A DNA stretch of 64,000 nt from Ignavibacteriaceae bacterium. GTDB taxonomy: Bacteria; Bacteroidota; Ignavibacteria; Ignavibacteriales; Ignavibacteriaceae. Of this stretch, positions 1 to 64,000 are shown piece by piece. The stretch is taken from assembly GCA_020848375.1 (NCBI GenBank), contig JADLAF010000022.1, positions 10,663-74,662 of the forward strand, given 5' to 3'. The notes below the pieces were generated by a model. It did no database searches and had not been told where the DNA came from. It worked only from the letters and a program-made list of their open reading frames with translations. The position numbers and the translations under genes are program-made. Position 1 is the stretch's first letter, and every line of letters begins with the position of its first letter.

Positions 1-132
1 CCTAAATTACATCAATTCAAACTATTCGGAAAAATTTAGCATGTTATCAATATTTCAGAAAAAAAACTTGGCGAGTGAGAACAAAGCAAGTGAGATTTCC
101 AAACTGGGAATAAAAGAACGCACCGGATCAAA

Positions 133-166
133 GCAAAAAAGCCCAAAACCATAATGATTTTGGGCT
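133..166 (-). terminator. Rho-independent terminator downstream of tRNA-Leu(CAG)
   Basis: On the minus strand, a 9-bp stem AGCCCAAAA/TTTTGGGCT (140-148 pairs with 158-166) with a 9-nt loop is followed by a T6 run (plus-strand A-run about 134-139). Confidence 0.6.
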
Positions 167-194
167 TTAATTCATAATCGTGGGCAAACTCTTG

Positions 195-278
195 TGCCCG
201 AAGGGGGACTCGAACCCCCATGCCGAAACCGGCACTAGCACCTGAAACTAGCGTGTCTACCAATTCCACCATCCGGGC
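195..278 (-). tRNA. tRNA-Leu (anticodon CAG), class II with long variable arm
   Basis: The reverse complement reads GCCCGGATGGTGGAATTGGTAGACACGCTAGTTTCAGGTGCTAGTGCCGGTTTCGGCATGGGGGTTCGAGTCCCCCTTCGGGCA. The acceptor stem is GCCCGGA/TCCGGGC-type. The anticodon stem is CTAGT/GCTAG with loop TTCAGGT (anticodon CAG). It has a GGTTCGAGTCC T-arm and a long variable arm. CCA is not encoded. Confidence 0.9.
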
Positions 279-291
279 AAATTTTAGCCTA

Positions 292-323
292 CAAATTTAA
301 CGATTATTTCAACAATTACCAAC
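292..323 (-). promoter_or_regulatory. Bacteroidetes-type promoter candidate for tRNA-Leu(CAG)
   Basis: The minus strand reads GTTG-N20-TAAATTTG, with the -7 box at 292-299 as plus-strand CAAATTTA. It ends 13 nt before the tRNA 5' end. This matches the TTTG-N19-21-TAnnTTTG consensus described for Bacteroides sigma-A. Confidence 0.4.
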
Positions 324-2559
324 CGGAACCACCCGAAGTATTTTTGTTTTCTGTCTCGGATTGAACTCCAGTTCTTCTAGGCGGACCTGGATGATAAACA
401 CACTGACCGGGTGTATTTTCATCATCAATAATGTCCGAAACTACTTCAGGACAAGTTTCATTTGCCAGTAAAGGGGTCCCCTGGCTGACAGAATACTTAC
501 AGAATTCAGCATAACTTACACCAGTCGGCACATCGAAATACTCTAAAGGCAGGTTCAAGGTCTTATAGGTATCTGCCATAAACTTTGCCCAGATTGGCAT
601 TGCCGCTTTTGCTCCCTGACCATACCAACCGCTAAATTTAACGCGGTGGTCATCAAACCCAACCCATACAACTCCCAGAAGCTGAGGTGTAAATCCGCCA
701 AACCAGGCATCAGAGTAGTCCTGAGTTGTCCCCGTCTTGCCTGCGGCCGGTCTGTGAAAATGTCTTCTCGCGCCTGCACCAGTACCCCAGTTCACAACAT
801 CCTGCATCATATCAACTACTATGGCAGCAGTTCTGGGCGAAAGTGCATTTTTCTTCTGGAGTTTGGGTTCATAAATAACAATTCCGTTTCTGTCTTCAAC
901 TCTGAGAATAGAAAATGGCCTCATATAAATTCCACCGTTGGCGAGAGTACCATAAGCACCCGCAAGCTCAAGTGGGGTGATTTCAGAGGTTCCCAGTGCA
1001 ATTGACGGAAAAGGTCTCAGGTCAGAAGTAATACCCATATCTTTAGCCAGTTTCACAACCTGTTTTGGAGGTGCATAATCAGACGTTGTGAGTCTGCCGG
1101 CAATAACGTTTACTGAACGGGCTAAAGCTTCTCTGAGAGTAAGGGAATCACCATATTTACCATCACTGTTCCTTGGGGACCACCCTTCATATTCGAAAGG
1201 AATGTTCTCAAACAATTGTTCAGGTGAGCATCCGTTATCAACCGCAACTGCATAAACAATCGGTTTAAATGAAGAACCCGGCTGTCTTCTAATCTGCGTT
1301 ACGTGATTCAGACCGTAAAGAAATTCCTGATTTTCACCTCCTACCATTGCTCTTATTTCTCCTGATGAGGGTTCTGTAACTACAAAACCAGTCTGCACGG
1401 TAGCTTCCGCTCTTTTAACCGAATCAACAAATTCGGGATCATTTTTCAGGAGGGTCATAATTCTGTGTTTGTCCTCGTCAGTTTCTGAAGAGCGGTACAA
1501 CGTGCTGTTCCTTATTGCGCGCTCAATAAGAGAATTTAATAACGCCTTGTTTTTTTCCCATTTCCAATTCTTATTAAAAAGATCCTGATACTCTGCCAGA
1601 TGCTCTCTTGAAACTTTATTCGCGATTAGCTGCATCTGATAATCAAGAGTAGTATAAATTGTCAGACCATCCCGGTATAAATCCGCAGAAATTCTTTTAT
1701 CTGCTATTAACTGCTGCATTTCCTGACGGATATATTCAAGAAAATGAGGCGCAACTGTTTTAATATTCACTTTCTGACCGCGAGCAAGGACAATCGGTTC
1801 TTCTTTAAGTTTCTGGTATTGAGAGTCTGAAAGCACCTCCTGCTGCACCATATTATACATCACAATGTTACGCCTCTGCTTTGCACGCTCTGGTCTCCGT
1901 TCCGGATCGTAAAAAACTGATGACTTCAGGATTGCAACAAGCATGGCAGATTCAGTTATGGTCAGTTCGCTTGCGTTTTTATTAAAATAAATCTGCGCTG
2001 CGGTTTCAATACCATAAGCACCTTTTCCGAAGTAGGATATATTCAGATACAGTTCAAGTATTTCCTTTTTTGTAAAAGTACGCTCAATCTGAATTGCAGT
2101 GAACCACTCTCTTAGTTTCCTAACACCGGTATCAAATAAGTTTTCCCGGGCTCCTTTTAATTGATAAAGATTTTTTGCAAGCTGTTGTGTCAAGGTACTT
2201 GCCCCCTCACGGGAAAATGTAAAGACATTTTTTATCATTGCCTTTACGAACCTGTCAAGATCAACCCCCCAGTGATCGTAAAATTTCCGGTCTTCAGTTG
2301 CTATTAAGGCACTGATAAGATATTTAGGCAGACTGTCAATATCAGTTTCGATTCTGTTTTCAATATAAAACTGACCTACAGGTTCACCATCAACGGAGTA
2401 GACTTTTGTGGCAAAGTGCGGATCAGGGTTCTCAAGTTCTTCAAGTCCCGGCAGCCCGCTGATGACATACCAGAGGAAGAGTATGAAGATTACTGCGGCA
2501 CCGGAAATAATATATATTTTGTTCCGGCCTGATTTTTTTTTCTTAAGAGGTTTATACAT
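316..2559 (-). CDS. mrcA: Bifunctional class A penicillin-binding protein (PBP1A family: glycosyltransferase + transpeptidase)
   Basis: 747 aa with an N-terminal TM anchor. GT51 motifs are ATEDRKFYDHWGVD and RKLREW. Transpeptidase motifs are SSFKP (SxxK), SPRN (SxN) and KTGTT (KTG). Confidence 0.9.
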   Translation of the reverse strand: MYKPLKKKKSGRNKIYIISGAAVIFILFLWYVISGLPGLEELENPDPHFATKVYSVDGEPVGQFYIENRIETDIDSLPKYLISALIATEDRKFYDHWGVDLDRFVKAMIKNVFTFSREGASTLTQQLAKNLYQLKGARENLFDTGVRKLREWFTAIQIERTFTKKEILELYLNISYFGKGAYGIETAAQIYFNKNASELTITESAMLVAILKSSVFYDPERRPERAKQRRNIVMYNMVQQEVLSDSQYQKLKEEPIVLARGQKVNIKTVAPHFLEYIRQEMQQLIADKRISADLYRDGLTIYTTLDYQMQLIANKVSREHLAEYQDLFNKNWKWEKNKALLNSLIERAIRNSTLYRSSETDEDKHRIMTLLKNDPEFVDSVKRAEATVQTGFVVTEPSSGEIRAMVGGENQEFLYGLNHVTQIRRQPGSSFKPIVYAVAVDNGCSPEQLFENIPFEYEGWSPRNSDGKYGDSLTLREALARSVNVIAGRLTTSDYAPPKQVVKLAKDMGITSDLRPFPSIALGTSEITPLELAGAYGTLANGGIYMRPFSILRVEDRNGIVIYEPKLQKKNALSPRTAAIVVDMMQDVVNWGTGAGARRHFHRPAAGKTGTTQDYSDAWFGGFTPQLLGVVWVGFDDHRVKFSGWYGQGAKAAMPIWAKFMADTYKTLNLPLEYFDVPTGVSYAEFCKYSVSQGTPLLANETCPEVVSDIIDDENTPGQCVYHPGPPRRTGVQSETENKNTSGGSGW

Positions 2560-2580
2560 ATTTAAAACAGGATTGTTAAC

Positions 2581-3312
2581 TCAGAGATCGTTAATCGTAA
2601 ATGTTTTGTTTTCAAACTTTCCATAACAGGGTTTTTCAAGCCAGGTGCCCAGATTGATATAGATACCGTCTGATACTTTCTCCTGCACTCTGCGATGAGT
2701 ATGTCCAAATATTACAAAATCATAACCCTTTTTTATGATTTCTGCTGCTTTGTCTTTGAGTCCGTCAGTTTCCATATTTCCCCTGGAAGAAGTGTGCTGA
2801 CGGCTGGTTTTGCTTGAATGTCCTGCGAGTCCGATTCCGATATCCGGATGAATCAGAGAATAAAGCCACTGAATTTTTTTATTGCGCAAAACCTTTTTTA
2901 ACAATTTATAACCATAGTCCCCCTTCAGAAGTCCGTCACCATGTGCCATAAAAAACTTCTTGCCGTTCAGTTCAGCAATAAATTCATTTTCCATCATTCC
3001 AGCTCCGATTTCAGACGAAAAAAAATCACGGTGCATAAAATCATGATTGCCGATCAGATAAATTATTTCAGTGCCTCGCGCTCTTAAATTATATAAAGAG
3101 TTTAACAACCGGAAAAATCCTTTTTGATAGACGCGCCGGTATTCAAACCAATAATCGTATAAATCGCCGATGATGAAAAGTGCTTCTGCGTCAGATAAAC
3201 TGTCAAGAAAGCGTACAAGGAGAGATTCCTTCTCCTTTTCAGTTTCTGGATCAGATAACCCCAGATGAATATCTGAGATAAAGTAAAACGGACCTTGGTT
3301 ATACGATTTCAA
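2581..3312 (-). CDS. lpxH: UDP-2,3-diacylglucosamine diphosphatase (LpxH-like calcineurin-type metallophosphoesterase)
   Basis: 243 aa. Metallophosphoesterase motifs are SDIHLG, GDLYDYW, GNHD, HGD and GHTH, and the length is typical of LpxH. Confidence 0.65.
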   Translation of the reverse strand: MKSYNQGPFYFISDIHLGLSDPETEKEKESLLVRFLDSLSDAEALFIIGDLYDYWFEYRRVYQKGFFRLLNSLYNLRARGTEIIYLIGNHDFMHRDFFSSEIGAGMMENEFIAELNGKKFFMAHGDGLLKGDYGYKLLKKVLRNKKIQWLYSLIHPDIGIGLAGHSSKTSRQHTSSRGNMETDGLKDKAAEIIKKGYDFVIFGHTHRRVQEKVSDGIYINLGTWLEKPCYGKFENKTFTINDL

Positions 3313-3329
3313 TAAGTCAGAAAACCAAT

Positions 3330-5039
3330 CTAATTTTTAACTGGAACAACGAAACCAATAAAGTTTCCATTAACGTCCGGCGTCAGTTTGCCGGGAAGAA
3401 AGCTCGTTCTAAATTGTTTTGTCTCCGTCCATTCGGTCAAAGTAATTTTTTTAACAACTGATTCACTTTCACCGCTCAAAGTTAAATCAAATTTGACCTG
3501 ATATGGTTCTGAAAGATTCTTTTGCCCGAACATGACTGAAGTCAGATAAACAGAACCCTGTTTTTCAACAGTGTATTGATAACTGACCACAGGAATTTCA
3601 TTACCGTAATAGACGTATTGGTTAAAGAATTGCTTCAAATTTACGCCGGAAACGGTTTCACAAATATACTGAAAGTCCTGTGTTGCAGCGTTTGAATACT
3701 TATACTGATCGTAATACATACGAAGAGAACGGAAAAAGGAGCTGTCCCCAATTTCATATCTGAGTGCGTGAAGTACCCATGCACCCTTGTCATATACCGC
3801 CCTGCTAAATATGTTTTCATGATTGGGGTTATACATCTTATCCATGAATTCAACTCTCCTCAACCCGACCATATACTCAGAAATTGACCTTATTTGTTGT
3901 GTATAAACCAGATAAAGTCCTTCAAAATAGGTGGCAAAACCCTCATTTAGCCAGATATCGCGCCAGGTTTTGGGTCCAACAGAATTACCAAACCAATGGT
4001 GAGCAAGTTCGTGGAGATAGGTAGTCTCCATTCCGGCATTACTCCCGATCAGGGAATGACCAACTCCGGTGATAGTTTGATTTTCCATAGCGCCCCCCTG
4101 CCAGTTAAATCCTGCAACCCCATATTTTTCCCGCTTGAATGGATACTCCCCCATTATTTGATACATAAACTCAAACATTTCAAGGTGACGGCTAAAATCA
4201 TCCTGTGCGGCTTTTCTTTTGGAAGGGACAACATAATATTCGATTGGAATTGAATCACCAGAAGCGGAGATGTATCTGTCCTCAAATCGTTCATACTCAC
4301 CCGAGTATAATGCAATTAAATAGGAGGAAATGGGATAACCACTACGCCAATGATAGGTTTTTGTATTACCTTCGGTCGTAACAGAAATCAGTGTACCGTT
4401 TGATACGGAAGTAAATGATGAATCATTGGTAATTCTAATATCCATAGTCGCTTTATCATCCGGCCGGTCATTACAAATGAACCAGGAAGGGTTAAGATTG
4501 GGCTCACCGAGCGTACTGATAACCTTTGCACCATTAAAGCCCTGCCAGGTAAATGAACCATCACCTGTGTTTAATGGCTTACCTGCGTAGCTGATGTAGA
4601 ATGTCAGGGTGTCACCTTCAAAAGCACTTTGATTTACCGATAGTATCGATCCTGATTTTCTGTACTCTTTAGATATACCGTTAACTGTCAGCTCTTCAAT
4701 TTTAAGTTTTCCGGAAAAATTAAGATCAAGAGTTTTAATTGGTTGTGTAACAAGAATCAAAATCCGACTCGATGCTTCAATTCTTTTTGTTGGATAATCC
4801 AATGTAATCGCGAAATCGTAATGCAGTACGTCAATTTTGTACTGATTTGGCGTATTATAGAAGTCCTGCCAGTTCTGAAAATGTGAATGACCGGAAGAAT
4901 CCGGATTTACCTTACGGTTCAGTGCAGACTGATAACCAATTCCGGGCACCTCCAGAAAAAGGGAAAAAAACAGTCCACTGAGGGACAAAAAGAGAAATAC
5001 TTTCGGCATAATTCCTAACTGCCCCGCCGGATTTTCCAT
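3330..5039 (-). CDS. Secreted M1-family (gluzincin) aminopeptidase
   Basis: 569 aa with a signal-like N-terminus; the start may be the internal Met at 5009. It has GAMEN (GGAMEN) and HELAHHWFGN-x-WLNEGFATY (HExxH-X18-E). Confidence 0.85.
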   Translation of the reverse strand: MENPAGQLGIMPKVFLFLSLSGLFFSLFLEVPGIGYQSALNRKVNPDSSGHSHFQNWQDFYNTPNQYKIDVLHYDFAITLDYPTKRIEASSRILILVTQPIKTLDLNFSGKLKIEELTVNGISKEYRKSGSILSVNQSAFEGDTLTFYISYAGKPLNTGDGSFTWQGFNGAKVISTLGEPNLNPSWFICNDRPDDKATMDIRITNDSSFTSVSNGTLISVTTEGNTKTYHWRSGYPISSYLIALYSGEYERFEDRYISASGDSIPIEYYVVPSKRKAAQDDFSRHLEMFEFMYQIMGEYPFKREKYGVAGFNWQGGAMENQTITGVGHSLIGSNAGMETTYLHELAHHWFGNSVGPKTWRDIWLNEGFATYFEGLYLVYTQQIRSISEYMVGLRRVEFMDKMYNPNHENIFSRAVYDKGAWVLHALRYEIGDSSFFRSLRMYYDQYKYSNAATQDFQYICETVSGVNLKQFFNQYVYYGNEIPVVSYQYTVEKQGSVYLTSVMFGQKNLSEPYQVKFDLTLSGESESVVKKITLTEWTETKQFRTSFLPGKLTPDVNGNFIGFVVPVKN

Positions 5040-5043
5040 TTTA

Positions 5044-7071
5044 TCAATAAGCTAATAATTCCTTCAGATCTTTTTCCAGTCGGCAGGAAGGAAGGAAGTT
5101 ATTTTCTAACTTCACGGAGAATGGAACGGGAGTATCCAGGGAGGCGGTGCGGTAAACGGGAGCATCCAGATACTCAAAACATTCGCGGGAAATTCTGGCT
5201 GAAATTTCTGCTCCAATGCCTCCTGTAAGCGTGTCTTCGTGCAAGATAAGTACTTTACCGGTCTTCTTTACACTTTTTAAAACAGTCTCATAATCGAGCG
5301 GGACAAGAGTACGTAAGTCAATAATTTCTAATGAGTTAGCCGGGAATTTCTCAAGCATATTCCTGGCCCAAACCGTCCCATAACCATAGGTGATGAGAGT
5401 TATATCATTACCCTCTGAAAGCTTGGCAGCTTTGCCAAATTCCAATGAATAAAACTGTTCAGGAACAATGCCTGAAAGTGAGCGGTAAAGTGCTTTGTGC
5501 TCAAAAAAGAGGACGGGAGCAGGGTCTTCAATTGCTCTGGCGAGAAGCCCCTTTGCATCATATGGGTTTGAAGGATAAGCAATTTTAAGACCGGGCGTAT
5601 GAAAGAACCATGCTTCATTTGTCTGTGAATGAAATGGTCCGGCTCCTACTCCGCCGCCGCACGGAAGGCGGACGACCACATTAGCGGGAGCTTCCCAACG
5701 GTAATTAATTTTAGCGAGGTTGTTTACTATTTGGTTAAAACCGCAGGAGACAAAATCAGCAAACTGCATTTCAACTACTGCCTTCCCGCCCTGCATAGCA
5801 TATCCCAGTGCAGTCCCTATTATCGCTGATTCACAGAGCGGTGTATTTCTTATCCGGTCTTTTCCGAATTCATTAATGAAACCATCAGTTATTTTGAATA
5901 CTCCTCCATACTCACCCACATCCTGCCCCATTACTATTAATTCAGGATTCTGCTCTAAAGACTGTTTTAATCCCTCAGAAACAGAATCAATGAACCGTAG
6001 TTCTCTTTTACTTTGCGCAGACGGATGAACAGCCAATTTGTCAAATTTAGGGTACATATCCCCTAATTCAAAAATTGTATCAGCGGTTACCTCAGATTCT
6101 TTTTCACTCCTTTCCCAGTCCTCATTAATTTGGTGTTTTATCCGTTCACGTATTGATTCAGTCTGTTCCGTTGTGAGTACACCACTTTCAATCAGAAAGT
6201 ACTCATAGTTCAAAACCGGGTCTTTTTTACCCCAGATTTCAAATAATTCTTTCGGGACGTATTTGGTACCCGATGCTTCCTCATGTCCTCTCATTCTGAA
6301 GGTGAGTGCTTCAACCAGGAACGGACGTGGTTTTTCTTGCTGCTTTTTGAAGAGTGTCTGAATAGTTGTAAATACCTCAAGAACGTTATTCCCGTCAATT
6401 CTGAAAGACTCAATTCCGTAACCGGCACCCTTATCGGCAATTGTTTCACAGCGATACTGCTGAGAGGTTGGGGTTGAAAGGCCATAACCGTTATTTTCAA
6501 CAATAAAAATTACCGGCAGATCCCACACGGCAGCCACGTTTAGCGCCTCGTGAAAATCACCCTGACTGGTTCCGCCGTCACCTGAAAAAGCAACCGAACA
6601 CTTTCCTGTACCCTTTAATTTTTCCCAAAGAGCTGCCCCGTCAGCCAAAGCTAATTGAGGACCAAGGTGAGAAATCATCCCGCAGATATGATGCTCAAGA
6701 CTTCCAAAGTGGAATGATCTGTCCCTCCCTTTTGTAAATCCGTTAAACTTACCTTGGAATTGTGAAAATAGTTTTGAAAGAGGAATTCCTCTGCCCGTAA
6801 AAATACCCAGGTTTCTGATCAGCGGCATTATCATTACATCCTGCGGAAGGGCTGAAACCGTGCCTACCGAAATTGCTTCCTGTCCAATGCCTGAAAACCA
6901 TTTGCTAATTTTACCCTGCCTGAGCAGGTTAAGCATTTTTTCCTCGATCAGACGTGGAGTCAATAACTTATAATATATATCAGTAAGAAATTGGTTAGCA
7001 AGCCCGTCTCTGTTAAACGAGATTGCTGATTTTTTTTCTGCGTGTTTTATTGCAATATCTGTATCGGTCAT
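5044..7071 (-). CDS. 2-oxoacid dehydrogenase E1 component, fused alpha/beta subunits (TPP-dependent)
   Basis: 675 aa. The N-terminal half has the TPP-binding motif GDGGTSQGDFHEALNVAAVWDLPVIFIVENN. The C-terminal half is E1-beta/transketolase-pyrimidine-like (RNTPLCESAIIG, FADF). No E2 or E3 gene is adjacent. Confidence 0.8.
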   Translation of the reverse strand: MTDTDIAIKHAEKKSAISFNRDGLANQFLTDIYYKLLTPRLIEEKMLNLLRQGKISKWFSGIGQEAISVGTVSALPQDVMIMPLIRNLGIFTGRGIPLSKLFSQFQGKFNGFTKGRDRSFHFGSLEHHICGMISHLGPQLALADGAALWEKLKGTGKCSVAFSGDGGTSQGDFHEALNVAAVWDLPVIFIVENNGYGLSTPTSQQYRCETIADKGAGYGIESFRIDGNNVLEVFTTIQTLFKKQQEKPRPFLVEALTFRMRGHEEASGTKYVPKELFEIWGKKDPVLNYEYFLIESGVLTTEQTESIRERIKHQINEDWERSEKESEVTADTIFELGDMYPKFDKLAVHPSAQSKRELRFIDSVSEGLKQSLEQNPELIVMGQDVGEYGGVFKITDGFINEFGKDRIRNTPLCESAIIGTALGYAMQGGKAVVEMQFADFVSCGFNQIVNNLAKINYRWEAPANVVVRLPCGGGVGAGPFHSQTNEAWFFHTPGLKIAYPSNPYDAKGLLARAIEDPAPVLFFEHKALYRSLSGIVPEQFYSLEFGKAAKLSEGNDITLITYGYGTVWARNMLEKFPANSLEIIDLRTLVPLDYETVLKSVKKTGKVLILHEDTLTGGIGAEISARISRECFEYLDAPVYRTASLDTPVPFSVKLENNFLPSCRLEKDLKELLAY

Positions 7072-7084
7072 AAATATATTACTG

Positions 7085-8455
7085 TTATTTTATATAAACT
7101 GTTTTGATGTTGGTAAATTCTCTGATGCCGAAAGGGGCCAATTCTCTTCCGTAACCGGATTCATTGATTCCGCCAAAAGGAAGCCGGGGGTCAGAGCGGA
7201 CGAAATCATTAACAAATACTGAACCTGCCTCTATATAATACTTTGCTGCATGCTCACCATACATATTGTCAGAAGTGAATACTGCTCCACCAAGCCCAAA
7301 TACTGAATCATTAGCCAGACGAAACGCATCAGCATTGTCTATTGCTTCAATTATAACTCCGACTGGACCAAATGTTTCTTCTCTGAAAAGAGGCATCTGA
7401 CAGGTTACATTGGTATAAATACGCGGAGCGAAATAATATCCCTCACTGTAATTCAACTTTTCTTTATAAACACAAGTAGCACCAAACTTTTCTGAGGAGT
7501 CACATATCTGCTGAATTTCATCAACAAATTCTTTTTTTGCAAGCGGACCTACAGAAAATTGCTCATCCATGGGACTGCCTGTTTTATATTTACTGAACTC
7601 AGCAATAAGCAGTTCAGTAAACTCTTTGACCACTTCTTTAACCACAATGAAACGTTTAGCGGCGATGCAGCTCTGTCCGCCGTTTATAAGCCGCCCTTTC
7701 GCACAGGATGATACAGCAGATAAGATATCAGCATCTTTCAGAACAACATAGGGATCGCTCCCCCCTAACTCAAGTACACTTTTCTTTAGATATTTACCGG
7801 CAAGTGATGCTACATTCTTACCCGCACTGGTACTGCCTGTGATGCTTACCGTCTTAACAGCAGGATGTCCGATAATATCCTCCATCGCCGAAGCCGGATA
7901 GATAATACTTCTGAAAACGTTTTTGGGAAATCCGGCATCCTCAAAAAGCCGTTCAATAACCAATGAGCAACCACAGACGTTTGAGGCGTGTTTCAGAAGT
8001 GCAGTGTTACCAGCCATTATTGAAGGAACCGCAAACCTGAATACCTGCCAAAAAGGAAAATTCCAGGGCATTATTCCAAGGGTTACACCAAGAGGCCTGA
8101 ATGACACAACGCTTTTTGAGGCGTCCGTCTGGATTTCAATATCTTTAAGTACTTCAGCCCCATTCTCTGCATAGTAGTCACAGACCCATACACATTTTTC
8201 GATTTCTGCCCTCGACTGGGCTAACGGCTTTCCCATTTCTGCGGTAATAAGCTCAGCCAATGGTGCGATTTCCGTGCGTAGCTCTTTGGCAAGGTTCTTT
8301 AAGAACCCCGACCGTTCGGAATATGAAGTTTGGCTGAAATCCTTTTGCTGCAAGTATAAATACTCAATAATTTGAAGGGCTTCAGCATGGGTATGAATAG
8401 AATAATCGTGGAGATTTCTCTCTGTAGCAGGATTTATTGTTGTAATAGTTTTCAT
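7085..8455 (-). CDS. NAD(P)-dependent aldehyde dehydrogenase, succinate-semialdehyde dehydrogenase-like
   Basis: 456 aa. ALDH signatures are the ELGGSDP glutamate site and the GQSCIAAKR catalytic cysteine. The size and N-terminus (INPAT) are typical of short SSADH-like ALDHs. Confidence 0.75.
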   Translation of the reverse strand: MKTITTINPATERNLHDYSIHTHAEALQIIEYLYLQQKDFSQTSYSERSGFLKNLAKELRTEIAPLAELITAEMGKPLAQSRAEIEKCVWVCDYYAENGAEVLKDIEIQTDASKSVVSFRPLGVTLGIMPWNFPFWQVFRFAVPSIMAGNTALLKHASNVCGCSLVIERLFEDAGFPKNVFRSIIYPASAMEDIIGHPAVKTVSITGSTSAGKNVASLAGKYLKKSVLELGGSDPYVVLKDADILSAVSSCAKGRLINGGQSCIAAKRFIVVKEVVKEFTELLIAEFSKYKTGSPMDEQFSVGPLAKKEFVDEIQQICDSSEKFGATCVYKEKLNYSEGYYFAPRIYTNVTCQMPLFREETFGPVGVIIEAIDNADAFRLANDSVFGLGGAVFTSDNMYGEHAAKYYIEAGSVFVNDFVRSDPRLPFGGINESGYGRELAPFGIREFTNIKTVYIK

Positions 8456-8534
8456 AAATGCTCCTTCGTAAAATTACGGGAAATAGCAGCGCTATCCAAA
8501 AGAAAGTGGTATGTAGCGAAAACTATCATTCGCC

Positions 8535-9779
8535 CTATTCCCTCTTTTTTATTACTACGAGAGTTTTATCGTCATTGTACTGTCCGTTTTTTGAAAACTT
8601 GATAACATCTTCGATGATTCTGAGTGTTATTTCCTTCGCACCGCCGTTTCTATATCTGATCAGGATTTTTTTAAGGCGATTTTCTTCGTAGAACTCCCCT
8701 TTCGCATCCTGAGATTCAACAACTCCGTCTGAGTATATCAGGAGAACATCTCCCGGATCAAAATTGACATTCTCAACCATGTAGGAGGCCTTAGGAGAAG
8801 GACCAAGTACCGGACCAGTTGGGTTGAGTAAAACTATTTCATTAGTACCCTTTTTAAGAAAAAATGGCGGATTATGACCAGCGTTTGCAAATAAGAAGAG
8901 TCCGTTTTTATCATTTGACAGCTCGCCATAAAATAGACTGGAAAATTTATCATCCGAGAAAATCTGATTCACCAGGGCATTCATCCTCTTCATCAGGGGA
9001 GCAATCTTTATTTCAAAAGTACTGGCCATCCTGAGCGCGCCGGAAATATACATTGCCTCTGCAGCAGCGCTCACACCTTTGCTGGCAGCGTCACCGAGAA
9101 TAACCCCGAGCCGGTCTTTTTCATCTTTAGATTCAAGGTAATCAAAAAAATCTCCGCCAACCATCTCTGCCGGTATTGTCAAACCGTATATATCATAATC
9201 ATGGAAAACATACTCATGCTGCGGCAGTATTGATTTCTGAAGCTGACGTGCTTTGTCAAGATCCTCCATAAGTGATTTTTCAGTCTTTGAGGAGCGGCGG
9301 TGACGTATTTTTGAGGTCAGCACGGAAGCCATGATATTGAGGAGATATTTAACTTCCTCATTAAGAATTTTCCTGTTGTATGCAACCAGATATTCGTAAT
9401 AGTATTTATTATTTATCTTAATCCGGTTGCCAACGCCTGATGCAGCAAATTTCAGAATTCCCTTACTCATCAGTTCATGATTAGTCTCGTGACCAAAAAT
9501 GGTTCTTTCATTAACAAAAAGGTCCATAACCGGGTACTCAGAAACATTTATCTGAAATGACTTTTTAATGAGTTCCATTTTACCAGTCTGATAAACAATC
9601 CTGTAGCATCCCTCATCAGGATAAAGTTTCCATAATCTGCCACCGATAATTTCCTGTATATTATCATGCACAAATTCATCAATCACTGAGGCAATCATCT
9701 TTTCTTCCGATTCAAATACCTTCGAAGTGATATTCTCAATAGTTTTATGAAGTTTTTTATAGATCATTTCCAACGCCAC
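8535..9779 (-). CDS. PP2C-type SpoIIE/RsbU-family phosphatase with N-terminal sensor-like domain
   Basis: 414 aa. The C-terminal about 200 aa carry SpoIIE-family motifs (GGDFFDY, GDAASKG, NAGHNPP, YSDGV, DDKTLVV). The N-terminal about 190 aa are GAF-like or unassigned. Confidence 0.75.
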   Translation of the reverse strand: MALEMIYKKLHKTIENITSKVFESEEKMIASVIDEFVHDNIQEIIGGRLWKLYPDEGCYRIVYQTGKMELIKKSFQINVSEYPVMDLFVNERTIFGHETNHELMSKGILKFAASGVGNRIKINNKYYYEYLVAYNRKILNEEVKYLLNIMASVLTSKIRHRRSSKTEKSLMEDLDKARQLQKSILPQHEYVFHDYDIYGLTIPAEMVGGDFFDYLESKDEKDRLGVILGDAASKGVSAAAEAMYISGALRMASTFEIKIAPLMKRMNALVNQIFSDDKFSSLFYGELSNDKNGLFLFANAGHNPPFFLKKGTNEIVLLNPTGPVLGPSPKASYMVENVNFDPGDVLLIYSDGVVESQDAKGEFYEENRLKKILIRYRNGGAKEITLRIIEDVIKFSKNGQYNDDKTLVVIKKRE

Positions 9780-9865
9780 AACCTTTCAGTGCAAAACGGT
9801 CAATTGAAAGAATCATGCTAAATTCCACATCGTACATCTGAACAGACCGGGCTGCCATTCCTGAA

Positions 9866-11137
9866 CTATCTGGCATAAAAATCAATCATATCAGAAATTG
9901 CCTTAGAACAAACAGGACAAAAATTATCTACAGAGATAGATTTCATGGTACAATCCATTCTTGGTCTGAAAATTCCTTTTGCTGCATATCCTCCACCCTC
10001 AAAAGCTCCGAGAATTTCTTCATTCCCCTCAACAGCAGGAGTTGGTATTGGGGTACCAGGTTTAACCATGCTTTTCCATTTTTTATCAAAATCAACCAGT
10101 GTGGTTACATTTGCCTCAAGTGGTTCAATATCAACTGGATAAAACTCATTATATGCAACATCACTGGTGTAATATTCATCCGCGAGAGAGGCAAATCCAT
10201 GACCAAATTCGTGAACAAAAATATACTCTTCAGACTGATTATTGTTAATACATACTGAATAATGGTTATAAATAGCACCTCCACCATATTTACTGCTGTT
10301 GACCAGAACAAATATCTGATCGTAAGGAACGTTTGAAGCAGCATCACGAACAGCAAAAAATGACTCAGTCATCAGATAGCGCTCTACATCAAATGTGTAA
10401 AACGAACTGCCCAGAGCCGTGTTTCTATAAACACCCGGTTTTGGAATATCTGTCCCCATTTCCCCGGAAATTACTTTTACTGCCCATATATTAAAATCAT
10501 TTTTTCTTACCTTATAAGGAGAAGAGTTAAACAAATAATCCTTAAACTTCTCACAATCAGATTCAAACTTTCCCATATCGTCAGCAGTATATCCTTCTGC
10601 GAGAATAACGATGTCAACTTTTCTGTGGTGATCACCTGAATAGTGAATCTTCATTGTATCAAATGGCATTCTTTGGTCTTTTACAATAAAATAATTTGCC
10701 GGATCAATCTCGAAAGTATATCTTTCGTGAAGTTTATTTCTTCGGTCTCTGGTGTAAAACTTTACAACTACCGGAAATTTAGGATATGGCGTTACGACAC
10801 TTTCCTCAAAGGCCTTTGTAATTTTTTTTGACTCATCTGTTGTCTGCCATTCGCTGAAAAGTGAAGCGTAGTGCCTTGAATAAATCAGTTTCCCTGAAGT
10901 TTTATCAAGAATTTCGACTTTATATTTACCGAAATTAAAGGTATCAAGTAGATTAACGAGTGATCCGCCCCAGTAAGGTTCTTCCCGCAGTTCCTTCAAA
11001 AAGTACGTGTCCTCAGCGGCATTGCCTGCATGGATATAATCTATACGAAGTGTTTTGTCCTCAAAATACTTTCCAAACTCCGATTGTGAATATGAAATTG
11101 TGTTCAAAATCAGTGATAAGAGAATTATTAATCTCAT
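9866..11137 (-). CDS. Secreted M64-family (IgA-peptidase-like) zinc metallopeptidase
   Basis: 423 aa with signal peptide MRLIILLSLILNTISYSQ. It has the HEFGHGFASLADEY zinc motif and the characteristic M64 N-terminal domain. Confidence 0.75.
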   Translation of the reverse strand: MRLIILLSLILNTISYSQSEFGKYFEDKTLRIDYIHAGNAAEDTYFLKELREEPYWGGSLVNLLDTFNFGKYKVEILDKTSGKLIYSRHYASLFSEWQTTDESKKITKAFEESVVTPYPKFPVVVKFYTRDRRNKLHERYTFEIDPANYFIVKDQRMPFDTMKIHYSGDHHRKVDIVILAEGYTADDMGKFESDCEKFKDYLFNSSPYKVRKNDFNIWAVKVISGEMGTDIPKPGVYRNTALGSSFYTFDVERYLMTESFFAVRDAASNVPYDQIFVLVNSSKYGGGAIYNHYSVCINNNQSEEYIFVHEFGHGFASLADEYYTSDVAYNEFYPVDIEPLEANVTTLVDFDKKWKSMVKPGTPIPTPAVEGNEEILGAFEGGGYAAKGIFRPRMDCTMKSISVDNFCPVCSKAISDMIDFYAR

Positions 11138-12264
11138 TCAGGTTCCTTTTTGATATAAACAGTTCTAGTGGGGAAGGCAAAACTGAAGCCGCGCTCATTT
11201 AATTCATTATATATTTTTTCTCTTAGATTACAGCCAAGATCAAAAGCATGTCTGTAATCGGGAGTTTTAACATCTAATCTCATAAGAATAGACGAATCTT
11301 CAAATCTGAGGAAAACTACTTCTGGTTTCGGCTCCGTGGCTATATGGGGCTCATCTTTAATTAGTTCAAGAATTGTGCTTCTGAGACTGTTAACATCAGT
11401 CCCATAAACAACACCGAATTCGACCAAAACTCTTGTATAGGGATCCGGATAGGTAAAATTAACAATCCGTGATTTCACAATATCGTTGTTCGGAATAACC
11501 AGGATATTTCTGTCGAAATCCAAAACTTTAGTGCTTCTTATACCTATTTCAATAACATCTCCGTTTATTTCAGTACCAATTCTGATTCTGTCACCTATCC
11601 TGAACGGGCGGTCGGCCATTATAATTAAGCCGGAGATCATATTCGAAAGTGTCTCCTGAGCAGCCAGCGCGACAGCGAGGGAACCAACACCAAGTGAAAC
11701 AACAAATGCTGATATATCAACTCCCAGTTTTGCGAGAATGATCACAACTGCAAGTGCAGTTATCAGCAGTTTAGATAGTTTTCTGAAAAGCGGAAAAATA
11801 CTGCCGTATAGATTATTATTTTCTTCTGCTTTAATTGATTCGGCATACCAGTCAAACGCCAGACTGATAACCTGGAAAATGGTAATGAGAACAGTTATGG
11901 CGAGAATTAGATACAGTGCAATTTCAAGATAATCAGCGATCTGATAAAGATAGGGATACTCTTCAATTAGCTTCCGCTTTGAATAGTTAGAGACGAGCCC
12001 AAAGCCCTGTCTGAACATTGAAAGTGCGAAATAGATACCCCCGACAAACAGAAGGCGTGATAAACCTTTTCGGACTACTTCAAGAATTTTATCATCAAAT
12101 TGTGTTTCTGTTTTCTTAACTATTGGTCGAATAAGCATTTTGCCAATGTAACTAATCAGACGAGCTAACCCATACGAAACAATGATGATTATAACGGAAA
12201 TGATGATCTGATAAATAAGATCATCACCAACAAATGCCCTGAAGTTTTTTAATAAATCTTTCAT
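11134..12264 (-). CDS. Mechanosensitive ion channel (MscS family)
   Basis: 376 aa with several N-terminal TM helices. The MscS core motif is SNMISGLIIMADRPFRIGDRIRIG. It overlaps both neighbouring genes by 4 nt. Confidence 0.85.
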   Translation of the reverse strand: MKDLLKNFRAFVGDDLIYQIIISVIIIIVSYGLARLISYIGKMLIRPIVKKTETQFDDKILEVVRKGLSRLLFVGGIYFALSMFRQGFGLVSNYSKRKLIEEYPYLYQIADYLEIALYLILAITVLITIFQVISLAFDWYAESIKAEENNNLYGSIFPLFRKLSKLLITALAVVIILAKLGVDISAFVVSLGVGSLAVALAAQETLSNMISGLIIMADRPFRIGDRIRIGTEINGDVIEIGIRSTKVLDFDRNILVIPNNDIVKSRIVNFTYPDPYTRVLVEFGVVYGTDVNSLRSTILELIKDEPHIATEPKPEVVFLRFEDSSILMRLDVKTPDYRHAFDLGCNLREKIYNELNERGFSFAFPTRTVYIKKEPE

Positions 12265-12845
12265 TGAGTAAATTTCCGCGAACCTGGTTTTACCAATGGC
12301 TCCCCTTTTTTACATAACGGACATACATGGCTGTCGAACGCAATTACCTCAATTTGGACAGCGCCGATCTGCGGAACACCAAACTGAACTTTACCGTTGC
12401 TGCGGTCAACAAGAAATCCTACACCTGCCAATTTTGCACCGGCATCTTTAACGATATTTATTACCTCCATAACTGAACCGCCTGTTGTTACAACATCTTC
12501 ACACACGAGATAATTTTCACCGGCTTTAATATCAAATCCTCTTCTCAATTTAAAAACACCGTCTTCCCTTTCGGCAAATATGAATTTCTTATTAAGCTGC
12601 CTTGCTACTTCGTACCCAACAATGATTCCCCCCATTGCCGGAGCTATCACCCCATCAACAGGTATATGACGGAAATAATCAGAAATATTAAGACAAATCT
12701 GCCTTGTGTAATCAGGATATTGCAGTACTTTTGCACACTGAAAATATGATGCACTGTGTTTACCCGAAGTCAAAAGGAAATGACCGCTGAGCAGAGCTTC
12801 TGCCTTTCTAAAAAAATCTAACGCCTGTTCCTGTGTTATTGCCAT
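12261..12845 (-). CDS. pyrE: Orotate phosphoribosyltransferase
   Basis: 194 aa. It has GHFLLTSGKHSASYF and the PRPP-binding loop LVCEDVVTTGGS. Confidence 0.85.
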   Translation of the reverse strand: MAITQEQALDFFRKAEALLSGHFLLTSGKHSASYFQCAKVLQYPDYTRQICLNISDYFRHIPVDGVIAPAMGGIIVGYEVARQLNKKFIFAEREDGVFKLRRGFDIKAGENYLVCEDVVTTGGSVMEVINIVKDAGAKLAGVGFLVDRSNGKVQFGVPQIGAVQIEVIAFDSHVCPLCKKGEPLVKPGSRKFTQ

Positions 12846-12847
12846 AA

Positions 12848-13132
12848 TTACTTCCTGTAAATTTCTTCAATAATTCCCGCGAGTCTGGTATCAGCAGTTG
12901 TAACAGCATTTCCGGAATGAGTATATAAAACCATCTTCACTTTATTCCAGCTATATAATGAAAAATCAGGATGATGATCCATTTTTTCAGCTTCCACTGA
13001 AACTTTATATAAGAAAGAAAATGCAGTAACAAAGTCAGCAAACTGATACTCCCTGACCAACCGGCCACTCTCATCAGTCTGCCAGTCAGTGAATTCAGCC
13101 AGCCATTCCTGCAGCATCGTATTTTGAGTCAT
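12848..13132 (-). CDS. 4a-hydroxytetrahydrobiopterin (pterin-4a-carbinolamine) dehydratase
   Basis: 94 aa with the PCD-family motif HHPD followed by ...V...L.THS (DHHPDFSLYSWNKVKMVLYTHS). Confidence 0.8.
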   Translation of the reverse strand: MTQNTMLQEWLAEFTDWQTDESGRLVREYQFADFVTAFSFLYKVSVEAEKMDHHPDFSLYSWNKVKMVLYTHSGNAVTTADTRLAGIIEEIYRK

Positions 13133-13156
13133 ATATATTTACCTGCTTCACTTTAA

Positions 13157-13191
13157 TAAAAAAAGGCGTATTCATGCAAAGTAAATACGCC
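13157..13191 (-). terminator. Rho-independent terminator after clpC
   Basis: On the minus strand, the stem GGCGTATT/AATACGCC (13165-13172 pairs with 13184-13191) is followed by a T8 run (plus-strand A-run 13157-13164). Confidence 0.65.
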
Positions 13192-13238
13192 TTTATAACT
13201 CTCTGTAATAAATTACGAACCAGATCAGCCCTTAATAA

Positions 13239-15740
13239 TCAGGACTTTTCTTCGGTTTCAGCCGGACTTTCCTCAACCGGATCCGACTCAACAAAGGCAA
13301 GCCGCTCACTCCCTTCAAGGTATTTCGCAATAATTTTACTGCCTTCCTTAAAGTTTGAGAGTAAAATTTCTTCAGCAAGAGGATCTTCTATATATTGCTG
13401 AATGGCTCTTCTAAGAGGTCTTGCTCCAAATTTCGGATCATATCCTTTGGATGCAACAAATTCCTTTGCAGGGTCTTCAAGTAAAAGCTTCATCTTGTTT
13501 TCCTTGATATTGTTCATCAGGTCCTTTACCTCAATATCAATGATTTTAAGAATGTCTTCCTTTTCGAGACTTCTGAAAACGATAGTTTCATCCAGCCGAT
13601 TCAAAAATTCAGGACTAAACAAACGGCGCATTGCATCTTCAACCGTATTTTTCATACTGGTGTATTGATCATCAGTACCGGTCTGATTAAATCCAAAAGA
13701 ACTGATCATCTTAATATCTCTCGCACCTACATTTGAGGTCATTATAATAATCGTGTTTTTAAAGTCAACCTTACGACCAAGACTATCAGTTAATATTCCT
13801 TCATCAAGAACCTGGAGAAGAATGCCAAAAATATCAGGATGTGCTTTTTCGATTTCATCAAACAGAACAACGGAATAGGGTTTTCTTCTGACCTTCTCAG
13901 TTAGCTGACCACCTTCTTCATAACCAACATAACCGGGAGGGGCTCCTACCAGACGGCTGACAGCGAACTTTTCCATATATTCACTCATATCAATTTTAAT
14001 CAGAGCATTTTCTGAATCAAAAAGATACTTCGCTAAAACTTTGCAGAGCTCAGTTTTACCAACACCTGTCGGACCAAGAAAAAAGAAACTTCCAATAGGA
14101 CGGTTTGGTGATTTAAGTCCTGCTCTTGCGCGGCGTATGGATCTGGTGAGTTTTGAAACCGCTTCATCCTGACCAATGATCTGCCCTTTGAGCGCGCTTT
14201 CCATTTTGATGATTTTATCAGTTTCAGTTTGCGCAACTCTGTTAACAGGTATTCCTGTCATCATTGCGACAACCGTTGCTATATCATCTTCAGTCACATC
14301 ATAAACAATGTCTTTAGACTTAATGTCCCATTCCCGTTTGGCGGTTTCAAGATCCATCTGAAGTTTACGCTCCTTATCGCGGAGCTTTGCTGCTTCTTCG
14401 TAGTCCTGTCTCTTCACAACGCTTGCTTTGTCCAGACGGACAGCATCTATTTCATTTTCGAGAACAATAATATCTTCTGGTACTTTAAAGTTACCCATGT
14501 GAACACGGGAACCCGCTTCATCAAGTACATCAATTGCCTTATCCGGTAAATGTCTGTCTGTTATATACCTGTTACTCAGTTTTACCGCAGACTCAATTGA
14601 GTCATCTGAATACTTAACATGATGATGCTCTTCGTATTTAAACTTGATATTATTCAAAATCTGAATAGTTTCTTCATAACTTGGCGGATCAACCATTACT
14701 TTCTGAAACCTGCGGTCAAGAGCGCCGTCTGTTTCTATATACTTGCGGTATTCATCAAGAGTAGTGGCACCGATGCACTGTATATCACCTCTTGCGAGCG
14801 CGGGTTTAAACATATTTGAGGCATCAAGAGAACCCGATGCACCGCCGGCACCAACGATGGTATGGAGTTCGTCAATAAATAATATAATATCTTTTGCTTT
14901 TTCAAGCTCATTCATCAGAGCTTTCATTCGCTCTTCAAACTGACCACGGTATTTTGTGCCTGCAACAAGACCTGCCAGATCAAGTGTTACAACTCTTTTG
15001 TCCTGCAGGATTCGTGGCACTTTTTTCTGAATGATCCGAATAGCGAGTCCCTCAGCGATGGCAGTTTTCCCCACACCTGGTTCACCGATCAGAACCGGAT
15101 TGTTCTTCTTTCTGCGGCTGAGAATCTGCGCAACACGTTCAATTTCTTTTTCGCGCCCCACAACAGGGTCTAATTTGTCATCAATCGCCAGTTTGGTCAA
15201 GTCTCTGCCAAAATTATCAAGCACCGGAGTCTTGGTTTTATCCTGCTTTTTTTCTTGCGGATTTTGTGGTGCAACCGCTCCGCGACCTGGTTCTTTTGGC
15301 TCCCTTCCGGAGAGCATATTACTTAACTCATTGCGGGCAGAATCGTAATTAATGCTGAATTGCACCAGAATCTGAGTAGCCAGATTATCCTCATCCCTTA
15401 GGAGGGAAAGCAACAAATGTTCAGTACCAATAACGTCCGCTTTGTAAATTTTCGCTTCAATCTGTGTAATTTTAAGGACTTTTTCTGCCTGTTTGGTCAG
15501 CGGAATATTTCCGAGAGTTAACGTGCCGCCGCTGGTTCTGACTGATTCTTCAACAGCTTTTTTGAGTCTGAGAAGATCACAGTCAAGGTTTTTAAGGATT
15601 CTAATAGCCACACCCTGCCCCTCGCGGATGAGTCCGAGAAGGAGGTGTTCCGTTCCAATATAATCGTGTCCGAGCCGTAATGCCTCTTCCCTGCTGAGCC
15701 GAATTACATCCTGTAATCTGTCAGAGAAATTGCCTTCCAT
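13239..15740 (-). CDS. clpC: ATP-dependent Clp protease ATP-binding subunit ClpC (class I AAA+ unfoldase)
   Basis: 833 aa. It has a double Clp_N repeat, two Walker A sites ([16 protein letters not shown]), a UVR-like linker ([13 protein letters not shown]), and a short middle domain typical of ClpC rather than ClpB. Confidence 0.9.
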
Positions 15741-15904
15741 GTATTCTTTTTCCTGTTCTTAGAGTAAAATCTGCTAATATAAAATCTTGATTCTGTAGTA
15801 AAAATATATCAAAATCTGATGCCAATCAAGGGACTAAAAATGAATGTAGAAAAGATTTGCGTATTTCCTTTCATATTCTATTAGTAAAACCACTCCTGTT
15901 TCAT

Positions 15905-15912
15905 TAAATTTG
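15905..15912 (+). promoter_or_regulatory. Candidate -7 box (TAAATTTG) upstream of floA
   Basis: An exact TAAATTTG lies 25 nt upstream of the floA ATG. The -33 element is weak (TTAG at N20). Confidence 0.3.
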
Positions 15913-15936
15913 TGCCATTCACAAAAGGAGTTGTTT

Positions 15937-16932
15937 ATGGATATCACTGAATTCGCAGCCGAATTTTCGCTTGTCGCGATTGTTTTGCTTGTATTCCTAA
16001 TCATATTATTTTTCTATTTCGTTCCCGTCGGGTTGTATATCACGGCGTTTTTCTCAGGTGTTAAGGTCAAAATAGGCCGCGACCTTATAGGTATGCGCTT
16101 CCGTAAAGTACCGCCTCACGTAATCGTCCGTGCAAAAATCACCGCAACCAAGGCAGGTATTGACTTGGATATCGGCAAACTCGAAGCTCACTATATGGCT
16201 GGCGGAAATGTGGACAAAGTAGTTAACGCTCTGATCTCAGCCGATAAGGCGAACATTGCGCTTTCCTTTGAACGCGCCACAGCAATTGATCTGGCCGGCA
16301 GAGACGTTCTTGAAGCCGTAAAAATGTCTGTACTCCCACGAGTAGTTGAAACCCCGTTAGTAGCCGCAATGGCAAAAGACGGAATTCAGCTAAAAGCAAT
16401 CGCCCGAATCACCCTCAGAGCGAATATCGAGCGTCTGGTAGGCGGTGCCGGTGAAGCGACAATTCTCGCCCGTGTGGGTGAAGGTATCGTCTCGACCATA
16501 GGTTCAAGCGATAGCCACAAGCACGTGCTCGAAAACCCCGATTCAATCTCAAAAGTAGTACTCGGTAAAGGATTAGACGCTGGAACTGCCTTCGAGATTC
16601 TTTCCATTGATATTGCTGATGTGGACGTTGGCGAAAATATCGGGGCAAAACTGCAGACTGATCAGGCAGAAGCTGACCTTAAGATTGCCCGCGCCCGCGC
16701 AGAGGAAAGAAGAGCCGCAGCAGTCGCGCTCGATCAGGAAATGGTCGCTGAAGTTTCCAGACAAAGAGCCAAAGTTATCGAGGCAGAAGCTGAAATTCCC
16801 AGAGCAATTGCGGATGCATTTAAGTCTGGTAATTTAGGTATAATGGACTATTACAATCTCCGTAACGTCCAGGCAGACACCCAAATGAGAGAGGCGATTG
16901 CAAAACCGGAAGAGAGAAAAGGTAAAGAATAA
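15937..16932 (+). CDS. floA: Flotillin-like protein FloA (SPFH/UPF0365 family)
   Basis: The N-terminal TM is followed by the conserved FloA block [28 protein letters not shown]. The C-terminus is Ala/Glu-rich coiled coil. I prefer the ATG at 15937, 7 nt after an AAGGAG RBS, over the TTG at 15910 used by the ORF track. Confidence 0.85.
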
Positions 16933-17513
16933 TGGACGACATTATTCAATACCTGATTTACGGTCTTATTTTCTACTACTTTTTTCTTGGTGGTAAGAAA
17001 AAGAAGCCTGCTGAGAAGAAACCTGAACCGCAAAACTACCCGAGGGAACAGACTTCTCATACCGATCAGAATATAGAATATCACACGGAACCGGTCTCTT
17101 CACAGCAGCCCGGTTCTGATGATCTTCTTAAAGAAGTCGAAAAAATACTGGGTCTTCCCCCAAGACCCGAAACCACCAGAGCGGAAATGCCCGAGATGAG
17201 AAGAAAGTCAGCCGAACCTGTAATAAGACCACCGGCTAAGGTTTACCGTCAAGAAGATTTCGCATCAAAAATAAGTAAGATTCCAACCAGGGCTAAAGCA
17301 GACGACAATTATGAAAATGATCCCAGTATGCCGTTTGTACACAAGATTCTGACTTATGATTATGATGTAATTCCCTCACGTGGCGGGACGGGTGTCCCTT
17401 TTAATTTCGCAAAAGATTTAAGGGAAAACCTGAAAAAGAAAAAGAATCTTCAGGAAATGTTCATCTTTTCGGAAATCATAAATCGTCCGGGCAGACATCG
17501 CAGACTTCGTTGA
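16932..17513 (+). CDS. Hypothetical single-pass membrane protein, Lys/Pro-rich linker
   Basis: 193 aa with an N-terminal TM (IIQYLIYGLIFYYFFLGG) followed by KKKKPAEKKPEPQ. No family is recognised. The start overlaps the floA stop (TAATG) and the stop overlaps the helicase start (TTGA). Confidence 0.55.
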   Translation: MDDIIQYLIYGLIFYYFFLGGKKKKPAEKKPEPQNYPREQTSHTDQNIEYHTEPVSSQQPGSDDLLKEVEKILGLPPRPETTRAEMPEMRRKSAEPVIRPPAKVYRQEDFASKISKIPTRAKADDNYENDPSMPFVHKILTYDYDVIPSRGGTGVPFNFAKDLRENLKKKKNLQEMFIFSEIINRPGRHRRLR

Positions 17514-19516
17514 AAAAATATACCCTTAAAAGGATTTCCGGTCAGACGGGCTCCATCAGCCAGCAGCTTGATGAAGCCCGTTTTACTATAAACTATAAGA
17601 ATCTCCTTAACCCGGCACAATTCGAAGCAGCTTCAGCTCTCGACGGTCCATATCTGATAATTGCAGGTGCCGGAACGGGCAAGACCCGGACTTTGGTTTA
17701 TCGGTTAGCCCGGTTGATTGAGTCCGGTTATGACCCCAAAAGCATCTTGCTCCTCACATTTACACGTAAAGCTGCAAAGGAGATGCTCACCCGTGCAACT
17801 CAGCTTCTTGACCATCGCTGTTCACATGTGAATGGCGGTACTTTCCATTCATTCGCAAATCTGCTGATGAGAAAATATGCTGGGGCAATGGGAATTCAGA
17901 GCAATTTTACGATTCTTGATCAGGGAGACAGCGAAGATGTAATTAATCTTTTGAGAACACAGTCAGGAGTGGTTTCAAAGGATAAAAGATTTCCAAATAA
18001 ATCAACTCTTTTCCGAATTTTAAGTCTCAGTTTAAATACATATAAAAGTGTTGATCAGATAATTATTGAGGAGTTTCCCCACTTCATTAATGAACTTGAC
18101 AAAATCTTCACCATCGGTGAAAAATATATCGAATACAAAAGAAAGAATAATCTTTTTGATTATGATGATCTTTTGATCTTTGCAAGAGACTTTCTGCTTT
18201 CGGGCTCCCCTGCTTCCCGTTCCTTTCTTGATTCCATTAATTTTGTGATGATTGATGAATATCAGGACACAAACAAGCTGCAGGCAGAACTAGTGCGCGG
18301 GCTGACTTCATTGAAAAAAAATATCATGGTTGTTGGTGACGATGCCCAGTCAATATATTCATTCCGGGGTGCTAATTTTCAAAATATTATGGAGTTCCCT
18401 GAGCAGTATCCGGGGACTAAAGTAATATTGCTGGAGGAAAACTACCGCAGCACGCAGAATATCCTTAACTTTGCAAATCGTATATACGAAGGCGCGTCAG
18501 AAAAATTTGATAAAGAGCTTTTCACCCACAGAACCGGAGGAAGCTCCCCTCTGATTGTTGCAGCTATCAATGATAAAATGCAGTCTCACTTTATCGTCGA
18601 TCAGATACTTGAGCTCAGGGAACAGGGCGTTTCCCTTACTGATATTGCAGTTCTTTTCAGATCTTCCTACTTCTCATTTGATCTTGAGCTTGAGCTAACC
18701 AAAGCAAATATACCTTACGTAAAGTTCGGCGGAATGAAATTTGTTGAAACTGCACATATAAAAGATGTTCTCGCTTTCCTGCGCATAAGTGTAAACTCAA
18801 CAGATTATGTAAGCTGGTACCGTATATTGCTGCTGCATGAAGGTGTTGGTCCCCGTTCTGCTGAAAAAATAATTGCAGAGTTAAACAACGGAGCCCTGAG
18901 TATAGAACGTGAGCCGGAACGTCAGAAAATGCGCCACGGTGATACAATTTATAACCTGCTGCTGATGTTCTTTAAACTTATCCGCACGCAGGAAACCCCC
19001 GAACAAAAAGTTGACCATATCCTGCAGTACTATTACCCTTTGTTCAAAGCTAAGTATGATGATTACAACAAGCGTTTAAAAGACCTTGAGTTCCTGACCA
19101 ACATGGCTTCACAGTATCAGTCCCCCGAATCTTTTTTGAGTGATCTTGCCATTGAACCGCCTGTTGACAGTGTGACCGATATGGGAGACGAAGACAAAAA
19201 TGATGAATATCTTACCCTTTCAACCATTCATTCAGCAAAAGGGCTTGAGTGGCATTCGGTTTTCGTAATCCATGTGCTTGACGGGCATTTTCCATCTTCA
19301 CGAAATGGTGAAAAACTGGAAGCACTTGATGAAGAACGACGGCTGATGTATGTAGCCGTGACAAGAGCTAAAAATAATTTATACCTTAGCTACCCTATGA
19401 ATATCTATGACAGGGAGTCAGGTACCACTCTTTCCAAGCCCTCAAGGTTTCTTGAGACAATCACACCGGACTTAGCCGAAGGATATCTTATTGACGGAAC
19501 ATCTCTTCTTGAGTAA
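17510..19516 (+). CDS. UvrD/PcrA/Rep-family SF1 ATP-dependent DNA helicase
   Basis: 668 aa. SF1 motifs are AGAGTGKT (Walker A), DEYQDTN, VGDDAQSIYSFRGA, NYRST, TIHSAKGLEW and YVAVTRAK. The TTG start overlaps the upstream stop codon. Confidence 0.85.
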   Translation: MKKYTLKRISGQTGSISQQLDEARFTINYKNLLNPAQFEAASALDGPYLIIAGAGTGKTRTLVYRLARLIESGYDPKSILLLTFTRKAAKEMLTRATQLLDHRCSHVNGGTFHSFANLLMRKYAGAMGIQSNFTILDQGDSEDVINLLRTQSGVVSKDKRFPNKSTLFRILSLSLNTYKSVDQIIIEEFPHFINELDKIFTIGEKYIEYKRKNNLFDYDDLLIFARDFLLSGSPASRSFLDSINFVMIDEYQDTNKLQAELVRGLTSLKKNIMVVGDDAQSIYSFRGANFQNIMEFPEQYPGTKVILLEENYRSTQNILNFANRIYEGASEKFDKELFTHRTGGSSPLIVAAINDKMQSHFIVDQILELREQGVSLTDIAVLFRSSYFSFDLELELTKANIPYVKFGGMKFVETAHIKDVLAFLRISVNSTDYVSWYRILLLHEGVGPRSAEKIIAELNNGALSIEREPERQKMRHGDTIYNLLLMFFKLIRTQETPEQKVDHILQYYYPLFKAKYDDYNKRLKDLEFLTNMASQYQSPESFLSDLAIEPPVDSVTDMGDEDKNDEYLTLSTIHSAKGLEWHSVFVIHVLDGHFPSSRNGEKLEALDEERRLMYVAVTRAKNNLYLSYPMNIYDRESGTTLSKPSRFLETITPDLAEGYLIDGTSLLE

Positions 19517-19773
19517 CCTTAAAATTAACAAAAAGTATCACTAACATTTAATTCGTCTCCCGAAAATAACGGCTATTGTAAAGCTGATACAAACAACTAA
19601 AAACTAAATCGGATATTATCCTTCCCTTGAGATTCTGTGGGCACAAGTATCTATCTGGATTCTCCGGACTTTTACTTTATGACCTCCTTATGTAATTTCT
19701 ACTTCTTATCGCATCCAAAGTTACGGTGATTTTTCTAGGCAAATCTGCGTTGAACTTTTTACGGCATTTTACT

Positions 19774-19801
19774 CCCCCCCCCCCCCCAAAAAAAAAAAAA
19801 A
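19774..19801. repeat. Abutting homopolymers C14 then A14
   Basis: A direct count gives 14 C (19774-19787) immediately followed by 14 A (19788-19801). The tract lies in a 384-bp non-coding gap between convergent genes. Confidence 0.95.
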
Positions 19802-19812
19802 TCTGTTCGAAA

Positions 19813-19840
19813 CAAAAAAGCCCCGGCTGCAAACCAGGGC
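19813..19840 (-). terminator. Rho-independent terminator after the BNR/T9SS protein gene
   Basis: The minus strand reads GCCCTGG-TTTGCAG-CCGGGGC (one G-U pair) followed by TTTTTTG. Confidence 0.55.
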
Positions 19841-19900
19841 TTCTTATAATTATAAAATTAAGAATGAAGAAAAGAATAATTATTCATTTTTAATTCTTCA

Positions 19901-22174
19901 TTATTTAACCAGACTCATTTTTTGTCTTGCGAGGAAAGAGCCGGCTTTCATTTCGTATATATAGATTCCGCTGGAAAGACCTGATGCATTAAATATGATA
20001 TCGTGTCTTCCTGCTTCGGTAAAGCCGTTAACAAGCACTGCTACTTCCCTGCCGATTGCATCATATACCTTAAGCGTCATCTCGGCTGATTCCGGCAGGT
20101 AATATTCAATCCGGGTTGACGGGTTAAACGGATTTGGATAATTTTTTGAAAGCCCGAAGAGCACCGGCTTGTCAACATGGACAAACACTTCAGAAGAATA
20201 CTGATGCTGTCCGTCGAGATCAATTTGCCTTAAGCGGTAACTGAATTTGCCGATTTTATTTAAATCTCTGTCAGTAAAGGAATACTTCTGAGCTTCAGTA
20301 ACAGTTCCTGCCCCTTCAAGATATCCGATTTTCTGCCAGTCTTCAGTTATCAGGCCGGTCTGAATTTTTCTTTCAACTTCAAAACCACGGTTATTAGTTT
20401 CAGTTGCTGTCATCCATGCAAGGGTGACGGTGTTTTCTTTTTGTTCTGCCTGAAATGAAGTAAGTTCAACCGGAACCACCTGCTGAACCAGAATACTCAC
20501 GGTTCTCTGATGAACAGGAATACCATTCGGTCCGCTTCCTTCAATTACCAGAGTGTAGGAACCTGTTGAAACCTCGCCAGCAGTTTTAATTTTTACAGGA
20601 AGTGAAGAGGGAAAGCTCATCAGTGAATCTCCCTGCGGAAACTGAACACTCAGACTCCCGGAAACCGGAGTTGGTGAGAGTGTTGCGGTAAACTTTACTT
20701 TATCAGACCAAAGTTTAACACTTGGTATATTTACAGAAACAGTGAGTGAGTCATCTGCGTTATACATTTGAGCGTTTTCAGGTGATACGGTCAGTGCATA
20801 ATCAGGAAAATATCCTACATAGCTGCCATAGTTATTATTACGGAAATCAGTCCAAATAGCCAGGGACACATTTCCTGCTGATGAAATTGCATCATAGTCT
20901 CCCTGATATGCAGGTGCTGATCCGCTGCTGCTCAGTTTTATTTTAAAGGTTTTATTGGTTATTCTCTGGTTCGGTGCCCAAGTTATGCCTCCGTCATCAG
21001 AGTAGGATGCATATACATCCATACTGTCACTTGTCGGAACGCGTCTGGTGTCGTACCATTTTGCAAAGAGACGACCTGTTTCTTTATCAGCCCAGATAGC
21101 CGGAAAAAACTGAAAATTGCTCTGTGAGTTGGGATCATCGTTTACAATTACCGGAGTTGACCATGTTGCCCCCTGGTCAGTTGAATATCTGCTGAAGATA
21201 TCAGATTTATTTCCATTGCCTGATGGATTATTCGACGCATAGACAAGATACAATCTGCCTCTGAAAGGACCCCATGAGTTGTCTGATGCAATCATAGGAT
21301 AAGGACGCGTTCTCATTCCTGCTACAGTTGAACGACCGCTTGTTTCAGTTCCAATTAAATTTGAGAACGACTGCGTTGATTTTAAAGTAAAAGATGAACC
21401 GCCGTTGGTTGATACATAGAAGGTATATATACCTGAAGCGTTGGATCCTGAATGCGTTACAACGTAAACACATCCGCCTGAGATATTATTTCCGCCGGCA
21501 ACATTAGGGCCTACTGCAACCATCATTCCGGGCAGGACTTGAGTATTCATAACAGTTGTCTGATTCCATGTCGCGCCCATGTCAGTTGTCCGCCAGAAAT
21601 TACCAGCGCTGGAAGCACTTGGTCCCGTCATTACGCCATAAACATAGTTGGCATAAGGCCCGGAAGTTTGATCGGCGGCAATCCAGTTTTTATCTCTCCC
21701 TGATACCCCCGTCAAAGATGGTCCCCAGGTAGTACCGTTGTCAGTTGATTTCATAACCTTAGCACCCTGTATTGGACTGCCAAACATGTTCTGATAATAT
21801 AAATTACCAAGACTGTCAAAAGCGGTAACCGGATCACCTGACATCGAAACACCAAACTGTGGGGCGGACTGAATCCAACTCAATCCGTTATTAGACCTGA
21901 AGGCAGTATTAATATTCCAACCAGTGAATGATTGTTTTGGGTTACGGGGGTTAATGCTACCGTGTGGTTCGGCAGTGGAAATACCAAGATAGAAATTATC
22001 ATATCCGTCAATGGTAACCAGAGCTTCTGTTGGCGGAAACGGATGAAACTCCTGACTGAATTTAACTGGGTCAATAAAGTCAGAATTAGGGTCATCCTGA
22101 GCAAAAAGTTGAGCGGTGCTAATCAGAAAGAGATTAACTATGAATAAGAATGAAAATCGGATCGATTTCTTCAT
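19901..22174 (-). CDS. Secreted BNR/Asp-box (sialidase-fold-like) beta-propeller protein with T9SS C-terminal sorting domain
   Basis: Asp-box repeats are STDNGTTW, TTDMGATW, STDQGATW and SDDGGITW. The C-terminus has NYPNPFNPSTRIEYYL...GIYIYEMKAG, typical of a T9SS type-A CTD. The likely start is MKKSIRFSFLFIV (22174) rather than the 22234 given in the ORF track. Confidence 0.75.
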   Translation of the reverse strand: MKKSIRFSFLFIVNLFLISTAQLFAQDDPNSDFIDPVKFSQEFHPFPPTEALVTIDGYDNFYLGISTAEPHGSINPRNPKQSFTGWNINTAFRSNNGLSWIQSAPQFGVSMSGDPVTAFDSLGNLYYQNMFGSPIQGAKVMKSTDNGTTWGPSLTGVSGRDKNWIAADQTSGPYANYVYGVMTGPSASSAGNFWRTTDMGATWNQTTVMNTQVLPGMMVAVGPNVAGGNNISGGCVYVVTHSGSNASGIYTFYVSTNGGSSFTLKSTQSFSNLIGTETSGRSTVAGMRTRPYPMIASDNSWGPFRGRLYLVYASNNPSGNGNKSDIFSRYSTDQGATWSTPVIVNDDPNSQSNFQFFPAIWADKETGRLFAKWYDTRRVPTSDSMDVYASYSDDGGITWAPNQRITNKTFKIKLSSSGSAPAYQGDYDAISSAGNVSLAIWTDFRNNNYGSYVGYFPDYALTVSPENAQMYNADDSLTVSVNIPSVKLWSDKVKFTATLSPTPVSGSLSVQFPQGDSLMSFPSSLPVKIKTAGEVSTGSYTLVIEGSGPNGIPVHQRTVSILVQQVVPVELTSFQAEQKENTVTLAWMTATETNNRGFEVERKIQTGLITEDWQKIGYLEGAGTVTEAQKYSFTDRDLNKIGKFSYRLRQIDLDGQHQYSSEVFVHVDKPVLFGLSKNYPNPFNPSTRIEYYLPESAEMTLKVYDAIGREVAVLVNGFTEAGRHDIIFNASGLSSGIYIYEMKAGSFLARQKMSLVK

Positions 22175-22268
22175 CCGGGGGCCCTTTTTTGATTTGTAAA
22201 AGTGCAAGTTACAAAAATCATTCTTCTCCTTCAAAATAAAGAAGAAAGAGCCCCAAATTAAATGCTGC

Positions 22269-24008
22269 TCACTCCCTCTCTGAGTAGTGTGTATGCAGAA
22301 TTTTGTGGGCTTTATGACTGCCCGGGTTCTCCAGATATTCGTTGTAGAGTAGTTTTACCGCCTCGTTTTCGTGTGAATTGCGTTTGACTGCACTACTATC
22401 AAGACTATAAAGGGTTTCCCTGCGTTTTTCTATTTTATTTTCTATTTTCTTAATGGGCTGACCTCCGCCATTAACACAACCGCCGGGGCATGCCATAACC
22501 TCAATAAAGTGATATTCGCAGGTTCCGTTAAGTATTGACTCCATAACCGGTGCAGCACCGCCTATGCCGTTGATAACTGCTACATTAATAGTTAATCCAT
22601 CAACTTGCACTGTTGCTGACTTAACATGTTCATTTCCTCTTACAGCCATAAGTTCTGGCGAAGTCATGTTATTACCCTTCAGCATAAAATGGGCGGTACG
22701 AACAGCAGCTTCCATAACCCCGCCAGTAGAGCCAAAGATAACAGCAGCGCCGGAAGACTCACCAAGCGGATTATCAAACTCACTCTCAGGCAGATTTGCA
22801 AAGTCAATACCGGCCAGATTAATCCATCGAGCCAGTTCCCTTGAGGTAAGAACTGCATCAACATCCGGAAGGGTCTCCTCCGAAAGCTCAACTCTGGACG
22901 CTTCAAATTTCTTCACCGTACAGGGCATAATAGAGGTAACATATATATTATGGGGAACCAGTCCCATCTTTCTGGCGTAATAAGTCTTAATAACTGCACC
23001 CTCCATCTCATGAGGCGATTTACAACTTGAGAGATGTGACAAGAGTGCCGGATAATAATGTTCTATATATTTAACCCAGCCGGGGCAGCAACTTGTGAAC
23101 ATCGGCAGCGTGCCGCCATTTTGAACACGTCCGATAAACTCAGTTGCTTCTTCCATGATAGTCAGGTCAGCGGCAAAGTTTGTATCAAATACTTTTGAGA
23201 AACCAAGCCGTCTTAGTGCAGTCACCAGCTTCCCGGTAACATTTGAACCGGCTGGAAGACCGAACTCTTCACCCAGAGCCGAACGGACAGCAGGGGCAAC
23301 CTGAGCGATAGTAAATTTCTCATCATTTTCTATTGCATTAACCACTTCTTTTAGTGAGCTTTTCTCACGAAGTGCTGCTACCGGACAGGATAATATACAC
23401 TGACCGCACAGGATGCAGGTTGAACTTTGATTCAATCCTTTATTAAACGGTGTGGTTACAATACTTCTGAATCCACGGTTTACAAAATCAATCGCGCCAA
23501 TTTTCTGCACCTCACCGCAGGTTCTTACACATCTTCCGCAAAGAATACATTTTGCCGGGTCACGTTCAATTGAAGGGCTTGATATATCAATTGCGTGCTG
23601 TTTGCATTCACCGAAATATCTGTGTTCTCTTACGCCGTAGCGTGCCGCCAGTGTTTGGAGCTCGCAGTTGCCGTTTCTGACACAAATAAGACATTCCTGC
23701 GGATGATCTTCAATCAGAAGTTCAATAATCGTTTTTCTGGCGCGTCTCACCCGTGAGTTATTCGTAATAACTTTCATTCCATCTGAAGCAGGATAAGCAC
23801 AGGCAGGAACTAATGAGCGATATCCTTCTACTTCCACCGTACAAAGACGGCAGGCACCGCCGGGCAGAAGATCTTTCATGTGGCAGAGTGTAGGAATTTC
23901 AATCCCGGCTGCTTTTGCAACATCAAGTATAGTTGCACCCTCGTTTGCTGTTACGGTCAGGTTATCTATTTGTAATTCAATCGTTTTTTCTGTTTTCATT
24001 TCAAACAT
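22269..24008 (-). CDS. hydA: [FeFe]-hydrogenase catalytic subunit (M3-type, HydA/HndD-like)
   Basis: 579 aa. It has an N-terminal plant-type 2Fe-2S domain and several CxxCxxC ferredoxin motifs. The H-cluster motifs are TSCCPGW, MPCTVKKFE and EVMACPGGCVNGGGQP. Confidence 0.9.
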   Translation of the reverse strand: MFEMKTEKTIELQIDNLTVTANEGATILDVAKAAGIEIPTLCHMKDLLPGGACRLCTVEVEGYRSLVPACAYPASDGMKVITNNSRVRRARKTIIELLIEDHPQECLICVRNGNCELQTLAARYGVREHRYFGECKQHAIDISSPSIERDPAKCILCGRCVRTCGEVQKIGAIDFVNRGFRSIVTTPFNKGLNQSSTCILCGQCILSCPVAALREKSSLKEVVNAIENDEKFTIAQVAPAVRSALGEEFGLPAGSNVTGKLVTALRRLGFSKVFDTNFAADLTIMEEATEFIGRVQNGGTLPMFTSCCPGWVKYIEHYYPALLSHLSSCKSPHEMEGAVIKTYYARKMGLVPHNIYVTSIMPCTVKKFEASRVELSEETLPDVDAVLTSRELARWINLAGIDFANLPESEFDNPLGESSGAAVIFGSTGGVMEAAVRTAHFMLKGNNMTSPELMAVRGNEHVKSATVQVDGLTINVAVINGIGGAAPVMESILNGTCEYHFIEVMACPGGCVNGGGQPIKKIENKIEKRRETLYSLDSSAVKRNSHENEAVKLLYNEYLENPGSHKAHKILHTHYSERE

Positions 24009-24023
24009 GGCTTCACCAGACTT

Positions 24024-26009
24024 CTAATTCACTGAGATTGCATTAAACTTACATGACTCAACGCACATACCGCACTTCACGCACTTGTCCTGAACGATAT
24101 AATGTGCCTGTCCTTTTTCGCCGAGGATTGCCTCCGCTGAGCACTTACGAAGACAGATACCGCATCCTGAGCAGATATCATTATCAATGGTAAAAGTCAG
24201 AAGGTCTTTGCAGACACTTGCTTTGCAATGGCGTTCGTACAAGTGCTCCTCATATTCCTCTTTGAAATACTGAAGACCCGAAAGAATAGGATTCGGAGCT
24301 GACTGCCCGAGTCCGCAGAGTGCAGTATCCCTTATGACGTTTGCCAGTCTGCGCAGATAAATGACCCCTTTGAATCGGTGCAGTTCATCTTTTTCATCCT
24401 TTGTGCTCTTATAACTCACCGGTATCCGTTCAATTATTTCAAGCATTCTTTTTGTGCCTTCTCTGCACGGCACACATTTTCCGCAAGACTCGTTTTGAAT
24501 AAATGTGAGGAAATATCTTGCAACATCAACCATACAAGTATCTTCATCCATCACCACAAATCCTCCAGAGCCCATCATGGCACCAACTTCTTTGAGTGAC
24601 TCATAGTCAACCGCGGTTTTGATTACCGTTTCAGGTAAACATCCGCCTGAGGGACCACCTATCTGAACTGCCTTAAATTTTTTGTTATCAGGAATACCGC
24701 CGCCAATTTCAAAGACAACCTGTTCGAGTGTAATGCCCATGGGAACTTCGACCAGACCAGTATTCTGGATTTTTCCCGACAGTGCAAATACTTTTGTCCC
24801 TTTGCTGCGTTCGGTGCCAATTTTTTTATAGGCAGATGCACCCCTTTCAATAATGGTAGCAATGTTTGCTAATGTTTCAACATTGTTTATTACTGTGGGT
24901 TTACCCCAAAGACCTGCAACAGCAGGAAACGGAGGTCTTGGTCGAGGCATTCCGCGTTTACCTTCAATTGAGCCAATCAGAGCAGTTTCTTCACCGCAGA
25001 CAAAAGCGCCTGCCCCTTTTTTAATTTTTAGGTGAAAATTAAATCCGCTGCCAAGGATATTTTCGCCAAGCAGACCATATTCTTCAGCAGTCGTAATAGC
25101 TTTAAGAAGGCGCTCGATGGCGAGTGGATATTCAGCGCGGCAGTATATATAACCGGATGAGGCACCAATAGCAAAACCGCCGATTAACATCCCTTCGATT
25201 ACGCGGAAAGGATCACTTTCAAGCACGCTTCTGTCCATAAATGCACCGGGGTCACCCTCATCTGCATTGCAGATGATGTATTTCACTTCGCTCTTCTGTT
25301 TGGCTGCCAGTTCCCATTTCTTACCGGTAGGAAATCCGGCTCCGCCTCTTCCCCTCAGACCTGCATCAAGAATTTCCTTAACCACCATCTGCGGATTCAT
25401 AAGACGCAGAGCTTTATCAAGCGCCTTGAACCCACCTGCTGCTATATATTCATCAATAGAATCAGGATTTATAATACCGCAATTCTGAAGAACAACCTTT
25501 TTCTGAAGACGGAAGAAAGGGTGGTCGCCTAAGTAAGCTATTTCATTGTTTTCTCTTGTATGAGCACCGAGAAGCTTTTCCTGATAAACTTTCTTTTCGA
25601 TAATGGTTCTCTTTATAAGTGCAGGAACCAGCTTAGGGGTTATTTCGCAGTAAGATACTCTCTGTCCGCCCGGAAGTTTTATATCTACAATAACTTCCTT
25701 CGCGCAGAAACCTATGCACCCGACACTTACGATGTTGGCTTTAATTTCGTTTTTCATAAGTTCCGCTTCAATTGCTTCCTTAACCTTTGCAGCACCCGAA
25801 GCAAGACCGCAGGTTCCCATTCCGATAAATATGAACGGATTCTCTATATCATTGTAAAGCTGGTATTCAGAAAGTGCCTTAAATTTAGCTCTGCATTCTT
25901 CATCAAGGTGGCAGAGAGGACCATCTTTGCAGCACTGTATATACATGGGGCATGGTGTTCCCTTTTCGTGCCAGCACTTATCGCAGCATTTTTCACTGAA
26001 TTTTAACAT
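24024..26009 (-). CDS. hydB: NuoF-like flavin/NAD(P)H-binding subunit of [FeFe]-hydrogenase (HydB/HndC-like)
   Basis: 661 aa. It has a thioredoxin-like 2Fe-2S domain, a NuoF core (GRGGAGFPTGKKW, CGKCVPCREG), and two C-terminal 4Fe-4S motifs (CSGCGICLRKC, CVKCGMCVESC). There is an extra Cys-rich N-terminal about 40 aa. Confidence 0.85.
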   Translation of the reverse strand: MLKFSEKCCDKCWHEKGTPCPMYIQCCKDGPLCHLDEECRAKFKALSEYQLYNDIENPFIFIGMGTCGLASGAAKVKEAIEAELMKNEIKANIVSVGCIGFCAKEVIVDIKLPGGQRVSYCEITPKLVPALIKRTIIEKKVYQEKLLGAHTRENNEIAYLGDHPFFRLQKKVVLQNCGIINPDSIDEYIAAGGFKALDKALRLMNPQMVVKEILDAGLRGRGGAGFPTGKKWELAAKQKSEVKYIICNADEGDPGAFMDRSVLESDPFRVIEGMLIGGFAIGASSGYIYCRAEYPLAIERLLKAITTAEEYGLLGENILGSGFNFHLKIKKGAGAFVCGEETALIGSIEGKRGMPRPRPPFPAVAGLWGKPTVINNVETLANIATIIERGASAYKKIGTERSKGTKVFALSGKIQNTGLVEVPMGITLEQVVFEIGGGIPDNKKFKAVQIGGPSGGCLPETVIKTAVDYESLKEVGAMMGSGGFVVMDEDTCMVDVARYFLTFIQNESCGKCVPCREGTKRMLEIIERIPVSYKSTKDEKDELHRFKGVIYLRRLANVIRDTALCGLGQSAPNPILSGLQYFKEEYEEHLYERHCKASVCKDLLTFTIDNDICSGCGICLRKCSAEAILGEKGQAHYIVQDKCVKCGMCVESCKFNAISVN

Positions 26010-26545
26010 GATTCCTCCCCGGTCTTAACAGGTACTTTGGCTGAAGCATTTACCCTGGCCATAAATTTTTTGATTACACCGGCTACTTCTTTTACTGAAA
26101 TTCTGCCGAAGTATTCATCATTGATTGTAATCACCGGAGCAATACTGCAGGCACCAATACAATTTACCACTTCAATAGTAAAGTTGCGGTCTCGCGTGGT
26201 ATCACCCGCTTTAATGCCGAGCTGAACTTCTAGAGCGTAAAGCACGCCCGAGGAGTTTTTAACATGGCAAGCCGTGCCTCGGCAGACTCGTATTACATTT
26301 TTACCGAGCGGCTTAAGCCGGAATTGATTGTAAAAAGTTGCGACTCCGTAAACCCTGCTGAGAGGAATCGCCGTATATCTGGCAATAAGCTTCATTTGTT
26401 CTTCAGACAAATAGCCAAATACATCCTGGGTATCCTGTAATAAAGGAATGAGTGAGCTTTTCTCGTTGGGGGGGTATATTTTATAAAAATCAGGAAACAT
26501 TGTAACCTCATTAGCGTTATCTGATAATGGCAATTCTCGTGCCAT
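26003..26545 (-). CDS. hydC: NuoE-like 2Fe-2S subunit of [FeFe]-hydrogenase (HydC/HndA-like)
   Basis: 180 aa with the NuoE-type cysteine pattern (VCRGTACH ... CIGACSIAP). It overlaps the hydB start by 7 nt. Confidence 0.85.
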   Translation of the reverse strand: MARELPLSDNANEVTMFPDFYKIYPPNEKSSLIPLLQDTQDVFGYLSEEQMKLIARYTAIPLSRVYGVATFYNQFRLKPLGKNVIRVCRGTACHVKNSSGVLYALEVQLGIKAGDTTRDRNFTIEVVNCIGACSIAPVITINDEYFGRISVKEVAGVIKKFMARVNASAKVPVKTGEESC

Positions 26546-26748
26546 TTACCCTATTGAAAATTGCCGCTAAACTGTTGAATTTTTCTACAATAATTGGTTA
26601 AATGCTTGCCAGCTCGCAATCATTCCTCTTATTTAGAAAAATTTTCTATAAAATGAAAGAATACTCTCAAAAACCGGTCTGGGAGCAGATTTTCGTATAT
26701 TTAAGCTGTATTTTCAATCATTTCCTCAAAAAGATTTCAGTTTTACAG

Positions 26749-27903
26749 ATGAAAAAGAGCTTTTTTATCCCGGTTTTCTTCTTTTTGATAATACCCATTG
26801 CTGCATGCAACTTTACTGGTGATGGCGATAAAATTTACACCGAAAAATCAAGAACCTTGGATATTGACAAGGTTAATGACGAAATTTCGAAATCGAGACG
26901 GAATGTCATTACTGAGACTGTTTCAAAAACCAGCCCTGCAGTAGTTGGTATCAATGTGACGGAGGTCAGGCAGTTTCGCGATCCTTTTTTCTCCCCTTTC
27001 TTTGATGATCCCTTTTTCAGACAGTTTTTTGGTGACCGTACCTATTCCCAAAAGGTGAAAAGTCTCGGCTCCGGATTCCTCATTTCTGCAAACGGCTATA
27101 TTCTCACGAATGATCACGTAGCTGGTAGTGCCTCAGAAATAGTTGTTACGCTTACCGATGGAAAACATTATAACGCAAAAGTTATTGGAAGTGACCCGGT
27201 ATCAGATATCTGCCTGATTAAAATTGAGGGAGATAACTTCCCTTTTATCCCCCTCGGAAACTCTGAGGAGGTTATAATTGGAGAGTGGGTCATAGCCCTT
27301 GGCAACCCCTTTGGTCTGTTTGACGTGAACAATAAACCTACTGTTACAGTCGGGGTAATAAGCGCGACAGGCATGAACCTGAACCGGGTTGAAAACCGTT
27401 ATTATCTGAATATGATACAAACTGACGCGGCCATTAACGGCGGAAACAGCGGCGGGCCCTTGGTTAACTCCCTCGGAGAAGTAATAGGAATGAATACTAT
27501 CATTTTTACTTCCGGGCAGTCACAGGGCAGCATCGGACTTGGTTTTGCGATCCCCATAAATAAAGTTAAGAAGATAGTTGATGAACTAAAGGATAAAGGA
27601 AAAATTGACCGTGATTTTACAACCGGTCTGACTGTTCAGGATATTGATGAAACTCTGGCTAAGTACTTTAAACTTGAAGACACAAAAGGTGTGATAATCA
27701 CCAAAATCAGAAGAAACTCCTCCTCGGATAACGCCGGTCTGAAACCTGGGGATGTTATAACACAACTGGATAACTTCAGAATTGATAATGAAAACACACT
27801 TGTGGGAGTGCTACAGGAGTACCGGACCGGGCAATCTGTAGTCTTTACCATTCTTCGTGATGGTAAACCTGAAACTTATAACATGAAACTGGAGAAAAAT
27901 TAA
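26749..27903 (+). CDS. HtrA/DegP-family periplasmic serine protease with PDZ domain
   Basis: The catalytic triad context is TNDHV, DICLIK and GNSGGPL, with a C-terminal PDZ domain (GLKPGDVI). I prefer the start MKKSFFIPVFFFLIIPIAAC (lipoprotein-like signal, 26749) over the 26602 given in the ORF track. Confidence 0.85.
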   Translation: MKKSFFIPVFFFLIIPIAACNFTGDGDKIYTEKSRTLDIDKVNDEISKSRRNVITETVSKTSPAVVGINVTEVRQFRDPFFSPFFDDPFFRQFFGDRTYSQKVKSLGSGFLISANGYILTNDHVAGSASEIVVTLTDGKHYNAKVIGSDPVSDICLIKIEGDNFPFIPLGNSEEVIIGEWVIALGNPFGLFDVNNKPTVTVGVISATGMNLNRVENRYYLNMIQTDAAINGGNSGGPLVNSLGEVIGMNTIIFTSGQSQGSIGLGFAIPINKVKKIVDELKDKGKIDRDFTTGLTVQDIDETLAKYFKLEDTKGVIITKIRRNSSSDNAGLKPGDVITQLDNFRIDNENTLVGVLQEYRTGQSVVFTILRDGKPETYNMKLEKN

Positions 27904-29202
27904 ATGATTCAGCGGTATTCCCGTCCTGAAATTAGTGCTATCTGGTCAGAAGATTTTAAATATAATACCTGGCTTCAGATTGAGATACTCGCCTGTGAAA
28001 AGCGTGCCGAGAGGGGTGAAGTTCCGTTAGCTGATCTGGCGGAGATTAAGTCTAAAGCCAATTTTGAAATTAACAGGATTTTAGAAATTGAAGAAACCAC
28101 CAACCATGATGTAATAGCTTTTTTAACCAACGTAGCTGAATATGTGGGACCGGCCTCACGGCATATACATTACGGCATGACTTCCTCTGACGTACTGGAT
28201 ACCGCTCTTTCTTATCAGATGAAAGCCGCCGGAGAAATTTTGCTTCAGGATTTATATATGCTTAAGGAGAGTTTATGGAAAAGAGCGGCAGAACACAAAA
28301 ATACCCTCTGCATTGGCAGAACACATGGCATTCACGCTGAACCCATAACCATGGGGCTGAAGTTTGCGCTCTGGTATGAAGAAACCAGGCGTAATATATA
28401 CCGGCTTGAACAGGCAGTAAAAAATATCTCCTTCGGTAAAATCTCCGGTGCTGTGGGAACGTTTGACCACCTCGAACCGGATGTTGAAGATTATGTCTGC
28501 CGCGGGCTTGGTTTGGAGCCAGCCCCTATTTCAACACAGGTGCTCCAGCGGGACCGCCACGCTGAATACATTTCCGTTCTCGCTATTATTGGCGGTACTC
28601 TGGAAAAAATAGCAACTGAAATCCGTCATCTTCAGAAAACCGAAGTGCTTGAAGCAGAAGAGTATTTTGCAAAAGGACAGAAGGGATCAAGCGCAATGCC
28701 GCATAAAAGGAACCCGATAACTTGCGAAAGAATCGCTGGCATGGCAAGAATTTTACGTGGGAATGCAACTGCTGCATTTGAAAATATTGCACTCTGGCAC
28801 GAACGTGATATAACCCACTCCTCAGTAGAAAGAGTAATTATTCCCGACTCGACCATTCTGCTTGATTATATGCTTGCAAAGACAATTTCACTGATCGATA
28901 ATCTTCTTTTATATCCAGAAAATATGATGAAGAACTTTAATAAAACACGCGGACTTGTTTTCAGCCAACGAGTGCTGCTCAGGTTGGTAGAAAAAGGGCT
29001 CACCAGAGAAGCAGCATATAAAGCAGTCCAGACTGCTGCCATGACCGTCTGGAAAGATGAGTCGAAAAATATGAAGGATGAACTGCTGGCTGATGACTCA
29101 GTTACAAAATTTGTATCAAAAGAAGAAATTGATGATATCTTTAATCCGGCAAACCTGCTGAAGAATCTCGATAAAATTTTTGAAAGAACTATTTACTCAT
29201 AA
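27904..29202 (+). CDS. purB: Adenylosuccinate lyase
   Basis: 432 aa. The N-terminus MIQRYSRPEISAIWSE is typical of PurB, and the fumarate-lyase signature is GSSAMPHKRNP. Confidence 0.9.
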   Translation: MIQRYSRPEISAIWSEDFKYNTWLQIEILACEKRAERGEVPLADLAEIKSKANFEINRILEIEETTNHDVIAFLTNVAEYVGPASRHIHYGMTSSDVLDTALSYQMKAAGEILLQDLYMLKESLWKRAAEHKNTLCIGRTHGIHAEPITMGLKFALWYEETRRNIYRLEQAVKNISFGKISGAVGTFDHLEPDVEDYVCRGLGLEPAPISTQVLQRDRHAEYISVLAIIGGTLEKIATEIRHLQKTEVLEAEEYFAKGQKGSSAMPHKRNPITCERIAGMARILRGNATAAFENIALWHERDITHSSVERVIIPDSTILLDYMLAKTISLIDNLLLYPENMMKNFNKTRGLVFSQRVLLRLVEKGLTREAAYKAVQTAAMTVWKDESKNMKDELLADDSVTKFVSKEEIDDIFNPANLLKNLDKIFERTIYS

Positions 29203-29220
29203 TTTAACAGGAGAATTAAC

Positions 29221-30960
29221 ATGACTGCCCGGCTCATGATTTTTTCACTTGGTTTACTTTTTTATTTAAGTATATTTCCGCAGGGGCTCACCTTCCCGCT
29301 GGAAGTGATCGCTTCTAACAATCTGTTTAACAACAGACAGTTCGTCGCCTACGATAATAACGATAAGATTCATGTTTCTTACACCGGTCAGTCAGGTACG
29401 AACAGCAATTCGAGAGAAATTTATTATCTCCATGAAACAGACTCCAGATTTTCAGACACTTTCAACATTTCCTCAAACGGAGTTGATGACAATTATTCGA
29501 CGCTTTCCATTGATCAGAATAATAAAGTACATATCGTCTTCATCGGAAGGGATGCCGGCAACCTCTTTCAGTTAAAATACACCAACAATATCTCAGGCAG
29601 CTTTTTTACCCCTGTGTATCTTTCCACAGGAGGATTGAATAAAGCTACACCATACAGCAAAATCGGTCCGGACAGTGTTCTGCATATAGTATATTTTACT
29701 TATACCAATGATCCTGATAATGCCTATTATATGAAGCATGATTTACTAACCGGTCAGAGTTCCTCTCCCCTTCTCTTAGCAGCAGCAGAAACATCAGGAG
29801 ACTTTGATGCATGTCTCGATGTTGACAGCAATGGCAAGGTGCACATTCTTCTAAAATCAGGCGGAGTATTTGGCGGTCAGCTCCGTTATTACAATGATAT
29901 AACCGGAACAGTATCTCAGGTTAGTTTACCTGTAACTGCAAATGTAACAACCTGTAAAATTGCCGTTGATAAAACCAATCAGGTGCATATTGTTTACCGT
30001 CTTGAGTCAGAACTCCGTATGTATTACACAGCAGGTCAGAACGGTACATTTACTACACCGGTTGTTTTTACACCTCCCGGACAAAGGCCATCGGGTATGC
30101 AGAACATTGCGGTTGATGACAGCCAAAGAGTATATATCATCTATCAGTCATCTGCTTCAACTTCGGCTAAGGGATTTTATCTGGTTTACGGACAAAATGG
30201 AGTTTTCTCTGACACCACACTTGTCTATGAAATACCTCCTCAGTACGTTACCCGAAATTCATCTGCCATACTTGCTAAAGGGAACGGATATATTGCGACA
30301 TTTTTCACTCCCGGAGGAGTGAGGGATGGCGTTGTTCTTGCGGATATCTTTATGAAACGCGGGCAGTTGTTTGAACCCGTACCCATTGAGTTTATCAGTT
30401 TTAGCTACTCGGTTAATACTAATGTCTTGACGCTCAACTGGACTACTGCAAGCGAGACTAATAACAGTTTTTTTACCATTGAGAAGCATACGGAATACGG
30501 CTGGAACTCTGTTGCAATTATTAAAGGAGCAGGGACAACAACCGAATTACAAAACTATCAGTATGTAATATCATTTTTTAGTGAAGGTGACCGCTTCAGA
30601 ATAAGACAAACTGATTTAAATGGTGAGTTTTCTTTCAGCGGCGAAATAGTTATTCAATTCAGCAATACTACTGTCGAAGATTATGCAGTACTCACAAATT
30701 ATCCGAATCCGTTTAATCCGGCAACAACTATTAAATATACTTTAACCGGGGCAGGTTACGTTACTATTTCAGTTTATTCCTCATTGGGAGAACTGGTTGA
30801 TCTTTTGACCGATGCTGAACATGAGGCGGGCACATACCAGCTTAAGTGGAATGCAAAACAAAATCACTCGGGCATATATTTTGCAGTAATGGAATTCCAA
30901 ACTAAAGGGGAAAATCAATCCGCCAAGAGGTATTTTCAGAAATTGGTATTACTCAAGTAA
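29221..30960 (+). CDS. Secreted repeat (beta-propeller-like) protein with T9SS C-terminal sorting domain
   Basis: 579 aa with a signal peptide. It has six spaced (K/R)(V/I)(H/Y)I(V/I/L) strand motifs. The C-terminus has NYPNPFNPATTIKYTL...GIYFAVMEF, typical of a T9SS CTD. Confidence 0.65.
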   Translation: MTARLMIFSLGLLFYLSIFPQGLTFPLEVIASNNLFNNRQFVAYDNNDKIHVSYTGQSGTNSNSREIYYLHETDSRFSDTFNISSNGVDDNYSTLSIDQNNKVHIVFIGRDAGNLFQLKYTNNISGSFFTPVYLSTGGLNKATPYSKIGPDSVLHIVYFTYTNDPDNAYYMKHDLLTGQSSSPLLLAAAETSGDFDACLDVDSNGKVHILLKSGGVFGGQLRYYNDITGTVSQVSLPVTANVTTCKIAVDKTNQVHIVYRLESELRMYYTAGQNGTFTTPVVFTPPGQRPSGMQNIAVDDSQRVYIIYQSSASTSAKGFYLVYGQNGVFSDTTLVYEIPPQYVTRNSSAILAKGNGYIATFFTPGGVRDGVVLADIFMKRGQLFEPVPIEFISFSYSVNTNVLTLNWTTASETNNSFFTIEKHTEYGWNSVAIIKGAGTTTELQNYQYVISFFSEGDRFRIRQTDLNGEFSFSGEIVIQFSNTTVEDYAVLTNYPNPFNPATTIKYTLTGAGYVTISVYSSLGELVDLLTDAEHEAGTYQLKWNAKQNHSGIYFAVMEFQTKGENQSAKRYFQKLVLLK

Positions 30961-31004
30961 ACCGGGAAGACCCTCCGCTGCGTATCAGATAGTGTTAAAG
31001 GATA

Positions 31005-31202
31005 GTAGTCGTGACCTGTCATAAAGTGTAGATGAACCATTGATGACGATAGGACTACAGCAGACAGATAATTGTAGTGACAGGTCGTGACCTGTCATAA
31101 CGTGTAGATGAACCATTGATGACGATAGGACAACTCACGAGTTGTCCCTACAGCCAATATATAATCGTAGTGACAGGTCGTGACCTGTCATAAAGTGTAG
31201 AT
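31005..31202. repeat. Intergenic repeat array (2.6 copies) with a 9-2-9 palindromic core
   Basis: The unit is GTAGTGACAGGTCGTGACCTGTCATAA(A/C)GTGTAGATGAACCATTGATGACGATAGGAC. Copy 1 (31005-31055) lacks 7 nt, TGACAGG. Copy 2 (31074-31131) is full length at 58 nt. Copy 3 (31167-31202) is truncated. The core palindrome is TGACAGGTC-GT-GACCTGTCA. Confidence 0.9.
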
Positions 31203-31207
31203 ATATA

Positions 31208-31244
31208 AATTCAGAGACACACCGGAGCGCGTCTCTGAATTTTG
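31208..31244. terminator. Bidirectional terminator hairpin between convergent genes
   Basis: A 10-bp stem ATTCAGAGAC/GTCTCTGAAT (31209-31218 pairs with 31231-31240) is followed by TTTTG on the plus strand and by a T-rich TTTATATAT on the minus strand. Confidence 0.6.
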
Positions 31245-31252
31245 ATTATATA

Positions 31253-32785
31253 TTAAATTTCGAATTTAATACCCTGAGCCAACGGCAGGGTTTTTCCGAA
31301 GTTGATGGTGTTTGTCTGACGGCGCATATATAATTTCCATGCATCAGAACCTGACTCACGACCACCGCCGGTTTCCTTCTCACCGCCGAATGCTCCGCCA
31401 ATTTCTGCACCTGAGGTTCCGATATTCACATTTGCAATTCCGCAGTCAGAACCCCATCCGGAGAGGAACTCCTCAGCTTCGCGCATGTTGTTAGTGAAAA
31501 TTGCAGAGGAAAGACCCTGCACAACATCATTATGTATTTCAATTGCTTCGCTTACCTCACCTGAATATTTCATCAGATAAAGAATCGGTGCAAAAGTTTC
31601 TTCCTGGACTATTTCGTAATGATTCTCAGCTTCAACCAATGCCGGAGAAACGTAGCAGCCGGATTCATAACCCGGACCTGACAGATTTTCACCGCCAAAC
31701 AGAATCTTGCCCCCTTCAGTTTTAACTTTTTCTAATGCAGCGAGGAACGTTTTAACAGCATCTTTATCAATGAGCGGTCCCACATGGTTGTTTTCATTAA
31801 GCGGATCACCGATACGAAGTGAAGAATATGCCTTTGTAAGAGACTCTTTTACTTTGTCATAAATGGATTCATGGATAATAAGTCTTCTGGTAGAGGTGCA
31901 TCTTTGACCACAGGTACCAACCGCGCCAAATACCACAGCCGGAATAGCAAGTTTAAGATCAGCATCAGGAGTTATAATAATGCCGTTATTGCCACCCAGT
32001 TCAAGAATCATCTTCCCGAAACGTTTTCCGACAACTTCAGCGCAGTGGCGCCCTACTCTTGTGGAACCTGTAACGCTAACCAGCGGTACATTTTTATCCT
32101 CAAGCATTCTTTCACCAATGGTAACACCACGGCCAACGATAAGCGAGAAGACACCTTCCGGAACATTGTTTTCTTTAAGAACATCCGCAATCAGGTTCTG
32201 TATCGCAATGGCACTTAGAGGTACTTTTGAAGAGGGTTTCCACAGGTTCACATCACCGCAGACTGCTGCCAGCATAGCATTCCAGCCCCATACCGCAACC
32301 GGGAAGTTGAAGGCAGTCACGATTCCAACGATTCCAAGTGGATGGTACTGATCATACATCCGGTGATTTGGACGTTCTGATACCATCGTATTTCCGTAAA
32401 GCTGACGAGAAAGTCCTACGGCAAAATCGCAGATATCAATAATTTCCTGAACTTCTCCCATTCCCTCCTGAAGTGATTTACCCATCTCGAAGGAAACCAG
32501 ACTTCCAAGGGGTTTTTTGTATTCGCGGAGTTTGTTTCCGATCTGCCGGACTACTTCACCTCTCTTTGGAGCAGGCAGTTTCCTCCATACCTTAAAGGCC
32601 TCCTTACCTTTCTCAATAAGATCGTGATAATCCTTTTCACTCGCCTGATAAACTGAACCAATATACTCCCCGGTAGCCGGAGAAGAAATTTTCAGTTCAC
32701 CCTGATCGGTGGTATTGTACCAATTCAGCCCTGAAGCTGCGCCATAATTCTTGTCTTTAATGCCTAATTGCTTTAAAAATTCCAT
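31253..32785 (-). CDS. ALDH7-type aldehyde dehydrogenase (alpha-aminoadipic semialdehyde / piperideine-6-carboxylate dehydrogenase-like)
   Basis: 510 aa. The N-terminus (LKQLGI...NYGA..G..W) and length are typical of the ALDH7/antiquitin family. It has ELGGNN and the GQRCTSTRR catalytic cysteine. It is divergently paired with a lysine 6-aminotransferase-like gene. Confidence 0.7.
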   Translation of the reverse strand: MEFLKQLGIKDKNYGAASGLNWYNTTDQGELKISSPATGEYIGSVYQASEKDYHDLIEKGKEAFKVWRKLPAPKRGEVVRQIGNKLREYKKPLGSLVSFEMGKSLQEGMGEVQEIIDICDFAVGLSRQLYGNTMVSERPNHRMYDQYHPLGIVGIVTAFNFPVAVWGWNAMLAAVCGDVNLWKPSSKVPLSAIAIQNLIADVLKENNVPEGVFSLIVGRGVTIGERMLEDKNVPLVSVTGSTRVGRHCAEVVGKRFGKMILELGGNNGIIITPDADLKLAIPAVVFGAVGTCGQRCTSTRRLIIHESIYDKVKESLTKAYSSLRIGDPLNENNHVGPLIDKDAVKTFLAALEKVKTEGGKILFGGENLSGPGYESGCYVSPALVEAENHYEIVQEETFAPILYLMKYSGEVSEAIEIHNDVVQGLSSAIFTNNMREAEEFLSGWGSDCGIANVNIGTSGAEIGGAFGGEKETGGGRESGSDAWKLYMRRQTNTINFGKTLPLAQGIKFEI

Positions 32786-32911
32786 TGTTATCCTATGAAA
32801 AAAATCGAAAAAAGTAACTGCAAATATACCAAATTTGGGTGTCCTCTCAGAGCAGACCTGCTCCTCATACCATCAAAAAACAGGGGGGAAAATGGAGCAG
32901 TGCTCATCAAA

Positions 32912-32943
32912 CTTGTAAAATTCTGAAACTATCTTTAAATTTG
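32912..32943 (+). promoter_or_regulatory. Bacteroidetes-type promoter candidate for the lysine aminotransferase gene
   Basis: CTTG (32912-32915)-N20-TAAATTTG (32936-32943) lies about 160 nt upstream of the ATG at 33103. Confidence 0.4.
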
Positions 32944-33102
32944 CATTCCATTAATTAAGACATCATGAATCACATTTTCGACAGATACAGCAAAAGAAGC
33001 TATCTCGTTTCGAGATTTGAAAATGTATTTTAAACTTACCTGATCTCCCCGTTCTTTTTTCTTAAATAGTTTTTAAAATTTTTAACTTTTATAGGTATTC
33101 AC

Positions 33103-34452
33103 ATGGAAATTGTGCATAATTCCCCGTTTTCTGCGGTTAAAGCTGATGATGTACACTCTGTTTTATCAAAAAATATGCTGGCTGACGGCTTTGAATTCAT
33201 TTTAGATCTGGAAAAAAGCCAGGGTTCATGGCTTTATGATTCAAGAAACGGAGACCGGTATCTGGATTTTTTCTCATTTTTTGCCTCAAATGCTCTTGGG
33301 ATGAATCATCCGGCTGTTTCTACACCAGAATTCAAGGAGAAACTCTTCCTTGCAGCAAGGAACAAGCCATCTAATTCTGATATGTACTCAGAGTATATGG
33401 CTGAATTTGTTCAGACTTTCGCTGAAATTGCCAAACCGGACCATTTTAAGTATCTCTTCTTTGTTGAAGGCGGTGCCGTTGCGGTAGAAAACGGATTAAA
33501 GGTAGCTTTCGACTGGAAAGTTAAAAAGAACTTCAAGAAAGGTTATAATGAGGAAAAGGGCTCCAAAGTTCTTCATTTCAGGGAAGCGTTCCACGGAAGA
33601 ACTGGTTATACTATGTCTCTAACCAATACTGATCTCAATAAAGTTCAGTACTACCCGAAATTCGATTGGCCGAGAATTACCAACCCGAAAATAACCTTTC
33701 CACTGGAGAGCAATTTAGATCATGTAATTGCTCTTGAGAACCAGGCAATCTCTGAGATTGAAGCGGCAATTGCAGCGAATATAGATGATATTGCGGTAAT
33801 TATACTCGAACCGATTCAGGCAGAGGGGGGAGATAATTTCTTCCGTAAAGAGTTCTTCCTCAAACTCCGTGAAATCGCAGATGCAAATGATATTCTGCTT
33901 ATGTTTGACGAGGTACAAACCGGTATGGGTATGACAGGTACTATGTGGGCATCCGAACACTATGTAATGCCCGATATTATCTCATTTGGCAAGAAATTCC
34001 AGGTGTGTGGCATAATGGTTTCTGACCGGATTGATGATATTGAAGACCATTGCTTCCGTAAGTCAAGCCGTATCAACTCAACCTGGGGCGGAAATCTGAC
34101 AGATATGGTCAGAGCAACCAAAATTCTTGAAGTTGTCAGAGATGAAAATCTACTTGAAAACTCAAGAAATATCGGTGCTTTCCTGATTGAAAATCTGAAG
34201 GATATTCAGAAGAGTTTCACTGGACTTGTGCAAAATGTAAGAGGATTAGGTCTGATGTGTGCATTCGATTTCCCTAATCCTGACCTGAGAAATGAATTCA
34301 TGAAGGAACTCTACCGCCAGAAAATCGCTATTCTTGGCTGCGGTACCCGGTCCATCCGTTTCCGTAACCCGTTAACGGTTAACAAAGAGGATATGACAAA
34401 GGGCTTGCAGATAATGAGGGATGTTTTATATTTGATGTCATCAAAAAACTAA
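33103..34452 (+). CDS. lat: L-lysine 6-(epsilon)-aminotransferase-like class III PLP aminotransferase
   Basis: 449 aa. The N-terminal block (LADGFEFILDLEKSQGSWLYDSRNGDRYLDFFSFFAS) resembles bacterial LAT. Class III aminotransferase features are DEVQTGMG and the PLP lysine in SFGKK. Confidence 0.65.
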   Translation: MEIVHNSPFSAVKADDVHSVLSKNMLADGFEFILDLEKSQGSWLYDSRNGDRYLDFFSFFASNALGMNHPAVSTPEFKEKLFLAARNKPSNSDMYSEYMAEFVQTFAEIAKPDHFKYLFFVEGGAVAVENGLKVAFDWKVKKNFKKGYNEEKGSKVLHFREAFHGRTGYTMSLTNTDLNKVQYYPKFDWPRITNPKITFPLESNLDHVIALENQAISEIEAAIAANIDDIAVIILEPIQAEGGDNFFRKEFFLKLREIADANDILLMFDEVQTGMGMTGTMWASEHYVMPDIISFGKKFQVCGIMVSDRIDDIEDHCFRKSSRINSTWGGNLTDMVRATKILEVVRDENLLENSRNIGAFLIENLKDIQKSFTGLVQNVRGLGLMCAFDFPNPDLRNEFMKELYRQKIAILGCGTRSIRFRNPLTVNKEDMTKGLQIMRDVLYLMSSKN

Positions 34453-34475
34453 TTTATAATACTACTTGCATGGTG

Positions 34476-34507
34476 CGGCTCCCCTTTATCGGGGAGCCGT
34501 TTCCATT
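34476..34507 (+). terminator. Rho-independent terminator after lat
   Basis: A 9-bp GC-rich stem CGGCTCCCC/GGGGAGCCG with a 6-nt loop is followed by the T-rich tail TTTCCATTTT. Confidence 0.65.
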
Positions 34508-34517
34508 TTAAAGACTT

Positions 34518-35228
34518 ATGCTTTATGTTGCTGCAACCCCTATAGGTAATCTTGAGGATATAACACTCAGAGTCATTCGACTACTTAAAGAAGCTGACCT
34601 TGTCCTCTGCGAGGATACCCGTGTGACTGGTATTCTCCTTAAACATTTTGAGATTCCGCATAAAGAGTTTATTGTAATCAATGCCTTTAATGAAGCGAAA
34701 AATCTTGATTGGATTATCGGGAAAATAGCTCAGGCAAAAATTGCAGTGCTTGTTTCGGATGCAGGTACTCCGGGTATTTCAGATCCAGGAGTTCGGCTGG
34801 TAAACGCGGCCAGAACAGCCGGAATTGAAATTGTTGCTCTCCCGGGTCCCTCTTCTGTTACCGCGGCCCTTTCAATTGCAGGAATTCCCACTGACTCATA
34901 TCTTTTCGAGGGATTTCTCCCTCTTAAAAAAGGAAGACAAAAGAAATTGAAGGAGATTGCAGAAATCAATTCTACTATCGTTCTTTTTGAATCAAGCCAT
35001 AGGATTGAAAAGTTGCTAAGTGAACTTCATCTGTATATACCAGACCGTTTAGTTCTGGTGATGCGTGAAATTACAAAAAAGTTTGAAGAGACATGGGAAG
35101 GATATCCCTACCAGCTAAAGGAATCATTCCTATCTAAAGTGAGCAAGGGTGAGTTTGTTGTTCTGATTGCAAAGAAGGGATTTAGACGATCAGACGGAAT
35201 TGAATTTACACCTCCTGAACAGCTATGA
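34518..35228 (+). CDS. rsmI: 16S rRNA (cytidine1402-2'-O)-methyltransferase
   Basis: 236 aa. The N-terminus LYVAATPIGNLEDITLRVIRLLKEADLVLCEDTR and the motif SDAGTPGISDPG are typical of RsmI. Confidence 0.85.
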   Translation: MLYVAATPIGNLEDITLRVIRLLKEADLVLCEDTRVTGILLKHFEIPHKEFIVINAFNEAKNLDWIIGKIAQAKIAVLVSDAGTPGISDPGVRLVNAARTAGIEIVALPGPSSVTAALSIAGIPTDSYLFEGFLPLKKGRQKKLKEIAEINSTIVLFESSHRIEKLLSELHLYIPDRLVLVMREITKKFEETWEGYPYQLKESFLSKVSKGEFVVLIAKKGFRRSDGIEFTPPEQL

Positions 35229-35931
35229 AATAATAATCGTTCACAATTGTTTGTATTGCGGTAATATCCGGTTTTAGTGAAATGCCCAGCCGTTTGCTGA
35301 TTAATTCTGCTGTCTTTTCTACTAAATCAGAGTCGCCTTGCCGGTAAAGTCCGGTTTTCACACGGTCAATAACTTCCTTTATCAGCCGAATTTCTTCATC
35401 ATGTAACAATATAACTTCAGGGTAGGTAACTTTGTATGAGGGAGGAAACTTCATTATATATTGCCCGCCGGTCAGTCTTTTTAACGGGAGATGAACCACT
35501 GTTGTACCGGCAGCGAAATCCCCCATCCTCTGACCCCTTCCCGTTACCAGATAGGTTAAGATTGCAAGCCCCCCAAATGTAAAACTGATATCCACAAATC
35601 TTGTAACCCACCTGAGGAAATATGATGTAAATGAAGGTGAAGAACCGTCAAGGCGGATAACTTTTACCTTCAGCATCATTTTTGCCGGACTCTGACCGTT
35701 AAAAAAGTATTCAAACAGCAAATCATAAAAGAAAAGAGGTAAATAAAAAATTATACCTGCCGTGTAAGACAGATCTCCGACAAAGAACTGATTCAGCATA
35801 AAAAAGACACTGATAATGTAAATAGTTATTACAGCAGCATCAATAAACCATCCGGCTATTCTTAGACCGAGAGACGCACACTCGAAGTTAATTTTTACAT
35901 TCTGAGTCGTATCAATTTGTACAGTGCTCAT
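35206..35931 (-). CDS. RDD-family membrane protein
   Basis: 241 aa. It has the RDD-type arrangement (GLRIAGWFIDAAV ... three TM helices ... GQRMGDFAAGT) plus a soluble C-terminal tail. It is the last gene of the MoxR cluster. Confidence 0.65.
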   Translation of the reverse strand: MSTVQIDTTQNVKINFECASLGLRIAGWFIDAAVITIYIISVFFMLNQFFVGDLSYTAGIIFYLPLFFYDLLFEYFFNGQSPAKMMLKVKVIRLDGSSPSFTSYFLRWVTRFVDISFTFGGLAILTYLVTGRGQRMGDFAAGTTVVHLPLKRLTGGQYIMKFPPSYKVTYPEVILLHDEEIRLIKEVIDRVKTGLYRQGDSDLVEKTAELISKRLGISLKPDITAIQTIVNDYYFIAVQEV

Positions 35932-35949
35932 ACACCTGCCTGGTTCATC

Positions 35950-37281
35950 TTATAACATTCCTTTTTTCTTGAACTCAATATACTTACTCAGAACATCAGT
36001 GTTTAATGATTCAGGGGCAGTCAGAATTGCAGGAATTCCGCGCAGTTCGAGTTCCTTAACAATTCTGAGTTTCTCGGCAGAAAAGCGAAGTATAGTCTCT
36101 TTCAGAAGTAAATCTTCTACACTAAGAGGAGTATCATCAAGTGCACGGCGGACTTCTGTGTTTTCAAAAAAGATTACTGTGACCAGATGATATTTTGCGA
36201 GCCGTATTATATACGCAATTTGTCTTAGTAGCGAACCGGGAGTTTCAAAATTGGTATAAAGAAGTACCAGACTTCTTTGCCGGACTCTTGAAAGGAAATA
36301 AGCTGAAAATGATTCAAAATCTGTCTCACCAAATTCAGTAGTTACGCTATAAAGAGAATCATTTATTATCTGAAGATGTTTTTTACTGTTTTCAGCGGTA
36401 ATCAACGAAGTTTTTCTCTCATTGATAAGCCCAATCCCCGCGCGGTCCTGTTTGAGCATTGCAATGTCGGAAATCATCAGCGAAGCATTCACTGCATAAT
36501 CAATAAGCCGCATGCCGTTAAAAGGCATCTTCATCACCCGACCGCAGTCAATAATCGAATAAATCTGTTGTGAAATTTCATCAGTAAAATGATTAACCAT
36601 AAGTTTGTTTCGTCTGGCAGTTGCTTTCCAGTTTATACTGCGTAAATCATCACCCGGGACATAATCCTTTATCTGCTCAAATTCCATTGAATGGCCAATT
36701 CTTCGAACTTTTTTCATTCCGCTTACCAGAACCTTCTCATTCACAGCAGTCAGTTCATATTTCTTGAGGTGCAGAAACGACGGATAAACTTTTACGCTCT
36801 CTTCAGTACCAAAGCTGAATCTGCGCCTGAATAACCGGATCGGACTGTGAAGAAAAACTCGTGTAAGTCCAAAAGAATACTCCCCTCTCTGAACCGGTCT
36901 CATGGTAAATTCAGCAGACTTTGATTCTCGCCCGGCTAAAAATAAATCTTTTCTGATGTCACGTCTTTGAAACTGAGCCGGTATTTCATCAATCAATGTA
37001 ACGAAGATTTTTCTTGCTGTCAGGTTCTCCAGAATTATTTGATACACATTTTCATCACCGTTTGAAAACCGTGCCGGTAGTATTCTTTTCCCTAAAATCT
37101 GTTCATCTGAAACAAAAAGGTGTAATACCTCAGCCGTTATAATAGTAAAAACTATCACTGATATTACATGGCCAAAGAAAACCGGCTGATTAAAAATATA
37201 CAACACAACCCATGCAGCAGCCAAAGAGCAGAGAATCAGGAAGAAACGCGTATTAACGTAAATCTGAGAAAAATATCTCAT
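35950..37281 (-). CDS. DUF58-family protein (vWA-like, MoxR-associated)
   Basis: 443 aa with two N-terminal TM helices. The hallmark DUF58 block is DYVPGDDLRSINWKATARRNKLMVNHF. The start overlaps the MoxR stop by 1 nt. Confidence 0.8.
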   Translation of the reverse strand: MRYFSQIYVNTRFFLILCSLAAAWVVLYIFNQPVFFGHVISVIVFTIITAEVLHLFVSDEQILGKRILPARFSNGDENVYQIILENLTARKIFVTLIDEIPAQFQRRDIRKDLFLAGRESKSAEFTMRPVQRGEYSFGLTRVFLHSPIRLFRRRFSFGTEESVKVYPSFLHLKKYELTAVNEKVLVSGMKKVRRIGHSMEFEQIKDYVPGDDLRSINWKATARRNKLMVNHFTDEISQQIYSIIDCGRVMKMPFNGMRLIDYAVNASLMISDIAMLKQDRAGIGLINERKTSLITAENSKKHLQIINDSLYSVTTEFGETDFESFSAYFLSRVRQRSLVLLYTNFETPGSLLRQIAYIIRLAKYHLVTVIFFENTEVRRALDDTPLSVEDLLLKETILRFSAEKLRIVKELELRGIPAILTAPESLNTDVLSKYIEFKKKGML

Positions 37282-38234
37282 CAGCGGGGGACTTCAATCC
37301 GGTCTATTATTAACTTAATCAGATCATCCGGCTTAAGCCCTTCCATTTCCTTCTCAGGTGACAATATTATCCTGTGTCTGAGTGCAGGCAATGCCACTGC
37401 TTTAATATCATCGGGAATGATGTATGGTCTCCCCTGCAAAATAGCGTATGCCTTTGCCGACCTCATAATTGAAATAGATGCTCTAGGGGAGCCGCCTAAA
37501 ACTATATCTCGGCTTTTTCTTGTCGCACTTACGATTGAAGAAATATAACCGGCAATTTTTTCGTCAATATAGATGGATTCCACTTTATTTCTGATAACTG
37601 CAATTTCCTCAATAGTGATAACCGGGTTAATCTGGCTTAGTTTGTCCACGGCGGAAATACTCTGATAATTCATCAGAATCTGAATTTCTTCTAAGTCTGA
37701 GGGGTAATCAATAAGTACCTTAAAAAGAAACCTGTCTAATTGTGCTTCTGGTAACCGATAGGTACCCTCCTGCTCTATAGGGTTTTGTGTTGCGTAAACA
37801 ATGAAAGGAGGAGGCAACTTATACGTTGTGCCATCGACCGAAATTTGTTTTTCTTCCATTACTTCGAAAAGAGCGGACTGGGTTTTAGCCGGTGCCCGGT
37901 TAATCTCATCAATGAGAATGATATTGGAGAACAGAGGTCCCTTTCTGAAGAAAAAATCTGATTTAACTGAATCAAAAATCATAGTACCTATCAAATCACT
38001 TGGCATAAGATCCGGCGTAAACTGAATACGGCTGAAATCCGCTGAAATAGTTTTTGAAATACACTTTGCAAGTAATGTTTTCGCAATTCCTGGCACACCT
38101 TCAATAAGGATATGTCCGTCAGCAAGAAGTCCGGTTATTAACTGTTCGGTAATTTTTTCCTGTCCGACTATAACTTTACTGATTTCTTTTTTCAGACGGT
38201 CAAGAGTTTCAAATACGAGATCTTCTTTTTGCAT
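37281..38234 (-). CDS. MoxR-family AAA+ ATPase
   Basis: 317 aa. It has VVGQEKITEQLITGLLADGHILIEGVPGIAKT (Walker A), ILIDEINRA (Walker B) and ATQNPIEQEGTYRLPEAQLDRF. Confidence 0.9.
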   Translation of the reverse strand: MQKEDLVFETLDRLKKEISKVIVGQEKITEQLITGLLADGHILIEGVPGIAKTLLAKCISKTISADFSRIQFTPDLMPSDLIGTMIFDSVKSDFFFRKGPLFSNIILIDEINRAPAKTQSALFEVMEEKQISVDGTTYKLPPPFIVYATQNPIEQEGTYRLPEAQLDRFLFKVLIDYPSDLEEIQILMNYQSISAVDKLSQINPVITIEEIAVIRNKVESIYIDEKIAGYISSIVSATRKSRDIVLGGSPRASISIMRSAKAYAILQGRPYIIPDDIKAVALPALRHRIILSPEKEMEGLKPDDLIKLIIDRIEVPR

Positions 38235-39294
38235 ATATGCCTGTTAGTTTATAAAAATTATCAATTTTTAGAATGAGTGATTTTATCTGATCACGGGGTT
38301 TTTCAATATTTTTTAGCTTTTCAAACTCTTTTTCTATTTGCATATAAAGCAGCCCTGCCTGGAAGTTTTCAGTTTTCACCAGTGCCTCATTCTTTTCCAT
38401 GAAAATATTTCCTGTCATTCTGAAATGTGCTGTAACCCTCGATGAAAAAGACTCGAATAACACATGGATATAATTCTTATCCCTGAATTGGTGCTTTCTC
38501 AGAAGCGCAATTCTCTTATAATACTCCATCGAAGTGTTGGCAAATGGCTTTATTACTGGAATGATTCTCTGTTCCCTTTTCCCATAAAAAAAGATAAAAA
38601 GAAAAGCAGCAAACAGAAGCAAATAATAGGCCCAGCTCAGATGCGGCTCCGAAAGAATATACCGGAGCGGAGTCTGAATCATTATTTTACCGGTCTTGTA
38701 ATACTCGTCCCAAACAATACTCTTTTCCGGCAGGAAAGCCATTGATTTGAAAGCAAAATCGGCAGCTTCCTTTTCGGTCATATAATAATTTGTAAACCCG
38801 ATAGGAAAGAGATGTACAAAAAGTTTGCCTTCCCCAAACTTTTTAGAAAAATAGACCGGCTCATTCAGATTATTTCTCGCGTAAATCTCAATTCGTGATA
38901 AATCTGTTCTTTCATCCAGAGATACCCCCGGATAAATATACTTTGACGCAGGGTAACCACCGTAATTAGTAAATTCAGAAGTTTCAAATTTAATCGAATC
39001 CCAATGTGAACCCTGATAATAATTTTTGAAAAAAATCTCAGCAGCTTTTTCAAATTCGTCTGAGAATACAAATGCTGAAACAAACACCGTGCCACCACCT
39101 CTGATGAATTTCATCAGACGGTTCATGTCAAATTCATCAGGTTCGTATGTGTCGTTAATGAAAAGGTACACACCTGGCTTTTTAAGAGTGTCTTTTAGTG
39201 TTTCATAAATCGTCCTGGAAGAATATTGAATGGTATTTTCTGGAAATACATACCTGAGGTTGTCCTCAATTATTCTACATCCATACGGAAGCAC
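38209..39294 (-). CDS. DUF4350-like membrane-associated protein (5' end uncertain)
   Basis: 361 aa from the GTG at 39294. It has a GGTVFVSAF block and a late TM (WAYYLLLFAAFLFIFFY), as in DUF4350 proteins of MoxR clusters. The reading frame stays open upstream to 39435 and encodes a signal/TM-like segment with no ATG, GTG or TTG start. Confidence 0.5.
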   Translation of the reverse strand: MLPYGCRIIEDNLRYVFPENTIQYSSRTIYETLKDTLKKPGVYLFINDTYEPDEFDMNRLMKFIRGGGTVFVSAFVFSDEFEKAAEIFFKNYYQGSHWDSIKFETSEFTNYGGYPASKYIYPGVSLDERTDLSRIEIYARNNLNEPVYFSKKFGEGKLFVHLFPIGFTNYYMTEKEAADFAFKSMAFLPEKSIVWDEYYKTGKIMIQTPLRYILSEPHLSWAYYLLLFAAFLFIFFYGKREQRIIPVIKPFANTSMEYYKRIALLRKHQFRDKNYIHVLFESFSSRVTAHFRMTGNIFMEKNEALVKTENFQAGLLYMQIEKEFEKLKNIEKPRDQIKSLILKIDNFYKLTGIYAKRRSRI

Positions 39295-39416
39295 ACTTTG
39301 GGAGGTAAAATCAAAACGCCAGTCTGATTCAACAGTACTTACTGAACTCCTTAAAAGCAGTAGAAGAATAAGAAGAGCGGATATTATATAAAGAAACTTT
39401 CCTTTAAGCAGAGCAG

Positions 39417-40049
39417 TCAGGATACCTCCCCTGTATTAACCATTTTTCTGAAGTGATTCAGGTCGTTAGAATTAACCTCAAAACCACCATACCAGGAATT
39501 CTCAAATAGCAATGTGACATCTATAAAAACTGCATGAAGCTGGCTCCCGCGAAGTTCTGAAGCATACTCCCAGTTTGTTTTTTTGCCATCCAGTGAGAGG
39601 AGTTTTCTTTCTCCCAGTTTTCTGAGGAACTTGATATAAAGCACCCTTACTACCCCGCGGTTGTTCCCTTCAGACATATACATTGCTTCGAGTTTATCAA
39701 GGTCAGTTAAACTTACGTCATCGAGAACAAGGGAAACCTCCCCAGCTTCTGACTGAGAAAAATCTGTTTTTGAAGTAAAAAGGTACAATTTTTCTTTCAG
39801 AATATAAAAGACTCCGAATGCAATTAAGATAAGTGCAGCTATCTGATAATAGTTTCCATCTTTGCCAAATATGGTTGAGCTTAACAGCCAGTCAATAAAA
39901 TTAAGAAAAGCATTAACAAGTTCTGAAAAAAATGATTCAGGTCTCTGAGGTGCTCTATCATAGAGATACTTTGTATCATTTAGATAACCATCCATAACCT
40001 CCTTAGGAGGCAGGCGCAGTGAGTAGGTGTTATTCAAATGATTTATCAA
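39417..40049 (-). CDS. DUF4129-like membrane protein
   Basis: 210 aa with a central TM (YQIAALILIAFGVFYIL). The C-terminal block (WEYASELRG...LFENSWYGG) resembles the DUF4129 signature. Confidence 0.5.
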   Translation of the reverse strand: MINHLNNTYSLRLPPKEVMDGYLNDTKYLYDRAPQRPESFFSELVNAFLNFIDWLLSSTIFGKDGNYYQIAALILIAFGVFYILKEKLYLFTSKTDFSQSEAGEVSLVLDDVSLTDLDKLEAMYMSEGNNRGVVRVLYIKFLRKLGERKLLSLDGKKTNWEYASELRGSQLHAVFIDVTLLFENSWYGGFEVNSNDLNHFRKMVNTGEVS

Positions 40050-40084
40050 GTAGATTTGTCTGAGTAATTGTTTCTGATATCAAA

Positions 40085-40909
40085 CTATGATTTACCAAAT
40101 TTTTCCTCCATTTGATTAATCAAAACATCCCCCCTCTTCATTTCCCTTAGGTTAAAATACTGCATATAAAAACCTGTCCAGAGAATTATTGAACTCAGGT
40201 ATGAAAAGCGATTTAACAGTTCAAAGAATTGCAGAGCAGCTACTTCAAACAGCTCGGGCGACTGTGATGTATCATGAAGTCCGTAGATTATATTGAAAAT
40301 GGTTGATGGTATTTCAAAGATTATGGAAGCGAAGAACTGAATGAGACCGAGTGCCATAGAAAGCCAGAATGTCTTCCAATAATTACGTTTTAAAAGCTGA
40401 TGCGCTTGTTTGATTGAATCGAGTATTGATGACTCATCCACCATGAGGTTTACTGTGGCTATTGAATACAATACATAGAGCAGAAGTGCGGGGATAAATA
40501 AGAAAATGACTGAAAAAACAGAGGCGATAAAAAACATTACTGAAAGAATGAGGAATGGCAGACTGAAAGATCTGATGTATCTGATGATTGCGACTGGGGT
40601 TATTGTAACTTTTCTGAGATGCAGTGTGAGTCCGCCAAATATGAAGACCGATATCAGTACATAAGAAAACACAGAGCCGGCCACTGAATAATATGACCCC
40701 TCCAGGAGATAATCAAAAAGACTTTTTCCACTGCTGAAATAATCATAATTGAAATAGGATTCAGCCAGCATGATTACCAAAAGCAGAGGCAACACAAGCT
40801 TTATCAAAGGAAGAATAAGAGTACGGAAATTTGCAGAGACGAATGAAATCGAATCTGAAATTATTTTGTCAGTAGTACGAAGTCCGGTTAATTCAATATC
40901 TTTATTCAT
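40085..40909 (-). CDS. Hypothetical polytopic membrane protein
   Basis: 274 aa with about 6 hydrophobic helices and no family recognised. It overlaps the upstream gene by 8 nt. Confidence 0.55.
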   Translation of the reverse strand: MNKDIELTGLRTTDKIISDSISFVSANFRTLILPLIKLVLPLLLVIMLAESYFNYDYFSSGKSLFDYLLEGSYYSVAGSVFSYVLISVFIFGGLTLHLRKVTITPVAIIRYIRSFSLPFLILSVMFFIASVFSVIFLFIPALLLYVLYSIATVNLMVDESSILDSIKQAHQLLKRNYWKTFWLSMALGLIQFFASIIFEIPSTIFNIIYGLHDTSQSPELFEVAALQFFELLNRFSYLSSIILWTGFYMQYFNLREMKRGDVLINQMEEKFGKS

Positions 40910-41858
40910 ATTTCCTTAAAGCAACCTTAGAGGGATAAAGGTAAAAGTAGAAGACTGAAAAACAAAGGGACGAGAGAATAATAAGAAGCTTTACCGACCA
41001 GTGCATCCCTGTATATCTCGTTATAAATGACTCGATTATTCCGGCTGTTATTATGAGCGGTGCAATTCCCAGAATCATCTGAGCCCCATTTTTTGCATTA
41101 GCAACAAATGAAGTTACCCTTGAATAAGTCCCGGGGAAAAGAAGTCCTTTTCCGATAACAAATCCGGCTGCTCCGGCCACCGTTATTGATGCTATCTCAA
41201 TAGTTCCATGAAGCCAGACTATTAGCATAGCTTCACCAAAGACATTCTCCTGATATAAAAAACTGAAAAAGGTACCGATCATCACTCCGTTAACAAATAG
41301 CACGTATATGCTGCCAAAGCTGAAGATAAGACCGCCGGCAAAGGCAAGGAACGAAACGCGCAGATTATTCAGCGTAATACCAAGAAACATCTCCGACTGA
41401 TTCATGCTTTTATAAACAGCCATCGGGTCCCCCTTTTCAATATTCTCAAGCGTCATTGCAACATATTTATCTCCAAGTATAAGTCGCACAAAATAATTAT
41501 CATTAAAAGTTGAAAGCGCACCTATAGTCACTGCAACCATGAGCAGAAGAAAGGCAAGTATGATTTCTTTTCTTGCCCTGAAGAAAACCAGCGGAAGCTC
41601 CTCAGTGAAAAATCGCTTTATATAACCACTCTCGTTCCAGGTGCGTTTATAAATAATTTCGTATAGCGAGCCGGCCAAAGCATTCAGGTATTTTTCCACA
41701 CTGGATTCAGGGAAATACGTTTTTATATAAGCCAGATCATCCGTCACCTCAATAAAATATGCTGATAGTGCTTCAGGATCCCTGTCCTTCCCGCGAAGAG
41801 CTTCTTCAATTTTTTTCCATTTCTCCTGGTTAATTTTCAGGAATCTAGCTTCTTTCAT
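40902..41858 (-). CDS. SpoIIM-like (DUF95) integral membrane protein
   Basis: 318 aa. A cytoplasmic N-terminal helical domain is followed by about 5 TM helices with the SpoIIM-type pattern (FFTEELPLVF.., NNLRVSFLAFAGGL, HGTIEI). Confidence 0.55.
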   Translation of the reverse strand: MKEARFLKINQEKWKKIEEALRGKDRDPEALSAYFIEVTDDLAYIKTYFPESSVEKYLNALAGSLYEIIYKRTWNESGYIKRFFTEELPLVFFRARKEIILAFLLLMVAVTIGALSTFNDNYFVRLILGDKYVAMTLENIEKGDPMAVYKSMNQSEMFLGITLNNLRVSFLAFAGGLIFSFGSIYVLFVNGVMIGTFFSFLYQENVFGEAMLIVWLHGTIEIASITVAGAAGFVIGKGLLFPGTYSRVTSFVANAKNGAQMILGIAPLIITAGIIESFITRYTGMHWSVKLLIILSSLCFSVFYFYLYPSKVALRKYE

Positions 41859-41859
41859 C

Positions 41860-44800
41860 TCAGAAAAACGCCCGTATTTCGCTTCTTGCCAGATTTATCA
41901 TCCTGCCGCCGCCGAGTGATCTGCCTTCATAATATGCTGTTGCCTGTAAATTCAGTGATATCCTGTAATCAAAATTAAAACGAATAAAATAGTTCTTACC
42001 ATTTGAATTTCCGCCAGTTAATTCATAAGGCAGATAATTTTGCGTTTGTTGAGTCAGTAACTCTATTCGCTCGGCCTCAATCCGAAGCCGGCCAGAACCA
42101 GTTATAGCATAGTTAATCCTTAGAGTCAGAGAATTAACATCAAGAATTGTGGGAACTGGAGGATAAACATCCTCACTACGTGCAACTTTTACCTTAAATC
42201 CAGTCTCAATGTTCCTGTAAGGTCTATAGCTGAAATCTGTTGAAAAAGATTCAGTCCTGATCATCCTGTTTCTGTTAAGTGCAGCAGCAGAGGACAAATT
42301 GTCATGAAGCGCTGAGACTTCAGTTGTGTTACTCACCTCATTGATCAGCCGCATTTTTGCCTGTAAACTAATCTCCCTCCCAAACCCGTTTTCAGTACCT
42401 CCGCTGAACTGATTCATACTTTCACGCTGATTAAAGCTTCCTCTGAAAGACAGGTCACTGCTGCTACCAAAAAGAAAAATATCCTGTTGGAAATAGTAAA
42501 TCCCCCGAATGGTAGTGAGCGGACTGCGGAAAACTGAGAAATCGAGCAAATAAATTTTTCCATAATCAGAAATAGTTGAGTTTTCCTCCATTCGCAATGA
42601 AGTTTCTGTCGAAAATTGGCTAAGCAAATTACCAAAAAATCCTTCTGAAGAAACAAGATTTAGTGAATTTAATCTGATACGCGGCAATAAATTAAGAGTG
42701 ATAACCGGATAAAGCTCATCAGAGGGAACCGTCAGGAGAATATAGTCACCGTCGTATGCAGTCAGCTCAAATTCACCCTCATCACGGAGTCCGTTGTTAT
42801 TCAGATCGCCTCTGTAACGGTACCCCCCTCTGCCTGTTTCAACTTGCACAAAGACCCTTTCTGGCTTGGCGGACTTTTTTGTTGTCCCTTCATAAAACAA
42901 ATCGCCCTCGATATTTCCGTTATCGAGCCGGAAACGTGATGACGATTTAACCAGAAAAACATCATTGTCAGCCCGGTTAAGAGAACGGAACTCATCAGTA
43001 TATTTTTTTCTTCTGAAAGTAATTGAGGAAACCGAATTAAATACACTTCCCCCTGTAACTTGCAGTTCTCCTCCATAGCCGGAAGAAACAGATTCCTTAC
43101 GCAATGAACCCTCAAGTGGTGAGTAGTCTGTCCTTCCAATCAAATGAAGCCCAGCAATTAGAAACTCGTATGGGTTAATCTTAATTCCGGGTGAAAGTTC
43201 ATAAAATCGAAACGAGCTGCCTTTAACTGAATCACTTCCCGGTGTGGTTTCTGATCTGTCTTCATAAAGAAAAGGTATTTCCAGATTAAATACCCCTGCC
43301 TTCAGTCCTGCTTGCAATTTTTGCTTTAACCAGTGTCCTTCAGTCAGGTGATAAGTAGTTGAGTTGAAATCGGTATTGGATGAAAAATTTACCTTTTGAT
43401 CACGGTATTCGGTGATATTTGTAATCCGCTCTGTAGAAAAATCATCACCTCGGCGTAATACAGAATATCCCAACTGATTTGAAAACGCAGATCCTATTTT
43501 ATAATCCATTCTGCCCTCTCGCAAAAACTCATCAGCCGAACCAGAGCCCGCAATATTAAAATCTCTTTCAAATTCTACTGAATTCACTCTGTCAGGGGCA
43601 ACATACCGTTCCTCAACAAATCGCTCTCTCAGGTAAAACGAGACCGATTCACCACTTCCCCCAAAAATGGTAAAGGATTGAGGTGAGTAACGAAGTGAGA
43701 GATTCCGTGCATATCCTCCGTTATCACCATCATCGAGTGATGAAAAGCGGTTTCTGTCAGTAAGTGACCCTGATATTTCCGCGGATAAAATTAAATCACT
43801 TATTGAAAACTCAGCGATAAAGTTACCGCTATGAGTAAGTGAAGGCAATGGAAGAAAGATAATAGGAAGATAGGATCCCAGCCCTTTGCCCGCATACGTA
43901 AAATTCCCGATTCCCGCGCGCCGGTAATCCCCCTTGAAATCTCCGACAAAAGTAAATGTGACATTATATACTGCCTCGGTATCAAAAGGATTATAAATAT
44001 ATATAGTTTCACTAATGCCGTTTATCAGAGTATCACGGCTGTGATAAAACCCTCTGCGAAAGCCAAGAGAATCAGGTGCCGCCAGGACTGCACCTGATCT
44101 GACCGCTGAAAAGCGGTCATCTCCGGCCAGACGAAGCAGTTCCTTGTCAGAATCGCTCAGAGACAGATCAATCGGTGAATCCTGATCATCTCCCTCGCGT
44201 ATATATTGCAGACCAAGTGCCAGATTATTCATCACCTTTGAACGGGCTCCGGCAAGAAATATATTCCTGGTATATCTCCTGTCCGAGTATTCAAAATCTA
44301 TGACAATACGGCTTGCAGTAGTTATAATAAACTGCGGATTAAAGGTAATTTCTGCCAACGAGTAATCAATTGTATATTGATGCATTTCCCCCCGCTTTAA
44401 TTCGTTTCCGTCAACAAAAACTTTTTCTGTTCCCGCAATAACAATGATATCCCTTTCACCATTCACGCCGCCTAATCTGTAAGGACCCTGAACACCATCT
44501 AAACCTGAAAAACTCTGGGAGTTAAACTTCCCTCGCGCACTTGCAAACCCGAAATACGCTGAATTGCCGTCATACTGCGCCTCAGCCAAAAATCCCTGCA
44601 GTTTTCTTTTAATGCCTCCAAATTCACCATTTTTTTTCTGTAATTCGTAATCACCAAAAATTGCGGTAAAATTTTTGTGTTTAAGCTGTATGAAAACCTT
44701 ATCCAGTTCCTCAAGACTTTCGGTCGTCCCCTCCGGCTGGATCGGTGTATTTTCGTCTGTAAGTGCCGCACTAATTTCTATATCATCCGTAAGGTATCCT

Positions 44801-45300
44801 GAAAGCTCAAGCCGCATACCGCTCTGAAGGGAAAAATCCCTATTTGTGCCCACAGTAAAACCCCTATAAATTGAGCCGCTTCTCTGAATTCCCTTTCCGA
44901 AAATGGACTCTTCCACCGAAAGTGTTTCACCTTTACTAACGACATAGACAGAATCTTTTAGAATATCATCGTATCGCCTGACCAGCGTCCTTTTCTGATA
45001 AACTTGTTTCAGAGTAATGAGAAGGGAAGAATACCTGACAATAATGGTATCGAAGACTGATATCATAACTGAATCAGCCAGACTGAATTGAAGTTGACTG
45101 TAGTTTATTTCATAAGCCCCATTGCCCAAATTCCTGCCCCTTAAACACACCGATTCGCTGCCTGGAATAATGTTGAAATACTTAAGTTTATAAGAATTTA
45201 GGGGATTAAATAGCAAAGTATCAGCCCTCAGCTCAGAATTATACTCCTGGGCTAAGAGCGAAACCATAAACAGAACGAATATTATGAGGACTTTTTGCAA
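41860..45300 (-). CDS. Large predicted outer-membrane beta-barrel protein, function unknown
   Basis: 1146 aa with a TTG start and signal peptide MQKVLIIFVLFMVSLLAQE. It shows pervasive alternating-hydrophobic beta-strand patterns rich in Y, G, S and N. The C-terminal beta-signal-like tail ends ...RSEIRAFF. No family is recognised by eye. Confidence 0.6.
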   Translation of the reverse strand: MQKVLIIFVLFMVSLLAQEYNSELRADTLLFNPLNSYKLKYFNIIPGSESVCLRGRNLGNGAYEINYSQLQFSLADSVMISVFDTIIVRYSSLLITLKQVYQKRTLVRRYDDILKDSVYVVSKGETLSVEESIFGKGIQRSGSIYRGFTVGTNRDFSLQSGMRLELSGYLTDDIEISAALTDENTPIQPEGTTESLEELDKVFIQLKHKNFTAIFGDYELQKKNGEFGGIKRKLQGFLAEAQYDGNSAYFGFASARGKFNSQSFSGLDGVQGPYRLGGVNGERDIIVIAGTEKVFVDGNELKRGEMHQYTIDYSLAEITFNPQFIITTASRIVIDFEYSDRRYTRNIFLAGARSKVMNNLALGLQYIREGDDQDSPIDLSLSDSDKELLRLAGDDRFSAVRSGAVLAAPDSLGFRRGFYHSRDTLINGISETIYIYNPFDTEAVYNVTFTFVGDFKGDYRRAGIGNFTYAGKGLGSYLPIIFLPLPSLTHSGNFIAEFSISDLILSAEISGSLTDRNRFSSLDDGDNGGYARNLSLRYSPQSFTIFGGSGESVSFYLRERFVEERYVAPDRVNSVEFERDFNIAGSGSADEFLREGRMDYKIGSAFSNQLGYSVLRRGDDFSTERITNITEYRDQKVNFSSNTDFNSTTYHLTEGHWLKQKLQAGLKAGVFNLEIPFLYEDRSETTPGSDSVKGSSFRFYELSPGIKINPYEFLIAGLHLIGRTDYSPLEGSLRKESVSSGYGGELQVTGGSVFNSVSSITFRRKKYTDEFRSLNRADNDVFLVKSSSRFRLDNGNIEGDLFYEGTTKKSAKPERVFVQVETGRGGYRYRGDLNNNGLRDEGEFELTAYDGDYILLTVPSDELYPVITLNLLPRIRLNSLNLVSSEGFFGNLLSQFSTETSLRMEENSTISDYGKIYLLDFSVFRSPLTTIRGIYYFQQDIFLFGSSSDLSFRGSFNQRESMNQFSGGTENGFGREISLQAKMRLINEVSNTTEVSALHDNLSSAAALNRNRMIRTESFSTDFSYRPYRNIETGFKVKVARSEDVYPPVPTILDVNSLTLRINYAITGSGRLRIEAERIELLTQQTQNYLPYELTGGNSNGKNYFIRFNFDYRISLNLQATAYYEGRSLGGGRMINLARSEIRAFF

Positions 45301-45377
45301 CTTTTAAGGATAAAAATAACCTGCGAAAGATACTTATAAAGAGGAAAAAGAGAGGAATTTTAAGAGGATAATTCATG

Positions 45378-45411
45378 GGCAGAAATTCAGGTCGTTAACT
45401 GAATTTCTGCC
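45378..45411. other. Perfect 13-bp stem-loop between the efflux operon and the MoxR-cluster operon
   Basis: GGCAGAAATTCAG-gtcgttaa-CTGAATTTCTGCC. The T-run (TTTT) follows only on the plus strand, whereas both flanking genes are on the minus strand. Confidence 0.7.
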
Positions 45412-45423
45412 TTTTACTAAGTT

Positions 45424-46656
45424 TTATTCGTGACGGAGGGCTTCGATAGGATCAAGATTTGACGCTTTGTAGGCCGGATAGGTGCCAAAAATAACACCCA
45501 CCAGCACACACATGCTCAGACCAATAATGACCCAGTCAACCGGCACGGCTACCTGTGCGTTTAATTGCATACCGGCGAGGATACCGATGCTTACACCCGA
45601 AACTATGCCGATAATTCCGCCAAAAAAACAGAGAAAAATTGCTTCAGAAAGAAATTGAAGCAAGATATTCTGTTTTTTTGCTCCGAGAGCTTTTCTAATG
45701 CCAATTTCTCTGGTTCTCTCGGTCACCGAGACAAGCATAATATTCATGATCCCGACACCGGCTGCCAGAAGAGCGATAATAGAAATTACAAGTGCCCCTA
45801 TTTTAATTCCTGAAGTAATCTCATTCACCTGACCGATTAGAGACTCATTCGAGAAAATATGGAAATTGTTTTCTTCTCCCGGAGCCAATTTTCTTATTGT
45901 CCTCATATAACCAATTGCAGATTCAATTACCTGATTATACTCTTCTTTGGTAGCTGTCATAACGGTGATATTTACTGACCGGCTTCTTCTGCCGTATATC
46001 CCCTGAAACGTAGTTAATGGTGTAACAACATAATTGTCACGCGAACTACCAAACAAACTCGGCTGCGGCTCCATAATACCAATTACTCTGAAAGGATAGC
46101 CATCCACCTTAACGTACTGTCCAATCGGATTGATATTCTGAAATATTTTATCGACCACTTCCTTACCAAGTAAACAGACATTTCCAGAGTAATTAATATC
46201 AGCATCCCTGAACTCTCTGCCAAATTCAACACTCCAGTTGTTTGTTTTCATAGCATCAAGCGTGATGCCCGCAACCTGTATATTAGGATTGGTTTCATTA
46301 TTACCAAACTTAACTACTTTACCAAACTGCCACTGCTCTGCACCGATAAATTCGGCTGATTTAAGCATTTCATCCAACCGAAGGTAATCCTCATAAGTAA
46401 TATCAGGACGGTTACGATCTTTCCGTCTGCTGCCAGGTCCGCCCATCTGAATATTATCCCACTTCTGAATCTGGAATGTATTTTTATTAAGCTGAGAGAA
46501 TCCGCTTTCAATTGTAGTCTGAAGCATGGTGATAATTGTCATAATAACAATAATGGAAAAAATTCCGACAACAACACCAAGAATAGTTAACGAGGTTCTG
46601 AGTTTGTTGGCTTTGATTGACTGTAGCGCCATCGAAACTATTTCTTGTAAATTCAT
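45424..46656 (-). CDS. ABC transporter permease, FtsX/MacB-type (paralogue 2)
   Basis: 410 aa. A TM1 helix and large periplasmic domain are followed by three C-terminal TM helices with the FtsX motif (SVTERTREIGIRKALGA). Confidence 0.85.
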   Translation of the reverse strand: MNLQEIVSMALQSIKANKLRTSLTILGVVVGIFSIIVIMTIITMLQTTIESGFSQLNKNTFQIQKWDNIQMGGPGSRRKDRNRPDITYEDYLRLDEMLKSAEFIGAEQWQFGKVVKFGNNETNPNIQVAGITLDAMKTNNWSVEFGREFRDADINYSGNVCLLGKEVVDKIFQNINPIGQYVKVDGYPFRVIGIMEPQPSLFGSSRDNYVVTPLTTFQGIYGRRSRSVNITVMTATKEEYNQVIESAIGYMRTIRKLAPGEENNFHIFSNESLIGQVNEITSGIKIGALVISIIALLAAGVGIMNIMLVSVTERTREIGIRKALGAKKQNILLQFLSEAIFLCFFGGIIGIVSGVSIGILAGMQLNAQVAVPVDWVIIGLSMCVLVGVIFGTYPAYKASNLDPIEALRHE

Positions 46657-47900
46657 TATTCGTACCTCAGAGCTTCAACAGGATCAAGTTTTGCAGCAGT
46701 ATAGGCGGGTGCAAGTCCGGCTACAACTCCAGTTATCAGAGAAATCATAATAGCAAGAGTTACAGCTTCAAACTGAATTGAAGTAGTTATGAACCGGTCA
46801 ATAAGACTACTAAGCAAAACAGCAAAGAGGAGACCAATTAAACCTCCGAGAAGGCAAATGATTGATGCTTCAAGCAGGAACTGTGAAAGAATTGTTCTTC
46901 TTTTTGCACCGAGAGCTTTTCTCACACCTATTTCCCTTGTGCGCTCCTTCACAGATACAAACATGATATTCATGATACCAATAGCACCGACAAAAAGAGA
47001 AAGACCTGTAATAAAGAAACCTGCAACCTGAATAACTCCTACCGTCTGATTGTAATTATCTAGCAGTCCTTCCTGCTGATTAATGGAAAAATTATTTTCC
47101 TCACCAGATTTAAGCCCCCTTATTTTTCTCATAACACCTTCGGCTTCAATCTTTGTGTCTTCAATGCTGGCGTTGTCCTTTGAGCGGACATTAAAAGTAA
47201 TAGTATTCCGCTGCTCATTGGCAAAGTGCTTAAATATGGTACCCATTGGCATAAAGACCTGGTTATCAGGATTGAAAGCTCCAAGGATGAAACTTCCCTG
47301 CTCAGAGAGAATTCCGACAACGCGATAATTAACACCACCGATTTTAACGGTTTTATCCAATCCATTTCCCATCGGAAAAAGTGATTTTGCGATCTCACTT
47401 CCCAGAACGCAGACATACCTGCTTCCGTTACTTTCTGATTCCGTATAAAACCGTCCAAGATCAAAAGTGAAATTTGTGGTTTTTACATAGTCAGCATTTG
47501 AACCGTTAAGAAACACGTTTTCAACAACTTTATCCCCGAACTTTACATTCTGCCTTGAATTGATAACAGGCGCAACAGCTATAGGAGTCTGGACAAGTTG
47601 CTTAAACTGACTAAACTCATCAAGTGTCATATTTTTCCTGTTGCGAATTTTCCACCAGTCTTCATTAGAAAACCATGCCCATTTATCTATATATAAGACG
47701 TCTGAACCCAGTGCTGAAATACCTGACTGAAATGAGTTATCGATTCCGCGAATGGCCGTACTCATGGTCACTACTGAGGTAATACCAATCACAATACCCA
47801 GCATTGTAAGGATAGAGCGGACTTTATTTGCTCTCAGGGCCTGAAGGGCAATAATCAGTCCTTCTTTGAGTTCATATATGAGCGGTTTTATGTTTTTCAT
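46656..47900 (-). CDS. ABC transporter permease, FtsX/MacB-type (paralogue 1)
   Basis: 414 aa with the same architecture and motif (SVKERTREIGVRKALGA). It overlaps the downstream permease by 1 nt. Confidence 0.85.
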   Translation of the reverse strand: MKNIKPLIYELKEGLIIALQALRANKVRSILTMLGIVIGITSVVTMSTAIRGIDNSFQSGISALGSDVLYIDKWAWFSNEDWWKIRNRKNMTLDEFSQFKQLVQTPIAVAPVINSRQNVKFGDKVVENVFLNGSNADYVKTTNFTFDLGRFYTESESNGSRYVCVLGSEIAKSLFPMGNGLDKTVKIGGVNYRVVGILSEQGSFILGAFNPDNQVFMPMGTIFKHFANEQRNTITFNVRSKDNASIEDTKIEAEGVMRKIRGLKSGEENNFSINQQEGLLDNYNQTVGVIQVAGFFITGLSLFVGAIGIMNIMFVSVKERTREIGVRKALGAKRRTILSQFLLEASIICLLGGLIGLLFAVLLSSLIDRFITTSIQFEAVTLAIMISLITGVVAGLAPAYTAAKLDPVEALRYE

Positions 47901-47906
47901 TATATC

Positions 47907-48638
47907 TCAGGCAGTCTGCTGATTTTCTTCAGTTTTTAACTTTGGGATTGTGCGGTTTTGCACCATTTCATCACTTGATATATAACCATCCTTTAAGCGG
48001 ATAATTCTCTCAGCATGTTGCGCAACAAACTCCTCATGTGTTACCAGGATAATAGTATTACCTGCTGCATGAATCTGTGAAAAAAGATACATAATTTCAT
48101 CACCAGTCTTAGAGTCAAGATTTCCGGTCGGCTCGTCCGCAAGAATAATAGCGGGATTTGTAACTAAAGCTCTTGCAACGGCCACTCTCTGCCTCTGTCC
48201 GCCTGATAATTCATTTGGTTTGTGATGAATTCGGTCAGCCAGACCCACATCAATAAGAGTTCTGGTTGCCCTTTCTTTCCTTTCCGCACTTCCGACTCCA
48301 GCATAGATTAACGGAAGCTCAACATTATGAAGTGCATCCGATCTCGGCAACAGGTTGAAGGTCTGGAATACAAATCCAATTTCACGGTTACGTATTTCGG
48401 CAAGCTCATTGTCACTCATCAGACTGACATTCTTACCTTTGAAATCATACTTACCGCCTGTTGGTGTGTCCAGACAGCCGAGCATATTCATCAGGGTTGA
48501 CTTTCCTGACCCTGAGGGTCCCATAATTGCAACATATTCGTTTCTATTGATGGTGAGCGATACATCGCGAAGCGCGTGAACTTCAACGTCACCAATCTTA
48601 TACATTTTACGAATATGCTCAATGCTGATAATGTTCAT
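47907..48638 (-). CDS. ABC transporter ATP-binding protein (MacB/LolD-type NBD)
   Basis: 243 aa. It has Walker [10 protein letters not shown], the signature LSGGQRQR and Walker B ILADEPTG. Confidence 0.9.
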
Positions 48639-48647
48639 ACTGATACC

Positions 48648-49949
48648 TTAATTAGCGGCCGGTTTTTTCTTGCCGCCGTCTTTGTTTTCAACTTTAACCA
48701 GTTTGCCATTTTCAAGCTCTCTTGAAATTGCGCGGTAGCTGCCTGAAACAACTTCTTCGTCACCGGAAAGACCGGATATTATTTCTATAAAGTTATCATC
48801 GCTGATTCCGGTTTTCACAGAAACGGATTTTGCTTTTCCGTCTGTGACGATAAATACTATTTCCTGAGGTGCATCACCATTGCCATTTTTCTTTTCCGAA
48901 ACCTGAAGATTTGATTCTTCTTCCTCGGGCTCTGGTATCTGTTCGATACGAGCAGTTACACTTGGTATGGGTACACTAACAACCTGAAATCTTGTCTCTG
49001 TTTCGATATTTGCATTACAGGACATTCCGGGACGAATTTTTTTCTCCTGGGAAAAGATCTTGATTTTTACTTCAAAGTTTATCACCTGATCCTGAGTGCC
49101 AAATCCTGACTGTTTTGCACTGTTGCCAATTTCATAAACCACTCCAAGGAACTCACTTTCACCAAATGCATCAACTTTTACCCTGGCAGTATCGCCATAA
49201 GTGATAAGTGTAATATCATTCTCATCAACATCAACAATTGCCTGCATATTTGAAAGGTCAGCAATCGTCATGATATTTGTTCCTTGTGAAAATCCGCTTC
49301 CTAATACTCTTTCACCAAGTTCAACATTCAGTTGAGTAACCGTGCCGTCCATTGGTGAGACAATGGTAGTTTTATTAAGCTGTTCTAATGCTTCTCTGAC
49401 GGCTGCCTGGCTTTGCGCCACGTTTGCCTCCGCTCCGTTATATAATGAAGACGTGCTCAGATACTGGCTTTTGACCGCTTCGAGCTCTGCGTCACTTGAT
49501 AGTTTTTTTGCATAAAGTTCCTTTGCCCGGTTATAGTCGGAAGTTATCTTGTCTAATTCAGCTTTCCGCGCAGAAAGTGTAGCTTTAGCTGACTGAAGAT
49601 TTGCTTCAGCTCTTTCCTTTGCGGCAAGATATGTATCTGCCTTTATACGAAGAAGTACTGTTCCTTTTTTAATAACATCGCCTTCTTTAACCGGGAGTGA
49701 CACAATTTCACCGGTTACTTCCGGAGTAATAACCACTTTAAAGACCGGATCAATGCTTCCGATAGCAGATACTGTCTGAGTAATATCACGTTTGATAACT
49801 TTTTCAGTCTGAACGCTTATAATTTCCTCTTTATTGCCCTTAACAATAACCAGAATTACCAAGGCAAGAAGCAGCAACCCGATTCCGCCGAATATATAAA
49901 GTTTTTTTCTGGATTTCTTTTTTACATTAATCTCTGTCATCGAGACCAT
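48648..49949 (-). CDS. Periplasmic adaptor (membrane fusion protein, HlyD/MacA-like)
   Basis: 433 aa with an N-terminal TM, a lipoyl-like half-motif, a long coiled-coil hairpin and a beta-barrel domain. It lies between the TolC-like gene and the ABC genes. Confidence 0.8.
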   Translation of the reverse strand: MVSMTEINVKKKSRKKLYIFGGIGLLLLALVILVIVKGNKEEIISVQTEKVIKRDITQTVSAIGSIDPVFKVVITPEVTGEIVSLPVKEGDVIKKGTVLLRIKADTYLAAKERAEANLQSAKATLSARKAELDKITSDYNRAKELYAKKLSSDAELEAVKSQYLSTSSLYNGAEANVAQSQAAVREALEQLNKTTIVSPMDGTVTQLNVELGERVLGSGFSQGTNIMTIADLSNMQAIVDVDENDITLITYGDTARVKVDAFGESEFLGVVYEIGNSAKQSGFGTQDQVINFEVKIKIFSQEKKIRPGMSCNANIETETRFQVVSVPIPSVTARIEQIPEPEEEESNLQVSEKKNGNGDAPQEIVFIVTDGKAKSVSVKTGISDDNFIEIISGLSGDEEVVSGSYRAISRELENGKLVKVENKDGGKKKPAAN

Positions 49950-49952
49950 CCT

Positions 49953-51287
49953 TTATTTATTTTCAAATTTTGATGAGTCAAGCAGTCCAATCTGATACTC
50001 AAGCTGTTCTTTAAGTTTAAGGTAATCAAACTGCGCTGTTATATAACCTGATTGTGCATTCGTGTATTCTGAATTTGCTATCAAAACATTCAGGAGTGTT
50101 GTGGCTCCGAGAAGATACTTCTCCTCTTCAATTTTTCTGTTTTCTGATGCAGCCAGCACGTTGCTCTTCCCGACTTCCAGACGTTTTTCTGATGCCTGAA
50201 GGTCAAGATAATTTTTTAGCAGATCACGTTTAATCTCCCTTTCAAGATCTCGCAGTTCTAACTCTCTGACTGACTTATCAATCTTTGCAAGCTGAACCTG
50301 CTGATCAGTGCTCCACCCGCTGAAGATGGGTATATCAAGTGTAAGTCCGAAAGAATAATTTTTATTTTCAAAAAGGTCACCGGGGCTGCCTGCCTGAGTA
50401 TTAAAACTAAAATTATTCCTTAGTGAAGGAAGATAGCCGGACTGAGCAATGGTAATTGATTCTTCCGCGCTGTTAAGAGAAAGTTTGCTGCTCTTATAAT
50501 CGTATCGGGTCTTGAGCGCCTGATTTACTAAATCATCGAGCTTAAGTCCGCCGATGCTGCCCTCACCCAGCTCCATGCTCAGTGTTTGATCTGCTTTGTC
50601 TTCAAAAGCGTAATCTTCAAAAACATCAATACCGAGGTAGTAGAAGAAATTGCTTTTGAGAGTTTCAAAACTATTCTGGGCCTTAATCACTTCAAGTTCA
50701 GCGTTCCCTAACTTAACCTGCTGCGCATATACATCCGCAATAGTAACCGAGCCAAGGCGGTTTCTTTCCTGAATAATTTCAAAATTCTTCTTGTTCCATT
50801 TCAGATCATCTTCTTTAACAGAAAGAAGTTTTTTTGCAGTAAGAACATCATAATAAGCAGAAAGCGTCTGATAAATTATGTCCTGCTTGAGTTTCATAAA
50901 ATTCATCCTGGCGGCTTCAAGATTACTCTCGCTTCTATCCAGATTAGCATAACTTGCCAGTCCGTCAAACAGTTTCCATGATCCGCCTATTCCGGCTGAG
51001 TAAGTTCTTGAGTCGGTTGAGTTGCTGCCAGAAAGTAACCCTGATGAGTTTGCTGAGCTCTCGTAGCGGTTCCAGTTCCAAGATAGATCCGCACCAATAG
51101 CAGGAAGCAAGGCGCCAAAAGCAGATTTTTTTGCTGCTTCATAAGATTTCAGATTTTCCTGTGACTGAAGAAAGACTGTATTTTTCTGAAGCGCAATCTG
51201 TGTTGCCTGTTCAAGTGTAAGTACCCGTTGTCCGAATGCGCTTGGAGTAATAAGTGCAAGTAACAGCAGGATTCTAAAAAATTTCAT
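49953..51287 (-). CDS. TolC-family outer-membrane efflux protein
   Basis: 444 aa with a signal peptide and a two-fold internal repeat of coiled-coil/beta segments typical of TolC/OEP. It is the first gene of the efflux operon. Confidence 0.8.
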   Translation of the reverse strand: MKFFRILLLLALITPSAFGQRVLTLEQATQIALQKNTVFLQSQENLKSYEAAKKSAFGALLPAIGADLSWNWNRYESSANSSGLLSGSNSTDSRTYSAGIGGSWKLFDGLASYANLDRSESNLEAARMNFMKLKQDIIYQTLSAYYDVLTAKKLLSVKEDDLKWNKKNFEIIQERNRLGSVTIADVYAQQVKLGNAELEVIKAQNSFETLKSNFFYYLGIDVFEDYAFEDKADQTLSMELGEGSIGGLKLDDLVNQALKTRYDYKSSKLSLNSAEESITIAQSGYLPSLRNNFSFNTQAGSPGDLFENKNYSFGLTLDIPIFSGWSTDQQVQLAKIDKSVRELELRDLEREIKRDLLKNYLDLQASEKRLEVGKSNVLAASENRKIEEEKYLLGATTLLNVLIANSEYTNAQSGYITAQFDYLKLKEQLEYQIGLLDSSKFENK

Positions 51288-51452
51288 GAGAACTCCGGTA
51301 TTTCGATTATTAACAAATTTTTCATTGGGTGACCGGTTTATTTTTCATTATTACCGGTTAAAAATTAACAAATCCAGAACGCTTTGGGTTGAGTAAGTGT
51401 ACAAGCGGAAGAATACTATGACCAGCGGGGAAACCAGCCACACAGACGATGG

Positions 51453-52871
51453 CTAATCACCGGTTGCCTTAAGCAGTTCATCCTTATTTTCCATCATATA
51501 AGTAAAAGCTGCTTCATAGTCATTAGGAATAGTACCATCCAAAATTGCCTCCTCAATGGCTTTTTTAATAATGCCGACAGCTTTCCCGGGCTTAATCTGA
51601 AGTACCTGCATTATAACATCCCCCCTGACCGGAGACTGAAATGCCCTGAGACGATCTTTTTCTTCGACCTCATAGACCCTTTCCATCACCGTGTTGTAGT
51701 TTTCCAGGTATCGATTTACCTTTTCCCGGTTTTTACTGGTTATATCAGCCCTACAAAGTGTTATCAAATCATTCAAATCTTCCCCGGCATCTACAATCAG
51801 CCGCCTTATCGCTGAGTCGGTTACACTTTCCTCTGCTAATGCCATTGGTCGCTGATGAAGCCGGACAAGTCGGGTGACATAGTCAATCTTATGATGGGGT
51901 AATTTTAGCCGTTCAAAAATTCCTTCAATCATTCTGGCACCAATTTCCTCATGCCCGTGGAAGGTCCAGCCAATCCCCTCATAAAATCTTTTAGTCGCTG
52001 GTTTTCCAATATCATGCAGGAGTGTGGCCATTCTGAGCCAGATATTATCTGAGACTTTACAGAGGTTATCAAGAACGTCACAGGTATGATAAAAAACATC
52101 CTTATGATGATAATCCTTACGCTGATCAACACCGCCCAGGCGAGCCAGTTCAGGAAAAACCACCTCCAAAACGCCCGTTCTATACATAAGTATCAGACCT
52201 ATTGACGGGAAGTCGGAGGCCATAATCTTCAAAAACTCATCGGTTACCCTTTCCCTGGCAACAATCTTAAGCCGATCTCTCATTTTGAAAGCAGCGGGAA
52301 AAATAGAATCATGCGGCTGAAAATTTAATTGAGACGCAAATCTAAAAGCCCTCATTATTCTCAAAGGGTCATCATCAAAAGTGGCCTCAGGATCAAGTGG
52401 CGTCCGGAGGATCTTATGGTCCAGGTCTGTCAACCCGCCTGTGAGATCTATAAGTTCACCAAAATTGTCCTTATTCAAAGAAACAGCAAGTGCATTCACG
52501 GTGAAGTCTCTTCGTAGGATATCATCCTCGAAGGTCCCTGCTGTAACAGATGGATTTCTACTCTCTTTGGAGTAAGATTCCCTTCTTGCACTTACGAACT
52601 CAAAACTCCATTCGGGTGTATGAAAATGTGCAGTGCCGAAATTCTTATAAACAGTAAATCCGGTACCGTCAACTTTTTTGCAGACTTTTCTGGCAAAAAT
52701 TTCTGAGTCTCCCATAACCAAGAAATCCATTTCCGGCTTACTTCTCATTCTCTGAAGAAGCAAATCCCTGACAAAACCGCCAATGAGGAATACACCAATG
52801 CCAGTTTCATCAGCAGTTTGTTGCCATTCTGTCAGGAATGGGAAAGGTCTTAACTCATTTTTCAGATTCAT
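51453..52871 (-). CDS. tRNA nucleotidyltransferase (CCA-adding)/poly(A) polymerase family protein with HD domain
   Basis: 472 aa. It has GGFVRDLLL, DFLV and RRDFTVNALA (PolyA_pol head), plus an HD domain (HHKDVFYHT...LLHDIGK). Confidence 0.8.
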   Translation of the reverse strand: MNLKNELRPFPFLTEWQQTADETGIGVFLIGGFVRDLLLQRMRSKPEMDFLVMGDSEIFARKVCKKVDGTGFTVYKNFGTAHFHTPEWSFEFVSARRESYSKESRNPSVTAGTFEDDILRRDFTVNALAVSLNKDNFGELIDLTGGLTDLDHKILRTPLDPEATFDDDPLRIMRAFRFASQLNFQPHDSIFPAAFKMRDRLKIVARERVTDEFLKIMASDFPSIGLILMYRTGVLEVVFPELARLGGVDQRKDYHHKDVFYHTCDVLDNLCKVSDNIWLRMATLLHDIGKPATKRFYEGIGWTFHGHEEIGARMIEGIFERLKLPHHKIDYVTRLVRLHQRPMALAEESVTDSAIRRLIVDAGEDLNDLITLCRADITSKNREKVNRYLENYNTVMERVYEVEEKDRLRAFQSPVRGDVIMQVLQIKPGKAVGIIKKAIEEAILDGTIPNDYEAAFTYMMENKDELLKATGD

Positions 52872-53937
52872 TTTTCAGATTTTCAGTGCCGCCGCCTAAC
52901 AGTAAAGCAAGGGGCTTGAGCGAATCATTATTTTCAAATATAATTATACAGATAGCGGCGAACGGAACAGCCAGAAACATTCCGGAGATACCCCACACCC
53001 AACCCCAAAAGAGGAGAGAAAGCAGGACAAAAACCGTACTCAGGTTCAGATGCTTTCCAAGATATATCGGTTCAAGATAATTACCGATAATATTCTGATT
53101 CAGAATGAGCAGAATACTCCCGGCAATAAAATTTAAATTGACTCCAAATTTAAGGAATAAAAAAAGGATAGGAAAGGCAGTTGCGATGAGAGAACCGATA
53201 TTGGGAATAAAATTAAGCAAAAATGCCACAATGCCCCAAAGTATTGCAAAATCACCGCCGGTAAGAACCACTATCAAACCAGTCAACGTTCCGGTCAAAA
53301 AACTTATCAGAGTTTTTATGAGTATATATGAGCGTACCTGTTTGTTGATCTGCTCATAAGAGAGCATAACCTGCCCTTCGCGACCGCCGAAAATCTTATC
53401 CAACTTCTTTTCAAATGCATCTCTGCCCCCGCTCATAAATAACCAGAACAGAAGTACAATAAAAACATCACCTAAAAATGAAGTAATACTCCCCAGCAAC
53501 CCGGATATAATACCAGAAGAGAAGAAAGCATCAAGCACCGATGAAATGCTAAAACCGCTGGTTTCAGCATCAATCAACTGAAGCATCTCATCAGGTGTAT
53601 ATCCGAAAATTGCGAGTATTTGTGCTACGATTGCGGTCAGACGCACGGAGTAGTTACCCCACCCCTGTGAAAATCCGCGGGAAGAAGTAGCAACCAGAAA
53701 ATAAATGAGGAACAGCATTCCGATAATCAAAACAGAAACAATAAGAATCGCCAGGATTTTCGGTACTTTCCACTTAACCAGTTGTTCAATTATTGGATAA
53801 GTTAACAGGGTTAGCAGAGCAGCAAAAACAAACGGTATCAGAATTGACTGAAGCTGAATCAAAATAAAAAATATCGCTATCACCGATACTATTCCGAGAG
53901 AGAATTTCAGTAATGCATCATTTCTGTTTGTTTCCAT
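52855..53937 (-). CDS. AI-2E family (PerM-like) transporter
   Basis: 360 aa with about 8 TM helices and the conserved NFIPNIG and LNQNIIGNYLEP blocks. Confidence 0.75.
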   Translation of the reverse strand: METNRNDALLKFSLGIVSVIAIFFILIQLQSILIPFVFAALLTLLTYPIIEQLVKWKVPKILAILIVSVLIIGMLFLIYFLVATSSRGFSQGWGNYSVRLTAIVAQILAIFGYTPDEMLQLIDAETSGFSISSVLDAFFSSGIISGLLGSITSFLGDVFIVLLFWLFMSGGRDAFEKKLDKIFGGREGQVMLSYEQINKQVRSYILIKTLISFLTGTLTGLIVVLTGGDFAILWGIVAFLLNFIPNIGSLIATAFPILFLFLKFGVNLNFIAGSILLILNQNIIGNYLEPIYLGKHLNLSTVFVLLSLLFWGWVWGISGMFLAVPFAAICIIIFENNDSLKPLALLLGGGTENLKNESEK

Positions 53938-56075
53938 TATTGATCCTCGTAGAAATTATCTGTTGAAATAAAATTGCTGTATCTAACAAATTGCTCATAA
54001 TCACTTATTGCACCCGGCGGTAAATACTCTGAATTAGTGAGTTCCAGAGCTGTTTTAAACAAAGTTCGGTTTCCGGAAGCTATGGCTCCTCTGGCAGCTT
54101 TAAGTTTAACATATTCAGTCCATGTATCTGGTTTTGGAATAGTCAGGCAGATTTCGAGCACCTCAGCAGGAGACGTAAGATTTGATAACGGCAGCAAGAG
54201 ATATACCGTGCTGTCATATAGTTCAGAAAGTATCAGGGTCTTTTTTAATGAATCTATGCCCGAAAGATACGCCCTGAGAAGTCCTTTATTAAAAAAAAAG
54301 ATACGGGTTTTAAGTACTGCATCGTACCGCAGATTAGGAGAACTCAGCAGAAGGATATTGTAATCTTTTTCTGAGACGTTTCTTCCGGACAGTACTTTCG
54401 CGTCAATTTTTTTTAATTGTATGTTGATGTCGGTAATTTCTTTATCAAGACGTTCGGTAAAAAAGTACAGGTCCTCATATCTTCGGGTTTCTTCGAGAAG
54501 ATTAGCATAGGCAACAATATATCTTTCATCAGCATTATTTTTCAAAAGCTCTTGCAGGATGTTTTCGGCCAGTGCATAATCATGGTTTCCTATCGCCTGA
54601 ACTGCTTCAGCATTTTTTTCTGCCTGAAAACGAGGACAATTTTTCAGAATAAATGGCTTCGACTTAAAGTAATAAACTGATGCTGCTGAATCTCTTAGGG
54701 CGATGCTTCTGTTTCCCGAAAGTATCGCCTCTATAAAAATTTCATCCGCTGTCGTGTTTAAATTTGATCTAAAATCGCCAGTCCGGTAAACATTCTTGAG
54801 TTTAGCTGTGCCATATTGTTTATGAATTTCGTTTAAAATCAAACCGGCTTTTAAGTATGCATAACGAGTGTTTGTCTGAAAAAACGATAGCGTCCCCTGG
54901 TTTATAACTGTCTCATCACCTGAAATTTTTGACGCTGCACTGAGCAACCGGGGTATTTCCTGGTCATCAAAAGAAAAATCAGAAAAAACTGCTAATCCTT
55001 CAATCAGCCAGGGATTGAAACCACCTGCCACATAAAATGGCGGGTTTGAGAATTCAGATGCCAGTATATGAGCGAGTTCATGCCTCAGGGTGCTAAAGAC
55101 AGTTCCTAATGATGTATGAATCTCTTTCTTCCAAGGTTTGGCTATATCTGCCTTCTCAGAACCAAAAAATTTTCCTTTATCAAAAGAATTTTTATAAATA
55201 TATGATGAGATTTGATAACTGACCGTAACCTCAAATTTATCTTTCAATTCCGCCAGATGAAATTCATGAAAGGTTTTCAACTCCTCAATCAACTGTTTGG
55301 ATAAATCAACAGGATGATAAATTAAAAAATTCTGAGTTTTAGAAATTGTGTAACCATTGCGCCTCAGCATATCTTTAGTTATAATAAATCCGAAAAAGGG
55401 GGCAACGGTCAGATAATAAATCACCACCAGGACTACCGGTATCAAAATTCTCAGTTTCGATGATTTAACCTTTCCAATCAGGAAACAGATTCCAGCAAAC
55501 CCCAAAGTAATGATTGCTCTGTGAAGAAGTAATCTGCTGTCAATTTTCAACAGTTCATCATAGATAGTGCCAGGGAAGAAGAATAAAACGGGGTTATAAA
55601 AAAATACCTGACTCAAAAAGTAAAACTGAAAAATCGGCTCAACAACAATGACGAACAAGACAGCGAGAAATATCACATAGCGGTATCTGGCAAACGTTAA
55701 AATGATAATTTGTGAGAGAAAAAAAGAAACCCCTGTTACCGGAATCACCCCAATCAAAAAGAATTTCAAGCCATGAAGATAAGAACAGCTTTCCGAAAAG
55801 ATGGACTGAAAAAGTCTGACTGTTGGTTCAATTAAAATAAGTGGAAGAACAATCAGAATAACAGCCCCGGCACTCAACCCTTCTCTGGCTGAAATGTTCA
55901 AAAAAATGTGACCGGTCAGAAGAAAAATGAGAAATGAGTTAATTACGGCAGATTCATAACTAAAATATCTTGTTATTGGTAAAAACAGAAGAAGAACGGA
56001 AACCAGAAGCTGAATCAGATAAAGGAAAATTAACTCTCTCCGATGGATGATTTTAGCCAGATCGGTCATAATCAC
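53937..56075 (-). CDS. Polytopic membrane protein with gluzincin-like HExxH domain and helical-repeat C-terminus
   Basis: 712 aa. About 8 N-terminal TM helices are followed by LRHELAHILAS...NPWLIEGLAVF (an HExxH plus downstream E, like the M1 WLNEGFA motif). The C-terminal about 250 aa are TPR-like helical repeats. Confidence 0.55.
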   Translation of the reverse strand: MIMTDLAKIIHRRELIFLYLIQLLVSVLLLFLPITRYFSYESAVINSFLIFLLTGHIFLNISAREGLSAGAVILIVLPLILIEPTVRLFQSIFSESCSYLHGLKFFLIGVIPVTGVSFFLSQIIILTFARYRYVIFLAVLFVIVVEPIFQFYFLSQVFFYNPVLFFFPGTIYDELLKIDSRLLLHRAIITLGFAGICFLIGKVKSSKLRILIPVVLVVIYYLTVAPFFGFIITKDMLRRNGYTISKTQNFLIYHPVDLSKQLIEELKTFHEFHLAELKDKFEVTVSYQISSYIYKNSFDKGKFFGSEKADIAKPWKKEIHTSLGTVFSTLRHELAHILASEFSNPPFYVAGGFNPWLIEGLAVFSDFSFDDQEIPRLLSAASKISGDETVINQGTLSFFQTNTRYAYLKAGLILNEIHKQYGTAKLKNVYRTGDFRSNLNTTADEIFIEAILSGNRSIALRDSAASVYYFKSKPFILKNCPRFQAEKNAEAVQAIGNHDYALAENILQELLKNNADERYIVAYANLLEETRRYEDLYFFTERLDKEITDINIQLKKIDAKVLSGRNVSEKDYNILLLSSPNLRYDAVLKTRIFFFNKGLLRAYLSGIDSLKKTLILSELYDSTVYLLLPLSNLTSPAEVLEICLTIPKPDTWTEYVKLKAARGAIASGNRTLFKTALELTNSEYLPPGAISDYEQFVRYSNFISTDNFYEDQ

Positions 56076-56085
56076 TCCCGTCGGA

Positions 56086-57351
56086 TTAATACTCAGAGCC
56101 GGCTACGCGCTGAATCCTGGCTCCGAGTGAGTTCAATTTTTCTTCCAATTTTTCATATCCCCGGTCAAGATGATATACTCTTAAAACCTCGGTAGTTCCC
56201 TCAGCGATAAGTCCTGCCAAGACCAGTGAGGCACTCGCCCTCAGATCGGTGGACATAACTTTTGCTCCGTTGAGTTTAGGGACGCCCCTCACGATCGCGC
56301 TGTTTTCTTTAACGGTAATATCTGCTCCCAAACGGTTTATTTCGGGGACATGTGCGAAACGGTCAAGATAAATTGTGTCTGTAATGGTTGATGTTCCGAA
56401 AGCCGTTGACATATATGCTATCCATTGCGCCTGCATATCGGTGGGAAATCCGGGGAAGATAGAGGTAGTCACATCGCTCGGAATGATATCAGAATTGTCT
56501 AAGCTAACCATCACTAAACCATTTTGATTCAACACTTTAGCCCCTGCATCTTCAAGCCGTGCTAATACTGCGATTAAGTGATTATCTCTGATATTGGTGA
56601 AGGTAACAGAGCCGCGTGTCATGGCGGCTGCTATCATTAGAGTGCCTGCTTCGATGCGATCAGGGATAGTTTCAATTTCAGCCGGTTTTAGCTCATCCAC
56701 ACCTTCAATAGTCAGGATTGGTGTCTCGATTCCGGATATCCGTGCTCCCATTTTATTCAGAAAATGAGTAAGGTTGGTTATTTCAGGTTCCATGGCCGCG
56801 TTATTGATTACAGTAGTTCCCTTTGCTAAAACTGCTGCCATAAGAACATTTCCTGTAGCTCCTACTGAAGATTTATCAAAATTAATCTTGGCTCCGACTA
56901 ATTTACGAGAACGTGCAATAATATAGCCAGCGTCCAGTTCAATCTCAGCACCTAATTTTTTCAGACCTTCCAGATGAAGATTTATTGGTCTCGGACCCCA
57001 TGCACAACCACCAGGCAGGGAAACTTTTGCATATCCATATTTTGCAAGCAGAGGACCAAGGACGTAAAATGATGCCCGCATCTTTTTAACCAGTTCGTAC
57101 GGGGCTTCCATAGACGTGAGAACTGATGTATCAATGCTTATAACATGATCACTAAAGTTTACTTCCGCCCCAAGATGTTTCATGATTTTTATCATGGTAT
57201 AAACATCATTCAACTCAGGTGTATTTCGGAAAACGGAGACTCCATTTGCAAGAAGTGCTGCGGGCATTAAGACCAGTGATGCATTTTTTGCACCGCTTAT
57301 TGAAATCTGACCTCGCAGGGGATGTCCCCCCTCGATGATTAATTTATCCAA
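56086..57351 (-). CDS. murA: UDP-N-acetylglucosamine 1-carboxyvinyltransferase
   Basis: 421 aa. It has ISGAKNASL and the active-site loop PGGCAWGPRPI, with full-length MurA/EPSP-synthase-fold similarity. Confidence 0.9.
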   Translation of the reverse strand: MDKLIIEGGHPLRGQISISGAKNASLVLMPAALLANGVSVFRNTPELNDVYTMIKIMKHLGAEVNFSDHVISIDTSVLTSMEAPYELVKKMRASFYVLGPLLAKYGYAKVSLPGGCAWGPRPINLHLEGLKKLGAEIELDAGYIIARSRKLVGAKINFDKSSVGATGNVLMAAVLAKGTTVINNAAMEPEITNLTHFLNKMGARISGIETPILTIEGVDELKPAEIETIPDRIEAGTLMIAAAMTRGSVTFTNIRDNHLIAVLARLEDAGAKVLNQNGLVMVSLDNSDIIPSDVTTSIFPGFPTDMQAQWIAYMSTAFGTSTITDTIYLDRFAHVPEINRLGADITVKENSAIVRGVPKLNGAKVMSTDLRASASLVLAGLIAEGTTEVLRVYHLDRGYEKLEEKLNSLGARIQRVAGSEY

Positions 57352-57363
57352 AATTTCTTTTTT

Positions 57364-59277
57364 TTAATTCTTATTTGTTAGTAAAATACCGTTAAAACCA
57401 GCTATTACAATTTTATTGCCTTCAACAACTGCTGCGCGGTTAAGTGAATAGTAGTTTCCGCTCGAAGAAGTTGACCAGGTAACTCCGCCGTCCTGGGTTT
57501 CAAGAATCTCACCTTTGTTTCCCGTAATAAACCCGTTTTCGTCATCAACAAAGAGCACTGAAACCAGCCCTGAGTTTGTCTTTGATTCAACTGAGAGCCA
57601 GTTTTCACCACCGTCAGTCGTACGGTAAATTTCACCGCCTGCGGCAACAACAATTACTTTGTCGCTTCCGGTAAAAAGCACATCCCTGAAGTATTTATCG
57701 GTAAAGGCACTTAACTGCCTCCAGGTATAACCTCCGTCTGTTGTCTTGATTATCGTCCCATTCCACCCCACAGCCATACCGTTACGGGCATCGTGAAAGT
57801 GAATTGAGTATAGCAAGCTTTGAGTGGGAGTAACCACCTTTGTCCAGGAAAGTCCATTATCACTTGTCCTAACCATTACCCCCTTACTTCCAACCGCGTA
57901 ACCCTCACCATTTCCAAGAAAGAAAATTCTAAAGATGGTTTCTTCAACTCCGGTCGGGACGGGCAGCCAGGTCACGCCATCATCCGCGCTCTTATACATT
58001 TTCCCTCCTTCCGCTGAAACAAAAATTGAAGACACTCCATTATACCGGATATCGTAAAAATTTACCGAGTCAGGCGGTGAAATTTTTTCCCATACGCTTC
58101 CGCCGTCTGTAGACTTAACAATAATACCCGCATCACCTACGGCGTAGCCAAGTCCGTAATTAATAAACGTAATGCTATTAAGGTTCGATGTGATGCCTGA
58201 ACTAAGGGAAATCCATGAACTTCTTGGTTTAAAAGATGGATTGTTTGAGTATCCAGAATCCGTGGTATCAACTTCACCCGCCCTTTGTTTGGTTATTGAC
58301 GGCCAGAAATCTGATATTGCTGAGAACAAAACATAGCCCAAACCTCCAAAGAGCCCGAGAATAAGAATAGTCACAAAAAACACCCTGATTTTATGGGCAC
58401 TTTCATTTTTTTCTTTAGCAGGTTTTGCTGATTGCTGAGCGGGCTGGGATCGAGCAAGGTTATATTTACTTGTGACCTCATCAATTTCCGAAATAAACTC
58501 ATCGCAATCACGGTAGCGTTTTATTTGATTTTTATCAATTGACTTACTGACAATCCTGTCAACCTCAGGCGGGATAGTTGTTATACTGGCAGATACACGC
58601 TGCGGAACTTTCTTAAGATGTGCCTCCATGATTTCATATTCAGTACCAAAATCAAAAGGAGTTTTGCCTACAAGCATTTCATAAAGTGTGATACCTATGG
58701 AGTAGATATCACTTTGCCGTGTTGGTTCTTCAGCTTTGATCTGCTCAGGACTCATATAGAGGATTGTCCCGATCTTTGTTCCAGTCTTGGTTATCCCCTT
58801 TTCAGCGATAGATTTAGATATACCAAAGTCCATTATTTTAACCACACCTTCACGGTTAATAATAATATTCGATGGTTTAATATCACGATGAATAAATCCC
58901 CTCGAATGTGCATACCCCACACCGGCACAAATTTGTTTGGCTATACTCAGAGCATCAAAGGGCTCCAGCCGCTTCTTTCTGATAACCAAACGTTCGAGAG
59001 TTTCACCCTCGACAAACTCCATTGCGATTCCAAGTATTCCGTTCTGATCTGTAAATCCGTAAACGGGCACAATATTTGGGTGATTAAGTTTGGCCTGATT
59101 CCGGGCTTCCCTTTTAAATCTCTCAATAAATTGCGGGTTGTTTACGGCCTGGGAGCCAAGGATTTTGAGTGCAACAAAACGCTCAAGTTTCATATCGAGC
59201 GCTTTGTAAACAACACCCATGCCCCCCTCGCCGAGCATTGAGATTATCTTGTAGTTCTCTATTACGCTGCCAATCAT
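57364..59277 (-). CDS. Hanks-type Ser/Thr protein kinase with extracytoplasmic Asp-box (BNR) beta-propeller
   Basis: 637 aa. Kinase motifs are GEGGMGVVYKA, HRDIKPSN, DFG and SPE. There is one TM (VFFVTILILGLFGGLGYVLF). Six Asp-boxes follow (STDGGSVW, SADDGVTW, TSDNGLSW, TTDGGYTW, TTDGGENW, TQDGGVTW). Confidence 0.85.
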   Translation of the reverse strand: MIGSVIENYKIISMLGEGGMGVVYKALDMKLERFVALKILGSQAVNNPQFIERFKREARNQAKLNHPNIVPVYGFTDQNGILGIAMEFVEGETLERLVIRKKRLEPFDALSIAKQICAGVGYAHSRGFIHRDIKPSNIIINREGVVKIMDFGISKSIAEKGITKTGTKIGTILYMSPEQIKAEEPTRQSDIYSIGITLYEMLVGKTPFDFGTEYEIMEAHLKKVPQRVSASITTIPPEVDRIVSKSIDKNQIKRYRDCDEFISEIDEVTSKYNLARSQPAQQSAKPAKEKNESAHKIRVFFVTILILGLFGGLGYVLFSAISDFWPSITKQRAGEVDTTDSGYSNNPSFKPRSSWISLSSGITSNLNSITFINYGLGYAVGDAGIIVKSTDGGSVWEKISPPDSVNFYDIRYNGVSSIFVSAEGGKMYKSADDGVTWLPVPTGVEETIFRIFFLGNGEGYAVGSKGVMVRTSDNGLSWTKVVTPTQSLLYSIHFHDARNGMAVGWNGTIIKTTDGGYTWRQLSAFTDKYFRDVLFTGSDKVIVVAAGGEIYRTTDGGENWLSVESKTNSGLVSVLFVDDENGFITGNKGEILETQDGGVTWSTSSSGNYYSLNRAAVVEGNKIVIAGFNGILLTNKN

Positions 59278-59279
59278 GG

Positions 59280-60020
59280 TTACCTGCCTGCCTGGACTTG
59301 ATTACTGATAATCACAAATGAAAAATTATCGGGTGCACCTCTCTGTTCGATCTCCTTTGTAAATTTATTAGTTATAAATTCGAGATCGCCGGGTATCAGT
59401 AATTGTTCAATTTCGTCGTTAGAGAGTACACCGCAAACACCGTCAGTACAGAGTAAAAACTTCCAGGGCTCGTTTCTCTGAACTGTAAAATAGTCATGAT
59501 CTACTTCAATATCCGGTTTGTCACCCAGTGCCCTCATTATCACGTTACGATGCGGGTGAGACTCTGCCTGTTCAGGACTAATATGACCATCATCCAGCAA
59601 GCGCTGAACGTAAGAGTGGTCCTTGGTAATCTGCGTTAGTTTGTTTTTGTAATAGAAATAAATCCTGGAATCTCCAACGTGCCCCCAAAAAGCGTAATTT
59701 TTATTAAGATAAACTGCTACTGCGGTAGTAGCCATTCCCGTGTGATCCGGGTTCCTTAAAGCACTCTCCTTTATTCTAACGTTAGAAGTCTTTATTGCGG
59801 TGTTCATTCTTGAGAGATAGTCTTCGTCATTGTTCTGAATGAAATAATCTCTGATAGTAGAAACCGCCAGCTTAGAAGCAATCTCCCCGGCATTATTACC
59901 GCCCAGTCCGTCACAAACAATGGCCAGAAGACCTTCTTCAACTTCAAAAACGTCAGCATAGTCCTCATTGCCGCTCCGCTTAAGTCCGGTTTTAGAAGTA
60001 AAGATGTAATTGATTTTCAT
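59280..60020 (-). CDS. PP2C-family Ser/Thr phosphatase (Stp-like)
   Basis: It has SKTGLKRSGNEDY, CDGLGG, GDSR and LCTDG. I prefer the Met at 60020 (MKINYIF) over the 60077 given in the ORF track. It ends 2 nt before the kinase start. Confidence 0.8.
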   Translation of the reverse strand: MKINYIFTSKTGLKRSGNEDYADVFEVEEGLLAIVCDGLGGNNAGEIASKLAVSTIRDYFIQNNDEDYLSRMNTAIKTSNVRIKESALRNPDHTGMATTAVAVYLNKNYAFWGHVGDSRIYFYYKNKLTQITKDHSYVQRLLDDGHISPEQAESHPHRNVIMRALGDKPDIEVDHDYFTVQRNEPWKFLLCTDGVCGVLSNDEIEQLLIPGDLEFITNKFTKEIEQRGAPDNFSFVIISNQVQAGR

Positions 60021-60213
60021 GAAATTCTGTTGACTTAGTTCTTGGAAATAATAAGGAACAATAACACAATTTAGCAAATATCTGACAGGTGATTAAACCG
60101 CAAACAGCTTAAAATATGAAATTTATCGGAAATTCTATGATAGATTAAAGCAAAAAAAGGAAAAAACACATAAAACCCGGGGGACTGCCTGCCATGGGTT
60201 GTTTCCCTTCCCT

Positions 60214-60245
60214 TTTGGTAAGGAGCAAAAAACTAAGTATTTTTA
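60214..60245 (+). promoter_or_regulatory. Bacteroidetes-type promoter candidate for tRNA-Leu(TAG)-tig-clpP
   Basis: TTTG (60214-60217)-N20-TATTTTTA (60238-60245) ends 22 nt before the tRNA 5' end. Confidence 0.35.
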
Positions 60246-60267
60246 AAGTTTCGCTTAAATAATTCTC

Positions 60268-60349
60268 GCGAAAGTGGCGAAATTGGCAGACGCGCCAGAC
60301 TTAGGATCTGGTGGAGAAATCCGTAGGGGTTCAAGTCCCCTCTTTCGCA
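60268..60349 (+). tRNA. tRNA-Leu (anticodon TAG), class II
   Basis: The sequence is GCGAAAGTGGCGAAATTGGCAGACGCGCCAGACTTAGGATCTGGTGGAGAAATCCGTAGGGGTTCAAGTCCCCTCTTTCGCA. The acceptor stem is GCGAAAG/CTTTCGC. The anticodon stem is CCAGA/TCTGG with loop CTTAGGA. It has a long variable arm and a GGTTCAAGTCC T-arm. Confidence 0.9.
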
Positions 60350-60375
60350 CAAAAAGTAAATCATGAAGGAAAACC

Positions 60376-61665
60376 TTGGAAACCAAATTTAATATAATCC
60401 ACGAATCTGAAAAAGAAATCGAAGTTACACTTACGCCCGAAGACTACACTGAATCGCTGAATAAAGAAGTTAAAAAACTGGAAGGCAAAATTGAAATAAA
60501 AGGTTTCAGAAAGGGAAAAGTGCCCCCGCAGGTTATTAAGAGGATGTACGGCGAATCTCTCCAGTATGAAGCTGCTGAGGAAGTAGTACAGAAATCATTC
60601 GCTGAAATTGTAAAAGGCGGCACCATCAACCCGCTCCCCGGCACACCCAGGATAGTAGATTTGAAGTTTAAACCGGCTGAAGACCTGACATATAAGGTTC
60701 GGTATGAGGTGAATCCTGAGATCGAGCTCAAACAATACAAAGGGATTGAGGTTGAAGTAGATGAGCTGGTTGTTTCCGACTCAATCTTAGCTGAAGAGTT
60801 AATTAAACTGTATGACGGTCAAAGCTCCCGGGAGCAGGTTGATACTGTTGATTCAGATGACCTGATGCTCACATTGGACATCGCAAAAGTTCTTGAAGAC
60901 GGCTCACTTGATGAGAAAGCCGGCGGTAAGAATATGGAAGTGCGTTTGAATAACCCAAATGTTAATGCCGACATCGTAGCCAACAGTCAGGGTAAAAAAG
61001 CAGGAGATGTTTTTGAGTTCAGCTTCGAAGACAAACACACCCACGATCATGAGGATGGGTCAAAAGAAGAACATACTGTCAACTTCAAATATCAGGCAGC
61101 CATTGTAAAGATAGAAAAGATTAATCCGCCTGAAAAGACTGAAGCTCTCTTTATGGAACTCAGCAATGAAGAGTGCAAAACTGAAGATGAACTGAGGGAA
61201 AAAATTAAAAAAGAACTTCAGGCCTATTATGATCAGCGGATGGAGGATCTTTATCTGAGTAAACTTGAAGAAAAAATCCTGAATGATTACCAGTTTACAC
61301 CGCCGGCTTCATTCCTCGAGCGGTATCTTAACCGTTTAATTGAAGAAGAAATTGAATACAGAAAAAAAAGAAAGATGCCTGAGGTCAAACGAAGTGACAT
61401 AGCAGCAGCGATGCGATCCAGAGCCGAGAGAGCGCTCCGCTGGTTCTTTGTGCGTGAGAACATTGTTGTTGAAGAAAATCTGGAAGTCACACCTGAGAAA
61501 GTTACTGAAGTGGCTGAAAATGTATCAAAGACAACCGGCTACCCGGTAGATATGCTTATTCAGTTCTATAGCGGAGAAAAAGGATTCGATGAAGTAAAAT
61601 CACGGATCTTTACTGACTTTCTGAAGTCTAACAATGTGAAAAAACTTGTTTCTAAAGCGATATAA
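60376..61665 (+). CDS. tig: Trigger factor
   Basis: 429 aa with a TTG start. The ribosome-binding signature is GFRKGKVP. It has N-domain, PPIase-like and C-terminal arm organisation, and it lies directly upstream of clpP. Confidence 0.85.
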   Translation: METKFNIIHESEKEIEVTLTPEDYTESLNKEVKKLEGKIEIKGFRKGKVPPQVIKRMYGESLQYEAAEEVVQKSFAEIVKGGTINPLPGTPRIVDLKFKPAEDLTYKVRYEVNPEIELKQYKGIEVEVDELVVSDSILAEELIKLYDGQSSREQVDTVDSDDLMLTLDIAKVLEDGSLDEKAGGKNMEVRLNNPNVNADIVANSQGKKAGDVFEFSFEDKHTHDHEDGSKEEHTVNFKYQAAIVKIEKINPPEKTEALFMELSNEECKTEDELREKIKKELQAYYDQRMEDLYLSKLEEKILNDYQFTPPASFLERYLNRLIEEEIEYRKKRKMPEVKRSDIAAAMRSRAERALRWFFVRENIVVEENLEVTPEKVTEVAENVSKTTGYPVDMLIQFYSGEKGFDEVKSRIFTDFLKSNNVKKLVSKAI

Positions 61666-61683
61666 TAAAGTGCCAAAAGGAAA

Positions 61684-62298
61684 ATGATGGATACGAAGAA
61701 GTTTGAAATTTTTAATCAGTTAGTTCCATACGTAATTGAACAGACCGGTCGGGGCGAACGCGGAATGGATATTTATTCACGTCTGCTCAGAGAAAGAATT
61801 ATCTTTCTTGGTTCAGCCGTTGATGATCATGTAGCAAGTTTGTTGGTTGCTCAGCTAATTTTTCTTGAAGCTGAAGACTCACAGAAAGATATACATCTGT
61901 ATATAAACTCGCCGGGAGGATCAGTTTCAGCAGGGCTGGCTATTTACGATACCATGAAATATATAAAGCCCGATGTTGCCACCATTTGCGTGGGGTTAGC
62001 GGCCAGTATGGGTGCAGTCCTTCTGGCAGGAGGCGCCGCTGGTAAGAGAACCAGTCTCCCCCATTCAAAAATTATGATACATCAGCCGTGGGTTGGCGGT
62101 CTGCAGGGACAGACTACTGATATAGAAATCCATGCAAAAGAGATGATTAAAACACGTGATACACTTTATGATATTCTGGCTGAACACACCGGAAAATCAC
62201 GGGAAGAAATTCACAAAGATTGCGATCGTGATTATTTTATGTCCGCCGATGAAGCTAAAGAATACCGCATTATAGATAATATTCTAGTCAAGCGCTAA
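61684..62298 (+). CDS. clpP: ATP-dependent Clp protease proteolytic subunit
   Basis: 204 aa. It has [21 protein letters not shown], the catalytic Ser in GLAASMGA, His in IMIHQP, and a downstream Asp. Confidence 0.95.
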
Positions 62299-62340
62299 GG
62301 AAGTATCAGTCAGCACAAGCATAAAAAAAACGAGTAAACT

Positions 62341-63825
62341 TTGACGAATCATATTTCCCCAAAGAGCAGAATTTTCCGTCTGCTCTTTTTTTTATCCTTA
62401 TCACCATTTGGCTTCGCACAGGAAATAATTCAGCAGGATGTGACCCCGGATGTTATTGCAAAACTACAGGAATATACCCGCAATTATTATGAACGGCGCG
62501 GAGTGCCTGGTTTAAGTTTTGCATTAAGCAAAGATGGTAACACGCTGCTTCAGGAAGTGAAAGGTTATTCAGATGTTGAGAACCAGTTGGCGGTCCAACC
62601 GAATTCACTTTTTCGCATTGCGTCTATTTCAAAACTGATTACATCTGTTGCCGTGCTGAAACTTGCTCAAGATGGAATAGTAAACCTCGATGAGGATATA
62701 AAAAAATACCTCCCTTACCTGACGAAACTTAATAACAAAGTTACTCTAAGAAGTATCCTGAGTCATACTTCCGGACTTCGTGCATACAGGTCCGGCGAGT
62801 TTAACAGTACAAAAAAATACTGGGCGACAAAAGAACTGATGGATTATTTGAAAGATGATACGCTGGAACACAAACCCGGCACAAAATATCTTTATTCAAC
62901 TCTGGCATACAACTATGCTGTAGCCGCGATTGAGTCCGCAACCGGAAAAACTTTTGATCAGATTCTTGGTGAGAAGATATTTTTGCCCGCGGGGATGAGC
63001 AATACTTTTCTTGACGAACAAGAAAAAATCATCCCATTAAGAGCAAGAGGATATATTCGGAATGACCTCCGGCAGTTGAATAATGCCCCACTTGCTGATC
63101 TTTCTATTAAGTACCCCGGTGGCGGAATGATTTCAACGGCGGGTGACCTGCTCAAATTGGGAAATGCTTTAATTGACGAGACACTGCTCACTAATGTATG
63201 GCTCGACACTTTAACAAAACCGGTAAGATTAGCGGATGGAACCTTTGCACAATATGGTTTGGGAATCAGTATTGAAACTGATTCAAAGGGGAGAAAAATA
63301 ATCTCTCACTCCGGTGGAGGCACAGGTTTTGTTTCACTTCTTCAAATGTATCCGGCGGAAAAGCTGGTGACTGTTCATCTGCTTAACATAGCCGATAGAA
63401 ACTCAGGTAGTCCGGCCAGAGATTTATCAAGGATATTCCTTGGTGACACTACTATTGTTCCTCTCAAACCAACCGCCGATACCCTTATGAGCGTATATCT
63501 GAGTTCGGGGATTCAGGAAGCAGTTAAAACATACGGAGCTATAAAGGGATCACCGTCAATGAACTTTAACCCTGACCCTGAGGAGTATAAACAGTTTGGA
63601 TATGATCTGATAAAAATTTCAAAAATAGCTGATGCAATAACCATATTTAATGATATGCTCAGGGATAACCCACAAAATAAAAGCGCATATATTGGTCTTG
63701 GGGATGCCTATTCAAAAGACAGTAATACGGGCCTTGCAATAAAAAGCTACAGGCAGGCGCTCCGGCTTGATCCGAATAATAAATATGTCCAGTCGCGGCT
63801 GAGTGTTTTAGAGAAGAAAAAGTGA
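62341..63825 (+). CDS. Serine hydrolase (class C beta-lactamase/PBP4*-like fold) with C-terminal TPR repeats
   Basis: 494 aa with a TTG start and signal peptide. It has the SxxK motif in FRIASISKLIT and a beta-lactamase-family core (SHTSGL, YSTLAY). The C-terminus is TPR-like (AYIGLGDAYSK...AIKSYRQALRLDPNN). Confidence 0.75.
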   Translation: MTNHISPKSRIFRLLFFLSLSPFGFAQEIIQQDVTPDVIAKLQEYTRNYYERRGVPGLSFALSKDGNTLLQEVKGYSDVENQLAVQPNSLFRIASISKLITSVAVLKLAQDGIVNLDEDIKKYLPYLTKLNNKVTLRSILSHTSGLRAYRSGEFNSTKKYWATKELMDYLKDDTLEHKPGTKYLYSTLAYNYAVAAIESATGKTFDQILGEKIFLPAGMSNTFLDEQEKIIPLRARGYIRNDLRQLNNAPLADLSIKYPGGGMISTAGDLLKLGNALIDETLLTNVWLDTLTKPVRLADGTFAQYGLGISIETDSKGRKIISHSGGGTGFVSLLQMYPAEKLVTVHLLNIADRNSGSPARDLSRIFLGDTTIVPLKPTADTLMSVYLSSGIQEAVKTYGAIKGSPSMNFNPDPEEYKQFGYDLIKISKIADAITIFNDMLRDNPQNKSAYIGLGDAYSKDSNTGLAIKSYRQALRLDPNNKYVQSRLSVLEKKK

Positions 63826-63850
63826 CTGCCGTCCAGGAAACTTTTAGGGG

Positions 63851-63858
63851 TAAATTTG
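63851..63858 (+). promoter_or_regulatory. Candidate -7 box (TAAATTTG) upstream of a truncated terminal ORF
   Basis: An exact TAAATTTG lies 34 nt upstream of the GTG at 63892. No clear -33 element is present. Confidence 0.25.
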
Positions 63859-63891
63859 CGTTACTCGTTTTATAAGTAAGCCAGGTTTAAA

Positions 63892-64000
63892 GTGCTCGGA
63901 ATTCGGTTCACAAAATATACCCAACCTCAGCTCGGAGGCAAAAAGTTTGAGGATCTTCTAAAGATATTCCTCCAGCTTCTCACTATTACTTCAGGCAATG
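63892..64000 (+). CDS. Possible 5' end of a CDS running off the window (product unknown)
   Basis: A GTG-initiated open frame reads VLGIRFTKYTQPQLGGKKFEDLLKIFLQLLTITSGN... to the window edge. From memory only, it resembles N-termini of some VWA/CoxE-like proteins. It is too short to verify. Confidence 0.3.
   Translation, partial: MLGIRFTKYTQPQLGGKKFEDLLKIFLQLLTITSGN

Follow-up and report, generated by a model that had tools for sequence, protein, structure and literature searches.

We analysed a stretch of DNA of 64,000 nucleotides (the window) and focused on eight open reading frames that run along the minus strand from 45300 to 35206. These genes, and two features upstream of them, are listed in Table 1. 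The preliminary description had placed eight same-strand genes here, and the ORFs of the window and their translations agreed with it at every coordinate.

Table 1. Genes and sequence features of the locus, from upstream to downstream.
Feature	Coordinates	Strand	Support or position
Perfect 13-bp stem-loop	45378..45411	-	immediately follows the stop codon of the FtsX permease gene upstream
Conserved AAGTATCTTTCGCAGGT block	45319..45335	-	19-35 nt upstream of the OMP start
Predicted giant OM beta-barrel (OMP), 1146 aa, TTG start	41860..45300	-	signal peptide, C-terminal ...RAFF, AF2 model
SpoIIM-like polytopic inner-membrane protein, 318 aa	40902..41858	-	Pfam PF01944 4e-33
274-aa polytopic membrane protein, ~5 TM	40085..40909	-	positional orthologue of UPF0259/DUF7847/GPDPase_memb-like cassette gene
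DUF4129 membrane-anchored protein, 210 aa, TTG start	39417..40049	-	Pfam PF13559 1.6e-7
DUF4350 (GldG-like) protein, ~403 aa if CTG 39420 is the start	38209..39420	-	Pfam PF14258 8.8e-8
MoxR-family AAA+ ATPase, 317 aa	37281..38234	-	PF07726 AAA_3 5.9e-62; PF17863 AAA_lid_2 2.1e-22
DUF58 protein, 443 aa, N-terminal TM hairpin + vWA-like domain	35950..37281	-	PF01882 1.4e-15
RDD-family membrane protein, 241 aa, last gene	35206..35931	-	PF06271 2.7e-15

The measured junctions were a 1-nt gap (OMP/SpoIIM-like), an 8-nt overlap (SpoIIM-like/274-aa gene), a 35-nt gap (274-aa gene/DUF4129), a 26-nt overlap (DUF4350/MoxR), a 1-nt overlap, TGATG (MoxR/DUF58), and an 18-nt gap (DUF58/RDD), all as described previously. 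An overlap had also been reported between DUF4129 and DUF4350. It exists only if DUF4350 starts at the CTG inside CTGA (39420), and it becomes a gap of 122 nt if starts are limited to ATG, GTG and TTG. The DUF4350 frame is open from this CTG, and the stretch encodes the expected N-terminal TM helix. The encoded N-terminus aligns residue for residue with that of orthologues, which begin at the ATG of an ATGA overlap in the equivalent position. The arrangement of the window is kept in related genomes, and thus it is not a chance feature.

Pfam profile searches backed the six family assignments made earlier (SpoIIM, DUF4129, DUF4350, MoxR, DUF58 and RDD). The 1146-aa and 274-aa products had no Pfam match, and NCBIfam likewise gave none for these two. 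Hydropathy analysis detected TM segments in every product but MoxR, in which none was found; MoxR is the sole soluble cytoplasmic product of the cluster. Together with the signal peptide of the OMP, this result is in accord with the proposal that all products except MoxR are membrane-located.

In the SpoIIM-like protein, the SpoIIM domain is joined to a helical cytoplasmic domain at the N-terminus, which newer Pfam lists as DUF8413. More than 5000 homologues were found in the FCB group, KSB1 and one 'Spirochaetes' MAG, all with PF28475 and PF01944. Its AF2 model is all-helical (pLDDT 85), and no fold match to this model was found in the PDB. The DUF4129 protein has one clear TM segment. DUF4350 begins with a TM segment or signal anchor; an extracytoplasmic domain, a further TM segment and a cytoplasmic tail follow. 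The motifs of MoxR are intact in the translation (Walker A GVPGIAKT, Walker B ILIDEINR). DUF58, the presumed partner of MoxR, has its TM hairpin at residues ~13-57, which would put the vWA-like domain on the same side of the membrane as MoxR. The MIDAS position of DUF58 is degenerate, reading ID[CKSM][GS]R.MKMPF in the orthologues instead of DxSxS. Thus, DUF58 may differ in behaviour from canonical vWA partners.

The 1146-aa product of the first gene is predicted to be a giant outer-membrane (OM) beta-barrel. Its N-terminus is signal-like, and its C-terminus corresponds to a family consensus, ...RAYF, in which the final F is invariant. The AF2 model (pLDDT 74) is all-beta, with about 38-40 long strands. 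Foldseek searches against the PDB returned OM barrels for all top matches (SprA, LptD, SlpA and SusC) at TM-scores of 0.30 or below, and no sequence match was found in the PDB. The signal peptide, terminal Phe, barrel model and structural matches all support the earlier assignment of this product. Its homologues form 2820 clusters at 50% identity. The family is large and unannotated, its members are predicted to be of unusual size, and it deserves separate attention.

The protein resembles SprA and LptD in its signal peptide, C-terminal aromatic residue and all-beta model of ~40 strands. SprA is a ~2400-aa, 36-strand barrel with a SprA_N Pfam domain. It was also among the best Foldseek matches (E 1e-9, TM-score 0.26). 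We rejected an identification as the T9SS translocon SprA because the window protein has half the SprA length and no Pfam or PDB sequence match. No T9SS or Lpt gene context was found in the window flanks or in the inspected homologue loci.

Two features lie between the OMP gene and the upstream FtsX permease gene. The RNA fold of the stem-loop has an energy of -25.7 kcal/mol (z = -3.5), and hairpins of differing sequence occur at the equivalent place in the relatives L081, L082 and L171. It likely terminates the MacAB-type operon or forms a hairpin at its 3' end, so that a separate unit would start at the OMP, apart from that operon. The AAGTATCTTTCGCAGGT block is identical in the window and L081, and its TATCTTT core recurs in L082 and L171. 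Bacteroidota promoters have a TAnnTTTG-like -7 consensus, and from this likeness we infer a candidate FCB-type -7 promoter element.

To describe the conservation of the seven-gene block that runs from SpoIIM-like to RDD (the cassette), we surveyed 80 metagenomic loci retrieved via the SpoIIM-like gene, which is the first gene of the cassette. The order SpoIIM–polytopic TM–DUF4129–DUF4350–MoxR–DUF58 was retained in 40 of the 44 loci that were long enough for this count. RDD was adjacent to the cassette in 59 of the 80 loci; it was divergent and upstream, beside the SpoIIM-like gene, in 54 of them and followed DUF58 in 5, so the 3' RDD of the window is the minority arrangement. The MoxR–DUF58 pair was kept in 47 of the 80 scanned loci. 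One KSB1 genome and one 'Spirochaetes' MAG have the identical seven-gene order, including the 3' RDD. Some genomes carry the cassette as two separate modules, RDD/SpoIIM/TM and DUF4129/DUF4350/MoxR/DUF58, and thus the two halves could have separable functions.

HMMs for the TM, DUF4129, DUF4350 and RDD members were trained on 70 metagenomic positional orthologues, 62 positional orthologues, 57 orthologues and 58 orthologues, respectively, and no sequence of the window lineage was included. The window proteins matched them over their full length (E-values 2e-40, 5e-37, 9e-85 and 9e-75), which indicates that they are orthologous to the fast-evolving members of the cassette. The orthologues of the 274-aa protein have weak UPF0259/DUF7847/GPDPase_memb matches; by profile match, the gene is a fast-evolving member of the cassette. 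All seven families are therefore present in canonical order in the window. On these sequence comparisons (Pfam, locus survey and orthologue HMMs), the seven genes are a real conserved and widespread unit, and the combination of families that had been proposed as a system is a genuine cassette.

The same combination had been presented as undescribed and without an assigned function. Our literature search found no experimental study of, or assigned function for, the cassette or any member, and the second statement holds. The first holds for experimental function only. The DUF4350–MoxR–vWA core and the neighbourhood of bacterial SpoIIM homologues with vWA and COG0714 were described computationally in 2015 (PMC5898192), and mycobacterial Rv3689–Rv3695 (MAB_0386c–0392c) were annotated with the same families (PMC8191103). 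Neighbourhoods of the Rv3689–Rv3695 type, in Mycobacterium and FCB/KSB1, contain the same seven families as the window cassette. The window differs from this uncharacterised neighbourhood in the position of RDD, in the upstream giant OMP fusion and in the CTG of DUF4350 where relatives have ATG.

We also asked whether the barrel belongs to this unit. In 80 other Ignavibacteria genomes with an OMP orthologue, the cassette HMMs found no cassette gene near it (0/80 loci, 52 of them with at least 7 kb of downstream sequence). The OMP-family HMM found no member of the barrel family in the 80 cassette loci (0/80, with at least 3.5 kb upstream in 40 loci). Elsewhere in Ignavibacteria, the genes downstream of the OMP are NUDIX–PfkB–MtnA–RecO–HtrA–AroC, and distant homologues of the OMP have ribosomal, Omp85 and ExbBD genes as neighbours. 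The fusion of OMP and cassette was seen only in the close lineage of the window, in which the barrels are at least 57% identical. Judged by gene neighbourhoods, the OMP does not belong to the conserved system.

Several known systems share components with the cassette. The Bat operon (MoxR–DUF58–BatA–BatB–BatC–BatD–BatE) is an FCB envelope operon that likewise has an MRP-type MoxR followed by DUF58 (PMC11834572). However, the MoxR of the window is in the middle of the operon and that of Bat at the front, and the partners differ completely. Pfam gave no VWA or TPR match for any of the eight proteins (0/8), and BatA/BatB and BatC/E are missing; the Bat operon was rejected as an identity. So was RavA–ViaA, because the NCBIfam RavA score was 22 bits against a cut-off of 681 and ViaA is absent. 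PADLOC gave generic AAA matches only, and known defence systems were also set aside.

DUF4129 is the C-terminal domain of TgpA-type membrane transglutaminases. In the bifidobacterial PFNA operon (MoxR–DUF58–transglutaminase), MoxR and DUF58 are coupled to a membrane protein, as in the window (PMC12067865). Unlike these triads, the window cassette has no transglutaminase core domain by Pfam. DUF4129 could be a docking element that is common to both. The SpoIIM-like protein of the window also has the SpoIIM domain in common with the SpoIIM of the DMP engulfment complex. An identity with the sporulation DMP complex was rejected, since SpoIID and SpoIIP genes are absent from the cluster and its flanks. 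To our knowledge, Ignavibacteria are not endospore formers.

The interpretation starts from the gene content, orthology, order, membrane topology and ATPase motifs observed above, and from the non-association of the OMP. By analogy with characterised systems, we consider it rather probable that the cassette encodes an inner-membrane complex assembled or remodelled by MoxR–DUF58, and that the OMP is an independent housekeeping neighbour. Together with vWA partners, MoxR ATPases serve as assembly chaperones (cited in PMC11834572 and PMC12067865). DUF4350 has GldG/flavodoxin-like similarity, and a prediction puts it in a complex for secretion or membrane remodelling that also contains MoxR and vWA proteins (PMC5898192).

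The physical complex, its direction of action and its envelope role may be pictured as follows. The region 35206–41858 would be one copy of the cassette, with six cytoplasmic-membrane proteins and the cytoplasmic MoxR. A MoxR hexamer would dock on the cytoplasmic vWA-like domain of the membrane-anchored DUF58, by analogy with characterised MoxR–vWA pairs, and would spend ATP to assemble, mature or conformationally switch a complex of the other five inner-membrane proteins. The periplasm-facing domain of DUF4350 may then act on the envelope, in remodelling, export or division-linked tasks. In this Ignavibacteria lineage, a rearrangement would have put an independent housekeeping OMP gene directly upstream of the cassette, and the OMP is now probably on the transcript of the cassette, presumably without a shared function.

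Alternatively, the cassette could supply a novel protein secretion system with its inner-membrane platform, and DUF4350 would then act like GldG. Makarova et al. (2015) made a secretion proposal for archaeal DUF4350–MoxR–vWA neighbourhoods (PMC5898192). They linked DUF4350 by HHpred to GldG, which belongs to a gliding/T9SS-associated ABC transporter (PMC5898192), and DUF4350, MoxR and the vWA-like protein are conserved together in the cassette as well. The archaeal arCOG01314 system resembles it in having DUF4350, COG0714/MoxR and a DUF58-type vWA in one operon (PMC5898192). However, the archaeal loci carry Ig-like/S-layer proteins (arCOG02884 and others), whereas the window cassette has SpoIIM-like, UPF0259-like, DUF4129 and RDD proteins, and Pfam found no arCOG02884/PF07760 Ig-like or S-layer protein in the cluster and its flanks. 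The cassette also lacks a channel-forming or substrate-like protein, an ABC ATPase or permease and an Ig-like/S-layer partner, and no conserved secreted cargo gene was found nearby in the 80 loci. The 2015 proposal is itself purely computational. Thus, we regard a secretion platform as unlikely.

Another possibility is a scaffold for cell division or peptidoglycan remodelling, in which the SpoIIM-like protein recruits wall hydrolases and MoxR–DUF58 controls the assembly. The SpoIIM domain is present by Pfam, and in the Bacillus DMP engulfment complex SpoIIM is the scaffold of SpoIID/SpoIIP (PMC5898192). Mycobacterial Rv3694c (SpoIIM) and Rv3695 (RDD) co-purified with the divisome-associated protein Rv0954 (PMC8093794), and in mycobacteria a link exists between MoxR1 and the wall hydrolase RipA (PMC12067865). 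However, SpoIID, SpoIIP and other hydrolase genes are absent in or beside the cassette, both in the window and in the inspected loci, and the co-purification comes from a single mass-spectrometry list, with analogy supplying the remainder. Such a division scaffold is therefore also improbable.

Two further readings would give the barrel a role. In four relatives, the OMP and SpoIIM-like genes either lie 1 nt apart or overlap; the gap is 1 nt in the window and L081, whereas L082 and L171 have a 1-nt overlap (TAATG). This tight junction is kept even though the barrels of the relatives are just 57–77% identical. Its retention could mean a lineage-specific functional link between OMP and cassette, and co-transcription in this lineage is plausible. 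The cassette could be a MoxR-driven, phylum-spanning secretion or membrane-remodelling complex that has secondarily recruited the ~40-strand barrel as its outer-membrane outlet in this lineage, which we consider decidedly unlikely. If true, the locus would be a natural 'complete' trans-envelope version of the cassette system.

The preliminary description had gone further and proposed that all eight products, including a dedicated giant OMP, form one MoxR-powered trans-envelope assembly or remodelling machine. The tight junction, together with the hairpin and conserved upstream motif, which suggest that the transcription unit begins at the OMP, is consistent with this proposal, and the periplasmic domain of DUF4350 could in principle contact an OM partner. 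However, missing synteny between the OMP and the cluster in relatives had been named beforehand as evidence against the machine, and the neighbourhood comparison showed no co-occurrence outside the close lineage. In other Ignavibacteria, the genes that follow the orthologous OMP are unrelated housekeeping genes, and the cassette is also present in mycobacteria, which have no classical Gram-negative outer membrane. On this gene-order evidence the dedicated OMP and the trans-envelope machine are largely refuted, and we consider the eight-gene machine very improbable.

Kaur et al. (2020) reportedly described MoxR–vWA biological-conflict systems. An anti-phage role of this kind is exceedingly improbable for the cassette: the MoxR has a secondary match to PF20030 bpMoxR (3.6e-12) and a weak PADLOC match to DolB (1.1e-9), but it matches AAA_3 much better (5.9e-62), it is accompanied by neither a beta-propeller or effector nor any other defence protein, the other seven proteins have no PADLOC match, and the rigid order and housekeeping-like context across phyla are unlike mobile defence islands.

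Thus, the window adds one further cassette copy with an incidental upstream OMP fusion, and no new kind of system. The conserved unit is now more sharply defined, as seven genes whose order is fixed while RDD changes its place, and it is testable in tractable organisms. The cassette is among the more widespread of the uncharacterised MoxR-associated gene sets. A functional assignment would cover four or five DUF families and would also give a role to the non-sporulation SpoIIM homologues. In M. chelonae, co-regulation spans an entire chromosomal region, including glpK/glpF. The cassette is present in FCB-group bacteria, KSB1, Ignavibacteria, human-gut metagenome contigs and mycobacteria, including M. 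tuberculosis (Rv3689–Rv3695).

Eight consecutive open reading frames, all on the minus strand, occupy positions 35206–45300. The preliminary description had reported this run, and it was borne out by the reading frames, the junctions, the Pfam matches and the hydropathy profiles. The junctions in gene order measure +1, −8, +35, +122 or −4, −26, −1 and +18 nt. The two values at the fourth junction reflect the start of the DUF4350 gene: its reported overlap with the DUF4129 gene holds only if the non-standard CTG at 39420 is used, and otherwise there is a gap of 122 nt. The DUF4350 frame is open up to this CTG, which lies inside a CTGA and adds the transmembrane helix KGKFLYIISALLILLLLL, and the protein read from it aligns with orthologues whose ATG start forms an ATGA overlap at exactly the same position. 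At 39417–39420, three relatives have ATG where the window has CTG, with an ATGA stop/start overlap in two of them, and a purine run, GGGGAGG, lies just upstream of the CTG. Either initiation occurs at a rare CTG codon, or expression is reduced, or the codon is a sequence variant.

Coordinates of the eight genes and of the adjoining exporter genes
Feature	Position	Strand	Remarks
Giant barrel (OMP)	41860–45300	-	1146 aa, TTG start
SpoIIM-like	40902–41858	-	318 aa
Polytopic membrane protein (TM274)	40085–40909	-	274 aa
DUF4129	39417–40049	-	210 aa, TTG start
DUF4350	38209–39294/39420	-	361 or 403 aa, by start chosen
MoxR	37281–38234	-	317 aa
DUF58	35950–37281	-	443 aa
RDD	35206–35931	-	241 aa
MacAB/TolC-type tripartite ABC exporter, five genes	45424–51287	-	directly upstream of OMP

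Six of the family assignments made earlier were confirmed by Pfam: SpoIIM (4e-33), DUF4129 (1.6e-7), DUF4350 (8.8e-8), MoxR (AAA_3, 5.9e-62; lid, 2.1e-22), DUF58 (1.4e-15) and RDD (2.7e-15). The 1146-aa OMP and the 274-aa protein had no match in Pfam or NCBIfam; in NCBIfam, the eight proteins gave only sub-threshold AAA+ matches for MoxR and none for the other seven. A PADLOC search gave no defence-system match, and Rfam and tRNA scans found nothing within the cluster. Hydropathy showed transmembrane segments in every product but MoxR, the sole soluble one, and a signal peptide in the OMP, in agreement with the membrane or envelope location proposed for all products except MoxR. A homologue search with the 274-aa protein returned only 5 close relatives because the protein evolves too fast for a word index, and its orthology was set instead by HMMs from positional orthologues. 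The weak matches of this protein and its orthologues to UPF0259 or GPDPase_memb in Pfam were sub-threshold, so it was given no family.

The eight genes had been proposed to form one trans-envelope machine with a dedicated giant outer-membrane protein, fused in transcription to the other seven genes (the cassette). Three close relatives (L081, L082 and L171), whose barrels are 77%, 59% and 57% identical to that of the window, share its layout exactly, OMP–SpoIIM–TM–DUF4129–DUF4350–MoxR–DUF58–RDD, as well as its flanks, with TolC–HlyD–ABC–FtsX–FtsX upstream and a convergent rsmI gene after RDD. In the window and these three relatives alike, OMP and SpoIIM meet at TGAgATG or TAATG. A scan with the OMP alignment, in one genome per GTDB species, gave 80 further Ignavibacteria loci in which the OMP is 44–49% identical, 52 of them reaching at least 7 kb downstream of it. 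None of the 80 contained any cassette gene by tblastn with the window proteins and by the seven family HMMs. The genes found downstream on the same strand encode NUDIX (70 loci), a PfkB kinase, an MtnA/eIF-2B-like protein, RecO, HtrA and chorismate synthase, and this conserved block is functionally unrelated to the cassette. Distant full-length OMP homologues (28–33% identity) have ribosomal-protein, Omp85 and ExbBD genes as neighbours; the genes around the OMP thus differ between genomes, and they are of housekeeping type. From the opposite side, the SpoIIM-like alignment detected 80 cassette loci in metagenome contigs, 40 of them with 3.5 kb or more of sequence ahead of SpoIIM, and the OMP-family HMM matched none of the 80. 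Because the cassette is missing at the OMP loci and the OMP at the cassette loci, the claim of a dedicated barrel had to be abandoned. Judged from gene order, the adjacency is a lineage-specific rearrangement, and the upstream fusion to a housekeeping giant outer-membrane barrel is incidental. What stands of the earlier interpretation is a conserved MoxR/DUF58 membrane cassette; what falls is the giant OMP, the feature that made the window look special. An HtrA-like ORF segment at 27091–27894 of the window is 39% identical to the HtrA behind the OMP block in other Ignavibacteria.

The exporter next to the OMP comprises a 444-aa putative OEP/TolC protein, an HlyD-type adaptor, an ABC ATPase and two MacB_PCD+FtsX permeases. 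A MacAB/TolC-type exporter lies upstream, as in the window, in about 33 of the 80 OMP loci, with a spacer varying from 0.1 to 3.5 kb. Given this limited occurrence, the variable spacer and a terminator-like hairpin between them, we do not claim the MacAB–TolC operon as a partner of the OMP.

Gene order within the cassette was counted in the 44 metagenomic loci that continue for 6.3 kb or more beyond the start of SpoIIM. The order SpoIIM–TM–DUF4129–DUF4350–MoxR–DUF58 is kept in 40 of these, and two of the four exceptions resemble a SpoIIM+TM fusion ORF. RDD is divergent and directly upstream of SpoIIM in 54 metagenomic loci, and in 5 it follows DUF58, which is also its place in the window. The seven genes stand in identical order, with RDD 3' of DUF58, in a KSB1 genome and a "Spirochaetes" MAG. 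The cassette is looser elsewhere: its halves are split by 4 kb of sugar genes in Catalinimonas, another Ignavibacteria genome has RDD↔SpoIIM–TM–DUF4129–DUF4350 with DUF58 8 kb off, and a Sphingobacteriales genome has the RDD↔SpoIIM pair alone at the locus. HMMs built exclusively from metagenomic positional orthologues matched the window's four fast-evolving cassette proteins over their full length (TM274, 2e-40; DUF4129, 5e-37; DUF4350, 9e-85; RDD, 9e-75). Pairwise identity to distant orthologues is 17–20% for TM and DUF4129, about 30% for DUF4350, 34–37% for RDD, 39–43% for DUF58, about 49% for SpoIIM and 52–59% for MoxR. The seven genes are thus very probably a conserved functional unit that does not include the OMP. 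The RDD layout in the window is closer to that of KSB1 and "Spirochaetes" than to that of another Ignavibacteria genome (L084); the window's lineage may have acquired the cassette or rearranged it.

Makarova et al. (2015) drew attention to archaeal operons that combine DUF4350 (arCOG01314), which is GldG-like with a flavodoxin fold by HHpred, with a COG0714/MoxR ATPase and a vWA protein of the DUF58 type. The authors suggested that these operons encode a new system for secretion or membrane remodelling, and found bacterial SpoIIM homologues beside a COG0714 ATPase and a vWA protein (PMC5898192). Mycobacterium chelonae has consecutive genes annotated as RDD (=Rv3695), SpoIIM (=Rv3694c), DUF58 (=Rv3693), MoxR (=Rv3692), DUF4350 (=Rv3691) and a membrane protein (=Rv3689) (PMC8191103); since the co-regulation there spans the whole region, glpK and glpF included, this is evidence of adjacency and annotation only. 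Rv3694c and Rv3695 also appear in the co-IP list of the divisome-associated Rv0954 (PMC8093794). The characterised or described MoxR sets differ from the cassette, namely the MoxR–DUF58/vWA Bat operon (PMC11834572), mycobacterial moxR1 beside ripAB, and the bifidobacterial PFNA operon, a MoxR–DUF58 set with a transglutaminase (both PMC12067865). The SigF-regulon genes of M. smegmatis were rejected as cassette evidence, as MoxR/DUF58 (MSMEG_6606–6612) are not adjacent to RDD (MSMEG_3254). A full-text literature search found no functional study of the cassette. It is known computationally and experimentally uncharacterised, and the window locus adds one member. Its role may lie in secretion, in division or peptidoglycan remodelling, or in some other process, and its breadth, from M. 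tuberculosis to human-gut metagenome contigs (L139, L147, L149), makes it a worthwhile target.

The OMP is itself predicted to be a giant outer-membrane β-barrel. Its AlphaFold2 model (54-sequence alignment; pLDDT 74) consists almost wholly of β structure: a small N-terminal β domain and, behind it, about 38–40 long antiparallel strands. The C-terminus of the protein reads RAFF, against a family consensus of RAYF in which the final Phe is invariant. Foldseek against the PDB matched outer-membrane barrels only, with TM-scores of at most 0.30: the T9SS translocon SprA (E 1e-9), LptD, Deinococcus SlpA, SusC and TonB-dependent receptors. SprA is the best fold match but a weak one; membership of the SprA or LptD families was rejected, the likeness being that of large barrels in general. 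The OMP profile found no match among PDB sequences even at E 10. The family is very large: clustering at 50% identity gives 2820 clusters, 1828 of them at E ≤ 1e-30. Its members are about 1150 aa long, and nearly all are labelled Ignavibacteria, Ignavibacteriaceae or Melioribacteraceae. All named members are called "hypothetical protein", and no Pfam or NCBIfam model covers them; this is an uncharacterised giant outer-membrane barrel family in its own right.

Across the cluster, scans for sigma-70 promoters and intrinsic terminators gave counts no higher than those of shuffled controls, and the only informative signal beyond them was a hairpin noted manually after the FtsX gene. This perfect 13-bp hairpin (45378–45411; GGCAGAAATTCAG-N8-CTGAATTTCTGCC), directly 3' of the FtsX stop, lacks a U-tract; the FtsX–OMP intergenic region folds with ΔG −25.7 kcal/mol (z −3.5). 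Hairpins of unrelated sequence occur at the same place in L081, L082 and L171, pointing to a terminator or 3'-end element whose structure is conserved. A block containing TATCTTT is conserved as well, 20–35 nt ahead of the OMP start codon. Hairpin and block together are consistent with a transcription unit of its own that begins at the OMP. With such a start, and no space in the 1-nt junction for a promoter ahead of SpoIIM, it is plausible that all eight genes are co-transcribed in this lineage, and this does not imply shared function. At the other end, the 3' end of RDD overlaps that of the convergent rsmI-like methyltransferase gene (34518–35228) by 23 nt (35206–35228), leaving no intergenic room for terminators; similar overlaps occur in L081 and L171.

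NorQ/NorD and RavA/ViaA are established MoxR–vWA pairs, and by analogy with them MoxR and DUF58 could form an assembly or remodelling module driven by ATP. Both Walker motifs of MoxR are intact (A, GVPGIAKT; B, ILIDEINR). The N-terminal transmembrane hairpin that hydropathy gives DUF58 would leave the vWA-like domain on the cytoplasmic face, able to meet MoxR. The module would act on an inner-membrane complex of the SpoIIM-like, TM274, DUF4129, DUF4350 and RDD proteins, and this complex would in turn act on the envelope from its periplasmic face. This chaperone-assembled complex is the most economical model, and we hold it tentatively, as possible rather than probable. The MIDAS position of DUF58 (around residue 245) reads ID[CKSM][GS]R.MKMPF across orthologues and not DxSxS, which makes metal-dependent binding doubtful; canonical metal binding may be absent from the vWA-like domain. 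In DUF4350, an N-terminal anchor is followed by an extracytoplasmic GldG-like domain, then by a second transmembrane segment and a cytoplasmic tail about 120 aa long. TgpA-type membrane transglutaminases, found in MoxR–DUF58–TGase triads, presumably carry DUF4129 as their C-terminal domain too; if that link holds, DUF4129 may serve as a docking element.

The AlphaFold2 model of the SpoIIM-like protein (pLDDT 85) gave no functional lead, with nothing below E 0.4 by Foldseek against the PDB. Among 26 diverse homologues, invariant polar residues lie within the predicted transmembrane helices: H217 and E221 of an HGTxEI motif, N164-N165, D130 and E276. This may point to a site for catalysis or ion binding, and not to a pure scaffold. 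Near the ends of the window, at 194–278 and 60268–60350, are two tRNA-Leu genes (CAG, TAG).
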